Shown piece after piece: positions 1 through 64,000 of a stretch of 64,000 bases of DNA (positions are counted from its first letter, which is position 1; each line of letters starts with the position of its first letter). This DNA comes from Xylographa opegraphella (Eukaryota), in NCBI GenBank assembly GCA_022813865.1, contig JALDZX010000035.1:1-64000 (forward strand), read 5' to 3'. The notes below the pieces were generated by a model. The model saw nothing but the letters and a program-made list of their open reading frames with translations. It ran no database searches and was not told where the DNA came from. Made by a program: the position numbers and the translations under genes.

Positions 1-193
1 TGACAACAGGGGCATCGGCTGGGGGAAGAGCCGATCCGGCCAAGCTATCCCCTCCCGGGCCTAGTTTACCCTGTGAAGGCGAGAACCTTAACAAAGCGAT
101 GAGGCTGCTCCATGGGCAAGACTATATACTCAAGGTGCTAGTCCTGATCCAGCACAACCCCTATTACTTGTGACTGATGTCATAATCGTCACA
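1..193 (+). mobile_element. Short LTR-like repeat (probable solo LTR), left end at or just beyond the window edge
   Basis: Normal-GC island next to AT-rich DNA. Begins (TG)TGAC and ends GTCACA, as for TG...CA LTR termini. Internal TATA-like ACTATATACT. Bases 108-193 recur inverted at 2303-2388. Confidence 0.6.
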
Positions 194-2302
194 GATATTA
201 AGAATAATATTTCGTACGTTCGAGTTGTCGCGATAAATTTTTTATTTTAAATAAAAAATAATTATAATTTAATTATTTTAAAGTTTATTTCGTTAAAATC
301 ATATTAATCGTTAAGTTAAATTGCGTACTTTTTATTAATAATTTATTATTTATGAAATTAATTTCGTATATTTTATTTATTATAAATATTTTTTCGTTTT
401 ATTAACAATTTAAAGGTTTTTTATCAATATTGAAATATTTAGCGAAAAAATATGAAATGCAAAATTTTGAACTCGAGATACAAAACGTATTTAATTTATC
501 AAGTTGAAAATAAGAAAAGAAATTCAGAATCGCAGATTTTGATTGTATATATATTGAGTTTTTTAAATAAGAAATCACGCCCAGAATGCGAGCAGCTAAA
601 AGTCACGCCCAAAATATAAATAAACAAGCAGGCGATAAATAAATAAATCGAACGCCACTTTAAACTTTGTATTTTACAAAAAACGAATAAATTAATTTTC
701 ATTTATCGTAATCGTTTTTTTATCGTTTTAATATAAAATATTTATTACGGCGCTTTAAATTATAACGATAATAATATATAATTTAATTTTTTTATATTAA
801 TAATTTTTAAATATTCGAAAGCCGCGTATATCGATCGTAATTAATTAATTTAAAGCTGTTGTCGATTAATTCAAATCGTAAAAATTCTTTTTCGATTCGA
901 TATTGCTTGGTCGCAATGCCGATTTTTTGATTTTATTATTATAAATTATTTCAATAATATATTTAATACGAATTTTAAAATCATATGAGTTTATTTTAGT
1001 AATATTACGAATATTAATGCGATTTATTTAAATTTTATATATAAAAAATGACTAAATCGCCGGGAGTGATTGAATACTTGCTTTTCACGAAGCGAAGCGA
1101 AGTGAATTTTTAATCGACGAGTAAATTTGCTTTGGCGGTTTCGCGAGCAAAGTTTTAATTTAAATCAGAATTTTACCCAAAAAAATTGAATTGAAATGGG
1201 AACTCCCAGAATTCAACTTTTTAATTTTGTTAACGTATTTTATAAATATTTTTATACGACCGCGTAGTATAAATTTATTTTATTTTATTTTTTAAAATAA
1301 CAATTTTAAATCGATATAAAAATAATATTTATATTTTTAAACCTTAATATACTTAATATTAAAAATAATATTTATTTAAAACTTTTCAAATGATATTAAT
1401 TTGTCGTTAATTATAAATTTAGTATCGATTCGATGTTTTAAATAAATATTAATTAATTTAATTTTTATTTAAAATTTAACGGGAAATTATATATCTTTAA
1501 GTATAACGCGTATTAAATTTCTCGAGATTTATATTAATCGTTCGATAACGTTATTTTTGTTGATTTATAAAATATTATACATTACGAAACGATTTCAATA
1601 TTTAATCTTGAATCGTTTAAAATAAATTTAAATTTAAAAACGTTATTATTTTAAATTATTTCAAATTTTATTTTTATTTATTGAACTCGGCAATCGCGTT
1701 TAATTTTTATTCTAGCGAAATATTTTAAATATTTTAAAATAATTATTTATATTAAAAAAGTAAAAATAATTTTTACGAAATACTTACAGGGTTTCGTATA
1801 TATTAATTGAATTCAAAATAAGAATTTTAAATTTACGTTTATTTACGACGTAATCTTTTTAGTTTTAAAATTTAAAAAACGTAAATTTCGTAAATATTAT
1901 CGATATTCTATAAAACGGCGATTAATTTTTAAATTTTGATTATTTTATATAAACTTTTTATTTTAACGTAATTTAAATACGCGAAACGACGATATTAAAA
2001 ATTATATTTAAGATTTTGAATTATATTATTTTTAAACGACGTAAATTCTTTTTATTTAAATATAAAATTCATGTTGTTAATCGGCAATTTAAATTATTTT
2101 TAATTAAATATAAAAATATTAGCTAGCTCGAAAAATTAAATCGTTTTTAAATTTTAAATAAATAATATAAACTCGATTTTATTACGAATAAAAATAATAA
2201 AAACAAAACTATTAATTTTTAAAAAAAACATATATATAAATACATTATATACGTTATACCGCAGATTATTATAAAAAAATAATAAAATCACTATATTACT
2301 AT
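194..2302. repeat. Heavily RIP-like mutated, AT-rich repeat relic
   Basis: Very low GC, TpA-rich, stop codons in all frames. Many surviving C/G bases sit in CpG. Original element not identifiable. Confidence 0.8.
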
Positions 2303-2388
2303 TGTGACGGCTATGACATCAGTCACAGGTAATAGGGGTCGGGCTGGATCAGGACTAGCACCTTTAGTATATAGTCTCGCCCATGGAG
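2303..2388 (-). mobile_element. Second, inverted copy of the LTR-like repeat, truncated by the gap
   Basis: 86 bp matching the reverse complement of 108-193 with about 7 mismatches by manual alignment. Confidence 0.75.
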
Positions 2389-2398
2389 NNNNNNNNNN
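2389..2398. other. Assembly gap (10 N)
   Basis: Run of N; the true length is unknown. Confidence 1.
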
Positions 2399-2561
2399 CG
2401 CTTCTCCATCTTAATCTGGGTTGAAATCGTCCACCTAAAGCTTACGTTCTAGGCGTGCTTGTGGGGTGAGTTGATGAGCCGTAACACTAGAAGCAGGTTA
2501 GCGTCTATGTTGCCTGCAGGCAACATAGAGGGCATTCTGCCAGGCAACGCTATTTCCAACA
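2399..2561. mobile_element. Unmutated LTR-like fragment of a different repeat
   Basis: Normal-GC island after the gap, ending sharply at ...TTCCAACA before AT-rich DNA. Contains a perfect 26-bp palindrome at 2504-2529. Confidence 0.4.
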
Positions 2562-4325
2562 TATTTATTAATTTTATATGAATATAAATTTTTATGAATT
2601 TTATACGAGAGAAATTTATATATATATTTATATATATATATATAAACTAAATAGCCGTTAATAAAATATATAAAAATTCGTAATTTTTTTTACGTTTTTC
2701 GTACGTTCGATCTATATACACTTTGTTAATATTATATCGTTATAATTACTTTCGTTCCCCTGACTTCTTTTATATTTTATAAAATTCGTTTTTAAAAATC
2801 GCTTTTTTCGAATTTAATAAAATGTTAATTTTACGTATTTTATATTTTGGTTAAAAAGGGCCTGATATGTAATAATTAATTTACGTTTAACGATATTAGA
2901 TATTTATTTATTATATATCGATAATAATAAATTAATAAATATTGTAAAATCGTATACGAATCGTAATTAATGCGTTTATTTATTTATTTAATATTTTCTA
3001 TATTTATATAAAACTCGTAACGAGGCTTTATTATTCGAAATTTAAATAAAAATCGCGTTTTCTTTTAATTACGTTAAATGATTATTAAAATAAACGATTA
3101 TTAAAATAAACGATCATTAAAATAAACGATTATTAAAATGAATGATTATTAAAATCAACGATTATTTAAAATAAACGATTATTAAAATAAGCGATTATTA
3201 AAAAAACGATTAATAAAATAAACGATTTTTTATATTTTATATTTCTATAATTCTTTCAAATCGATTGTTTTAATTACTTTACGCTTATCATATTAAAATC
3301 GCAGGTTAAAATAACGTAAATTCCATATTAAATACTGCGTAAAACTCGATATCAAAATAATAATCTCGCTTTCCTTGATTACCTTAATTAATTATTAAAA
3401 TAAAATAATTAATTTCTTACGTTTTAAATAAATATAAATTTTTATACTTGATTATTGTATAAAATTTTTGATTCATTATTTCGCGTAATTTCAACAACGT
3501 TTATTTTACGACAAAATTTATATTTTATATTTATATATATATAATTTTTTTATATATAAAAATAGCATTTAACGCGTATTTTACATAATTTACGATTATT
3601 ATTATATTTATATTATAAAATAAAAGTTCTACGTTTTATTATATTTTGTTATTATTATTTAATTACTGCGATTATGTTTTTTATCTGCGCTTCGCGTAAT
3701 TCTCGATCAGTATTTAATTTTTATTAAAATAAATAATAATTCTTAGTACCATACAAAAAGATATTGCTATGCTGGGAATTACAATTAATTATAAATGATT
3801 CATTACGTATTAATATAATATAAATTTTAAACGGCGCTAAAAACGTATACAAAACAATTTAAATATGATTCAATTTTTAAATGATCGAAAATTAATTAAA
3901 TTTACTACGAGATTTCGAGCGACGGTTAAAATATTAATATATACAAAATCGTTAAAATAATTTTTAATGATAAAAATATTTCTTTACAAAAGCGATTAAA
4001 TTAATAAATAAATTAATATAAATATATAAAATAACGTAATCGCAAAGATAAATATCGTTTACAAATCAAAAAATACTTTTCTCTTTTAAAAATTATATTT
4101 ATATAATTATTAATTAAATTCCTTGATCAATCGATTAAAATTGATGTTTCAAAAATGTATAAATATTGTTATTAATATTTATATAATTATCTCGCTAAAT
4201 TTAAATATATAAATTAAAATATAATTTTCTCAACATTTTTAATAATATTTATATCAAAATCATTATAAATTAAAAATTTGAATCTTATGAATTAAATTTT
4301 AAGTTTAATTTCTTCTAAATAAAAC
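2562..4325. repeat. RIP-like AT-rich relic, second block
   Basis: Same composition as 194-2302, with an abrupt return to normal GC near 4326. Confidence 0.8.
3081..3227 (+). repeat. 16-bp minisatellite, consensus ATTATTAAAATAAACG, about 9 copies
   Basis: Tandem units read directly, with scattered substitutions and indels. Confidence 0.85.
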
Positions 4326-4328
4326 GTA

Positions 4329-4544
4329 GGTTTTGGTGGGGGAACCACGATTCAGGTGGATCGCTTCTTCGGTGAGGCCCGTTACGCGGTCACGGAGTCT
4401 ACCCTGGGAATACCACCGGACGAGCTTGATAAACAAATCCGCTTCAACGTATACGACTGTGTACAAGCACTGGGAGAGTTATTTGGTTATCAAAATGAAC
4501 TCTGCGAAGCACTGAGATATATTTACTGCTTCGTGCATTTCTGA
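4329..4544 (+). pseudogene. Orphan terminal exon or 3' fragment of an unknown gene at the RIP boundary
   Basis: Open frame GFGGGTTIQVDRFFGEARYAVTESTLGIPPDELDKQIRFNVYDCVQALGELFGYQNELCEALRYIYCFVHF* with no ATG. It is preceded by an acceptor-like CTAAAT...CGTAG, and the upstream DNA is AT-degraded. Confidence 0.4.
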
Positions 4545-4846
4545 GTAAGGTTTGGCCGCTCCATGACCAATGTAATGCAGCTTGACGCAACTGTTTGTAT
4601 CACAGCCCGATTGAAGTCTTGATAGTCGTTAGCTATGTACGTTTGACTCTCACAAATGATGTTTCGCCATCAAGTACATCCCAGCTTTATTGGTTTCTTC
4701 GCTCAAGGACATCATAGAAGCTAGGTGCCTTCTGAACCACCTACCCTACGGCAGGTAGGCCGAGTGTCACAGCTAGTTGGGCTTTCTCTATCAATTTTGT
4801 GGTTTCAGGTGTGGAGATGTGAGAACACGGTGAGAATAGCGACAAG

Positions 4847-7800
4847 ATGACTTCAAAATTGAGAGGAGGTGACTTGAATGTGCAAGAGTTTCGACCATGC
4901 GAAAACACTGACGTGACGAATTAGGGAAGACCCCACCGCGCCTATTGGAGGATCTCAGCTTTTACAACCCGCAGTGTCTGCCGCCCAATTCCTATAACAT
5001 TCTAACAGAAGCTGCCTTACAATTTGACGGTTCGGCGACACAAAAGATACCGAAAAAACTTGTGAAGAAGGGATGTCGACATAAATGGGCTCTCAAGTCT
5101 GAACAGTGTGATCGTGTAGAGCTAGACTCTGGGCCAGACTCAGATTCTCTACACACCGCAGCAGCTCTTTGTATGTTATGTAGGTGTCATCTTGAGCTTA
5201 GAGTCGACTTCAAAGCAGAGGGGGCTGGAGATTCCCCATGTCCGACGAGAAATGCACCTTTACATCATTTTATGAACAGCGGCAACGAACTCTGCGGGTT
5301 ATTCTGTATTCAAGAAGGGGTGAACAGAGGATCATGGATGGATATGCAACGTTTCAGTTGCTCTTCCCTATCATGTTCTGCACGCCTCACTATTCGTATG
5401 CGAGCACCAATCGTAACCTCGGAATGGGAGGCCTTGCTCCTCGACAAGACCCTTATCAAGTCACGTGCACAGAAGGCCATATTTGATGAGCCCTCACGAT
5501 TCGAGGGACATGCAATTCCATCCCCCATCGAGGTGGTCGGGAATCTGCGAACCTACATTCGCAATGCCATGACCAGTGATGAGGAGAGGCGCATTCCGTC
5601 GAACAACAAAAAATGGTTGCTATGCTTCGGTGAGCCTTGTGCTGATTTGCTCGAACACATCGGGTTCACCCGTACTGTAAGAAAGTTTATTGCAACTCCA
5701 ATGCTTCTAAGGCTAACTATTGACGTTAAAAGGAAGACGGCTGGTTTCCCCCACGCCCAGATGTTTCGGCCACAGTCCCTCTTTCCAATCCATTGAATAT
5801 TTTACTCAACGATGTAGAGTACGAATTGGCCGTACTTCTCAATCTGCAACCGGATAACGAGAGACATATGGCGAAGATTCACGTTCCCCTACACCCGGCC
5901 AAGGCTGAGTTTGAAAGGATACTTGGCTGCAAAGGCTGTAAACAACATCGCTTCCTCCACCTGGATTCGTTACTAATGACAACTAGACAAGAGGTCCACC
6001 GCATCTCGTACAGTCGACCTTACTCAAGACGACCAAGAACCTGAACACCCGTAAGTAGTCACCGTATGCAAGTTTCTGGATTGATTTATAATACTAGTGA
6101 CATAGGTTTTATGCCGGCCTGGGCTCGACCATGGATTTTCACGATGAACTTATATGCTTTACCTATGAAAGACAAATTGCTTGTGATTCGGAGAACTCCC
6201 CATACTATCTGGAGTGCCTTCAGGGTATTGCAGAGGGCCGTGGTAGCGAGGACTTGCAAACCAAAGTGGCAATAGAGGCATCATCTGGAAAGTACAGCGT
6301 ACGAGATTTACGTGAAGCGTACCAGAGTCTTGGGCTAGAGATCCGGAGCTTGTACTATGATGATGACACAGTCATCGGAAGTTTCCAATCTAGGATCGCT
6401 GATGCTCCACGACAAGAGCCTGACCTTCGCCGTGCATTGTACATGATTGGGGAGCATCGTAGAAGTATGCGAATCCAGCATGTCGCCTCCAATGGTGAGT
6501 ATAGCGTTTGGCTCTAGCAGTCCTCAAAAAGGCCCTTGGCTTGTTGCTTACAATATACATAGATGTCAAGACATACGAACAAGCTCTTTCGTGGCTAGGA
6601 GCTACGGACGATATGGTGGACGAATTTCTTGTGAGCATGTATGGTGTTAAAGTAAGGCTACTCCGAATGACGCGCTTTGTTGTATTTACTCTAAGATATA
6701 TCGCGTCAATTGCTGGGGCACGAAGCTCTAAGATCATGTGTTGACCTCTCTTCTTAGGTCCACGAAAGTCCCGCGAACGAAGAATTGGCCCGACAGTGTA
6801 TGGTGCTCATAGCTGAACAGCGAAAAAGCACTGGGCTCAAAGCGTGGCTTGAAACGGGTCAGCTCGGGGAGATAGAGATGGATTTTGGACAAGCTTATAC
6901 ACGGCTTGGTATTGGAGATCGAACAATAGATGATGATCTAGTCATAACCTCCTACAACATAAATATGCAAGAGACGCCCTCACAAGTTAAAGATCTCAAA
7001 AGAGCCCTTGCAGCCATCGCTAAGTCGAGGAATTCGTTCTATTTACAAAGCTTTCTTGACAGTAGCGCGTCCGAGCGCAAAGTCTCTGAATGGCCAGTAG
7101 GCTTGGAAAACATTGGAAACACATGCTATCTCAACAGCCTTTTACAGTTCTACTTTACTGTCAAACCGCTCCGCGACCTTGTCCTCAATTTCGATCAGTA
7201 CAAAATGCGCTTAGATGACAGCGCTTTCTGCAGAAAGCAAGTAGGGTCAAGAAAAGTCTCGAGGAAAGAAGTCGAGCGTGCCCAACGATGCAAGTCCACT
7301 ATGTTCTGCGTCTACTAGCGCCTTGCTGATCTTTCTAGTTGTTTACGAGTTACAGAAGCTTTTCCGAAGCATGATCACCATACCGGATGATAAGGTTACA
7401 CCCGAGCAAGAACTTGCGCGTCTTACTTTGATTAGTGCCTCCAGTGAAGAGAGCATACGAAGAAAATCAATACTTAGTACACATCGACCATCCTTGGGTG
7501 ATATCAATGGCCAACCCGTTCTGGGGCCGCTCCCTGCAGCGCCCGACGTCTTGGAGAGTGTGGATACTGTAATGTCCAATAATGGCATATCAAACCCGGC
7601 TGATTCTTGCGCTATAAATCCTCGTTCGGAAGCAGATTCCTCCAGCGATGACACGTTGGTTGAAACTCCAGCGCTCAATATGCAGGCTGATAGCGAATTG
7701 ATGATTCTTGACTCTGTTAAAAGAGACCAGCAACAGTTTCAGCCAGCAGAAGACAAGGAGAACTTCGCACCTGCAGTTGTGGAGATGCCGCAATCGAAGA

Positions 7801-9296
7801 CTCCAGAGAGAATACTTGGGCCAATAGAGGAACTGTCACCCGTTCGTGCAAACACAGAGGAGCATCCGCAGAGTCTGTCAAGACAAATTCGTGACGGACA
7901 GAGCCCTTCCCAACTGACAACACAAACCGCCACAGCGTTTCCTGCCCCGCCGAACCGTCCACCGCCCGTCCCACCAAGAAACCAGCCCGATGAGAGCAAG
8001 CAAGCAATCCAGCAAGAGGTTGAAATGGGAGCTCAACAAGACGTAACTGAAGTCATTGCAAACGTGCTGTTTCAATTACAGTGTGCTATTAGACCTGAAA
8101 AAATCGACGAATTTGGAGAACAGATTGACCAGATCAAGACACTATTCTTTGCGAAGCAAAAATCGTATATTACGAATGATCGAGGAGAAATACGATCGAA
8201 TGAAGAGTTCGTCTCAGATATCAAAGTTGATGTTGCCTCAGGTCCCCGTGATATATATGCAGCATTGGACGGTGCATTTGATGTGCAAGAGGTGGAAGTC
8301 GGGGGTTCCTTAGAACCACAATATGCAGTTATCTCACAATTGCCACCGGTCTTGCAAATCCTTGTACAGCGAGCTCAATTCGATCCCGAAACGAAACGTC
8401 CGTTTAAATCGAACAATCATCTAGAATTGAAAGAGAGGATCTATATGGATAGGTACATGGATTCCTCCGATAATGACCTTACGCAACGACGGCAGGCTTG
8501 CTGGGCATGGAAGAAGGATTTAGCAAAACTCGATGCTCGAAGAATAGAGCTTACGAAAACAGAGGTTTCCCAACATATCTATCCATTTGCAATACTCAAA
8601 TGCTAATACTTGCAGATGGACATGGATATGCCAGCGGTTCTACGCTCAGTTGCGGAGTATCTGAGGCAGTGCACTAGTGACGAAAGTGACGATCCTATCG
8701 AAGTTAAACCTTGGGTATTAGCAAGTCTTGACAAAGCATCAAGCAATGTAACGGCAGAACTGTCTGGTAAGCACCCACAGAGGCTGATCCCATATATTGC
8801 TAAGGAGCGTTCAGAAATCGAAGTGCAGATGACAGCACTTTGCACGAACATTAACAGCCAATTCGTGGACCTTCGGGAATTACCATACCGGCTGCATTCT
8901 GTTTTCATTCATCGCGGAGTGGTCAACTCTGGGCATTATTGGATCTATATCTACGACTTTGTCAACTCGATGTGGCGGAAGTATAACGATGGTTATGTCA
9001 CCGAGGTAACTGAAACTCAGATAATATTCGGAGCCGAGCAATCTACCAGGCCAGCGTCACCTTACTTTCTGGTATATGTTAGAGAGGATCTTAGATTCGA
9101 TCTTGTGGAGTCCGTCTATCGTGACGTTGCAGAAGTACAGAGGCTCCAAGAAGACACAATTATGGCAGACGACGAGATAGGTACCACAGAACTCTTGAAG
9201 TTGTCTCATAACCTTCAGCCTGCTGAAGGTCGTGTACAGGTTAACAATGATTTCTGGGGCCCTGTCCGCGGAGTCAGCCAAGGACACTTCTGGTAA
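4847..9296 (+). CDS. UBP2: Ubiquitin carboxyl-terminal hydrolase (USP/C19 family), Ubp2-like, multi-exon
   Basis: Cys box WPVGLENIGNTCYLNSLLQ, QQDVTE motif, His box YRLHSVFIHRG..SGHYWIYIYD...WRKYND. The N-terminus MTSKLRG|GKTPPRLLEDL is joined across a GT-AG intron. Confidence 0.92.
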
Positions 9297-9733
9297 TGGC
9301 ATGTTGCTCAGCATACAGCATATCATACCTACAGTAGCAGTCACCATCATATTGTCACGCTTCTGGTCAGACCCAAATGTGATTTTTCAGTTCATTGCAT
9401 GCGCTTCACTGCAATTTCACTACTGTTCTTTCTCGCATAGCCTTAGAGTTCTACAACAAATGCTTACGGGGCAATGCGGCTCAAGGACGTGGCAAATGTA
9501 TGATTAGACGAGGTTCTTCGGCCGAGTACAATACGGCCGGGCAGCCTGGTGTTTCTCCTTGACATGAATGGTGATGGTACCCAAGCTGCTCCTGTCATTT
9601 GGAAAACAATGTCACCAAGCAGACAGTGACCCTGAGCACGGATAAAGTTTATTGCACAAGAAGTGATTGCTTTTGCACCTCGGATATGTGAAAGTCCGTT
9701 TCGTTGTATGGAATTTTTATGACGAGTAAACAT

Positions 9734-10544
<811 letters not shown>

Positions 10545-10778
10545 TTGAATTTGCAATATCGAGTGGCGATCGTGAAGTTGAGAGACTGAAAGTGGCTCAT
10601 CCACGATCGAGCTATGCAATTGCCTTACGAAGTAAGGTATGGTACCTACCTATCAATCCCACTACGGAGCCGCAAACTGCGCCAATAAAGCACTAGTGTC
10701 TTTACCTTTCCGAATCAGTCTGACGAACACCAGCATTTCATTTCAATTCTTGCAAGTGACTATAGCAAGTCTTTCAAT
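10545..10778. promoter_or_regulatory. 234-bp bidirectional promoter region between NDUFS8 and ACP1
   Basis: Divergent ATGs at 10544 (-) and 10779 (+). Contains CCAAT and a CCTTAC-GAA-GTAAGG inverted repeat. Confidence 0.65.
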
Positions 10779-11464
10779 ATGTTCCGCACAGCCTTCCTGC
10801 AATCTGCGATATGCACCTCTCGATATACTCATCATTCACAAACTCCAAGATTGCGGTTAGTCACCCCATCATCATACGCCGTCCTCACCCGCACTCCGCC
10901 CATCAGTAGACTCCAACGTGCTAGATGCTATTCAGCTCCCGCGGGGTTGTCGAAAGAAGAGGTGGAAGGTCGAATAATGGACCTTTTGAAGAATTTCGAT
11001 AAAGTATGAAAACGCAGTGGGCATAGTTGAGAGAATGCTAATCGTCAAATTCTAAGGTATCCAATGCTTCCAAAGTAGGACGTCCTTTCCGGCTCAACAA
11101 TACCTAGGACAAGCACTGACGCGATAACCCAGCTTTCGAACACGTCGCATTTCTCGAACGACCTAGGGTTAGATAGTCTTGATACTGTTGAAGTTGTGAT
11201 GGCGATCGAGGAGGTAACCGGTCTCCCTTTCGTCAAGGCCGATCACCCAATAACCAGTACCAAAGGAATTTAGCATCGAAATCCCGGACAAAGAGGCCGA
11301 TGCTATTCATAGCAGTAAGCTCAGACCACTTTTCATTAACACTCCTCTGCTAATTCTTTACTCTAGTTGATAATGCCGTCGACTATATCCTGACACAGCC
11401 GGATGGTGAGTCTCTCTGTCTTATTACGGGGTGTACATCACTAAGAGTACCTTCAGCGCATTGA
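10779..11464 (+). CDS. ACP1: Mitochondrial acyl carrier protein (NDUFAB1-like), 6 exons
   Basis: [30 protein letters not shown] phosphopantetheine motif. 18-nt microexon at 11057-11074 and 8 coding nt in the last exon (ends PDAH*). Confidence 0.95.
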
Positions 11465-12005
11465 TGTGTGATGTCAGACTGAAGGAAAGAGTACTGAGGG
11501 CTTGAAGTGAGGCATCTAGAGTATCGAAACCATTGTATTTTCCCATAATTGTACTTGTAGACGTGACATTTGTGGCTATTCTTGTCGTTCTCACAGAGCT
11601 ACTACTAGCTTGTAAGGCTCTTTCACTCAACAGAACTGTAATGAGTGCCAACGTGAACCTGACCCGTGGAGTGTCAGCCCCTGATCCAGGCGCCAAGAAA
11701 TTCTGCTCCAGGCCGTAATCAGCACTGAAATGTACGGCACTAATCCGTAGGCGTCGTGTTTTACTCAACTACCTCTGCAATCGATGACTCGGATAGACAA
11801 TTAGTATTTTACTGAAGCGCAGTCCCATAAACCTATGGTGCCGCGATGGATCTTTGGCTATTGCAACCAAATTGAGGATTTGAATACGGAACCCTAAAGC
11901 ATTGAAACACCACAATACATGGTCCAGATTCAAGTTTCACACATTGGTCGATAGAGGAATCATTTTTCGGATCCGCATATCTGAGGAGCGTAGATTCAAC
12001 TTTCC

Positions 12006-13237
12006 ATGGCATCTACGGGCGTACTCACTCGACGCCGGGCCGGGGGTGGAGCATCCACCGCCAGCGACGAGGATGCCTCCACTCGAATTGACTCTCCGGG
12101 TCCCAGAGCCGGTCCTTCGAATGATCGAGCTCCGGAAACTTCGTATACTGGAGGAGAGAATGGACACAAAATCGCATTCGATCCGCGGGATATCAGCGAA
12201 AGTGAAGAACGGAACAAACAACCTAAGCTCACGCTCATGGAGGAAGTGCTGTTGATGGGGTTGAAGGATAAGCAGGTGGGTCAGAGCCCTCTTCCGGATC
12301 GCTACGGTACTGAATTGCGAACTACAGGGCTATCTGTCGTTCTGGAACGACAACATTTCCTACGCTCTACGAGGCTGCATCGTGATCGAGCTCGCTTTCC
12401 GCGGTCGTGTGAGTATGCAGAAGGACTCATCGAGACGGAGGTTTCCCTTGGCCGATCGGGTCATTGAGGTTGTCGATGATTCACTCACCGGGGAGGTTCT
12501 GCTCGACGAGGCATTGAAGATGATGAAGTCGAGTGAGAAGATGAGCGTCAGCTCGTGGATTGACCTGATGAGTGGTAGGATCTCCTCCGCATGAAAGCCC
12601 ACGACCAATTACTAACGAGGATACCTCGTGCAGGGGAAACGTGGAACCTCATGAAAATTGGATACCAATTGAAGCAAGTCCGAGAACGACTCGCGAAGGG
12701 GTTGGTGGACAAAGGCATCCTTCGGACTGAGAAGCGTAATTTCCTCCTGTTCGATATGGCGACACATCCTGTGGCCGACGGCGGAGCCAAAGTCGAGATT
12801 CAACGGAGAGTGCGGACCCTGCTGACCAGCCGAACTGTCGTCTTACCGCCCACACAGTACCTGCCCGAGGAAATGGAATTCCGGTACCTGCGCACCATTG
12901 CCATGGTCTGTGCCGCATATGCCGCCAATGTCCTGGAGAATGCACTCACTTCCCTGGGTCACGAGTCACGGGAAAGAGCTTTTGCCCAGGTGGATGAACT
13001 TCTAGCGGAGTATTCGCAATTCCCCTTTGGACGGCGAGCAGGCGGAGGACAAGGGATTGGAGCCAATCTAGGGGGCAAGATTGCCGAGGAAGTCACGAAT
13101 GCAAAAGACAAGGATTTACAGTTGGAGGTGAGCTGTGCAGCAGGTTGGAGGTCTGGACAAGCCAGCATCGCTAATGCCTCACACAGGTTGTCGCGGCTTG
13201 TTTGAGCGTATTTACTCGGCTGGATTCTCTTTTGTAG
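12006..13237 (+). CDS. VPS74: Golgi phosphoprotein 3 / Vps74, 4 exons
   Basis: [63 protein letters not shown]-terminus [16 protein letters not shown]. Confidence 0.96.
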
Positions 13238-14426
13238 CGAAGCTCACATGGGAGCAATCGATTTGATCCGGGGAAGAAGGGGGGGGGGGAGTAGGGGTCC
13301 GTGTTTACTAATGTAGCCTTTTATGCTATGACCCAACAACGCACCTGCCCAGTATCGGGGTTGAAGTGTTTGGTCCGTATGGATTGCGCCACAGATTCGT
13401 CGGGGTGGTGCCCGTCGTTCTCGAGAGTCCGGACGTCCTTTTTGGCCCTTTTGTACTGTGTAACTTTGAAGCCCCCTAGGAGGCAGGTCCGGAGGATGGG
13501 GGATCGTAGCTGCCCCGGAGATTGGATTCTTCCGAACCGCGCCGTCGGCTGTCGGCTGTTAGCAGGTTTGCAGGCTGCCGCTCGGGTTGCGTGGCAGGAG
13601 CGGGCCGAATTTACGACGCGATTGGTTTGCCGGCCGAGTCCGAGGTAAGGAAAGCGGCTCCACCAAGCGTTCAGCATCGCCAGACGCGTTCTCGGAGAAA
13701 GCAATGGCCACATCGCTTGCACGTCACTCGTGTGAAGCTTGGAGGTCACAGGCGGTGGTCGTGCTGTACCCCAATGGCTTGGGAGCATATGCACTCACAG
13801 GGGCGGGGGGGGTTAAAGCATGTCGACTCCCATTGTTGAGCGAGTGTATCAACCACCGAAGAAAGTACGCGTGATGCGATCGCCATGAAATGCTATCATC
13901 ACCATAGCTCTGCCACCGAGGATGAAACTGATCCCAGGCGAGACGGTTGAATGGGATGCGCTAAAGGGGTTCTGGGGGAGGGGAGGGAGGAGGGGAGGGA
14001 GGAGGGGAGGGAAGAGCGTTCGCGTGGTAGAGGAATGCTCACGGAAGTCTGGACTGAAGAGCGCGTGCCGGGCTGATAGGTCAATTTCAGAGCCGGGTGA
14101 AAGCGGCAGTCCATCAAGCTGGGCATACTCCGTCCACTTCCAGAAAAACCCGTGCCGGCATTGATCGTCGTCCCGTTGATGAACATCCCACAGTAACAAC
14201 GTACTCACAACGTAGTAAGGCGAGTACGTTGAAGTCAATCTTATTCCCTCCAGCAGCACACCGGGACGATGCGCGAAGGCAGCGACCGGGCCTCGGATGG
14301 GGAGTGGAGAGGCCAGTGGAGGGCGGATCTGTCATTGAAGAAGATGACGCAGAGGTCGCGCTCATCTCATTTGAGGGACGTTCCTGCGTGGCGTCCGATT
14401 GACGAAAAGATTGCCAATAATCCGAT

Positions 14427-14473
14427 GGGGCTAACGGGGCTAGGGGGTTAGGGGTTAGGGGGCCTAGGGTTAG
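14427..14473 (+). repeat. Degenerate telomere-like G-tract array (potential G-quadruplex)
   Basis: GGGG CTAAC GGGG CTA GGGGG TTA GGGG TTA GGGGG CCTA GGG TTAG: six G-runs with 3-5 nt loops. Confidence 0.6.
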
Positions 14474-15824
14474 TGGCCAGGGAGCCGGTGGAAAAGGGTG
14501 AAAAGGGAAGGGTAAGGTAAGGTAGTGGGGAGTGTGGAACTCTTCTACGGGAGGGAGGAAGGAATTCCAGTCACTCTACCGGAGTCATAAGTACGGTACC
14601 TACTGCGTAGTACTGTGGTACATACCTACTTTGTAGTTGTCCTATGTGGGCTCCTACATTAGGCAGGTAGGAATTCGAAAGGTTCAAGGATGAGAGAAGG
14701 TGTGGTCGCTGCGGTGGGCAACTTACGTCAGGGTCGGATGACGTTTGGGTGCTGATGCCGATGCTGCTTTGTTTTCCGGACCTACCTCCTGACGCTAGAT
14801 GACCGGCTTCGTGGTCCAGAATGCAGCAAGGACGCGCAGGGTGAGAAGAGCGTAAGGTGAGGTAAGGCAATCATGGGCAGGGAGGGAGACGGGTGAGCAT
14901 GTTGGCCACCCCCTCCTGGCTCGAGTGGCGACTTCGAGTAGGTCCTACTCCGTTGTACGGTACTGGCCACAGAGGTCGCGATGGGCGGAATGGTCTCGGA
15001 CGAAATGATGCTGCCGTCGGATGGGACAAGTTCCTCGACCTATAGGTAGTTCCACAGTGCTTCTCTGCCTAAGGTACCTACACCTTGCCTACCTACCTAC
15101 CCTAACTTGCCCTTACTCGCCAGAGTAGAGGACCGAAGTTTTGGGGCCGGTTGGTGGGACCAAAAGGCCTCGCCAATCTGGCCAACGATGCAGGCGATCC
15201 CTGCAACACGATCTGAGGCCCGATACGGCGTGATCGCTCCCGGGCGCTGGACTGCGCTGGCGCTCTCGCTCTCGCTCACCCCTGCTGCCTTTCCCACTTT
15301 TCCATCGATCCGCTCCACGGCCTCGAGATCGTGCCGGATCAGAAGGGAAGGAAGGCAAACGTGCGTTGCGTTTACGGCTCTGTACGGAGTACATACCTTA
15401 CCTTACCTACCCAGGTAAAGGTAAGGAGTTACGTATCGCTGCCCTCACCCCCCTCACTACGTACCCTATTCTCCCCTCCGCGCACGTTCACCTGCCCCAG
15501 CGGACTGCCGTCGAACAACTCAATTCTCTGTTCTCCTCGACCGAGGAAGTTGTCGCAACTTGTCGCTCTCAATGAGAGCCGTTCGGTGTGGACGGGAGAG
15601 AGATCTGCCACGTTGATCACGGCTATCGTGCAGCAGAAGCGTCTTCCGCGTCCCATTCCCCGACCTTCTGAGTTCTGACAAATCAAACAAAGGCCCCTCC
15701 CCCCCTCGACCCCCATCCCCCCCCCCTCGTTAGCTCCGTCGCCACCAATCGCCGCCAAGCCAGCGCCGGCCTTCGATCTCCCGAGCTTCCACGCCCTCGC
15801 AATCGTGCCACAAGAAATGGAAAA

Positions 15825-15900
15825 CATCCCCATCCCCATCCTCATCCCCATCCCCATCCCCATCCACCACATCCACCACATCCGCCATCCCTCATCCCCA
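15825..15900 (+). repeat. (CATCCC)n / (CATCCAC)-like microsatellite
   Basis: Tandem hexamers read directly. Confidence 0.8.
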
Positions 15901-16274
15901 CCCCCCCATTCCTTTGCCAACAAGGTGTTTGGGTAACGGCATCGTATCCCCCCATCTGCATCCTTATCTTGCATCCTCTCCCCGTTGGCTTCGGTGTAGT
16001 TGCTTCATCTTCCTTCACCTTCTGTCCAGCGTCGTCTGTTGTGCTCTTGTTTTTGGAAGTCACCCCAACCCATTTTACTGCATTCTCTTGACCTTGCAAC
16101 GCCAACCGCGACTCGTCTCCTTTCTTCGCTTTGACGCATCAATGCAATAGCCTCGAGTCGAACAATTGATTCCAAGGGCCACGAAAGCTAAAAGGCATCG
16201 GCACTGACAACCCTCCCGTCGTTCGAAAATACTATTCGCCACCGGAAGCATCGCCGTCCGGGACAGCCGCCGCA

Positions 16275-17709
16275 ATGCCACCGCAACGAACCATCCCGCC
16301 GGCCAAGGCGATTAAGACCGAGAGAACACACGAGGAGAACCAAGAGCGGTGGGTCTCACAACTCGCTCTCCTCTTACTTGCAACGTGACTAACAACGACT
16401 CAGTGCTTATATTGCCGCATCGCGGCGAAGTGACAGAAGTCTCGAGGCTCGTGTTGAGTCTGCCCGTAGGGCGTCGGAAATACACAAGCGACGGACGGGT
16501 CGCTCGCTTCGCGTCACCGAACAAGATGTCGTGAACGAGGAGATGTACGAGGAAGAGGATGACGACCTCCCGATGCAGTACCGAAGGCTCACAGCCCACC
16601 TCCAGACAGGTTCGGCAGACTTCAATCGCCGTCTGGCGGCATATCTTACGAATCACGTTGCAATGAGAAGCGCCCTTGATCAAGCCATCACAAATTCCTA
16701 CGCTCAGCAGTACCCCAATGCACCACAGTTCGCACACAACCAGCAGACAATGTATCCGTCACCCTTGATGTCTCCTCAAGGCATGCAACCTCAAGGCATG
16801 CAACAGCAATCCTTCCGACCACCACAGTTCATGCAGCACCAGCCGCCGCCGCCGCATCCTTACCGGCAGTCGCCCTACCCAACCCCGGGTGCTTCTGGTT
16901 TCAGACAACATTCTCACAACAGCTCTTCCATGTCGTCCAAGTTGCTTGATTCGCCTCGCCATCCGAGCACCAGCCCAATCGAATCTTGCGATAAAGAACC
17001 CAACCGGCGAATGTCCATGCCGGCTCCATCGACGTCAGCGTCTGTTGTTCGCTCGCCTCATCCGTCTCAACCTTCTCGGACATCGGATATGCCGAAGCAA
17101 ACGACGGTGAAGACTGAACCCGAAAGCAAAGCTCCACTGCCTAAAATGCCACTCGCGTCCCATCCTATGGGACCGCCGATCACCTCCACAGCAGCACAGC
17201 AGCAGGTCTCGTCGTTATCGATGCCCCAGTTCAACAGCGGTTCTTACCAAGATTTCAGTCCTTTTACTATGTCTCTCCCACCAGAGTCACAGATGCTTCT
17301 AGGCTCTACACTGGATCCCAATGACCCCCTAACAACCATGTTCATGGCTGGTAGCGAAAGCTTCCCTCAACCATACTTCAACAACAATTTCAACCTCAAC
17401 AGCACCAACGTGCTCTCCAAACAAAGTAACTTCCACCCATCATATGATGGTATGAGTGCCACGCTCGCTCCAAGTGCCCTCCATATGTCACCTCTACCAA
17501 CGACTTTTAATGAGCCTGCATCTGCGGCATCCGAGTCTGCCTCGACGTCAGCTTACGGCTTTTGTTTGGATGGCAATCCCGGTGAGTACAAGGGCATCGG
17601 CTTCCTGCAGTGTGGCAGCGGAGGTGCCAGTGGCACCGTGACACCTGGGATTGATAGCAACTGGGATGCTTTCATCGACGATAACTCTTGGGCTGAGAAC
17701 GCGACCTGA
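16275..17709 (+). CDS. Conserved fungal hypothetical protein with transcription-regulator-like architecture, 2 exons
   Basis: ATG 16275 and intron 16349-16403 give MPPQRTIPPAKAIKTERTHEENQER|AYIAASRRSDRSLEARVESARRASEIHKRRTGRSLRVTEQDVVNEEMYEEEDDDLP. A P/Q/S-rich region follows, ending in an acidic-aromatic C-terminus. Confidence 0.85.
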
Positions 17710-18681
17710 AGCTGTCACCTCGAATTCCACTCATCGTCCGTTCATGTTGCTAGGATTACTACTGCACGCCGTCTGAGGTCTTTGTCACGATACAGTACAC
17801 GAACACTTGGCGTTGTTTCTGCCGAAATTTGGCCAACGTAAGAGGGTTGGAGCTCTTGCTTCTGACCCATCACTACCTTCGGGGGCTTTTCGGATTCTGT
17901 CCGGGAAACGGAACGCCCAGCTCCGTGCGTGCCGCTGGATTTTTTGTTTGAAGGTTGAGCCGATGTATTTTTCAGGTGACTCGGCCGTATCGACGGGAAC
18001 TACTCCTCTCTCCAGTCCGAAATCTTGCTTCTTGGGAATTTCACGAACGACGATCCCCGATCCCACGGACTGAACACAGTTAAGCGCTTTCGAAGCCGTT
18101 CGGTTTGGAGGAAACTATTGGTCATGGGTTGAATGAACAATTGCCGGATGCTCCGATGAAATGGGTTCATTGTGCCCGGGCGACGTGTGGCGTTTGTATT
18201 AGATCCTACAACATGCCATCTGTGTATATAATCCAATCACACATGTATGAAAACTTGATAGATACATCGCCATGTGCCTCCGTAAGAAATGTAAAAAGAA
18301 TCTGAGCATAGTCGTGCGTATGTTTGTGGGGCTTGTGGACGAGCATAGCCCATTTTTTCCACATCTGAAAACTTTGCGACCTGTGTATCACGAAATCTCG
18401 CGAAACAACATCGGACACACAAGAGTTTATGGTGTCCGGTCACGATCTCGAGCCCCACTCGTTGACCTTGAAAGGGCTAGCCTGCAGACGAGCGCCAAGA
18501 TTTCGCTGTCGCACGTTCAGAGTTCACCGCTCAGGACCTCGATATGCTGCTGCTTCATGTTCGAGCATTTCGGTCTGCATTATGGCAGTCTTTAAGCACC
18601 CTGTGATTTGATTCCTCGAATCTATGACTTGACGCATCGACTGCATTCATACAACAGGTATCAATTACCACGGCAGGCATT

Positions 18682-20419
18682 ATGGCGGAAAGTCTGGAAG
18701 TTCGTGGGCGAAGTTTTTCCCCCAATCGACACTCGAAATTGACGATTGCTTCAGGATCGTCTGCGAAGCCACGCAAAGGCCTTTGATGGTTTACTACAGC
18801 TTATTCCTGCCAATATCTACTATGGAAATGACACTAGCGTACACATGCCCCACTGCTTATTGCCACGATACCGTAGATTGAGGGCTAATAGTTTTCGAAT
18901 GCAGAATCAGTGGCAGCGGAAGAAACAGACCAAAGAGGAAGCTAGAGCTGCGAAGCTTGCAAAGCTCGACCCGGATAACGCGAAGAGCGCAAAGGATGTT
19001 ATGGACGAAAACGCTAGGAAGCGCAAGCGGGAAGAGGACGGAGATATATCGGAGGCAGAGAGGGGTGAGATCGAGAAGCCCAAGGAAGGCCTGAAAGAGA
19101 CCAAGCCAAAGGCGAAGAAGCAGAGGAAGCAAGAAAAGAGTGCATCCGAGCAGGTTCCATGGAAAAGTGGAGGGCGACTTCCAGATATGGAACTCACCAA
19201 AACGAAAGCCGAGAAACGAAAAGAGAAGCGCGAGCGAAGGAAAGCCAAGGATGAGGCTAGAAATGTCAAACTGATGGCCAGGAAAGCACGAAAGGACCAA
19301 GAGACCGCACTGGTTGAGGATGCCAAGGATGATATTCCAATAGGGGACCCCAATGACTTGGACGGCGACGGCAAAACAGCTGCCATCCACCTTGAGCCTG
19401 TCAAGGCTCCCGGTATGAGCGACCAGAACGAAATCCCACAAATATCGGACGGTACTGCTACGCCCTCGCCAACCCCTCCGTCCCCCACTTTCGATGCCTC
19501 TACTGCTCAGTCTGGCACATCGTCTATATCGTCAATCACCCATCCCACCATTCCCGCTTCCAAAGATCGAACGGATCACAATCATAAAATCCTCTCCATA
19601 CCACAGACTGATCCCGAAGAATTGAAAGCTCGACTTCAGCAACGGATCGAAGCTCTCCGAGCAGCACGCAAAGCTAACGCAGCGGATGGTACTGCCGCCC
19701 GTAACCGCCAAGAACTTATGGAGGCTCGCCGACGAAAGGAGGAACAACGGAAGGCTCATAAGAAGGAGCTACGGGTAAAAGCGCGAGAAGAGGAGCTACG
19801 GCAAAGAGACTTGGCTCTCTCGCGCGGATCTCCTCTCCTGTCGCCGGCCATTATGTCACCTGTACCAGGAATGAATGCGATTTCCTCTCCGTTGGGTAGT
19901 CGTGTCGAATCTTCGAATCACTTCTCCTTCGGCCGCATCGCATTCGAAAACGGGCAGACCATGACTGCGACCCTCAACGCAGTCAGAGATCCCCATAAGC
20001 GGAAGGGGCCTCAAGATCCTTTGACAGCTCTTCAAGCGGTTAACAACCGCACGGAACGTATTTCGGCGCTTGACCCTTCCAAACGCGCGGATATCGAAGA
20101 AAAAGACAGCTGGCTGAACGCAAGGAAGAGGGCGCATGGAGAGAGACTCCAGGACGACAGCTCTTTACTGAAAAAAACACTGAAGCGGAAGGAGAAGGCC
20201 AAAAAGAAGAGCGAGAAGGAGTGGGGCGAGCGGATTGAAGGCATAGAAAAAGGGAAGGCGATGAAGCAGAAGAAGAGGGAGGAGAACTTACAGAAGCGCA
20301 AGGATGAAAAGGGGGTGAAGGGGAAGAAAGTCAAGTCGAAAGTGAAGGGAACAAAGAAAGGAAAACCAAAGGCGAGGCCGGGGTTCGAGGGGAGCTTCCG
20401 GGCGGGTGGAAAGAGGTGA
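18682..20419 (+). CDS. RRP14: SURF6/Rrp14 nucleolar ribosome biogenesis protein
   Basis: MAESLE|DRLRSHAKAFDGLLQLIPA N-terminus; SURF6-type C-terminus DDSSLLKKTLKRKEKAKKKSEKEW...RPGFEG. Introns 18700-18754 and 18839-18904. Confidence 0.9.
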
Positions 20420-21042
20420 AAGTGGAAAGCCGTAGAGGCGTTGGCCGGCAAGTATCAGCGAACTCAAAGGCGTGTGCAGGGTGTGTTCGTTTGGTGGCAA
20501 GACCTGGAAGTGTATATGAGTCGAGCCAATTGGATCTTGAGTCTGATGTAAATAGGAAATGCTTTGTAATTATCCGTCCTTCCTGCTAGATGTGATCCCA
20601 AAAAGTTCTTGTAATGCCCATGGAATCATCGGCGGGTCACTCGGGAACGATGGTCTGAATAGAACATATTCGGGCTTGTCTGATCATAAAGTACCCACCA
20701 CCTACTTCGTGAGAAGAAACTTTGGGGTAGAAGTGTCAGGGTGAGAGGAATTTCTGGAGAAGTTCCTCCGATCTCCTTGAAAAGCCTATAGTATAGGTTC
20801 TATCTACCACGTCGGGCCCCACCAATAAGGTAAAATGCCACGCAGTCGACCGTAACAACCTTTTTACATATCGGGTCCCCGAGCATACCCCGTAGAATCG
20901 ATACAACCATGGTAGCCTATGTTTCCCGCTCGGATGCTGCAAAGCCACAGCTTCACCCACGTCGAGTCCGGTTTTTTACTGATCCCATGCGTAGGCCAGG
21001 TCGAACACGAAGTTGAAACCGACCCTCCTCGCGAACGCTCCC

Positions 21043-21554
21043 ATGACACAAGCGAACGAGAAAGCAGCACCTCCAATAGTCGCACCACCCGCCGCCCCTT
21101 GCCATGCGTCCGAGGCGGAAGCCCCTTTGGGCGGCCAGGGGGAACGGAGTCCAGGGTTCGAAGAAAGTTCCGAAGTTGTACGTGCCTCGTATGGTTTGTG
21201 CAGGCAACCCAACGCGGTGTTATCTTTTTATTCTTACCTTCCCCCCGGTTCGGGTTCCTCCGTCTGCTTTTTCCTATCCCGCAATGTTCGATCCCGTCGT
21301 TCTGTCCTCCGTTTTCGATGCCCCGATGTCTCACGCTCTCGATTGGATAGTTGCCACCTCCGCCCAAAGCAGCCACCTTCGACTCGTTCTACCTCCAGGC
21401 CGTGACACGAGAGTTCGCCGACGACATCGACAAGGTACGGAACTCGAGCGACTTCAAGGATAGTTCGTTGCCGATCCTCATCGAGGCGCTGAGGCAGGGG
21501 GTCGGGATTTATGGGGAGGAGGAGAGGGAGCGGGTTATGGGCCGAGGGAAGTGA
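21043..21554 (+). CDS. RSA3: Ribosome assembly protein 3 (Rsa3 domain); start uncertain
   Basis: FDSFYLQAVTREFADDIDKVRNSSDFKDSSLPILIEALRQG resembles the Rsa3 domain. Probable intron 21178-21350. Confidence 0.7.
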
Positions 21555-22373
21555 ATGTGATGCGGAGAACGATGTACGCAAAGATGGAATTCTAATCGAC
21601 GGAGGGCGGAATGTGCGCGAGATTACGGATTCCAAATGGGCGGGGTTTCAACTGGAGGCTGAGCTGAGGTAGGAGCAGCTATGGTCTGAATTGCTTGGAT
21701 CAATGCTTCTTCATGTTGTGCATGCCGACTCTGATCGGATGACCTTCCCTTGTCGGTGGGTGGCCGAGTCTCACCGATTGTGTATAGCATGATGGGCACA
21801 GCGCCGAAGGCTGACACTGAATTTCGCAACTGCAGCTTTCCGAGAGAGACGGTCGACGATGTCGAATCACAGTATCTAGCATAAGCTCCCGTTAGAGAAT
21901 GAATCTTGTTCCATAGCAGCCCATTCACGCCAATAGGACTAGTACCGAAAAAGCCAAAATCGAAATATTTCAAAATATAAAAACTACAAAATAGATTCTG
22001 CGGCTCGCAGGTGAGTTTCCAAAGATTGATTGAAAGGAGAATAATGGGCATAGCCACGGCCATCTCTGCTGTAATGGGGATTAGTAACACTTATTGGGAG
22101 TTGAACTTGGGTGTACGAACGTAAAAGGCAAGAGGTGGATTCTGATAGCTTGTCCCTCTCCACAAGTTACCAAAGTTTCTTATTATCATATACATTACTA
22201 TTTGACACCTAAGTCCCCTGAGTTGATATTTAGGGGCCCCTATCATCAGCCCCAGTGAGAGTCTGCTTAGTGGCGCTGGCCGCTTTCTACAGCTGCTCTT
22301 GCATATAATAAGTGCCCCGCATCAGACAACAACAACCACAACAACTACTACTCCAGCTCTATAAAATCCGACG

Positions 22374-23254
22374 ATGGCCGCTGCGTGTATATTCTGCAAG
22401 ATCATCAAAGGTGAACTTACCATGTCCACATGTCTCTAGCTATCATTCGATCAGGTTACAAGAGCTGACCATGTACAGGCGAGATCCCCTCCTTCAAGCT
22501 CTTTGAATCTCCACACATCCTCGCCTTCCTCGACATAAATCCATTGAGTCGCGGACACGCAGTACGTACAAACTTCATCTTACAATTCATTCGATTGTCT
22601 GTATGGGCGGGCATGGCAGTTGGTGTTCAATAACCTCGAGGATCTGCTACACCCGTAGAACTCAATATGCCACAAGCATTTCCTCGTCTTCTACCCGTCG
22701 TGCTACATCTCTAGTTTCAGGCAAAAGCCCTCGAGATCCATGTCTCCATTGCGGTTACCATATACATGAATACGCTAACTGCCCATACCACAGCTAGTCA
22801 TACCAAAACACCACGGCGAGAAATTGACCGACATCCCTGATGAGCAGCTTCGAGAGATCCTGGTATAGCCTCCGTTACGGCTCGTGTCCTACCCCTGCAT
22901 TCAAGGCCACGAATAATTATGAGGTGACCCCTAATCTCGCTTTCTTCTACGCAGCCCGTCACGAAGAAACTGGTCCTCGCAACCGGCGCGGAGAATTATA
23001 ATATCTTACAGAACAATGGACGGATAGCGCACCAAGTGGTCGATCATGTACACTTTCACATGGTATGTCCACAGCTCAATCGAGAGCAAGACGAAGCAGG
23101 TCTGTCAAAAGGGAAGAAGAGACAAGAGGCGCTAAGGCAGCAGCAGATACCGAAGCCGAACGTGACCGAGGGCTTGAGCATGACATGGCCGATGCAACCG
23201 ACGGACATGGATAAACTGAAGAGCTATTTTGAGGAGGTCAAGGCGAAGATGTGA
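22374..23254 (+). CDS. HNT1: HIT-family nucleotide hydrolase (Hint), 5 exons
   Basis: CIFCKIIKGEIPS, FLDINPLSRGHALVIPKHH, QNNGRIAHQVVDHVHFHMIPKP (histidine triad). Confidence 0.96.
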
Positions 23255-24339
23255 GAAGAGTTGGTCCGTTGTATTGACGATTGGATGTGTATGTATATAG
23301 TAACGACCCTCCCTGTGTAGCATAACCCGGAGCCAACAGAAAGCAGTTCTGTAGGCATTTTCCATCAGTTGACATCGCGGTGATCTTTGTGCTGGAGTCC
23401 GAGTAAATCTGTTTATGCTCGGTCAATCGTTCCCCGCTACCAATAGCAAAACCTGATAGCATGTTGAGCAGCACTTCGTCAATCAGCCAGTCAAAACTGT
23501 AAACTTTCATTATGTAGTTGACGCTATCTGCCCCTTCTCAGCCTCAACCCCAGCCCCAGCGGTATCGATCTACATGTATCTGAGCTGCCCAACCCGTGCG
23601 CTTTCCATCTCCGTCGTCTTCTAATTCTTCTCCCCTTCAGTAGCTTCTACTGTTGGCAGGTGATATAAGAGTAACGGATAAGCAGAAGAGCTCATACGCC
23701 CCCTCTTCACATGTGTATCAACCCGGTACCGAGCATGAAAAGGGGCGTTGCTATGGGTCATGCAACGTCGTCGGAAGATATGAAGAATGGGGACGACGAT
23801 GAGGAGAAGTAGAAGGGGCAGGGAGTAGCTGCTAGATTTACTTGGAGATGGATGCGAATCTACCAGCATGGAGCAGGGAGAGCTTCCATTCCCTGCTCTC
23901 TCGACAAAGAGGTGACGCGTATGCTTCGCTTTCATCCACTATGATTGCTGGTTCGGTGTCAGCCTGGCGCGCTACTCTTCGGGTGTCCCAAGCATCCAGC
24001 AGGGAGTGGGTACCGAGATGAAAAAAAAGCCAAGGATCAATCGCGAGGGGTGTGATAGTCGCGCTGGTGATGTCTGGCTTGGTGGAAAATACACTTGCGG
24101 ATGGAGTTACGTCGGTGCAGCGGATGCTTGTCGTTCAGATCTGATATGGGATCCGATGATTTGGGCAAGTAGCGTGCAGTGGCACCTTCTGGTAGATTAG
24201 TAGTTGGCAGGCCCAAGGGCTCGATGAACATCGCGTTTTCATGCAGGCCATGTGATGGGTTGGGTTGGCTCATCGACCCTGACACCCGGAAGTGTGGTCG
24301 ACGACGAGCATGATAAGATGCCCGTTGGCAGACACCTTC

Positions 24340-25764
24340 TCACTGTGCTTTCCACTTCTTTCCTCCTCCTTTCTGCCAGAGCCACAGAGCCTCCGTGGCG
24401 GTGACTTTGCAACTACGATTCCCTTTGCCATCCTCCTTGTTCGCTTCCGCGGCCAAGGTATCAACCACTCTGCCTTCCTCGACACACTTCCACAACCCAA
24501 GATATAGATCCTCGCCTTCGTCACCAAAATCTCCTCTGCCTAGACGGTATAGAACCCTGCCTAGGGTCTGATACGCGATGCATCTTTGCGCTGCTACGCT
24601 GCTCCGAGATAGGTGCGCCAGCTCGGGAATCGTGTAGCCTGCCGCTTCAGGGGCTTGACCGTGATGATGCAGTCCGTACGTGACGAGTATCTGACGAGCG
24701 AGACGTGGTGGGATAAGCCTTCCTCGAAAATCGAAACGGATGGACGAGATCGTCAACGTGTCCTGCGCGGGATTATAAGGCGAGTCTTGATCGGCGGGCG
24801 AACCCTCGGTGGGAATGGGGGCCATCCAAGCCAATTGATTAGGATCAACCGGGAATTCGGGGAAATATCTTGCATGCATGTTCTTGAGGAAATCGGGGTC
24901 TGCGGGATCGAGGGAAGGCGCTTCCGGGGGGCGAGGAAAGTGAACGTTTGGAGGTATGGGGGTGAATGAAGTGCCTGCTTGGGATTCTTGGGGAGCTGGT
25001 CGGTCAGGAACAGAGATGGATGAAGTAGTTGATTGGAGGTCTTGGGGATCTGGGCTGTCAGGAAGCGAAGTCATGTCCTTGGGTGCCGAATGCGAGGGGT
25101 CGTGGTCATCGGCTGCGGTGACAAAGGTGACCTTTCTCGCACCCTTTGCCACATCCGACGTCGACGTGCGGGGGTGGGAGGAGGCAACAGGTGGATCGGC
25201 AGCGACGCCGAAGCCGTCGTCGGTGTCCGTCCGTCCGTCATCGATGTTTGCCCTTTTCAACAAGCGGTCGATCAAGGACGAGCTCATGCCTGCCACGAGC
25301 TCGGCTCGCTCTCGCTCTATTTCCTCGGCCGACATCCGTGCCAACTTCTGCCGATTCTCCTCCCCGATGGCTTTTCTATCCTCATCGCCCGATCTAGCAT
25401 CATCACGGGCGCCTCGAGCAGCGCTGCCCCCTGGACCGGTGGGCTCTGCTCGTGGGCTTCCATGCTCCAAAGCCGAAAGCACCGCGGGTCTGCCAGCTTC
25501 CTTGTCAGTGGACACAGCCGTCGTCCGCTGCTGCTTAAAGGTCGAGGGTCGGACACGTTTCTTATGCGCCGGAAAGCCGGTCGTCGAGCTCGTCAGGGCC
25601 GGTGGGGCGGGAGGTTTGGGGGCATCGACGGCGGATCGTTCGCAGACGTCGCGTACAGAACCCAAGGCAAGCGACGAGAGAGCGGTCTTCGCATCGGGCG
25701 GGATGCTGCTTTCGTCTTCCTCCGAATCCAAGTCCAGATGAAAACGTTGACCTCGGATCGCCAT
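24340..25764 (-). CDS. RBA50: RNA polymerase II assembly factor RPAP1/Rba50-like, single exon
   Basis: EENRQKLARMSAEEIERERAEL (RPAP1_N-like) and LHHHGQAPEAAGYTIPELAHLSRSSVAAQRCIAYQTLGRV (RPAP1_C-like). Confidence 0.9.
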   Translation of the reverse strand: MAIRGQRFHLDLDSEEDESSIPPDAKTALSSLALGSVRDVCERSAVDAPKPPAPPALTSSTTGFPAHKKRVRPSTFKQQRTTAVSTDKEAGRPAVLSALEHGSPRAEPTGPGGSAARGARDDARSGDEDRKAIGEENRQKLARMSAEEIERERAELVAGMSSSLIDRLLKRANIDDGRTDTDDGFGVAADPPVASSHPRTSTSDVAKGARKVTFVTAADDHDPSHSAPKDMTSLPDSPDPQDLQSTTSSISVPDRPAPQESQAGTSFTPIPPNVHFPRPPEAPSLDPADPDFLKNMHARYFPEFPVDPNQLAWMAPIPTEGSPADQDSPYNPAQDTLTISSIRFDFRGRLIPPRLARQILVTYGLHHHGQAPEAAGYTIPELAHLSRSSVAAQRCIAYQTLGRVLYRLGRGDFGDEGEDLYLGLWKCVEEGRVVDTLAAEANKEDGKGNRSCKVTATEALWLWQKGGGKKWKAQ

Positions 25765-26233
25765 GACGGTTGAACCAAGTCTCGAACGGTTTCGTCACAA
25801 GCGACAGCGAGGCCAGGAAGAAATTAGAGTTGTGGCTAGGAGCGGCTAGTCTAGGCGATATGCAGCCTAGCGCGGCGTCCGATCAGCCCATTCTGCAAGG
25901 TCCGATGTTGTTCTCTGGAACGAGACGCATCAGCATCAGGACGAACATCTGCATCACGAGCAGCGAACAGCGAACTGTAGTCAGTGAGCAGTGATCAGTG
26001 AGCAGTGAGCAAGCACCGAGGCTCTTTCCCGTGGCACTATTGCAAAGCCGTCATGGACGGCGTTCATCTATTATATCTCCACACTCAGTCGTTCTTCTAT
26101 GAAGCAGCCTGCCCGCATGACTTGGCCACCGCCAATGGCACTGCGGCAGACCACTCAGCCACACGCTCCTCCACCTGTGGCTTCATTGGACAATCACATC
26201 CTCGCCTCAGCACGGAGCGAGAGGGAGGTGACA

Positions 26234-26282
26234 TGCTACATGCTACATGCTACATGCTACCTGCTACCTGCTACCTGCTACC
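26234..26282 (+). repeat. 7-bp tandem repeat TGCTAC(A/C) x7
   Basis: Read directly. Confidence 0.85.
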
Positions 26283-26510
26283 TGCAACTGACAGAGGACC
26301 TCTGATGCTACCGCCCTAATACCGTAGTCCGCTGCTGCTCATACGTCTCATACGCAGAACATGCGGCCCCTGCTCGCTGGCAGACTGCCGGCGCAGAAGA
26401 GGCCATGGCCACATGGGCACCACCCGTAGGCACGCAGGCGTGTGTTCTGTCCCATCCACCGGCGCCGGCCACGACAACTTCTCAACTCGCTTCTCCCATC
26501 TCACTCTCGC

Positions 26511-26564
26511 CCCTCTTCCCTCTTCCCTCTCCCCTCTCCCCTCTCCCCTCTCCCCTCTCCCCTC
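26511..26564 (+). repeat. Polypyrimidine heptamer repeat (CCCTCTC)n upstream of HPC2
   Basis: Read directly; part of a longer CT-rich tract extending to about 26780. Confidence 0.85.
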
Positions 26565-27193
26565 GTTCCCCCTTCCCCATCGGTGGCTTGTTCGCTGTCT
26601 GGTGTTAAAGCTACGGGAGAAGAAAGAGCGCCTTCCCCCCCCCCCAATTATTCATTCATTCCCTTCCCTTCCCTTCCCTCTTCCCTTCCGGCTGGCATAT
26701 ATGACCCCATCGCCCTCCCCCTTCCCCCATCCTTCCTCTCTTCCTTTTCTTCTTCTTCTTCTTCTCTCCTCTGTCCTCCGTCCGGCTTCCTGTAAACGTT
26801 GGGCACACATCCCCCTCCGACTGCTGGCTGCTTCGTCAACACGGAGTTCGCTGGCTTCGAATCGCTTGAAAGCCGGCTCTGGTCCGGCCTGAGACCGAAC
26901 GGAGTCGCAAGTCCACGACACACACACACACACCAACGTTGCACTGCACGCGGTGCGATCACTTTATTGACGTCGACATCGGCCCTCTTCGAATTGGGGC
27001 TCAGGGTGAAGGTATCGTGGCCCTTCCTCGTCGCTGGCTCAACGCGACCGGGGTCGACGAGCATCGCGAAGGCTTGATCCGAACGCTGAATCCTTCGTGC
27101 GCGCATCAGCGGTGCTTCTCACGACGCACACTTCCCCTTTTGTAGCTGTGCCTGGACGACTTCGCTCTCGTGGATGAATGAGGTCGTGCTGCA

Positions 27194-29535
27194 ATGCCGA
27201 CCGGACTGGCTCCCGACCAGGAGCCGGCGCGCACCTCCAGCACCTCGCCTGCTCTCTCCTCCCCTCCCAAATCGCCCGACTCTCCGCACCACGCCATTGC
27301 GTGGCAGGCTGCGCCATCCGGCTCGACGGTCGCATACGCTGATGCCGCCGACGAGGATGTGATCAAAGTGGAAGGAGATGCACGGTCGGAGGTTGCGGCG
27401 AGAGCCGCTAACGCGAAAGGAAGTTCAGCCACGCCCAGTGTCAAGAAGCCACGCAAGAAAAGGGAATCCGCGACCAATACCGGCAACTCCACCGCGACCG
27501 AGGCCAAAGAAAAGAAGACTCGCAAACCCCGTGCCGTATCGAGCACGGCCATTGCAGGACGCAGGAAGGCCAAAGTCGACCCGGCCGCAGACCCCAATGC
27601 CGTCGCGGCTCAGGCCTCACGTCACCCGAAAATCACAGAGGCCGTGGCGCCTCCGCCGCCGCCACCCGACTCCCGTGTTCTCGCGTCGACTTACACGTCC
27701 CAAAGCGGAAATAGTGAAGCCATCACCAACGATCCAGTCTCGCTTCCACCTGCCACGGCTGCCACGCAACCGACAACTCGGTCCGGTCAGAACTACGACC
27801 CGATCAGGTCATCCGCCTTCGAAGCACCTAAACCATTCACAAGTCCTTACGGCCCACAACAGCCGTCGCCCCTCAAGAGCACCAACCGTGCGAGCGAATC
27901 GCCTTCCATCTCAAGCTTGATTGATCCCCCAAGTGCTCCTTCCGTTACGTATCCCGTCGCCCAGACATCGAATCCCCCATCCTTCAGCAACCCGAGTCCA
28001 TCGCTTCATCACGACTACAATCCCCAGTCAAGACCCCAGCTCTCGCCGCCGGTGCCAATCTATGGAGATATGCGTCCGCGGCAGTCCACCTCGACCTCGC
28101 CGTCGTCGATCAACCTCCTCTCGACTCGACCGCAGCCTCCACCGTATCCGAAGCACTCGCCGCCGTCTACAGCCATGGACATCGATACCGAACCTCTTCA
28201 CCCTTCCTCCAACGACCAGCTTCTCCCATCCACTACGAAGCCTCCTCAACAATCCTCGCGCAAGACCTCGACCGGGACTAGCACTCCGTCATCGGCAACC
28301 CATTCCCCCAAACCTCCTCGGCCCAAAGACAAGGACGCCTTGGTCCCTCCCCTTCCCTCGGGCAATGGCCTCCTCAGTAGTACCTTGTTCGGTGGCCCGG
28401 CCGACCCCTCGGTCGCGGAAAAGCTTCAAGCGCCCACCGTCATTCTCCATGTCCCCCTCAATGGCGAAGGGAACAAGTATGTCAACTTCGCTCGGATGGC
28501 CGAGGAGCGCTATGGCTTCAACGCTCTGCACCCACGGCTCGCCGCGCAGCGGGATCGTCTGGCTCGCGTTGCGGCCGCCAGCGCTCTGTTGGAAAAGGTC
28601 AGCAGCAACGGTGGAGGACTGTCTGGCAGTGGCGGCGCTTCGGCGGACGAGATGTCGGTGGAGCTGTCGGACGGGGACGGCGATGGGGACAACAGCAACA
28701 TCGAGATGGGGGGCATGGATACGGACGCTGCGAAGGAAGCCACCACCGTGAAACCGAAGCTCAAGCGGAAAATGAAGGAGGACAACTACGACAAGGACGA
28801 TCCCTTCGTGGACGACAGCGAGTTGGCCTGGGAAGAGCAGGCCGCCGCCAGCAAGGACGGCTTCTTCGTCTACAGTGGGCCGCTGGTGCCGGCAGGTGAA
28901 AAGCCGCAAGTCGAGAGGTATGCTCCCGGTTCCCCTTCTTGCCATTCCGGAATGCTTCCCCTTCATCCCACCACCCCCTTTCTCTACCTGTTCACTCATG
29001 GCTGTCATCATTTCCTCACTCATCCATGTGTTCATTCTCTTGCTGTTTCACACATCGTAATCGTCATCTCTTGATGTTCACCTATCGCTATCGTGATCTT
29101 ATGATCCTGGAACACCCTTTACTCTTATTATCTAATGTCTAAGCCTTTCCCACACAACTGTTTTCTGACTCCCCGTCATCGCTACTCATTCCTCACCATT
29201 CACCAACCACCTAACCACTCACAACTAATGTCCATTTTTACAGAGCCGACGGCACCCCGAAGGTCGGGCGTGGCCGCGGACGGGGTCGCGGTGGACGCGG
29301 TTCTCGAGGTGGCCGTGGCGGTGCAAATCATGATCGAGCAATCGAAGGAACGGCCGGAGACTCCGGCGCTGGGCCCAAGACTCGAGGCACCGGCGTGACA
29401 CGCAAGCCTCGCGTGAAGAAGGCCGATCGTGCGATGAGAGAAGCGGAGAAGGCGGACCGCGAGAAAATGGCGGTGCTCGTGGCAAAGCCGCCGGGCTACG
29501 TAGGGGTGGGGATGGGAGTCATAGGTGGCACGTGA
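27194..29535 (+). CDS. HPC2: HIR complex subunit Hpc2 / ubinuclein-like (HUN domain), 2 exons
   Basis: YVNFARMAEERYG motif and HUN-type YDKDDPFVDDSE...GFFVYSGPL. Intron 28918-29243; the last exon has an RGG-rich tail. Confidence 0.85.
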
Positions 29536-31034
29536 TTGGAATCCATTGGCTTTGCTGTGGAAGAAGCATCCTGTGGCCTGGCTCTGCGGTGACGGCGCAG
29601 ATCACGTCGGGGATTGTCTGCAGAAGCTTGACATGGATCAATGACTGGAATGCAGAGACCAGCGTAGCAGAGGAAAGCTTGACGCCGGAGCCAATGAGCG
29701 GGAGAGCCGAAACCGTCCTCGGTTAATGTGGGTGTGCAAAGCGCTTTGACAAGTGTGCGAGCAGCACCGAATGGGAGAAATACGCATGTCCTCATGGGAG
29801 CGGTGCCGAGAGCTTTCCAATGATCCGCACAGGATCTGGAGAATGTATGCTATTGTGTTCTGGATCTGAGCTGCTTATTTCAAACAGAAGTGGCGCTTGG
29901 CGCGACCCATCCTCCTCTCTCGGCTTCCCATTGCCTGGGCAGTGCTCCTGCAAGACCGAATCGCCCTTTCTTCCCCTCATCCCTTGTGACGCTTCCTTGT
30001 TCCGTTCCACCTCGAGCATTTTTTTCCTTGCCATTGCCACATCTCTACTGGCAGTCTGTCGAGCACGGTAAGTTTCCATGGCTCTATCAGGCAGAACCAC
30101 ACTTGTAGTCGCTGGGCCTTCCCGTGGTCCAAGCGGGAAAACACGATGGATGTGGTTCATCTACACAGCTCTGAGATCTTCAAGCCTGGCTCCTCTCGAA
30201 AGCTGATTCGTCATTCCCAGCCGTTTGTCTGCGTATTTCTCTCCATGTCTCGCTCTCCCGTCGCGTCCCCCCCCCCACCTCCCCCGTTTAACTCTGCCTT
30301 CGCCTCAGCAAAATCCTCCGCCGTTCCAACACGGACCCGCAGGAGCACTTTCCCCTCGTCACGAATTAGCATCCTACAATTCTCGGGCTACGTCCGCAGC
30401 GTCTTGCACTCCGAGCTTGGGCCGAGCGAACAAACGTTCAGCACACGCTGCTTCCCCCGTCGTCCCGCTCGAGTTTCGCTCGCTCCGCAACCAGTATGAT
30501 GGGTCTACGCAAGTTACAGGATCGCGCTGGTGGATCGGAGGACCCGTTCCGCGGCTTCCGCCCGTCCGTGCGGTGCCTGTAGAACAAAGGGGGCATGTAG
30601 CTGCTACATTCCCGAGGGCGGAGATCTGGGAGTTCTTATTGTGCAAGAGGAGTGGAGCGATGGGCTTGCTTTGACACCCTTGTGTTGCATTATGCGCCGA
30701 TCATACAACAGGTTTTCTATGGTACTTGCTAACAAAGATATCGAGTGCCCACACCCAAGCTCGGTGACAGTGCCAGGAAAACCTCGGCGGCCTTATTTAT
30801 ACTGGGCGTATGCCATCAACCCGTCCCGGTGCCGCGACCAGTCCGGGTCATATCATCTGCTCTGCCGAATTGAAACTGGCGGGTATCGGCGGGACATACC
30901 CTGACCCACCACGACCGCCGCCTGGTTTCCAGTTGATTGTGACGGCTGTCGTCCGTCCAAGCAACGATTGTCTTCGAACATAACCTTCAATGTGCATGGC
31001 GTACCCACCAGGTCTACCATCCCCGAACTCCCTC

Positions 31035-32749
31035 CTAACCAAACCCACTTCCACACACACTCCACCAAACTCCCATATTGGCGGCCACCACCAGATCCAA
31101 CATCTTCAATCCCTCATCTTCCACAATCAACTTCCCCAACTTCGCTTGCTTCCCACGCAACCCACCTCCGGCCTGCTCTTGACCGAGCGAGAGATCCATT
31201 CGCGCCCCATCCTCGTCGTCAGAATCCTCGGCTTCATTGCCGTCGTTAGCAGCCAAGTCGCGGCTATGCGAATTGGCGAAGAAGGAAGAGCGCTTTTGAT
31301 TGACCGTAGGCAGTGGCAGTCGTCTGGGGAAGAGCAAACCCAGGAGCTTCGAGCTGGGAAGATTAAAGCGCAGATCACTGACTGTGCGTGCCGAAGACGA
31401 ATCTTTACTTCCTGGGCTGGATGGAGAAGAGTGGAGCGTGTGACCGCATTTTAGGCTCCGTCCTGCAAGACCAGTAGAGAATTCGCAAATACCGTTCCAC
31501 GGGCTTAGGAAGGAATATGGACGGGGGTAGGATGGACTGAGTTGCGGCGAAGGGTATGGGCTATTTGATGTGCTCTCCTGGGCGCTTCCTGTGGAGTCAG
31601 TGCTCAACCGAGTCTCATTTCCACCCAGCAAGGGCCCATTCGACTGCGATCGAGGCCACTCAAGGAAAAGGTGTCGGCAAAAGCCGTGGTATTCGGTGGG
31701 GTTTCTCGTTGCATGGTTGTGTGTCTGTGTGCCCTGTGTGGAATTATAGTCTAGTGACACCTTTTCGGGCCCCAGGGAAACTCTTTCGACACATTTATAT
31801 TTATTATAGCCGGTATTCGTAATTTCTATGAGCAAGCTTCGCTCTCGCCCTTGTCGAGAGTCACGGCGCGAAAGTACACTGTCAATCTGCTTGGTGGCTG
31901 ACGGTCCACTCGTAATTTTACCAACGTTCCATTGGCCCCCGGAACCAGGGTCCCGGCGGATCATTGTAATGGAGAAATCGGTGGCTTGAGAGTCCGTGGT
32001 GTCGTATTCAGAGTTGATGTCCAGATTGGGCGAGACCGGTGGCGGCTGTTCGGAAAGTCGGCGCGGTATCAGTATCTCTGCTTTTGGCAGTATAACTTCT
32101 TTGGGGTCATTTAAGGACGTTACGATATCCACCGAGAGATTACGAGCGTGGAGGGGACGAGGGCCCCATAACTTCCGTGGGGTCACTGGCATGCCATTGG
32201 CATTCAAGCCAACCACCTGATCCTTGCCTCCGACGGGTTTGCGTGCAAGTCGCAAGCGACCTTCTTGCGTCAGTGGTATTTGGAAGTGGGGGTAAGCCTT
32301 GGGCATAGATTCAGAACGGTCCTCCAGTGCCAGACGAGGTGCTGATGGTAGAGGCTTTCGGTTCGGGCTCTGGCCACCACTCGAAGGTCTCGCTTTCTCG
32401 TTTTCTTTCTCACCATCCTTCTGAAAATGTGGCTCTATACCCAGTAGTTCCCGTATCTTTTCGTCGTGTATTGAATCCACATGGAAGTAGTAAAGCGAAC
32501 TTGCAATATCGTGGGCTGTGACGACCCTCTGCTGAGGTTTCAGGGTGGTAAGAAAGATGTCTGCTCGACAGTTAGATATATGCCTATCTCCCCACCACAT
32601 CGGCGATTACCTTGGCTTCCTGGAACGCGAGCGATGTAGAGCACCAGCGGTTTCTGTACTTCATGAGTAGGATTTCGTGGATACTGAGGTGGATTTGCAG
32701 CCAAGAGAGTCACTGCTGTCAAAGATCTGGCTTCAATAGCTGGTGTCAT
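31035..32749 (-). CDS. Conserved fungal hypothetical protein, 2 exons
   Basis: MTPAIEARSLTAV...LVLYIARVPGSQ|DIFLTTLKPQQRVVTAHDIASSLYYFHV and C-terminal MDLSLGQEQAGGG..GKQAKLGKLIVEDEGLKMLDLVVAANM. Intron 32561-32610. Confidence 0.8.
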
Positions 32750-33422
32750 TGACAAACTTCCACTTCGGATAAGCAAAAGGAGTAACCGGCGTGGTTTGTC
32801 TCTGCTATTTTCAGTATAAAGGACGTGGATTATAAGATGCCTGAGGAGGCTCCGCATCAACAGGCGGCCACTCCGCCACGCCAGAGTAAGTCATCTTCAT
32901 CGGATGATGCATACTACAATTCAGCAATATACTTCCGACAAACTTTGAGATTAGAGGCTTTGAATAATTCAAAGATTTGATAAAAACATGTATGGATCAT
33001 AGCAACACAGTGAGGGAGGTTCGAAACTCTATTGAAACTGCTGGGATTACTACCTCATCGGGTTTACTGGAGGCTCTTCTATTTCGTTATACCTAGGACT
33101 AATAATGAGGCATTGAATGTTTGTCTCATAATATCAACAATAATCACTGAAGTGATGACCTTCTGTGGCATGTCGCCTGTATTCACGACTGCTATCCGGA
33201 ACGACCGCCAGCACAACAGAATACGGAGCGTAGTGTCAGCACAATAGTTACTGCCAGTTCAATTCATACACAAATAGACGTCCTCCTCCTCCTCGTCTAC
33301 CTTACATCTGCTGTTGTAGACGTTGAGATATCGCAAAGCTTCGGTTGTGAGGACATGATGCGCTAGATATTTCGCAGCTTGACGTGCACCGTAAGGTCGT
33401 AGCTAATGGACTCCCTATTCTT

Positions 33423-34250
33423 CTAATCTTGTGGCGCATCAGTCAGCGGTACGTACATTACCCCATAAGTCTTCTGTTTCTCAATACTTCCATCAGCCTT
33501 CCTGTCAATCACCCATATGTTTTGCGAGAATCTATCACCAACGGGAACGAACATCCTGAAGCAGACCCGAAGTCGTTAGTTGCTCAGTAAATGTAAGCTT
33601 CGTGATATCTCACCTCCCAGGCGACTTGAGTTGCTCCACTAGGCTTCCGTGAGCTTCTACTGCAGCTGCCCCGACATGTATAGCATCGTACGGTCCTCCC
33701 GCAGGCCATCCCTTACGTCCATCGGCCTTAATAAATTGTACTCGTCCAGAGGCCAACAGCTCTTTCCCCTCGGCATTACGACCCATATTACGAGTTGCTA
33801 GGTCAACCAGACCCTGGATATGGTCTACCCCTATCACTTTCCCATCAGGTTCTACTAGATTTGCAAGGACGTGGGTCAGGTAGCCAGAACCACAGCCAAC
33901 ATCGAGTACCTTTGAATTGGGGTGAAGAAACTGAAGGAGAGACTCAGAAGCAGAGGCATGCATATGGGGTGCAGAAATTGTAGCTGACATTCCGATTGAT
34001 TGAGGAGAATCTTGGTATGGAAGCTCAGGGGCATAATGAGCTCGATCTACCTATATAGAAAGGCGTCAGCAGCTTTCCAACCGATAGAAGTACATGAACA
34101 GTAGTGAGCATGAGCTGCAGTGATACTAGTCATGGAATGGGCTTCTACGTTGAGCATAGCCTTCCTAACTCTATCCGACTTGATCAGACCATTCTCAGCA
34201 AGATTCGCGATCAACCCTGCATTGGAGGAACCAGAGGATCTCCAAGCCAT
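33423..34250 (-). CDS. PCMT1: Protein-L-isoaspartate O-methyltransferase (PIMT), 3 exons
   Basis: [45 protein letters not shown] motifs. Confidence 0.95.
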
Positions 34251-34437
34251 ATCCAGGCACGACAATGACAATTCAGTTATGGCTTTTCAGGTGCATGTGA
34301 AATAACATGAATCATTGACTGAGCCCTGGGATACAGCATTTGCCTTCCATACCCCGCGCTAAATAGATCAAGGTTCAGTCGCTGATTACAATTTCAGGCC
34401 AACAGGGTCACGGCGGGAATACATTCTGGAAACCGCA

Positions 34438-35763
34438 TTAAATAAATCTTTTATCAGGGTCAAATCTGTCTAAAGCATCGATCGTCTTTTCGTACCTATA
34501 GAGGTTTAGGAAGAGGTTAAAATAAATTCAAACAAGAGAGAGTCTTACATGGTGAACACAATTCCACCACTTAGAATCAATCGTGCCAAGCGTGGCACGG
34601 CTCCTGACCAGAAGGTCAAGATGCCTTCGTCTTTGAAGATCTTAGCTGCGCATACAAAGCTGTTCTTATACTCCTTTCTTGCTTCTATTGATTGCATTCT
34701 GTCCGTCTGTTAGCGGTAGCACACCACTAGGGATCCGTTGACAATTGCCTGGTCTTAATGACATCCAAAGGTTGAGTAACATATCTTTCACCATTAGCCT
34801 TCCCAATTGTATCACGGTGTCTTGTAATCTGACGCACACTGTGATGATTCCAGCAAGGCCTCCGATGCTGAAGGTTGCCGCTGTGCCAAGCTTCTCACCT
34901 GGCGCGACATAGCCTTGAGCAAATTGTTTGATCATATTGTAGCTCCCGAATCTTGTTGCGGAATTAGCTGCTTGACGTGCCGTTGTTGGCACAAATCCTT
35001 GGAAAAAGCCTCTTAGTCCTCGCTCGCGAAAGATAATGGCTGATCCATCGAGGAAACCGCGCATTCGTGGCTTTGCCGATTTCCGGTCGTCAATCCTGTG
35101 ATCGAGTACATATCTTAGCCTTCGGCTGAATTGCTCAAGGAGAGTAATGAACCCACAGAGTAGTTTTAATACTTTCGAAGGGCGTTACAGCCAACAGCGA
35201 CTCTGTGATACCAGCGCCGAACCCTGCGATTACAGTCCGGGGACCAGAAATATTGCCTGCCTCGTCTTCGAGAAGCGTCTTGTAGGAGTCGAAAGCCACA
35301 AATCCTACACAGAGTCAGCTACCGTGCTTTTGGATGCCTGGAACTCACTCCTCGTACTTATTCCTGCTTTGAGGGAGTTCCCGATTACCAGCGTAGTACA
35401 ACCTGCATACCAGGCCTTCCCAAACGGAGGCCACCCAAGCTTCTGGCCATCCGGTAATCGACGATTGAGTTGTGATCGAGTTTTTGCAACTGAAATCGAA
35501 CGGACTAAGCAGGATCAATCAGACTATGAAGGGGGTGTTTACACTCGGCTGGGTATGTGATGGCTACATGAGACAGTTAGCCACATAGACTGTAAGTTAC
35601 GATGACAAGAATTCACCAATCTCAACTGCTCCAGCTGTAGAGCCTGCAATGATAGACCTTAATGGGCTTGGCTTTTAAAGTCAGTCGTTTCGAATTGTGC
35701 AGGGCGAACAAGTCGGATGGGTACCTTCTCCTTCTTGCCAGAAACTTGGCTCGTGGCTGCCAT
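34438..35763 (-). CDS. CTP1: Mitochondrial citrate/tricarboxylate carrier, multi-exon
   Basis: Carrier repeats: PSPLRSIIAGSTAGAVEI, GFFQGFVPTTARQAANSATRF, TFWSGAVPRLARLILSGGIVFTMYEK. Confidence 0.9.
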
Positions 35764-36128
35764 GTCACAGCTCAGTCGGTTGAGCGCAATTGAAGAGCCT
35801 CATTCGCTTACTTTGTTATATTAAGGTATGACGTCGGCGTTCCTTATTTAATTGAAAGGGGTCCGAATCCTTCGTAGAAGAACTTCTAAAATATTTACAG
35901 CCACCTATTTATTACTTACGTTCCGACAAAGGTCAAGGCTTACACTTTACTGGATGTCGAAAATCATCAATTGCCATAAAATTTCGTTGAACCCACCAAG
36001 TGCACAATTCGCAGACCTGTGCATGCACTTCGCAGCGCATCTGTACGGACCTAACTCTTAACACCATATTCGCAATGCATGTCCACCACCTTAAAATGTA
36101 ATACGCCACATGAATGATTTCAGTAGAT

Positions 36129-38682
36129 TCAGTAGAGCCCGAGGAGGTCTTCATTGGTCTTCTTCCCACCCAGCGACAGTTGTTGCTGCGGAGGCGGTGG
36201 CTGGTTGCCCGCTCCCATATCCAGGCCGGCGAACCCATTCAGAATATCATTATGGCTCTCTGAAAAACCTATACCATTGGAAAGGCCCATCAGATCATCT
36301 ATGTTGTTTCCAAGCGACGAGGTGGTTTTGCCGTGTGGCACCGCAGGTGAAGCTACACGTTGTGGAGTCCCAGCCAGGCCTTCAAGGCCCGACAACCCCG
36401 CAGCTGGAGACTTTTGCGCTGAGGCAGGAGCTGCTCCGTCGAAATCAATGTCCAAAAGGTTCTCAAAGTTGCTCTGGGCTGGCGCTGGAGCGCCCGAGAC
36501 GGCCGCTGCAACTGCGGCCGCAGCTAATGGATTTTCACGAGCATTTTGCATGGCCTCTCTGGAGGGTCTGTCAGCGGGTTTCAAGATTGTTCAGCTCTGC
36601 AGCACCTACTCTATTGCTGCCTTCTGCACGGCATCGGCACCATACTTGCCATGTCCGATGAACGTTTCCGGAGGCTTGTGATAGACAGAAGCAAGTGTCG
36701 ATAGCTCACCAATAAGCTGATCTAATAGGCCAGGCGGTAGCGATTGTATGGTGGTTGTGATAGGCGGCTTTTCCGAGAGTACAACATTTTGAGCCACTTG
36801 TGGACTGCTAGAAAGCAGTCGCCAATAAACATATGCTCGGTCTCTAACATCTGGGTTGTCGTTTTCTGCTGTGGCTGATTGGAATATCTTCTGCACTAGA
36901 CTTTGAGCTTGAGCATCATCAGGCTTCTTCAAAAATAACTTTACAACAGCCGTTAATATCTGGAGTTGTGTCTATCACAAGGTCAGCCGGTCCCTTACCA
37001 GATGCATGTGTTTATTTTCTGACCTGTGTAAATTCTTCCATAAAGCCGTCCACAAAGCCAGCCAAAATATCAGCAGCATTTGTAATCTTCTCAGCGTACT
37101 CTCCAACGATCCAGATCAGAGATCCCCTCGCATTAGGCTCGTCGAGCTCGTCGATGCATTTACATAGCTCTGGGATGATTGCTTCATATCCAGGGTATTT
37201 CCGGAAGATATCCTTGATAACCACAAGGGCCTCCTGAACCACGTAATTTATCTTTGTATTGATCAAATCCATCAGTGTCTTGACGCATTTCTCACATGCG
37301 CTCTCAATCTTTATAGCAACCTGTCCGATAGCTTTTACGGCTCTTTTGACAATGTCCATATCAACTTCCAGGGCGTACTCTTTCAGTTCGGCTAGAAGTT
37401 GTTCGACGTTCTTGTCATTTGCTATACGGACCATTATTTCCAATTTTTCAAATTTAATGTATGAAGGATCGTTGTATTTGCAGAAAAATACGCGCAGCTC
37501 CTTACTTAGAATATCAGGCTCTTTCTGGAGAATAAGGTCAATGTTTCGTAGAGCGACGTATTGTACCTCCGGTGGAGAAGATACAAGCGTCACTACTCAA
37601 ATTAGTATACCAATTTTATGGGGCCAAAAGGTCGATCTGTTACATACCAAGCGGGGGCGCCATTTTCTTTAGATATGATTTTGAAGCTTCTGGGTTCACG
37701 TATCTCATGTGAAGAAATACTGCCTTTACTGCTGCGAGGACGACGCTGGGATTAACATGTTGGAATTGAGGTGATATCCTTTCACAAATGTGCTCTGCTT
37801 CCTTTACGTCTGATGCCCGGTAGTCAGCAAGAGTCGTTAGAATGGTAACTCTGCCCCACTCGGTACACTCATTCAGAGCCATAAGCATCTTCTTGAGGGT
37901 GGTTGGTGTGATTTGGAGCGCTCTGGTTTCTGGGGCTGCCTCTCCTATCTCCGCTAGAGCAGTGACAGCGTTTGCAACTACCATTGGGTTTGGATCTCCT
38001 ATCAATTCCTGAAGTGTTTCCAAAAAGCCATTTTCTAAGCATAGACTGGGATTGAGATCAAATAGCTTGGCAACACAGATCGCTGCCGTTTTCCGTACAT
38101 ATGGCGACTCGTCCCGCAACGTTTTTCGCAAAGGCTCTTCCATGTAGTCTACCATTTTGTCCACCCTGATACAGCCCATTGTCCTTATTGCCAGCGCACG
38201 TATGAGAGGATTTGGATCCTCCGCGTCTTGAACGAAAGTATTTACAGCGAGGATACAGAGATCAGGATGGGATTTTGCGTAGTTCCTGCGCATGTGTGAG
38301 TAATGCATTCAGCGGACCGAAAGCAGATCGAAAGAGCACAGAGACAACGGACATCAAGTACAGATATACCAGCTTCTTCTGGTCCAAGTCTCCGGTAGCC
38401 AGATTCTTGAGAACATCCGGAAATAAGGCAGACACATCCTTGCCTAAAGTCATGGACATGATAGTCTTCTGTATTGCTTCTTTCCTAACCAACTGTCAGG
38501 CATCGCAAACATATGCGTTCCGTGCAACCTACCGCTCGTAAGCGTATTGTGATCTGACGAATGTTAGTTCAGCAATATTCCAGCCAGATTAGCAGTTTGA
38601 CATACACCAATCCCGCCCTCAGCTCGAACGTCTCACCCTTTTTTGGTGCAGCGAAAGCACCTTTGATTCTGCTGACCGCCAT
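36129..38682 (-). CDS. APL2: AP-1 adaptor complex beta subunit, multi-exon
   Basis: [76 protein letters not shown], clathrin box LLDID. 21-nt microexon at 38533-38553. Confidence 0.93.
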
Positions 38683-39091
38683 GACTTCGACCTTAATACC
38701 GATTCACGAGTTGCAGTGGTGGCTTCTGGGATCTGCTTGGCACGTAGAAGAAAAACGAATCGCAATTCCCGCCAAAGTAAGCAATGTGTAGTGGATGGCG
38801 AAATTACACAAATTTACTCGCTATCGTTTCGTAGACTCCCACGGACATCCATACTGGAACTTCAGGGGAAAGGGGAATTTATCGTAAGTTCCCAAAATGC
38901 ATGTTATTCATAGTCGTTGAACACCTTGACTAGTTAGGTTAGTCAAGTATGAATTTCGGTGGTACTTGTATTAACTGCAGGTGCTGTGGCTCATCAAGCG
39001 CTAAACAGTTAGCATAAGCGGCGCTAAATTGGCCGTTTCAGGGGTTTCCTGACTTCCTTCACGTTTCATCCGACAGAGTGCATCTTTTGTT

Positions 39092-39314
39092 ATGGCCAAT
39101 CTCCCTAACCTAAGACGTCTCTTCGTCGAAGCACGTTCAATCGAAGAAGAGTCAAAATACTCGCGTAATGCAGTATGTCTGGTCCATGCATTCTATTGGA
39201 AAAACCTAATCAGCTCTGTAGTTTTACAACCTTGTACTATTCATGTCCTCGGTAGCTGTTTTCAGTCTCGTTGCCCAGCGCACAGGCGGTGGTAAAATGC
39301 GATTGATTCGATGA
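39092..39314 (+). CDS. 57-aa single-transmembrane microprotein, 2 exons
   Basis: Intron 39173-39221 (GTATGT...CTAAT...TAG) joins MANLPNLRRLFVEARSIEEESKYSRNA to FYNLVLFMSSVAVFSLVAQRTGGGKMRLIR*. Confidence 0.7.
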
Positions 39315-39443
39315 GGATTGACTGCTTCCAACGTTGTCAAAAGATACATCATTTACCTACAGATTCAGACCTATTCATTGGACCATATGTAGCACTCATT
39401 ATGATGTCAACTATCGATCGCTATTTTACTCAGACACACTCAT

Positions 39444-40561
39444 TCAATCGGTCTCTTCCCCATCATCATCATTCAGAAAGTCGAGGCTCTGGAGGCCTCT
39501 TGCTAATCTCCTCTTTGGTCGTGTGGCCTCTTCCTCTGAATCAACCTTGCCCCATTGTTTGTCACCTGCTTGTACAGCTTCTAAATCCGCTTGGAGTTCT
39601 CGAGCCTCCCGTATCTCAGTGGCCTTATCCAGAGAGTACCGCCCAGTCATTCCAGCATCGGCCAGCAGTTGCTTCAAGTGTCTTATTTTGGCTTTGGGGG
39701 TCCCAAATGGCGCCAGCTCTTTAAACCACATCTTCCGGATGCCGCACTTGGTTAGCCACCCTTGAAGTCGTTTGATTTCTTCAGCATCGGGATCCATCTC
39801 CTGATTCTTTATGGCTTTCTGGCTGTCTTTCACCTTCCTTGCAACTTTTGACTTGGGCTCGCCAGATGTAGATCTTCGTTTCTTGGATTTGGGTTTTGGT
39901 CCATCGTCGACAACGTCTGACATCTCCGTCTCCGAGTGGCTTTCGACTCGCGCAGAATCAGTGGGAGCTTGCTGGTTCTCTAAGTCCTCTTCACCTGCCC
40001 CCATTTTGGAGTCTTCACTTGAAGATTGTAGGTGATTCTCTCGGACACAGGGTTCAGCTGTTTTATGGTCGGCCACCGAAGTCTGAGCATCTGACATCTT
40101 CTCCTCCGATTGGATATCTCTGCTAGTTTTACGGCGCTTCTTTGACTTCGACTCTGTTGGCAAAGGTCGTTTCCCCAGACGCTCAGCAGCAGGGCTAGCA
40201 CTTTTAGCCGGCTTTGCAGATTCAGATCGCGGGCTGACTGTCTGCGATGATTTGAGGTCCTCATTTGGAATATTCTGGGCTTGCGATTCCTAGAACTGTG
40301 ACTATAATTAGCCCACGGCCACAGGGGACTACAATGCGCAGTACTTTGAAGATGTTGGTGACAAACCGCTTCTTCTTCAATTATCTGCTTGCTTTTATCC
40401 TTCCACATCGGCTTTTTAAAAAAGTCCTCCTGTAGATTGAGATCCTTCTCCACGGCTTTCCGCATTCGTTTGACGGTTAGCTCTTCCAGATTACCTTTCT
40501 CGTAGACGCCTCGAACAGCATTGCGCAGAGACTGCTCCAGGAGCATCACCGAGGGCGCCAT
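39444..40561 (-). CDS. HIRA-interacting protein 3 (HIRIP3)-like histone-chaperone-type protein, 2 exons
   Basis: DEK-C-like N-terminus LEELTVKRMRKAVEKDLNL, a charged linker, and C-terminal EEIKRLQGWLTKCGIRKMW...AGMTGRYSLDKATEIREARELQADL. Confidence 0.75.
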
Positions 40562-40804
40562 TATGGGACGAATAATGTCCTAACTAAAAGTCTTTTCGAT
40601 GTCTCAGATTTCCTAACGAGGACGGTTTTCAAGACCGCTCAGAGTCGTCGCGTCCCAAGAGCTTAGCGACACTGGATTCTCAGCGAATGCGCGATGTTTG
40701 GTCGGGGCTTGGAGAACCGTTGCTGTCTTGGGATTAAGGGAAGAAATGTGACTGCCTCCCTACGAATTGTGATACTCGCGAAGGGACCCGCCGAAGCATT
40801 GAGG

Positions 40805-41741
40805 AGGGGCAACTACTCGGAACTGGCTAGCGCGACAATATTTGAAGTGATTAGATATCCTATTAACGAGCTTCGTCTCGAGAGTCTGTTTCTTGACATA
40901 CCTAAGGTACCTTGAGCTACCTACCTTACCTAAGGCAAGGTATACAATAACCGTGCTACGCCTCTACGGGTTAGTGTGACGAATTCCTTCGGCCACTTGA
41001 ACTACCTGCAGTCAGAGAAGCTGCGCTGCACCATAGACACGGGTTTATCAAGTCAAGCAAAAAAGCATGCTCCTCATGCTGGGAAAGTAAAGTCTGCTCG
41101 TTACCACTCTAAAGCTCGGTCATGGAATGAAAGATGTATGGTTTAACATCCTTCAGCATTCGAGCTGCCGACAAATCCGATCTCGCGGATGATCCAAAGC
41201 AGCAGGCTCTAGGCATATCCACCAAGTGTCTTGAGTGAGGTCCCCTACGTATGCCAAATACCACAATGCCATCCCTCGTGGCTTTGTTAAACCTTCAACA
41301 CTATAAAACAGATCCATCTGCGACTGGTTGGGTCAAGAGTTATTTACCACTGGCATTTTCCCGTGGTCACTGAAGCTTCATCGCTCGTTGGCACGGCAGC
41401 TTCGGGCCGGATGTGCGATCCACGGTCTATGCGTAAGAACTATCAGTTACTTCATTCTGATAACGTGGTGTTATTCGCTAAATCTTCGAGGGAGATGGAC
41501 CACCTGGTTGTGCTATTGGCTGATATGATACACACAATAATGCTGGTGAAAGGGATGAGTGGTTCACCAACCATTTGAGGACGCAGCCATTCATAACTTC
41601 AATAAGCAAAAACCTGACGTCATGGCTTGCAAGGAATGCGCCACGCCGCATTGAAAATCCCTTGTTAAGTGCACAGCACAATCTTTTAGCCACAGCGGAA
41701 GCCCTGAAGCTTAGGGGACGTTAGCTAAACTACTCCAGGGG
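40805..41741 (+). promoter_or_regulatory. Stress-type elements upstream of TPS1: STRE-like AGGGG/CCCCT and a CRE palindrome
   Basis: AGGGG at 40805, 41713 and 41737; CCCCT at 41242; TGACGTCA at 41615-41622. Confidence 0.5.
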
Positions 41742-42187
41742 GCATCGTAAATCACTTAGATGGTTAGCGGTGACTCTGGTGGGTCTCGGTGGGTCTAGAA
41801 TTAGTCCAAGAGACTATCTCAAGCGAGAACTACAGCCACTCGTTGTGTTTCTAGTAAAGCTAAATTTTTCATACCTACCTTACCTTAACCTAAAGCGGCC
41901 ACGGGCTTACCGGTTTCTGAGGTGTAAGCTCGAGCTTTTAGCGCTTTTCAAAATATCTTGCTTGAGCATCATGTAGAGGTGAACTGTTCAGTCAGATCCC
42001 TCCAGTCGTTCTTTCCGCTCAAAATTCATTTTAATCTGTTCGAAGTGGACGACTCCACTTCCAGTAATACTAGGACCTCGTAGTCGTTGCTAAATTTACT
42101 CCACTGCCTGGTTGTGACGTCCGAGCATTCCGTCAACACAAACGTCAGACCGTGGTCACTGCGCAAATCCTGCATTCCTCCTTGCTT

Positions 42188-42260
42188 GACGCTCTCTACC
42201 CGGACGCTCTCTACCCGACGACGCTCTCTACCCTACGACGCTCTCTACCCGAACGCTCCC
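42188..42260 (+). repeat. Tandem repeat GACGCTCTCTACCC x4 (plus a partial copy) just upstream of the TPS1 ATG
   Basis: Identical 14-mers at 42188, 42203, 42220 and 42237 with 1-3 nt spacers. Confidence 0.9.
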
Positions 42261-42277
42261 TGCCAGAAATCTCCGTT

Positions 42278-44103
42278 ATGCCTTCAGTCACAGCAGCTCC
42301 TAAGATGGACGGGCGACTTCTCCTCGTCTCGAATCGTTTGCCCCTCTCTATCAAACGATCCGAGGCTGGCACCTACGAATTATCTATGTCATCTGGGGGC
42401 CTGGTCAGCGGTCTCAGCGGTCTCGCCAAGTCTACTACCTTCCAATGGTATGGCTCTGCAGGCCTGGAAGTGCCCGAGAAGGACGCTGGTCCGCTTACCA
42501 AGCGCCTGAAGGACGAGTACAATGCTGTACCCGTCTTTATTGATCAAGATCTGGCGGAATTGCATTACAATGGTTTCTCAAGTACGTTTTCCTCAGAAAT
42601 TACGTTGATTCCTTGCTCAGCAACATCTAGATTCTATTCTTTGGCCTCTTTTCCATTATCATCCTGGCGAGATAACATTTGACGAATCCGCATGGAACGG
42701 TTACGAACAAACGAATCGTCTTTTCGCTAAAGCAATCGCTCGCGAAGTTCAGGACGGCGACCTCGTGTGGGTCCATGACTATCACTTGATGTTACTGCCG
42801 GCAATGCTCCGAGAGGAGATCGGCAAGACGAAGGCAAATGTCAAAATTGGCTTCTTTCTACATACACCCTTCCCTAGCAGTGAGATTTATCGTATCCTGC
42901 CCGTGCGGGACGAAATCCTTCTTGGCGTCCTTCACTGTGATCTTATTGGATTTCACACCTACGACTATGCTCGACACTTCCTAAGCAGTTGTTCGAGAAT
43001 CCTGTAAGTTCTACCTTCATTTCGAATTTATGCACAACGAATGAAAGACTCCGACGCTGAATATGCTCAGCGGTTTGGCTGCTACACCCAATGGTGTGGA
43101 GTTTCAAGGCAAAATTGTTAGTGTTGGCGCCTTCCCTATCGGCATTGACCCTGAAAAATTCACCGAGGGCCTCAAGGATACTAAGGTGCAGGAGCGTATC
43201 GCGACACTCGAACGCAAGTTCCAAGGTGTCAAGCTCATTGCGGGGGTTGATCGACTTGACTACATCAAAGGCGTACCCCAGAAACTACATGCATTGGAGG
43301 TTTTCCTCACCGAACACCCGGAATGGGTTGGTAAGGTTGTCCTTGTTCAGGTAGCTGTCCCGAGCCGGCAAGACGTTGAGGAGTACCAAAACTTGAGGGC
43401 TGTCGTAAATGAACTAGTAGGAAGAATCAATGGCAAATTTGGTATGGTTGACCATGTATCCGTTTAAAATAACTTGCTGATTCAAAAAGGCACTGTCGAG
43501 TTCATGCCGATACACTTTATGCACAAACAGGTGGAATTCGAGGAGCTCATCGCTCTATACGCAGTCTCTGACGTCTGCCTTGTTTCATCGACTCGTGACG
43601 GCATGAATCTTGTGTCGTACGAGTATATAGCATGTCAAAAAAAACGACATGGAGCTATGATTCTCTCAGAATTTACCGGCGCTGCCCAAAGCCTGAACGG
43701 TAGCCTCATCGTGAATCCATGGAATACCGAAGAATTAGCTGGTGCCATACACGATGCAGTCACTATGGGTGACGAGCAACGCTCTGTCAATTTTGAGAAG
43801 CTCGATAAGTACGTTCAAAAATATACTAGGTATGTATCGGTACTCGGCTCCATTTATGACACGGCCTGACGCGAACGTAGTGCATGGTGGGGCCAGTCTT
43901 TCGTTGCAGAATTGAACCGTATCTCTCAGCAAGCCGAGAAAAAAACGAAACGACGTGAGTCATTAGTGGACAGTCAGCCTAACACTGCAAACGCAGTTCC
44001 TTCGGTACAAGATGATATTAACGGCAATGACGCACCACATGGGAATGGTGCCAGCAGCAATGTTGCGGACAGGGTTACTGTCGATCGTGAATTGGAGTTG
44101 TAA
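42278..44103 (+). CDS. TPS1: Trehalose-6-phosphate synthase (GT20), 5 exons
   Basis: LLLVSNRLP, SSGGLVSGL, WVHDYHL, GFFLHTPFPSSEIYR, GVDRLDYIKG, STRDGMNLVSYEY. Confidence 0.97.
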
Positions 44104-45745
44104 CAGTGGGTCTGTACAATCGGAATGGATGATACCCTGGTTTACGGCTGCAGGAGCATAGGAGTTTCTGGACAAACGTAGCACTGCGGAGACTACGGAC
44201 ATGAGCTTGACGCTTCTCCACTTCTCGCTGCTGTGGATAGCATTGTGTTTTCTAGTTGACCGTCAGTGGTCTCGAATCGATAGTCATTTGTGAGGCTTTG
44301 TCATTCTCCGACCGTTCCTTCGGTTTACTGTCGAGAGGTAGGTCTTGACCCCTACTCAACCTCCTATGCCATACTGTAACTCGGTGCATTCGTCCAGATT
44401 TGTAGCTGTAACGTCATGATTTGATGATTTGAGTTCTCACGAGATGTTAGAAATAACACATGCTGTCCTCGTCTGGGGCGAAGACAGCGTCGAACTCTCA
44501 GTCCATTGTTTTCTTTGCGTCAATGATTTGATGTATCATCCCTTTTTACGGCACATGAGCCAGTCCCTTCAACAAATGACGATAAGTAAAGTGCATTTTG
44601 GGAAACGGACTGGATGCTGTTGTATTGTTGATGGATCGAAGCTTATACTGCGATTTCACGCCACTCAATTTTAACAGCATGCTTTTGAATCTTACGGTGG
44701 TACTATCACGAATCAAGACCATGGAACGGTCAACTTGTATTGTAGTGCAGCTGGATTTCCTGAAAATCTAATGTATCCCGCGTATACAAGTCCATCATGT
44801 TGCGCCTTTCACAAATCCTCGATTCGATGTTGAGAGCCATGCTCTGATGCATCCTCTTATTAATCCTTTCATTGATCTTCAACAATTCTAATTTTTATCG
44901 CGCAATTGCCACCATTGTGTCTTCTCTTCTTCCCTTTCCTCATTATTGCACCTATCCTCGCCGGATTGAAGAGCTTTGCTCAAGCAGGAACACGTGTGCG
45001 GGGAGGAAGCGATTTGCGAGCAGGAAGATCGTGAGAAGGAATCGTCTCCACGGAGGCAAACTAAACATGGCCAAGGGAAACTGAGCGTATGCGGAATTCT
45101 ATGCCTTGATCACGCTATATCAATAGCGCGGGGCGTGGACGAGGCGCCGGCAATGCATGTTCAGAGTTACAAGGATATATTAAAGCGAAAGACCCAATGG
45201 CGGCTTGATGAGATGCAGGGCTAGATCATAAATGAGAGACCGTGGATTGAGAAAGGGTCGAGATGCATCAGGAGGTCATATGGCAGCCAGCATTTGTTCG
45301 TTGACGGAAATGCAACCTTGGAGCCAAAGAAGACAGCGTTGTGGAAATATCAGGCAGGTAAATCTGGGATATATGGGCAAGAACTAAGGTGGCACACTTG
45401 AGGCACTTATGGGTGAAGGCAAGTGGAGCAAGGACTAGCAATGGCTGTGGAATTCAGCATCAAGGGACATACAGACAATAGGTCTATACTAACGTCTGAT
45501 GATCCCAATATATAAATGAAGTTCGTCTCATGTGATAGTTTGCTGTCCAAACAGCATTATGTGTTTCAGTACACTTGGCTCGTATGGAGTGTCTGCGTGC
45601 GAAAGAATAGCAAATAAGTCTAGCGAACCGGAACATGGTCCAAAGATAATGAGCGTGTGATAGGCTTGTGCGATAATCAAGATGTATATTGCATAACTGC
45701 GATGCACAAGTGATGGCGGAACAGAAACTCATGAACGATAAGTCC

Positions 45746-48700
45746 TCAACGTCCAAGATGCTTCGGATCCCAACTTCCAACAATAAAGGAGCCTGTTGGC
45801 GCCGTTGCCGTGTCTCCATCCGCCGATAGAAGAGACGCAGGGGTCTGAGGGACATTAGCGTCCAGTAATCAATGCGATATAAGGTAACCAAAAACTTACT
45901 AGCATCCCATTACGCACCCGATTCGACTCTGCACATATAGAGTCCACGAACGCGGAGTTCACCCCCTCCTCGCCTTCCAAATCCACATCTCCCAACACAT
46001 GCTCTCTTTCCGCCATATTGACTTGCTGTAACGCCTGTTCAAAGCGCTTCAGCAGGCTCTCTACCCGCTGCACAGAGATAAGATCTTTGTCAAACACCAC
46101 CTCCGTGTAGACGACGTTCTTCTTGATATCGCAGTCAATCCTGAAAGGCAATGCTAGCGCAAGCTCCGCCCACGTGAGTACCATGTCCACTTTGTCTCTG
46201 GGCTGGTCGTCCGCCAGTGGCGGGGCGATGTTAATTCGGATGGCGTGCTGGCAAGCAGTGCGGGTCTCGGTGCTGAGGTTGGCGATACCGGCAAAGCCGA
46301 GCTGTTCGAACGGCGTCATCGCGCTAAGCTGATGTTGGACGTGGGCGAGAAGAGAGTAGGTGGTCTGTAGGGGGTCGATGTGAACGTGAAGGGGCACAGC
46401 GGTGGTGGTTGGGGCGACGAGGTCTTCAATGAAAGGGACCGACGCGCTGCGGCCAGCACGGAGTATGTCGAGGACGACATCAGCGCAGGCGAGAGTACGG
46501 GAAAAGACGAGCGCCCAGGCGACTTCGATCTTAGTGGAGATAGTGATGCTGGAGCTGTGGGTGCGGGAGAGGGTGATGTAGCGCTTGAGCATGGAGTCCG
46601 GGAAGATACGGTGATTTGAGGGGATGGGAAATAGAGGCGCTGAGACGACGTTGGCGAGATGCGATTGCCAAAATTTATGGGCGGCGGGTTTATCCATATC
46701 GTGTAGGCTCTTGATGAAATGGTTAAATTTTGGGGGTGAAGTTATAGCTCGTCCGTGATGGTAAGCGTGGTCAAGGTGCTTGAAGAGGAGATAAAGAGAC
46801 CAGCCATCGTATGAAGAGTGTTGCATGGTGAAGACGAAGAAGCGTTTCCTTAAAGCTTCGTCGTCTACTATACAGAATCGTTGGAGACGTTCGCCAAGAC
46901 CAATAATGGCTGATCTGTCGGCTTCTAGGTAACACTTCAACGACGTGTGTTTTCGCCAGGCTATACCGCTTGCCATCGTTACTTGATAGTACCCCGATAT
47001 TGTGTGTATAATACAAGTCCGGAGAATATCATGAGTGGCCTCGACAGCCTCCCAAGCTGCACGGAATCTGTCTAAATCAAGGAATACCGGCAGAAAGTAA
47101 ACGATTTGCGCTTGATGCTCATTTGTGTTAATTCCGGCGCAGATCCAGTACTCCTGTTGAGGATTCACATGGTAAATATCTTCGATTCGGTCCTTGGAGA
47201 CCTTGCATTGGCTCATCGCTTCTGACAAAAGAGACTTCTTATGATCACCCAACAACGAAAAGGGAGCTATCTCCCAGGGGTGTTGTGAGGTGGTTTCCGA
47301 AGTCACCAAAGCCATTTCGGACAGTACCGGATGCTTGAAGATCTCATCCACGGTCAGAGACAAGCCGACTTTACGCGCAGATGCGACAAGTCGCATTGCC
47401 GTAATAGAATCGCCTCCCAGCTCAAAGAAATTATCTTCGATACCCATGTCTGAAATTTTGAGAAGCACCTTCCAGAGGTCATACAGCCTTCTTTCCATGG
47501 AGGTGGAAGGTTCGGTATGGTCGGTCTTTGGATTTCGAAAAGCTGCGATTTGGTCCAGAGATCGGCCGGCTACCAACTGCTGCAACTTCCTGCGATTTGT
47601 CTTGCCAGAGGTAGTGAGCGGAATACTTGAAATTGGGATGAATACCGACGGAACCATGTAGGAGGGCAGCACCGACGACATTTTACTCTTAATACCGGTT
47701 GTAACGGTATTAAGACGGTTGAGTTGTGCTGTAGAGCTTGCTATATCCTTCAAGCCACGATCTCTGCCATTGTCAACACCAACAGTCACAAAACATGCCA
47801 ACATCGGCTGCTCGTTAGGCATGATTACCACAGCGGTTACACCTACATCAGCAGGCAGGAATGCCCGAAGCTGATGCTCAATCTCGCCTAATTCGACTCT
47901 CTGGCCTCGTATCTTAACCTGTTGATCGTCTTTGCGGCCAATAAAACATATCGAGCCATCATGATGATATCGTGCCAGATCACCTGTCTTGTAGAACCGT
48001 CGTCTTAGTGCACCTCTAGAATTTGCTTTCACTATCCAGGTCGGATCCTCAACAAAGGCAGCTTTAGTCTGTGCCTCGTCGCTGAGATACCCACGTGCAA
48101 GAGTTGGCCCTTCAATCAAGATCTCACCGATCGCACCAACAGGCACCAAGCTGTTCCAATCTTCTGGATTAACAATCCAAACCAGAGCTCCAACCCCTCG
48201 TCCAATGATGGTGAAATCGTCCTGTCGCTTGACATCCGGTTGTCCGATACAGTAGATGGTGCATTCTGCAGGACCATACATGTTGATCAATGTAACGTGC
48301 TCCGCCCAACGCTCCACCACTTCTTTTGTCATTGGCTCGCCCGCGACCACCAAGACTTTGAGACTCTGGACATCTTCCGGTCGCAGCTGGCTTGCCACTG
48401 TTGATGTGAGACATGCCTGGTTGACCCTCTGTGACTGGATTGCTTCCACTAAGTTGTTCATTCTATCGTGTTCCGACGGTATACATACGCAGCCACCATG
48501 TATGAGGGTTACAAAAATGTCACTGAAGCTGATGTCAAAAGTGTAAGCAGCGAACTGCAGTATGCGGGAACTCGTATTGAGTTTGATCTTTCTGCCATGT
48601 TCTCGTGCACTGGTACAAAGAGCTTTATGCTCAATAACGATGCCTTTTGGTTTGCCAGTTGAACCACTCGTGAAGACGACAAAAGCTGCGTTGTTGGGTT

Positions 48701-51700
48701 GAGCCTTTGCGTTCATCCTTTCCTGATATTCGGAGATGTTGTCAAGCAAAGAAGGACCCACAATCAACACAGGCCCAATAGCACACAATGTTGGAGCAGT
48801 TGTCGCAGAGGTTAGAACTATGCCTGCACCGTTCGAGCCTAGATCTGCGACGATCGTCTTTTGACGGGTCACAGGATGTTTTGGATCCAAAGGTACGCAG
48901 GCTCCACCAGCTTTGAGAACCGCTAGCATCGCAATAATAGCCCAACGCGACTTCTCGAAGCAAATAGGAATTAGAGACTCCGGTCCTATGTTCATGTTTC
49001 TCGACAGGTGAAGCGCTAAACGCGATGAAAGCTCATCAAGCTGCCCATGGCTCAACTCGCCATCCCATGAAACTATTGCAGGATATTTGGGTCGAATATG
49101 TGCTTGCTCTTCAATGAGATTGTGCACACAAGCATTGTGGACTTCTGGAGTGTCGGAGTTCCATTCCATGACCTCTTTTACATCTGTCTGGTCAGCATCT
49201 TGGACTTCAGCAACTAGCATGACCGGATCTTCTCGGAAAAGCTTCTGCAGAATGCTTCCGAGTTGTCGAAAAATCCGCCGAACTTCTCGTTCGTTCAGGA
49301 TCTTATCATCAAACGTAGCATGCATGAGAATACTCTGATCATGAAGATTGCACTCCAAAGTCAAAGCATAATCCGTTGAAAGTGAAATGTCCTGATTCAT
49401 AAGTACGTCAAAATTGGGAGCGCTGGGTCCCGTTGATTGAATCACGAGAAGACTCCGGAAATCACAAGCTGCCTTGGCCTCAGCACTGAGATTTTTGATG
49501 TTTTGCAAACCAATCTGTTCGAATGGCACAATGTCAATATATTGTTGCTGGACGTTTCTAAGCAGCTCGGTCACCATCTGGTCGCGAAGGAACACTGTCC
49601 TGAAGGGTACAGTAACAATTGTCGGACCTACGATTCGCTCGATGCCAGGAATCGATGCCCCACGGCCGCTGAGAGTTGTGCCAGTGATCACATCTGTAGT
49701 GTTCGAATACATACCTAGCAACAAAGCCCATCCTGCTTGTATGACGGTTGCGCTCGTGATATTGGTTTGAGGTTTTCTCACGAAGGACATCTCATGCTTT
49801 ATCTTCCTGCTTGCAAGTGGCCGGTACAGCGATGATGGCAAGCGAGGAAAAGCCGGTGGCGGTGCATCGGTCAACCTTTGACCCCAAAATGATTTGCATG
49901 CTTCAACGTCCATGTCAGAAAGGTACTTCACGAAGCTGTTGTAACCTGCACCAGGTGCGGTCAAGCGTCCGGAATAAACTTGTTCAACAGAGGATATCAC
50001 TCTAGAGAGCGCCCACCCATCTATGATCGAGTGATGAACTGTCCAAACCAAGGTGTACTCCGAGCATACTGGCGATTGAATGATAGCAAACCGTGAGGGC
50101 GGCTGCCCCATAAGCATCTGAATCGTCTTGTCTTCTCTCAGATATGAATCGACGGATTTGTCTTTTATCAGTTGCCAATGAAGAGGCTCTTTCAGTACAG
50201 CTTGAAAGATATTTCCAGACGTATCCTCGAAGAACCGTGTTCGTAATATGGGATTCTGTGTAGCTACGGTACCCCATGCGGTTAAGAGCTTGCCATGCTC
50301 GATAGATGATGGTACCTTGTAGATTAATTGCATGATATAAGAATTAGACTCTTTCAATGATAGAGCCAAGAGGCTTTTCTGCATTTCCGTACATGGATAT
50401 ATGTCCTCCACGAGATCCGCGTGAATTTTACACTGCACACTTGCTTCATTTCTAAGGTCTTGAATAGTGAAGTTATCCGCTACCAGTGCGAATGGAGTGA
50501 TCTCATGCACTCCATTAAAGGATGAATCAAGTGACGATGTCACTTGTGACATTTCGGACAGGATTGGATGGCTGAAGATCGCTTGAATGGTCAGGTGTAA
50601 TTTCGCAGTACGTGCTAAGGCAACAAGTCCAATCGCGGCTACAGAATCACCTCCAAGCCAAAGGAAATTATCTTTCGGCCCCACAGAATTGGGATCGATC
50701 AACAGTACATCGGCCCAAAGATGCCTCATTTGTATTTCCATTGGTGTCAAGGCTGGGTGCTCCAAACATATAGCCTGAGTATCGCTTCTCGTTGCGAAGC
50801 TAGTGAGTTGCGGCAGCGTCAGCTTTGCGGATATGCTCCGCACTTCTTTGCGGTCCACTTTTCCAGAAACTGATAGAGGGACTCGTCGCAGAGGGACAAA
50901 GACTGATGGTATCGAATAAGTTGGTAATACAAGTGAGATATTGTCCTTGATGTGGCCCACCAGTATTGCCAGACGTTGCTGCTCTGATTCCGAAGTTACC
51001 AGTACAGGCTCCTTTCCTTCGTCCCAATCCAGATAGCCAAATGATTCAGTGGCTTCATGAGCGCGAAGAAATGCTATCAATGTTGGGACTTGAGGTTCGC
51101 CAGCAGGTGTTACCACCTCAACCACCAATTCTGCCATTCCTCCAATTTCTGAGACAATATTCCGTAAATGATGTTCTACCTCGCCTAGCTCCAGACGTTG
51201 ACCTCGAAGCTTCACTTGATGATCTATTCGTCCGACATATTTGATAGTTCCGTCCTCATTGTACTTGACCAAATCCCCTGTACGGTAAAGTCGAGAAGGA
51301 TCATGGATTTCGTGCTTCGCGAGCCATTGTGGGCTGTCTATGAATGCCTCTTTTGTCTTTATATTGTCGTTCAGGTAGCCTCTAGCCACGACGGGACCTT
51401 CAATAAGCAGTTCGCCAACCGTACCCACTGGAGCCAACATATTGAAGTCGTTTGCTTCAACAATCCACGCTCTTCCACTAATTGCTCTTCCTATATCCCC
51501 ATCGCCGGCTGTGTATTGACTTGTGTCCAAAGTGAAACATATCACACAACATTCAGTCGGCCCATAGGCCAGTATGAGTCTCAGCTTTTTAGCCCAGGTT
51601 CTGACTAAGGATGGAGGCAGACTTTCGCCACCAAGGATTATGGTGTCGAGTGTCATGAACCGTTCAAAGCGAAGATTGATGAGAAGCGAGGGGGTGAAGA

Positions 51701-52556
51701 ATGCACATGTGACTTGCATTGTGTTCATCGAACTCACAAGGTCGTTCAAGCGGTCCCAGTCGGAGGGGACGCAAACGCAGCCTCCAAATATTAGCGTGGT
51801 AATAATCTCAAGTATGCAGGCGTCAAAGACGTAAGATGCGAATTGCAGAACTCTTGGCTTGGACTCAAACCCCATAGCTGCCCCCCCATGAATTGAGCTT
51901 GTGGAAAGCTGCTCGTGCTCGATGACCACCCCCTTCGGCTCGCCCGTGCTGCCACTTGTGAATATGACATACGCAGCATTTCGCGGATTGGAAGTCTCTG
52001 ATCTTGGTAATCTCTTCTCAAGCTTGCCAAGACTGTTGTCATCTACTTCAAGGATGACATCAACCAGCCCTTCGCAAGTTCGTGCACATCCTTTGGATGC
52101 TAATACGCATGTGGCCCCAGTTTGACGAATTAGATTGCGCAATCGAGCTGTTGGCTGAGCGGGTTCAAGAGGTACGAAGGCTCCCCCGGCTTTGAGTACT
52201 GCCAACATGGCTATAACAGTGAATTTCGATTTCTCGAAACAGAGTGGGACAAGTATCTCAGGGCCAATTCCAAGAGCAACCAAGTGGTCTGCTAAACGAG
52301 ACGACATATTTTCAAGCTCATCGTAGGTCATGTCTCCATCCCACGAACAAATTGCCTGAGAATTGGGCTGATGAGTTGCTTGGGCTTCGATCAGAGAATG
52401 TGCTGAGGTGTTAATTTTCCTAGGCACAGCATGGTTCCACGCCCATATATGTTGCTCGTCTTCTGGGCTCAAATTCCTGGAATTCTTGGACGTCGTCCTC
52501 AAGAGGTAATGCATATCCTCGTCCTCTTCGTTGGAAGTGCCGTTCCCTGTGTGCAT
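45746..52556 (-). CDS. Bimodular non-ribosomal peptide synthetase, A-T-C-A-T-C(T)
   Basis: 2233-aa ORF with two A domains (FTSGSTGxPKG, YGPxE, YxTGD, SGK), two T domains (LGGDS), C1 HHSIIDG and terminal C QHSSYDG. A probable 55-nt last intron at 45845-45899 (GTAAGT...CTAAT...CAG) extends the CDS to a stop at 45746. Confidence 0.96.
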
Positions 52557-54157
52557 GTTTCTGCTTGTTTGCCAAGAGATGGAACTCGAAATGAGAGACT
52601 CTGGCAGTCAGTATTCCTGTGTTGGTTAAAAATAGTAGCTTTCACGTATTTACTACCAAGGTATGCATATTGAAGGTTCAAGAGGTCCTGGGACAAAAAC
52701 TGGATGTGTGCATGATTAATACTACAAGTAATGTAACGAGAAGAGTTCAGCTGTATTAATATGCCAGCACGGATACTAAAACAAGCAGATTCTCTCTGCT
52801 GGTATTCAAGCAAAAGGTAACGGGACCAATCGAGCGTATATCGTGCAAGGGAGGCGATCGTCGACCGAACCATTTGCCGCGACATCCATCTGTAGAAGCA
52901 CATGAAGAAGACACGGTACGAGGTCTGGACCCGTATAGCAAAACGTTCAAGCAGGGGCCAATGCCACTCAGGATACAATGCGAATTACCTCCGGATACTG
53001 TAGCTTTTGCCGTAGTGTGTGTACGTACGTTCATGTCAACGGAGTGGGGCGCAGCTTGGAATCCTCCAGCCAAGGATCAATTTCAAATCTGCCCTCTGGC
53101 CACACCCGGATCACACAGGTCCAGTCTAGATTGACTCTCAGGAGACAACAAGCGCGGCGAACAATGATCGCAGTGGAGATGTTCCAAACCTCCAAAGCAA
53201 ATGATTGGTAACGAATGGTTCTGGTATACCCTAGGCCTACCCACATATCAATCGATTGGAACATGTTCATCCTTTGCGTAAGAAGCCTGAAAGACCTGGC
53301 GTTGCGAAATGCCTTCCTGGAGTGGTAAGCTTCTCACGAAACTCAGGTATGGTAGTACCTTACCTATTAGACGAGGTCGGAGCCGATCCGTCGGTTGACC
53401 CGATGTGCGTCGCGCTAGCCTAAGCCCAATAAAGGATATTACGCGTCAACGCTAATTCGCACCTCGTTCAGTCGAGGCACAGCATTTGGAAGGCGTGTTT
53501 GGACTTTTCATTGGGCCAGTGCATCAGGAAGCTGGAGCAAGGGGATGTAAGCCCACTCGATATCCTCGGACTGAATCGCACACTATCTACCGCGAGATGA
53601 CCATGTATACATGACTGGGCATGTCCGCACAGATGAGCCGAATGAGTCAAGATTGTACTCGAATCCAGTATGAGTATCAACTCGCCAATCACACAGACTC
53701 AATGGCTCCCTCGGGCCTCGATGGAAGCTACTGTGCCGTTTGAATGACTCCATGCGCGGTAGTGTAAGCTCATGTTGTTCTTCCCATCATATTTGGGCGA
53801 CAGTTCGCGGCGCTGTGCCGTTGTCTGTGGAGCAAGGATGAGCAAGTATATCCCATCATCGACGGATCGCTGTAAGTGCCGTCGGCATCGTCGTCCCGGT
53901 TGAACGCCGCATAAGAACCAAAATGCAGTGTGTGCCACTAGCAGTGGAGGGATCGCTCCCCTGCGTAATAAGACCGAAGCCTGAATCTACTTGGCAGCTG
54001 ACGTTGCGGACATGTGTATTCCGTTCTGAAACTGATATCGTACAAGAGTAGCGCTGCTCAATGATACGGATCAAACGTCGGTCCAGCGAACTGTATCGTA
54101 CCATAACAACAAGACTTGTGAGGGTGTTAACAGTCGTTCTTCCTCCAGTAGTTTGCC

Positions 54158-55894
54158 ATGGAACAAGAACTCATTCACGAGATCAATCCTCTCCGGGAAA
54201 TTGAATTTGGAATCCCAGGAACTGAGGGTCGAAACTCTATAATGCGGGCTGATGCTGATAGCAGAAGCACGGAGCTCCAGATCGCAAAGCAAGAGCCATC
54301 CACAGGCCGTCTAGTACTGATCTTGGGAGGACTCTGGCTCGGAGTCCTCTTGGTAGCATTGGATGACACAATGCTGGCTACAATCAGCATCCCAATATCC
54401 GTTTCGTACAACTCTTTCTCGAAGCTCTCATGGATTCAGACAACGTTCCCCATTGGAGCGTCAGTATCACAGCCTCTCAGTGGACATTTGACCGATATCT
54501 ATGGGCGTCGAAAAGGGCTCATCGTTTGCTATGGCCTGTTTGCGATCGGAACTCTTTTGTGCGGACTTGCCCCCAACCTTGCCGTATTTCTCCTTGGCCG
54601 AATTATTGAAGGCTTAGGCGGAGGTGCGATTGTATCGATCACAGCTTTTGTGGAGACTGACTTGATGCCAATGAGGAAGAGAGCTCTCATTGAAGGCATG
54701 GTAATTAATTTTTTCGATTTTGTTTGATCTTAGTGGATCTCGAGCATTTAACATTTTGTATACTGATATTAGTAGGGAAATATTGCTTATGGAGTCACAT
54801 TAGCCCTTGGAGGTGTCTATGGTGGCGCCATAAATGAAGTCATCGGTTGGAAATGGGCCTTCCTCATCCAGCCAGGCATGATCCTCGTCGACGCCGCATT
54901 GGTATTTTTCGTTGTCCGAATACCTCAGCAAAAGGCGGACAGTTCTTTGCTGCGTCATATTGACTATATCGGTGGCACTAGCCTTGTACTTGCGATCGTC
55001 TTGCTACAAGTGGCACTGAACTCTGGCGGAACAGATATCGGTTGGGGGAGCCCAGTTGTGATTGTCTCGTTCATCGTAGCTGCAGTCAGCTTTGCTATGT
55101 TCATCTTTTGGGACTCCTTCCAAGCTAGCAACCCAGTCATACCAATCAGAGCCCTACTACAAAGAACGGTTGCCTCTGCACAGCTGAGTTTTCTCTTTGC
55201 CAGTGCCGCCAATGTCAGCATCATATTCTATGTGCCTATTTATCTCCAGGTTCTAGGATACTCGACCGGACAGAGCGGCCTCCGCTTTATCCCAATGGCT
55301 GTCGGTGTGGCTCTAAGTTCTTTTGGCATCGGATACCTTGTCAAGGTAACGGGGCGGTACTATCACATTAACATTCTCGTTCAACTATCGTCAACTTTGG
55401 GCGCGGTTCTCCTGTGTACAATGACGGAGACAACGCCATCGTGGCTTCCGTTCCTGTATCTTACACTCATCGGTGTTGGGACTGGCGGAGCATATGTTAC
55501 CCGGTTGATGGGGATTCTCAGCTCGGTGGACGAGCAGAATCAGGCTGTTATTCAAGGCGCATCATGGACGATCGAGTCGTTAGGCTTGGCGCTCGGGGTC
55601 ACCGTTGCCTCGACCGTCTTCCAGAAGACTTCCCTAAGCGACCTGCAAGTGCTTGTGGCAGGACAACCAGGTCTTCTTAATACCCTTACCACCGACTTCT
55701 CGTCTTTGCAGAGTCTCGGCGGGGGTGTAAAGCAGGCTGCCGTAGACGTTTACCTCAAAGCATTGCGGGCCGTTTTCCTCTTAGCAATGGCTGAGATGGT
55801 GGTAGCGGCTGGCTTGAGTTTCTTGATGAAAAACAACCAGCTGGTTGACGATCCGAAGGAGAAGACACCAGAAACAGAGATGAAAGAGATGTGA
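54158..55894 (+). CDS. MFS transporter, DHA2/14-TMS (Vba-like) type, 2 exons
   Basis: LVALDDTMLAT, motif A GHLTDIYGRRKG, GRIIEGLGGG, GWKWAF, IDYIG and many hydrophobic helices. Intron about 54701-54776. Confidence 0.93.
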
Positions 55895-57623
55895 AGATAT
55901 GGTATCGAACAAAGGCGTACCGTCTGATTAGTATACTATCAATTTTTCCTGATGCCGTCAGGCCACTCATAAAGATAGATATAAAAGCTATTTTAGCATA
56001 TAGTGAATGCAGAAGTCGCTAAACGGCGAATTCCTGATGCTCATTACATTTCCAGTCGTGGTCCAGTGATCTTTCATCATGAATCCGCTCGACTCATGAT
56101 GCAGACGCCGTGCCATGGCTAACCCTCCTAAAGCGTGACTTTTGAGATTCCGGTTTGTGACTTTGTCTCAGTCGAGGTAGAACGAGATAGCTTGCTAGAC
56201 CATGACACGGCTAGTCAGTGGCCGATACTGCTACTGTTACATAACACTATGGTTAGGGCCATTGCGGAGGCTGTTGGGTCCCACGATGTCATCTGAGTGA
56301 AGCTACCCGACAGCACTGTCGACCAAGGATCGTCGGTGGCGCAGCTCTCGCAACTGCTACGCCGCTGTCAGACTTGCAATGTTGCGCAGATACAACCTAT
56401 CCTGAGCCAAAGGTTCGAGCATCCTGCATCCCTGGACCGGAGGACAGAGGATAGTGGACACGACGTCCATGCAGGTGGAAGGCTACCGAGACAGCGCTCA
56501 GCACTAACAAACTGTCCGGCAGCATCATTATCCTACTATCCTACGATGTACGATGACCCACATGTTGTCCGGACGGCGCTGACGAGGAATCGTGCTTTGG
56601 AGTCCGAAGTCACAGAAGCCTTGAAGCTTCCCTTGGTCTGACCACGGCTCTACGAATCACCCGTCCTCCGGTATTATTTCCCGTCCTGAAAACAATGAGG
56701 TTTAGCGCGTCAGTTAGGACTAGGCCTAGTTTCTGGTGGTTTTGAAACTCGACTCACTGCATCCGAAGAGAATATACGGTCGCCCTTGCTACTCTTGTTC
56801 CAGAGATCCTCTCTACATCCCGATCCTCTGTGGCGACCAGGCGGGTAGGTCCGCTATGAGTCCCGACTTGGTCTACTGAGGCTTATTTGCCTGACCACTC
56901 CGAGGCGTGGGCAGTTGCAGAGGTCATGAGCTAAGACCACGCTGATGAGTTGGCATTTTGCAATCCTTCTTTTTTCCATCTAGCGCCTGCATGTTGACCT
57001 CGTTCTGATGATGGTGGGGTTGGGTGCAGTCCTGCACATCCAGGACTTACCCTGCAGACCACGAGTGCGCATGTCATGACTACCGACCTACCGTCGAGCG
57101 TCCCGCTCATTTCCCGTTGACAAGGAGCTGCATGCACGTCTGAGAAGGCTGGACTGCTACCTCAATATAGCTGCGTTATATACCCATGTCTCGACACACC
57201 AGTGCCGAGCGCTTTTGGCTGGCTCGATCGCACTGTGACTGTCACCATGGCTGTCACCCCTTGTCCAAAGACCTGGGTCCGTGGATATGCCCTCTAGAAG
57301 ATGGTCAGCACCAGCGTTCCCAGTAATGAATTCGAGGAAACTGTTCTCGACTTCATGAGAGACTGAGAATCGAACCGACACTCCCATCCGTTCATTGGCT
57401 ACAGTTGAACACGTGAGCTCCGTCTGCCTAGCCATATAGCCGATTTTTGCATTCTATACTAGCGTCAAGCAAGACCGAATCCATATACGTCGCCCTAGGG
57501 CTTTGAAGATCCATACTTCTCCAAAGATCCTCCTGTGATGCCAAGGTCTCGAGTGCATGGTGACCCCAATCTTAGGGTTCTCGTTCTTCCGAACAACACG
57601 GCCAGGGAGTGGAGTGGCAATGA

Positions 57624-57631
57624 TATAAATA
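57624..57631 (+). promoter_or_regulatory. TATA box of the dioxygenase gene
   Basis: TATAAATA about 130 bp upstream of ATG 57756. Confidence 0.5.
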
Positions 57632-57755
57632 TGTTCAATCCTCCAGCTTAGAAAAGAAAGCGGAACTACCTGAGTACCCAGACATTCTCAAGGCAGCAAT
57701 TGAAGGCTGTATCTGACATCATTGCCCCTTTCACAACCAGCCACATTCTTCCAAT

Positions 57756-59139
57756 ATGGTTTCCATACTCAAAACCCATACACCTCCAGCAAACCATGAA
57801 AGCTCCAACACGAGCACGAACCTCGACAAAGAGATTGTGAGCTATGATATCAACCTTCCTTACAGACCGCAATCAGCGATTGAGCAGGAGCAGGCTAGGC
57901 TCAGGACAGAGTATCCGGGCTATCTACCTCAATTCGACGATATCTGGTTTGACAAGCTCCCTGAGTTCGAATACCAGGATCCTGCACTGAGAGCTGACAA
58001 GCGGAAACCGAATCTTCTCACTCCGGGCGTGACGCTCCGTCATATCACGCCCAGAATGGGGACTGTGCTATTCGGACTCAAATTGAAAGAGCTTTCTGAT
58101 GCTGGCAAGGACGAGTTGGCTTTGCTCATTTCGGAGCGGAAGATCGTTGCCTTTAGAGAGCAGAAAGAATTCCTGCAAGCCGGCCCGCAATTTCAACAAG
58201 AGTTCATGGCACATTTCGGCAAGCCCAACTATCAACCTGTGACTGGCTCTATCAAAGGATACCCTGGGTTTCACATCATTCATCGGGATGGCAACCAAGC
58301 AGAGATCAAGAAGTTCTTCCAGCATAAGATGACATCCACCCTTTGGCATCAGGACGTAAGCTACGAGCTGCAACCGCCTGGTTATATCATGCTGGGTATT
58401 CTAGCGTGTCCGGATGTTGGCGGTGACACGGTGTTTGCTGACACTGCCGAAGCGTACAAGTACGACCCCTTTTTGAATTGAACGTGCCATTTATCGAAGT
58501 AAGAGGCAGCTGACTGATAGTTGTACAGCCGACTCTCACCGATTTTCCAGGACATGATCAGGAATTTGAAAGCTGCCCACACTTCTGAGAAAATGATCGG
58601 GTTCGCCCGAGCCAATGGCGGTCTCGTTCGCAAAGACCCCGTCACCAGTATACATCCTCTGGTACGGGTGCATCCGGTTACGGGAGAAAGATCAATATTC
58701 CTGAATGCTGAATTCGTGACCGGAATTGTTGGACTCAAAGATCAAGAATCTGATATGATGCTGAAGTTTCTAACGGATCACATTTGCATGGGACATGACT
58801 TCCAGGCAAGGGTACAATGGGAGAAGGACTCTGTTGTCATGATGGATGGGCGGAACACACTCCGTGAGTTTTCTGTTTTCGTCCCTTTCGAGAAGCACCA
58901 CTGATGTATCAATGCTAGATACTGCGACCGTCGACTATGACTCGACCGTCCAAGCCAGACATATTTTCAGGCTCGCCTCCATGACCGAGAAACCTATCCC
59001 TGTGGGAGGAGAAGGAGATAGTGTACTGAGATCAAATGGGTACAAGATCAATGGACATGCTAATAACGAACATCAAACACACGGACGTTCCTCGGACGGC
59101 TACATGCCTAACGGCCATACGTCGAGCGGCCACAGCTAG
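57756..59139 (+). CDS. TauD/TfdA-family Fe(II)/2-oxoglutarate dioxygenase, 3 exons
   Basis: WHQDVSYELQPPG (HxD), GGDTVFAD, HPLVRVHPVTGERSIF, MDGRNTL|HTA (distal His codon split by intron 58864-58918), RHIFR. First intron 58460-58528. Confidence 0.93.
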
Positions 59140-61499
59140 ATCTCCCGACCTAGCACGCAGTCTAGTCATCTGGCGACTCCATTATCCTCTGTGTCCTTCA
59201 GCGCTCGTACAATTCCCTCCAGCCCATGGACCTCTCCCACTTCCATCCACTCGCCAGAGCGTATTCAACAGCCCAGCTAGAGTCTCCTATGGGGCGAGTG
59301 TCTTGGTGCAGTAGATATACAGCCTTCAGGCTGCGTGAAGGTGGAGGAAAGTTCCATTTCTGACAAACGGCGACCATAGCTTCTGCTACAGCAGTGAATG
59401 TACATTTTCCACACTTGACGCTTGCGTGGTGCACCGTTTTTTCCCCTGCATCTCCGCTCTTTGTGCCCCAAAATCGATCTACTGCCTTCGCTATCAACTG
59501 AGAATGATATCTCTTGGTCCTAAACTTTGTACTTCGTCATTGGTCAAACGACCGGTTCTCTTCGGCCTCCAACTCGATCACAGATCGCTCCAGCTTTCTC
59601 CCAGTCCCTCCGCACCCGACTCCGTACCCACTCTGTCGTACCCCTATTTGCAACACAGGCAAAGCCCCGCGTCGTACCGAAGTCCGCTACTGTTGACCCC
59701 TATCCACCTCCCACAACGATCACTCCTACGGAAGTACCCCTGGGGACCGAACACGAAAAGGTCGGCCCATCACTCCCATTCTCCAACACAGGATTGGTCA
59801 TGGAGCCTGTTACCGGCGCAAAAACGGAATCCCAGCCCTCACGATACGGAGGTACAAGTAGGACATTCGAAGCCCCCACGACCCTCGAAGCAACTGCCTG
59901 CCCACGTAACCCGGTGGAAGTCCCTTTCCTGCACCTGGTATCCCGCCACGCCCTCCAATCGCGTTGATCCCGAGAACCGAACAGCGTGCCGCTCGTGGCA
60001 GGACGCGTCACCGCTACGACTCCTGTATCTAGATTGGGGGGGGGGGAGAGAGAGAGACAGAAAGAGAGTGAGAGAGAGGGAGTGGGGATTATCCAAAGGA
60101 CAGAGCCTATGAAATTGCCACCTCGTTCTATGCCAGCTTAGGGATGTATCTCGGCGGCCGGAAAAAGCTAGCAGCTCGCGTGAGATCGTGGAGCGTGTAC
60201 AGGCGTTCGTGGTGTGGCACAGGGGGCGTGTTCGGCCCCCGGTCGGTTGCCCGAGACGCTCTGGCGTGAGCCCTGGGCGTTTTGCGGCTGGCCTGGACGT
60301 GCGGTGTGGCTGGTACTGGGATGTGCGTATCTAGCGTTGTCCGGATGGCGGTGACGGAGGGTTTGGTCTGGAAGGGGAGGTACGATCCTTATTTTCAGGC
60401 GGCATTGCCGAGATGGTGTCAGGTGGAGTGAAGTCGGGATTCCCCAGACGCCGACGGCGCCGAGCCTTGTGTTCTCACTTGCAGGCATTTCGATCCTGCC
60501 GCGATCCTTCGCGCGCTGAAAAGGGGGTGGGGGGGAGGGGGGAGGTGTGGGACGCGGCTGAAGGGAGGGGAGGGGTGGTAGGGAGGTGTTCCTTTCATGA
60601 GGCTGGATAGGCGAATACGGTCATCAGAACGTGATGGTCGGACAAGGTGAGGGATGTGCTATGGCGGATTGGGCTATGGCTGCGTGGAGGGTGGGAGAGC
60701 GGTGTCGCCCGAGGGTCTGGTCTGATGTGACATGTCGCGCAGGAGGGACGATCCCTGGGACTTGGAAGGATGTCGTGCGACCGCACTTGGACTCCGTGTG
60801 ATGGGGTGGTTGAGCCGCTGGAGAAGGAGTTAGGGGAGGAGGGGCGGGGGCTGGGATGCGGTGTGGTGTGGTGTGGTGCGGTGGGTGGAAGCCGATTGCG
60901 AGAGATGGCTTCGGGTCCCGTGAATGGATGATTGTTTCTGCGGTCGAGGCCGGCAGATGTGGTCCAGGGTGGTTTTGGGTGTACGATCTCGGCTTGGGTG
61001 TGGGTGTTTGTGGCAGATGGAGGATATCGATCAGTTGGATGTACGTCAAGGCTTGTGATTGCTCTACATGCAATGTGGGAATCACAGCGACACTTCTAGG
61101 AGCCTGATGTTCTATAGTATCCTTCGTATTTTCGTGAGGCTCTTTCAAATAGCCTGCAGATGCTTGTGCGGTAAGGGGGCTTGTACAGCTTGAACTTGAG
61201 ATCCAGGGTGAAAAGTTGCCTTGAGCGGACTTTTCGCATCACGTATGGACACTGCCTGGGATATGTTGCGCTGAGAGCTTCTAGTGTGATGAAATATCGA
61301 TGTATCATATATTACAGTAGCCTCTTACTGTACCGAATTGATATCCTGCGTCCTAACGCGCTTCACGTCCATCACTTCGTCATCCATGACGCCGTGCCCT
61401 GAGCATCCACCTACCAGTAAAACTGCATCTTCTCCTGGCTGGATGACGAACGGTACTCAAAGACCGTGAATGCTAAAGATCTTGTCGCTGACCTTGGTC

Positions 61500-62030
61500 C
61501 TTACTGGTAAAGCATCACCCAAGTCAATCCAGCATCAGAAACGCTTGGCTGTAGATATCTCCTGACCGAGGCTTGAGGCGAACATTCCTGAAGGTTGAGT
61601 AGGCTGATACACAGCGTGTCTGCTCATAATACGCGGAATCGCGAAGGACCGCGAAGACTTTGTAGAGCCGCGAAGAGGTTACTCGTGATAGTATAGTCTG
61701 TAACATCGGCATGCAGTGGGCCCATGTATGCTCCGATGCCATGGATCCTGAGCTAGCTATCCTCCGGATGATTATCTTGATAATAGTGAATAAACGGCTC
61801 ACGCGGAGCTTGTACCCAAACATACAACACGGTCTCAAAGTTGAGTGCGTTGTCTATCTCCGCATGTAACAAGCGATAGCAGATAAAATCCTTACGACCT
61901 CGTCACACATAAAGAACAGCAAGTAGCGTGAGAGAGCAGAACCACGATATGTACATCAGCTAGACCAGCCTCCAGGACGAGAAATCCAAGGTCCCTCTCA
62001 GATACAAGCCACTTATACGGAAACGCTTTG
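61500..62030 (-). pseudogene. HET-domain (heterokaryon incompatibility, PF06985-like) pseudogene
   Basis: Manual translation: FPYKWLVSERDLGFLVLEAGLAD|DFICYRLLHAEIDNALNFETVLYVW...ITSNLFAALQSLRGPSRFRVL*ADTLCISLLNLQECSPQASV /frameshift/ GDIYSQAFLMLD*LG. This follows the HET consensus order YEALSYVWG, ITxNLxxAL, LWxDAICI, MGDIYSxA, WLG. Confidence 0.8.
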
Positions 62031-62711
62031 CAGTAGATACACAAACATCAAAATACAAACGACGCAAGAACCACTGCTCCCAAACTGCTAGTACAAAGAT
62101 AGCCGCAACCTCAGTCGGAACCAAACGAGTAGCCAATTTTGCTCTCGAGAAAGCGCGAATACACGTCTCGCTCGTGACGACTCCCGCGTTACGGACAAAC
62201 GAGTAGCAACTACATCAGTGCGAGACACGGAAGCGCAGGAGACACTTGAAGGGAATGAATGCGTCAATGCGTCTCGGACACGTATACTTTATTCTCACCC
62301 TCCACGAGACTGTGTAATCACCACGACATCGTGTTCGGTTTCGATACTGCCAAACTGATGCCTCGCCCCCCAGCACCGGCATCGACGCTAGTGCAAATCG
62401 GGGCTGCTCATCAGGCAATGCCCACGGAAAACCGGTCACCAAACCTAATCACACGTGCTTGATACTCCGGAGCGTCGAAAAGTCTACTATCAGAGAAAGA
62501 GACCTCGCTTCAAATGCACATAATGGATTCCTACATATTTTATGACAGGCCCGCGCTGCCGGCACAGATGCTCGCCTCATGACCGCATCACCAAGCCTCC
62601 GAGCTCTCGGACCAACGCTCCACTCCCATCGTCGCTGGCGCCCCACTTCACGACCACTCGTCGCCAACGCTCCCCTTGGCCTTGCCTTCAGCGTTGCACC
62701 CACAGCAACCG

Positions 62712-64000
62712 CTACCACCCCATCGCCCTCAACCCCGCAACTCCGACTCCTCCCCCCTCCCCCTCACCCTTTCCCCTCTGGCCCGCCAGCTCCAGTTGGA
62801 TGCCCCGATGCACATGGACCAACCAATCGACATAACTCTGCGCCTCGCCGTTCCGATCCTCGACCAGCAGTCGCGCGAACTCGTACTCGGCGCCATCGAG
62901 ACCCTGGCGCGCGAGCTGGAGGGTGAGGGCCTTGGAGCCACGAAGGCTGGCCCAGTAGGCGAGGATGTTGCGGGCCTGGCAGTTGAGGTGGGTGTCAAGC
63001 ACGGGCAGGGCGTTGAGGAACGGGTCGAGCGCCTGCAGGGACGTGGCGCTGGGGCCAAACAGGTCCTCGAGCAGGTTGGGCGACACTTGCGCGTGCAGCC
63101 AGAGCAGGCAGGTCTGCCCGTCGTCGACGAGGTAGGCGCCGCCGTCTTCGATGCGGGAGAAGGAGGCGCGGAGGGATGGGGGAACGAGGAAGTGGCCTGA
63201 GAGTGGGATTGTCTTAGTGGGGTCTGAGAATGGGGGTGTGGATGAGGACGGAGATGATATACCTGTTTCGGCGGAAGGGAAGCCGGATTCGGGTGGAAGG
63301 GAGTGGAGAGGGATGATGCGCGGGTAGAGCAGGAGGGACAGCTCGAGAGCGGAGGCGGATTTAAGGAGGCGCATGATGTAGGTGCGGCGATCGGAGGGTT
63401 CGGCGCCCGCTTGGAGGCGAACAGTGTGTCAGTAATAACGCACTTGATTGCAGGACATTCATGCTGGTAAACGGGAGGAAAGGACTACGGGAGAAGAAGT
63501 ACCTTTGAATGCTCGGCATTTGAGCAGGCCGAGGGTAAACATGCTGAACTCCTTGAGGTTCTCGGGAAGGACCAGCTGGCCTGGCGGATGTGAGCCGGAA
63601 AAGGCCTTTCGATAGCCAGCGAGAATGTCAATGGTCTTCTCGGTCAGAGCAGCTCGGATCTCTTTCAGGGTTCGCTCTGTCATTCGGGTAGCAGCTGAAC
63701 ATAATCTTAGCAGAATATCGAGCCCATTGATGTCCTTGACATTTACCTTCTTTCGCAATCAGATTGACGACGGCATCCTGGTCAATATACCTCATGCTTT
63801 CAATAGCGCCTTCACTGACGCTTGCTACAGTATTGGTACACCGGACTCGCCGCTCGCCATTCGCGGTAGTGTACAACAAAGCACATTGGAAATGCGCATC
63901 CAATTTCGCATCCAGTTTCCCGTCATAACTGAACATCACACCGAAAGCCTTGTCGGCGTCAATGGCGCCGAATTCAAGATCTGCGCCGAATGTATGCTGT
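62712..64000 (-). CDS. SEC24: COPII coat Sec24-family protein (Sec24C/D / Sfb3-like), 3' part; the gene continues beyond the window
   Basis: FQCALLYTTANGERRVRC, GQLVLPENLKEF, LYPRIIPLH, gelsolin-like GAYLVDDGQ, LVEDRNGEAQSYVDWL. Confidence 0.92.

Follow-up and report, generated by a model that had tools for sequence, protein, structure and literature searches.

Which product, if any, is made by an NRPS, an MFS exporter and a TauD-family dioxygenase that are encoded side by side in the lichen fungus Xylographa opegraphella, and how would an NRPS that ends in a C domain release it? The growth of lichen fungi is too slow for genetic work, and most studies of them have dealt with polyketides. The stretch analysed here (the window, 64,000 nucleotides) matches X. 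opegraphella records, and the three genes lie in it between TPS1 and a Sec24-like gene. A sequence-only reading of the window had proposed a minimal pathway to an oxidised cyclic dipeptide, with release of the FtmA/AnaPS kind. Our analysis points to a single small peptide as the probable shared product, made and exported by the three genes, and it shifts the likely release chemistry away from cyclisation.

Results

Gene models and their surroundings

All three spliced models are identical, in every letter, to the corresponding NCBI proteins (Table 1). The NRPS, which had been described as intact and divergent from the MFS gene across about 1.6 kb, does read as a single frame with one GT-AG intron and no internal stops, at a distance of 1,601 bp. 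Pfam assigns it a pair each of A, T and C domains, ordered A-T-C-A-T-C within this one intact reading frame, and the residues expected of such domains (A3 loop, A4 Asp, A10 Lys, Ser of the T domains, His of the C domains) are all in place. The description of an intact TauD-family gene with a TATA box was likewise borne out by a 419-aa model equal to the NCBI protein and by TATAAAT, the sole plus-strand TATAWAW match from 55987 to the dioxygenase ATG. The MFS–TauD gap is 1,860 bp.

Table 1. Positions of the genes, domains and flanking features in the window.
Feature	Positions	Strand	Details
TPS1, left flank	42300..43990 (approximate)	+	trehalose-6-phosphate synthase (GT20), housekeeping
NRPS, MMC26_005081	45746..52556	-	A-T-C-A-T-C, bimodular, 2,251 aa; exons 52556-45900 and 45844-45746; intron 45845-45899
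Small last NRPS exon	45746..45844	-	C-terminal tail
Terminal C domain (C2)	45987..47189	-	QHSSYDG; His1913 kept in 17/17
T2 phosphopantetheine Ser1717	47406..47408	-	kept in 17/17 aligned family members
A2 domain	47532..49154	-	code DISCVAMIY(K)
C1 domain	49167..50423	-	canonical HHSIIDG
T1 phosphopantetheine Ser638	50643..50645	-	GGDS; kept in 17/17 aligned family members
A1 domain	50787..52424	-	10-residue code DALFIGAVI(K)
NRPS–MFS intergenic region	52557..54157	.	divergent, 1,601 bp; six-frame Pfam: no family
MFS exporter, MMC26_005082	54158..55895	+	DHA2/EmrB-like, 553 aa; exons 54158-54700 and 54776-55895; intron 54701-54775
TATA box	57624..57630	+	TATAAAT, 126 bp upstream of dioxygenase ATG
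TauD-family dioxygenase, MMC26_005083	57756..59139	+	Fe(II)/2-oxoglutarate type, 419 aa; exons 57756-58459, 58529-58863 and 58919-59139; introns 58460-58528 and 58864-58918
Sec24-like gene, right flank	62715..64000	-	housekeeping; runs off window

With stops translated as X, six-frame Pfam scans of the four intergenic stretches left all 24 frames without any family; a further check of 12 sub-stretches, at E up to 1, gave no match in 11 and a chance-level one (E 0.14) in the other. These scans therefore found no transcription factor, P450, prenyltransferase or methyltransferase in the island, in agreement with the sequence-only reading, nor did they find an opine dehydrogenase there; the closest methyltransferase gene, a housekeeping PCMT, lies beyond TPS1 at 33.6–34.05 kb. 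A pseudogene that had been noted in the island gained no Pfam support. Broken frames at about 61.4–61.75 kb (minus strand) look HET-domain-like by eye and are a candidate remnant of such a domain. Repeats within the spacers are chance-like, and the GC3 of the cluster (0.50–0.57) falls inside the range of the neighbouring genes (0.43–0.67).

The MFS protein has the EmrB/DHA2 model TIGR00711 as its best family match (E 8e-44, 150 bits against a cut-off of 230 for this bacterial model). In the NRPS, we take the A1 code to predict a branched-chain aliphatic amino acid and, again presumptively, the A2 code to predict a small residue; fungal NRPS substrates are poorly predicted by A-domain codes. 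Both codes recur among relatives: 25 of 34 A1-clade domains lie at most one residue from DALFIGAVI, and DISCVAMIY or DIGSVAMIY is found in 19 of 24 A2-clade domains. No mention of either code was found in the literature searched.

The terminal C domain groups by sequence with elongating C domains

FtmA and AnaPS are two-module enzymes with a C domain at the end, and in releasing C domains the first His is replaced and the second kept. The Xylographa NRPS resembles FtmA and AnaPS in its two modules and terminal C domain, and in its family the first His of the C2 motif HHxxxDG is swapped for Gln, Ser, Asn or Asp with the second retained. It differs from them in that its terminal C domain is not TqaA-like and the associated oxygenase is of the TauD type; unlike the FtmA and AnaPS clusters, the island showed no prenyltransferase, P450 or methyltransferase in the Pfam scans.

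C2 hit the TqaA C_T structure at E 2e-5, at rank 11 of 17, whereas a terminal domain with the motif SHAQYDG hit it at E 2.5e-37, at rank 1; C1 reached E 4e-15, so C2 is no closer to C_T than C1 is. In the C-domain tree the terminal domains of the family form a clade of 39 tips (support 0.985) nested in a mostly internal clade of 224 tips (support 0.903), and in a subsampled tree 15 family terminal and 30 internal domains form a clade with SH-aLRT 98.3 that leaves out every sampled outside terminal domain. By structure match and tree placement C2 thus falls outside the TqaA-like C_T group, and on these sequence comparisons it is grouped with elongating C domains. Such clade membership does not settle release chemistry, because seven other terminal C domains are likewise interspersed with internal domains, and TqaA is matched at just 7.6e-10 by one terminal domain from outside the family.

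A sulfonate-dioxygenase-like enzyme

The Pfam match, the fold (Foldseek E 3e-23 to 1os7), the HxD...H triad and the 2OG Arg all place the dioxygenase in TauD/TfdA (PF02668), its key residues being His198, Asp200, His347, Arg360 and Arg364. It shares fold, triad and both arginines with E. coli TauD and AtsK, but identity is about 27%, and the enzyme is linked to an NRPS and has Gln, Thr and Ser at the positions of TauD His70, Tyr73 and Asn95. With these three positions altered, free taurine is probably not the substrate. The Arg aligned with TauD Arg270 is retained, and we presume the predicted anion-binding role for it. Gln occupies the His70 position in all 128 motif-matched sequences (165 examined). 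The enzyme is not a taurine dioxygenase proper by the NCBIfam equivalog, reaching 136 of 313 bits and keeping only the Arg of the residue set, nor a ScoE-type isonitrile-forming dioxygenase by NF049937 (45.9 bits against a cut-off of 400); it matches ScoE at E 1.6e-6 versus 4.9e-26 for TauD.

Among the matches listed, relatives at 58–68% identity occur in Helotiales, Eurotiales, Pezizales and basidiomycetes, where they are auto-named sulfonate dioxygenase, and the substrate loops match those of Morchella, Mycena and Aspergillus relatives, with almost no change against the subfamily. On sequence, then, the enzyme belongs to a widespread fungal sulfonate-dioxygenase-like subfamily and its substrate pocket looks unchanged; we also liken it, presumptively, to Jlp1, the yeast sulfonate/sulfate-ester dioxygenase. 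In bacterial pathways that combine an NRPS with a TauD-fold enzyme and an exporter, those to AMB (AmbB/E, AmbC/D) and to ScoE isonitrile lipopeptides, TauD-fold enzymes make or modify an NRPS building block. The Xylographa cluster differs from these in having no thioesterase or stand-alone carrier, ScoE being a distant match, and bacterial relatives of its dioxygenase are at most 34% identical among the matches listed (best 80 of at least 602), and on these matches a recent bacterial origin was rejected.

Linkage in other fungi

The view of the three genes as a conserved unit holds up in relatives, where synteny was taken from locus tags and matching contig sizes rather than read from the DNA. 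NRPS, MFS and TauD carry consecutive tags in X. soralifera (1141/1142/1143), X. pallens (1958/1957/1956) and Trapelia coarctata (6902/6903/6904). In X. trunciseda and X. bjoerkii the tags of NRPS and TauD differ by two, the MFS gene adjoins TauD in X. parallela, and the NRPS adjoins the MFS gene in Pyrenula. In six further assemblies the contigs that carry the three genes also agree in length (124640, 22587, 60134, 91441, 16488 and 3628741, among the matches listed). No TauD next to the NRPS was found in Pyrenula, Ptychographa or Hyphodiscus among the matches listed (120 of 418 for TauD). Metagenome scans gave no usable locus in 39 for stretches with TauD, and no TauD or close orthologue in 78 NRPS loci. 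Mirror-tree correlations of 0.70–0.72 (Spearman; 45 pairs, 10 trios) are expected from shared descent and are not counted as evidence of co-evolution.

Aspergillus niger has a counterpart comprising An03g00650 (NRPS), An03g00660 (tauD-like), An03g00670 (nopaline-dehydrogenase-like) and An03g00680 (MFS). The Aspergillus NRPS is 46% identical over 2,260 aa and the MFS protein 53%, a tauD-like gene lies inside the cluster (An03g00660, likened to the Xylographa enzyme by annotation only), and the A-domain codes, DALFIGAVA and DIGSVAMIY, are nearly the same. It differs in its gene order (NRPS–TauD–opine dehydrogenase–MFS), in the one extra nopaline-dehydrogenase-like gene and in a terminal C motif of GSHASYDG. 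Both A domains, the terminal C domain and the MFS protein group with Aspergillus proteins of the An03g00650-type family; the smallest A-domain nodes in common are weak (0.45 and 0.53), with enclosing nodes at 0.92–0.99. An03g00650 is probably NRRL3_08729, a mapping drawn from gene order; NRRL3_08790, which has five modules, was ruled out, and the Trichoderma PCA opine cluster and tryptopine synthases are unrelated.

On day 1 of A. niger carbon starvation, An03g00650 rises 2.8 fold, An03g00660 46 fold and An03g00670 2.0 fold, a very unequal induction (means 20 for the NRPS and 1,526 for TauD); a second dataset shows NRPS expression at background level and TauD expression that varies. No product assigned to An03g00650–00680 and no characterised cluster matching the trio was found in the literature searched. 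The combination thus does appear uncharacterised, as had been proposed, but it is not unique to this genome, its product-less A. niger counterpart having long been listed.

Discussion

The trio is likely to represent a real secondary-metabolite pathway, and because the genes remain linked in other lichen fungi and A. niger has a counterpart, they probably make and export one peptide. From the intact genes, catalytic residues, conserved linkage and domain relationships we infer the substrates, release chemistry, dioxygenase step and product of a scheme that we hold tentatively, at a probability of roughly 0.4 for the whole. C1 would join a branched-chain amino acid, loaded by A1, to a small residue loaded by A2. 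The terminal C domain, a predicted catalytically intact, elongation-type domain, would set the dipeptide free by acyl transfer; a small free amine or alcohol is the most likely acceptor, in preference to ring closure of the C_T type. The dioxygenase, presumably recruited from the widespread sulfonate-dioxygenase-like subfamily, may oxidise a small anion, whether acid, sulfonate or sulfate ester; this could serve as building block or acceptor, or form the anionic terminus of the peptide once it is released. The putative DHA2 pump would export the product and probably also confer self-protection.

An oxidised diketopiperazine is the main rival to this scheme. The terminal C domain would close the ring, for example from a branched-chain residue and Ala or Gly, the dioxygenase would hydroxylate or desaturate it, and the MFS protein would export it. 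Such a product suits a minimal A-T-C-A-T-C enzyme without reductase or thioesterase, the loss of the first C2 His, the established ready cyclisation of dipeptidyl thioesters and the conserved linkage. We nevertheless consider it somewhat less likely than our scheme, given that C2 clusters with elongating domains and lies no nearer C_T than C1, that the dioxygenase pocket is not remodelled relative to relatives in fungi without a listed family NRPS, and that a neutral ring would be a poor fit for the retained anion-binding Arg. What survives of the pathway first proposed is therefore the conserved trio, whereas FtmA/AnaPS-like cyclic release and oxidation of a diketopiperazine are both less supported.

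The dioxygenase might instead be a bystander, a sulfur-scavenging or housekeeping neighbour kept by synteny beside a pathway of NRPS and MFS only. Its widespread, auto-named subfamily, a TATA promoter of its own at a distance of 1.9 kb from the MFS gene, the uneven A. niger expression and the ten-mers common to the two cluster promoters (11 against about 5.7 expected, barely above chance) would all agree with that. Yet the A. niger cluster, for all its different gene order, likewise contains a tauD-like gene, the linked TauD copies fall in two separate subclades of a quick tree, and the dioxygenase promoter has no perfect site of the presumed CYS3/MetR type (one-mismatch sites at chance, 29 against 26 expected), which makes a mere neighbour rather improbable. 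We give very little weight to the formation of a reactive group, either through cleavage of sulfonate from a C2-made peptidyl-aminoalkylsulfonate to leave a peptide aldehyde, or through ScoE-like oxidation of an N-carboxyalkyl (opine-type) amino acid, with the A. niger opine-dehydrogenase-like gene feeding or finishing the chemistry. The elongation-type C domain, a Jlp1/TauD-like enzyme that keeps the Arg and has lost the taurine amine contacts, the drug-exporter type of the MFS protein and the presence of An03g00670 are compatible with it, but ScoE is distant and the Xylographa island yielded no opine dehydrogenase.

A broader conjecture, to which we assign a low probability, envisages a family across Lecanoromycetes, Eurotiomycetes and probably Leotiomycetes and Sordariomycetes, in which an elongation-type terminal C domain would attach a dipeptide to an acceptor, a small sulfonate or acid, and a recruited sulfonate-dioxygenase-like enzyme would then convert the conjugate into a reactive metabolite for export, for instance a peptide aldehyde. 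If true, fungi would have a new logic of release and activation, and lichens and A. niger would have this metabolite in common. Orphan clusters abound, with 73 of 86 in A. niger product-less, which tempers the interest of any one of them. Because knockouts are routine in A. niger, the counterpart there makes the product directly testable. That would put a name to a metabolite of an organism used in food and enzyme production, and would assign a first function both to a widespread TauD subfamily of fungi and to a terminal C domain that lies outside the TqaA C_T group. One smaller shared feature of the family lies at the end of the NRPS, where the core of the tail encoded by the last exon is common to Xylographa, Trapelia, Ptychographa and Hyphodiscus proteins.

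Conservation of the cluster

Orphan clusters are common, and this trio of a nonribosomal peptide synthetase (NRPS), an MFS transporter and a TauD-family dioxygenase stands out for its putatively atypical release domain, its broad conservation and the possibility of a direct test in A. niger. The three genes probably act as a single pathway. Their co-occurrence, on which the sequence-only reading had staked that pathway, was found as consecutive NRPS/MFS/TauD locus tags: 1141/1142/1143 in X. soralifera, 1958/1957/1956 in X. pallens and 6902/6903/6904 in Trapelia coarctata. The tags of NRPS and TauD differ by two in X. trunciseda and in X. bjoerkii, MFS adjoins TauD in X. parallela, and NRPS adjoins MFS in Pyrenula. 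As indirect evidence, the three proteins lie on contigs of matching length in each of six further assemblies, with NRPS identity as low as 49%; one such contig spans 3.6 Mb, where this does not imply adjacency. NRPS relatives are the best 120 of 240 matches listed, and the best 120 of 418 TauD matches listed include no protein from Pyrenula, Ptychographa or Hyphodiscus.

In several Aspergillus section Nigri genomes the accession numbers of the NRPS and MFS relatives differ by three (OJI84686/84689 and GFN13998/14001 are examples). The NRPS is 46% identical to that of the window over its full length, and the MFS 53%. The N-terminal residues of this MFS are those of An03g00680 in the accessible part of a published table, which annotates An03g00650 as an NRPS, An03g00660 as tauD-like and An03g00670 as nopaline-dehydrogenase-like (PMC3527191). 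The A. niger cluster resembles this one in holding a gene annotated as tauD-like. On day 1 of carbon starvation, the same accessible portion gives rises of 2.8-fold for An03g00650, 46-fold for An03g00660 and 2.0-fold for An03g00670; the neighbouring An03g00640 and An03g00690 each rose 14-fold (PMC3527191). An03g00640 is described, in the part available, as the manganese-responsive permease brsa-25, tied to citric-acid morphology (PMC6447509). The available part of a second dataset has the NRPS at background throughout while An03g00660 varies (PMC3722221). Taken together, the two datasets support co-expression of the A. niger genes weakly.

The fungal cluster family is real and conserved, and it is apparently uncharacterised. 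The combination had not been recognised as a characterised cluster, and we likewise found no characterisation of it or of its A. niger counterpart in the literature searched, which excludes most subscription journals and MIBiG. Within their accessible text, PMC3689640 lists An03g00650 solely as a predicted cluster, a 2025 curated table for A. niger NRRL3 gives a product for none of the four A-T-C-A-T-C NRPSs (PMC12368960), and PMC6447509, PMC5816093, PMC12006828, PMC12855858, PMC12536604, PMC12136951 and PMC13062703 carry no description of the cluster.

Predicted peptide assembly and release

The catalytic residues of the NRPS (A1-T1-C1-A2-T2-C2) are complete, and His1913 of the terminal C domain is invariant in all 17 aligned members. 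The A1 code, DALFIGAVI(K), presumably selects Leu, Ile or Val. A2 carries DISCVAMIY(K), in which position 331 is Tyr, and presumably takes a small residue; neither code turned up in the literature searched. A1 is matched to within one residue in 25 of 34 A1-clade domains, and 19 of 24 A2-clade domains carry DISCVAMIY or DIGSVAMIY, a retention that points to a product probably conserved across the family. One family branch (P0136, P0140 and P0141) has A1 changed to DAIVIGTCV, and another (P0169 and P0184) has DATK[M/V]GVVI, with a pocket lysine; P0169 lacks A2. These altered codes suggest product variants.

We built a tree of 280 C domains from the best 120 of 240 NRPS matches listed, chosen by similarity to the window C2 and leaving out FtmA and AnaPS. 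In this tree the terminal domains of the family group together as a 39-tip clade (support 0.985) nested within a 224-tip clade of mostly internal C domains (0.903); outside it, 48 of 56 domains are terminal, many with SHAQYDG. On a random subsample, IQ-TREE separated family-terminal plus internal domains from all sampled outside terminal domains (SH-aLRT 98.3). Seven unrelated terminal domains also fell among internal ones. A SHAQYDG domain used for calibration had the cyclising terminal domain of TqaA (C_T) as its first match (E 2.5e-37), whereas C2 ranked it eleventh (E 2e-5) and C1 reached E 4e-15. Another outside terminal domain gave only E 7.6e-10, which, with the seven stray terminal domains and the make-up of the set, calls for a cautious reading. 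The best reading is that C2 would be an elongation-type, atypical release domain.

The dioxygenase and the proposed pathway

The predicted dioxygenase model (pLDDT 87) matches TauD and phenoxyalkanoate dioxygenases equally, and His198, Asp200, His347, Arg360 and Arg364 are conserved. At four positions with presumed roles in E. coli TauD, Arg270 is kept, whereas His70 is replaced by Gln, Tyr73 by Thr and Asn95 by Ser. This Gln holds throughout the subfamily (all 128 motif matches from 165 sequences), and Morchella, Mycena, Exidia and Aspergillus relatives, compared as proteins alone, have almost the same loops. Bacterial relatives reach at best 34% among those found. The enzyme thus seems to have been recruited with no visible change to its pocket, and we therefore infer that a small anionic substrate fits better than a neutral diketopiperazine.

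Our main reading, at a probability of roughly 0.4, is that the NRPS would assemble a dipeptide, which the elongation-type terminal C domain would hand to a small nucleophile for release; the dioxygenase would make or modify a small anionic component, and the DHA2-like pump would export the product. The sequence-only reading proposed an oxidised cyclic dipeptide or a similar product instead. Its three-gene unit held up, but the distance of C2 from C_T, its grouping with mostly internal domains and the poorer fit of a neutral ring to an unaltered pocket make an oxidised diketopiperazine somewhat less likely, though it is the main rival. That the dioxygenase is a bystander is more doubtful still; linked TauD copies fall into two subclades in a quick tree, and the A. 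niger cluster also holds a gene annotated as tauD-like. We give least credence to reactive-group chemistry, such as a peptide aldehyde formed through sulfonate cleavage or ScoE-like oxidation.

Gene models and island layout

The three genes proved intact where the sequence-only reading had placed them, every residue of the spliced models being identical to the NCBI proteins of the lichen fungus Xylographa opegraphella, and Pfam returned two each of A, T and C domains, MFS_1 and TauD. The divergent spacer, put at about 1.6 kb, measures 1601 bp, the predicted TATA box is present, and none of 24 intergenic frames holds a Pfam family, in line with the claim of no further gene in the island. The MFS–dioxygenase spacer is 1860 bp. 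Trehalose-6-phosphate synthase and a Sec24-like gene flank the island, and the remaining window genes nameable by Pfam are housekeeping. The claimed pseudogene, near 61.4–61.75 kb, looks HET-like by eye but is blank in Pfam.

Features of the trio and its surroundings in the window
Feature	Coordinates	Strand	Locus tag	Length	Remark
NRPS	45746-52556	-	MMC26_005081	2251 aa	
Last NRPS exon	45746-45844	-			small; encodes a C-terminal tail that proteins of Xylographa, Trapelia, Ptychographa and Hyphodiscus retain and many other gene calls lack
MFS	54158-55895	+	MMC26_005082	553 aa	
TATAAAT	57624				dioxygenase TATA box
TauD	57756-59139	+	MMC26_005083	419 aa	
Dioxygenase C-terminus	59010-59139	+			disordered tail with an NGH repeat that is expanded in X. 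soralifera
Protein-L-isoaspartate O-methyltransferase	33610-34050	-			housekeeping, outside island
AT-rich block	1-4200				GC 0.22, depleted in CpA/TpG (index 0.77); like a RIP-decayed repeat
Tandem repeat	42200-42260				upstream of TPS1; 14-15 bp unit, about four copies
Almost open frames	44840-45500	+			long, downstream of NRPS; no Pfam match; may be a small gene or remnant
G-rich and GA-rich tracts	60030-60900				right of dioxygenase; strong GC skew
Frameshifted pieces	61400-61764	-			HET domain-like by eye; no Pfam match
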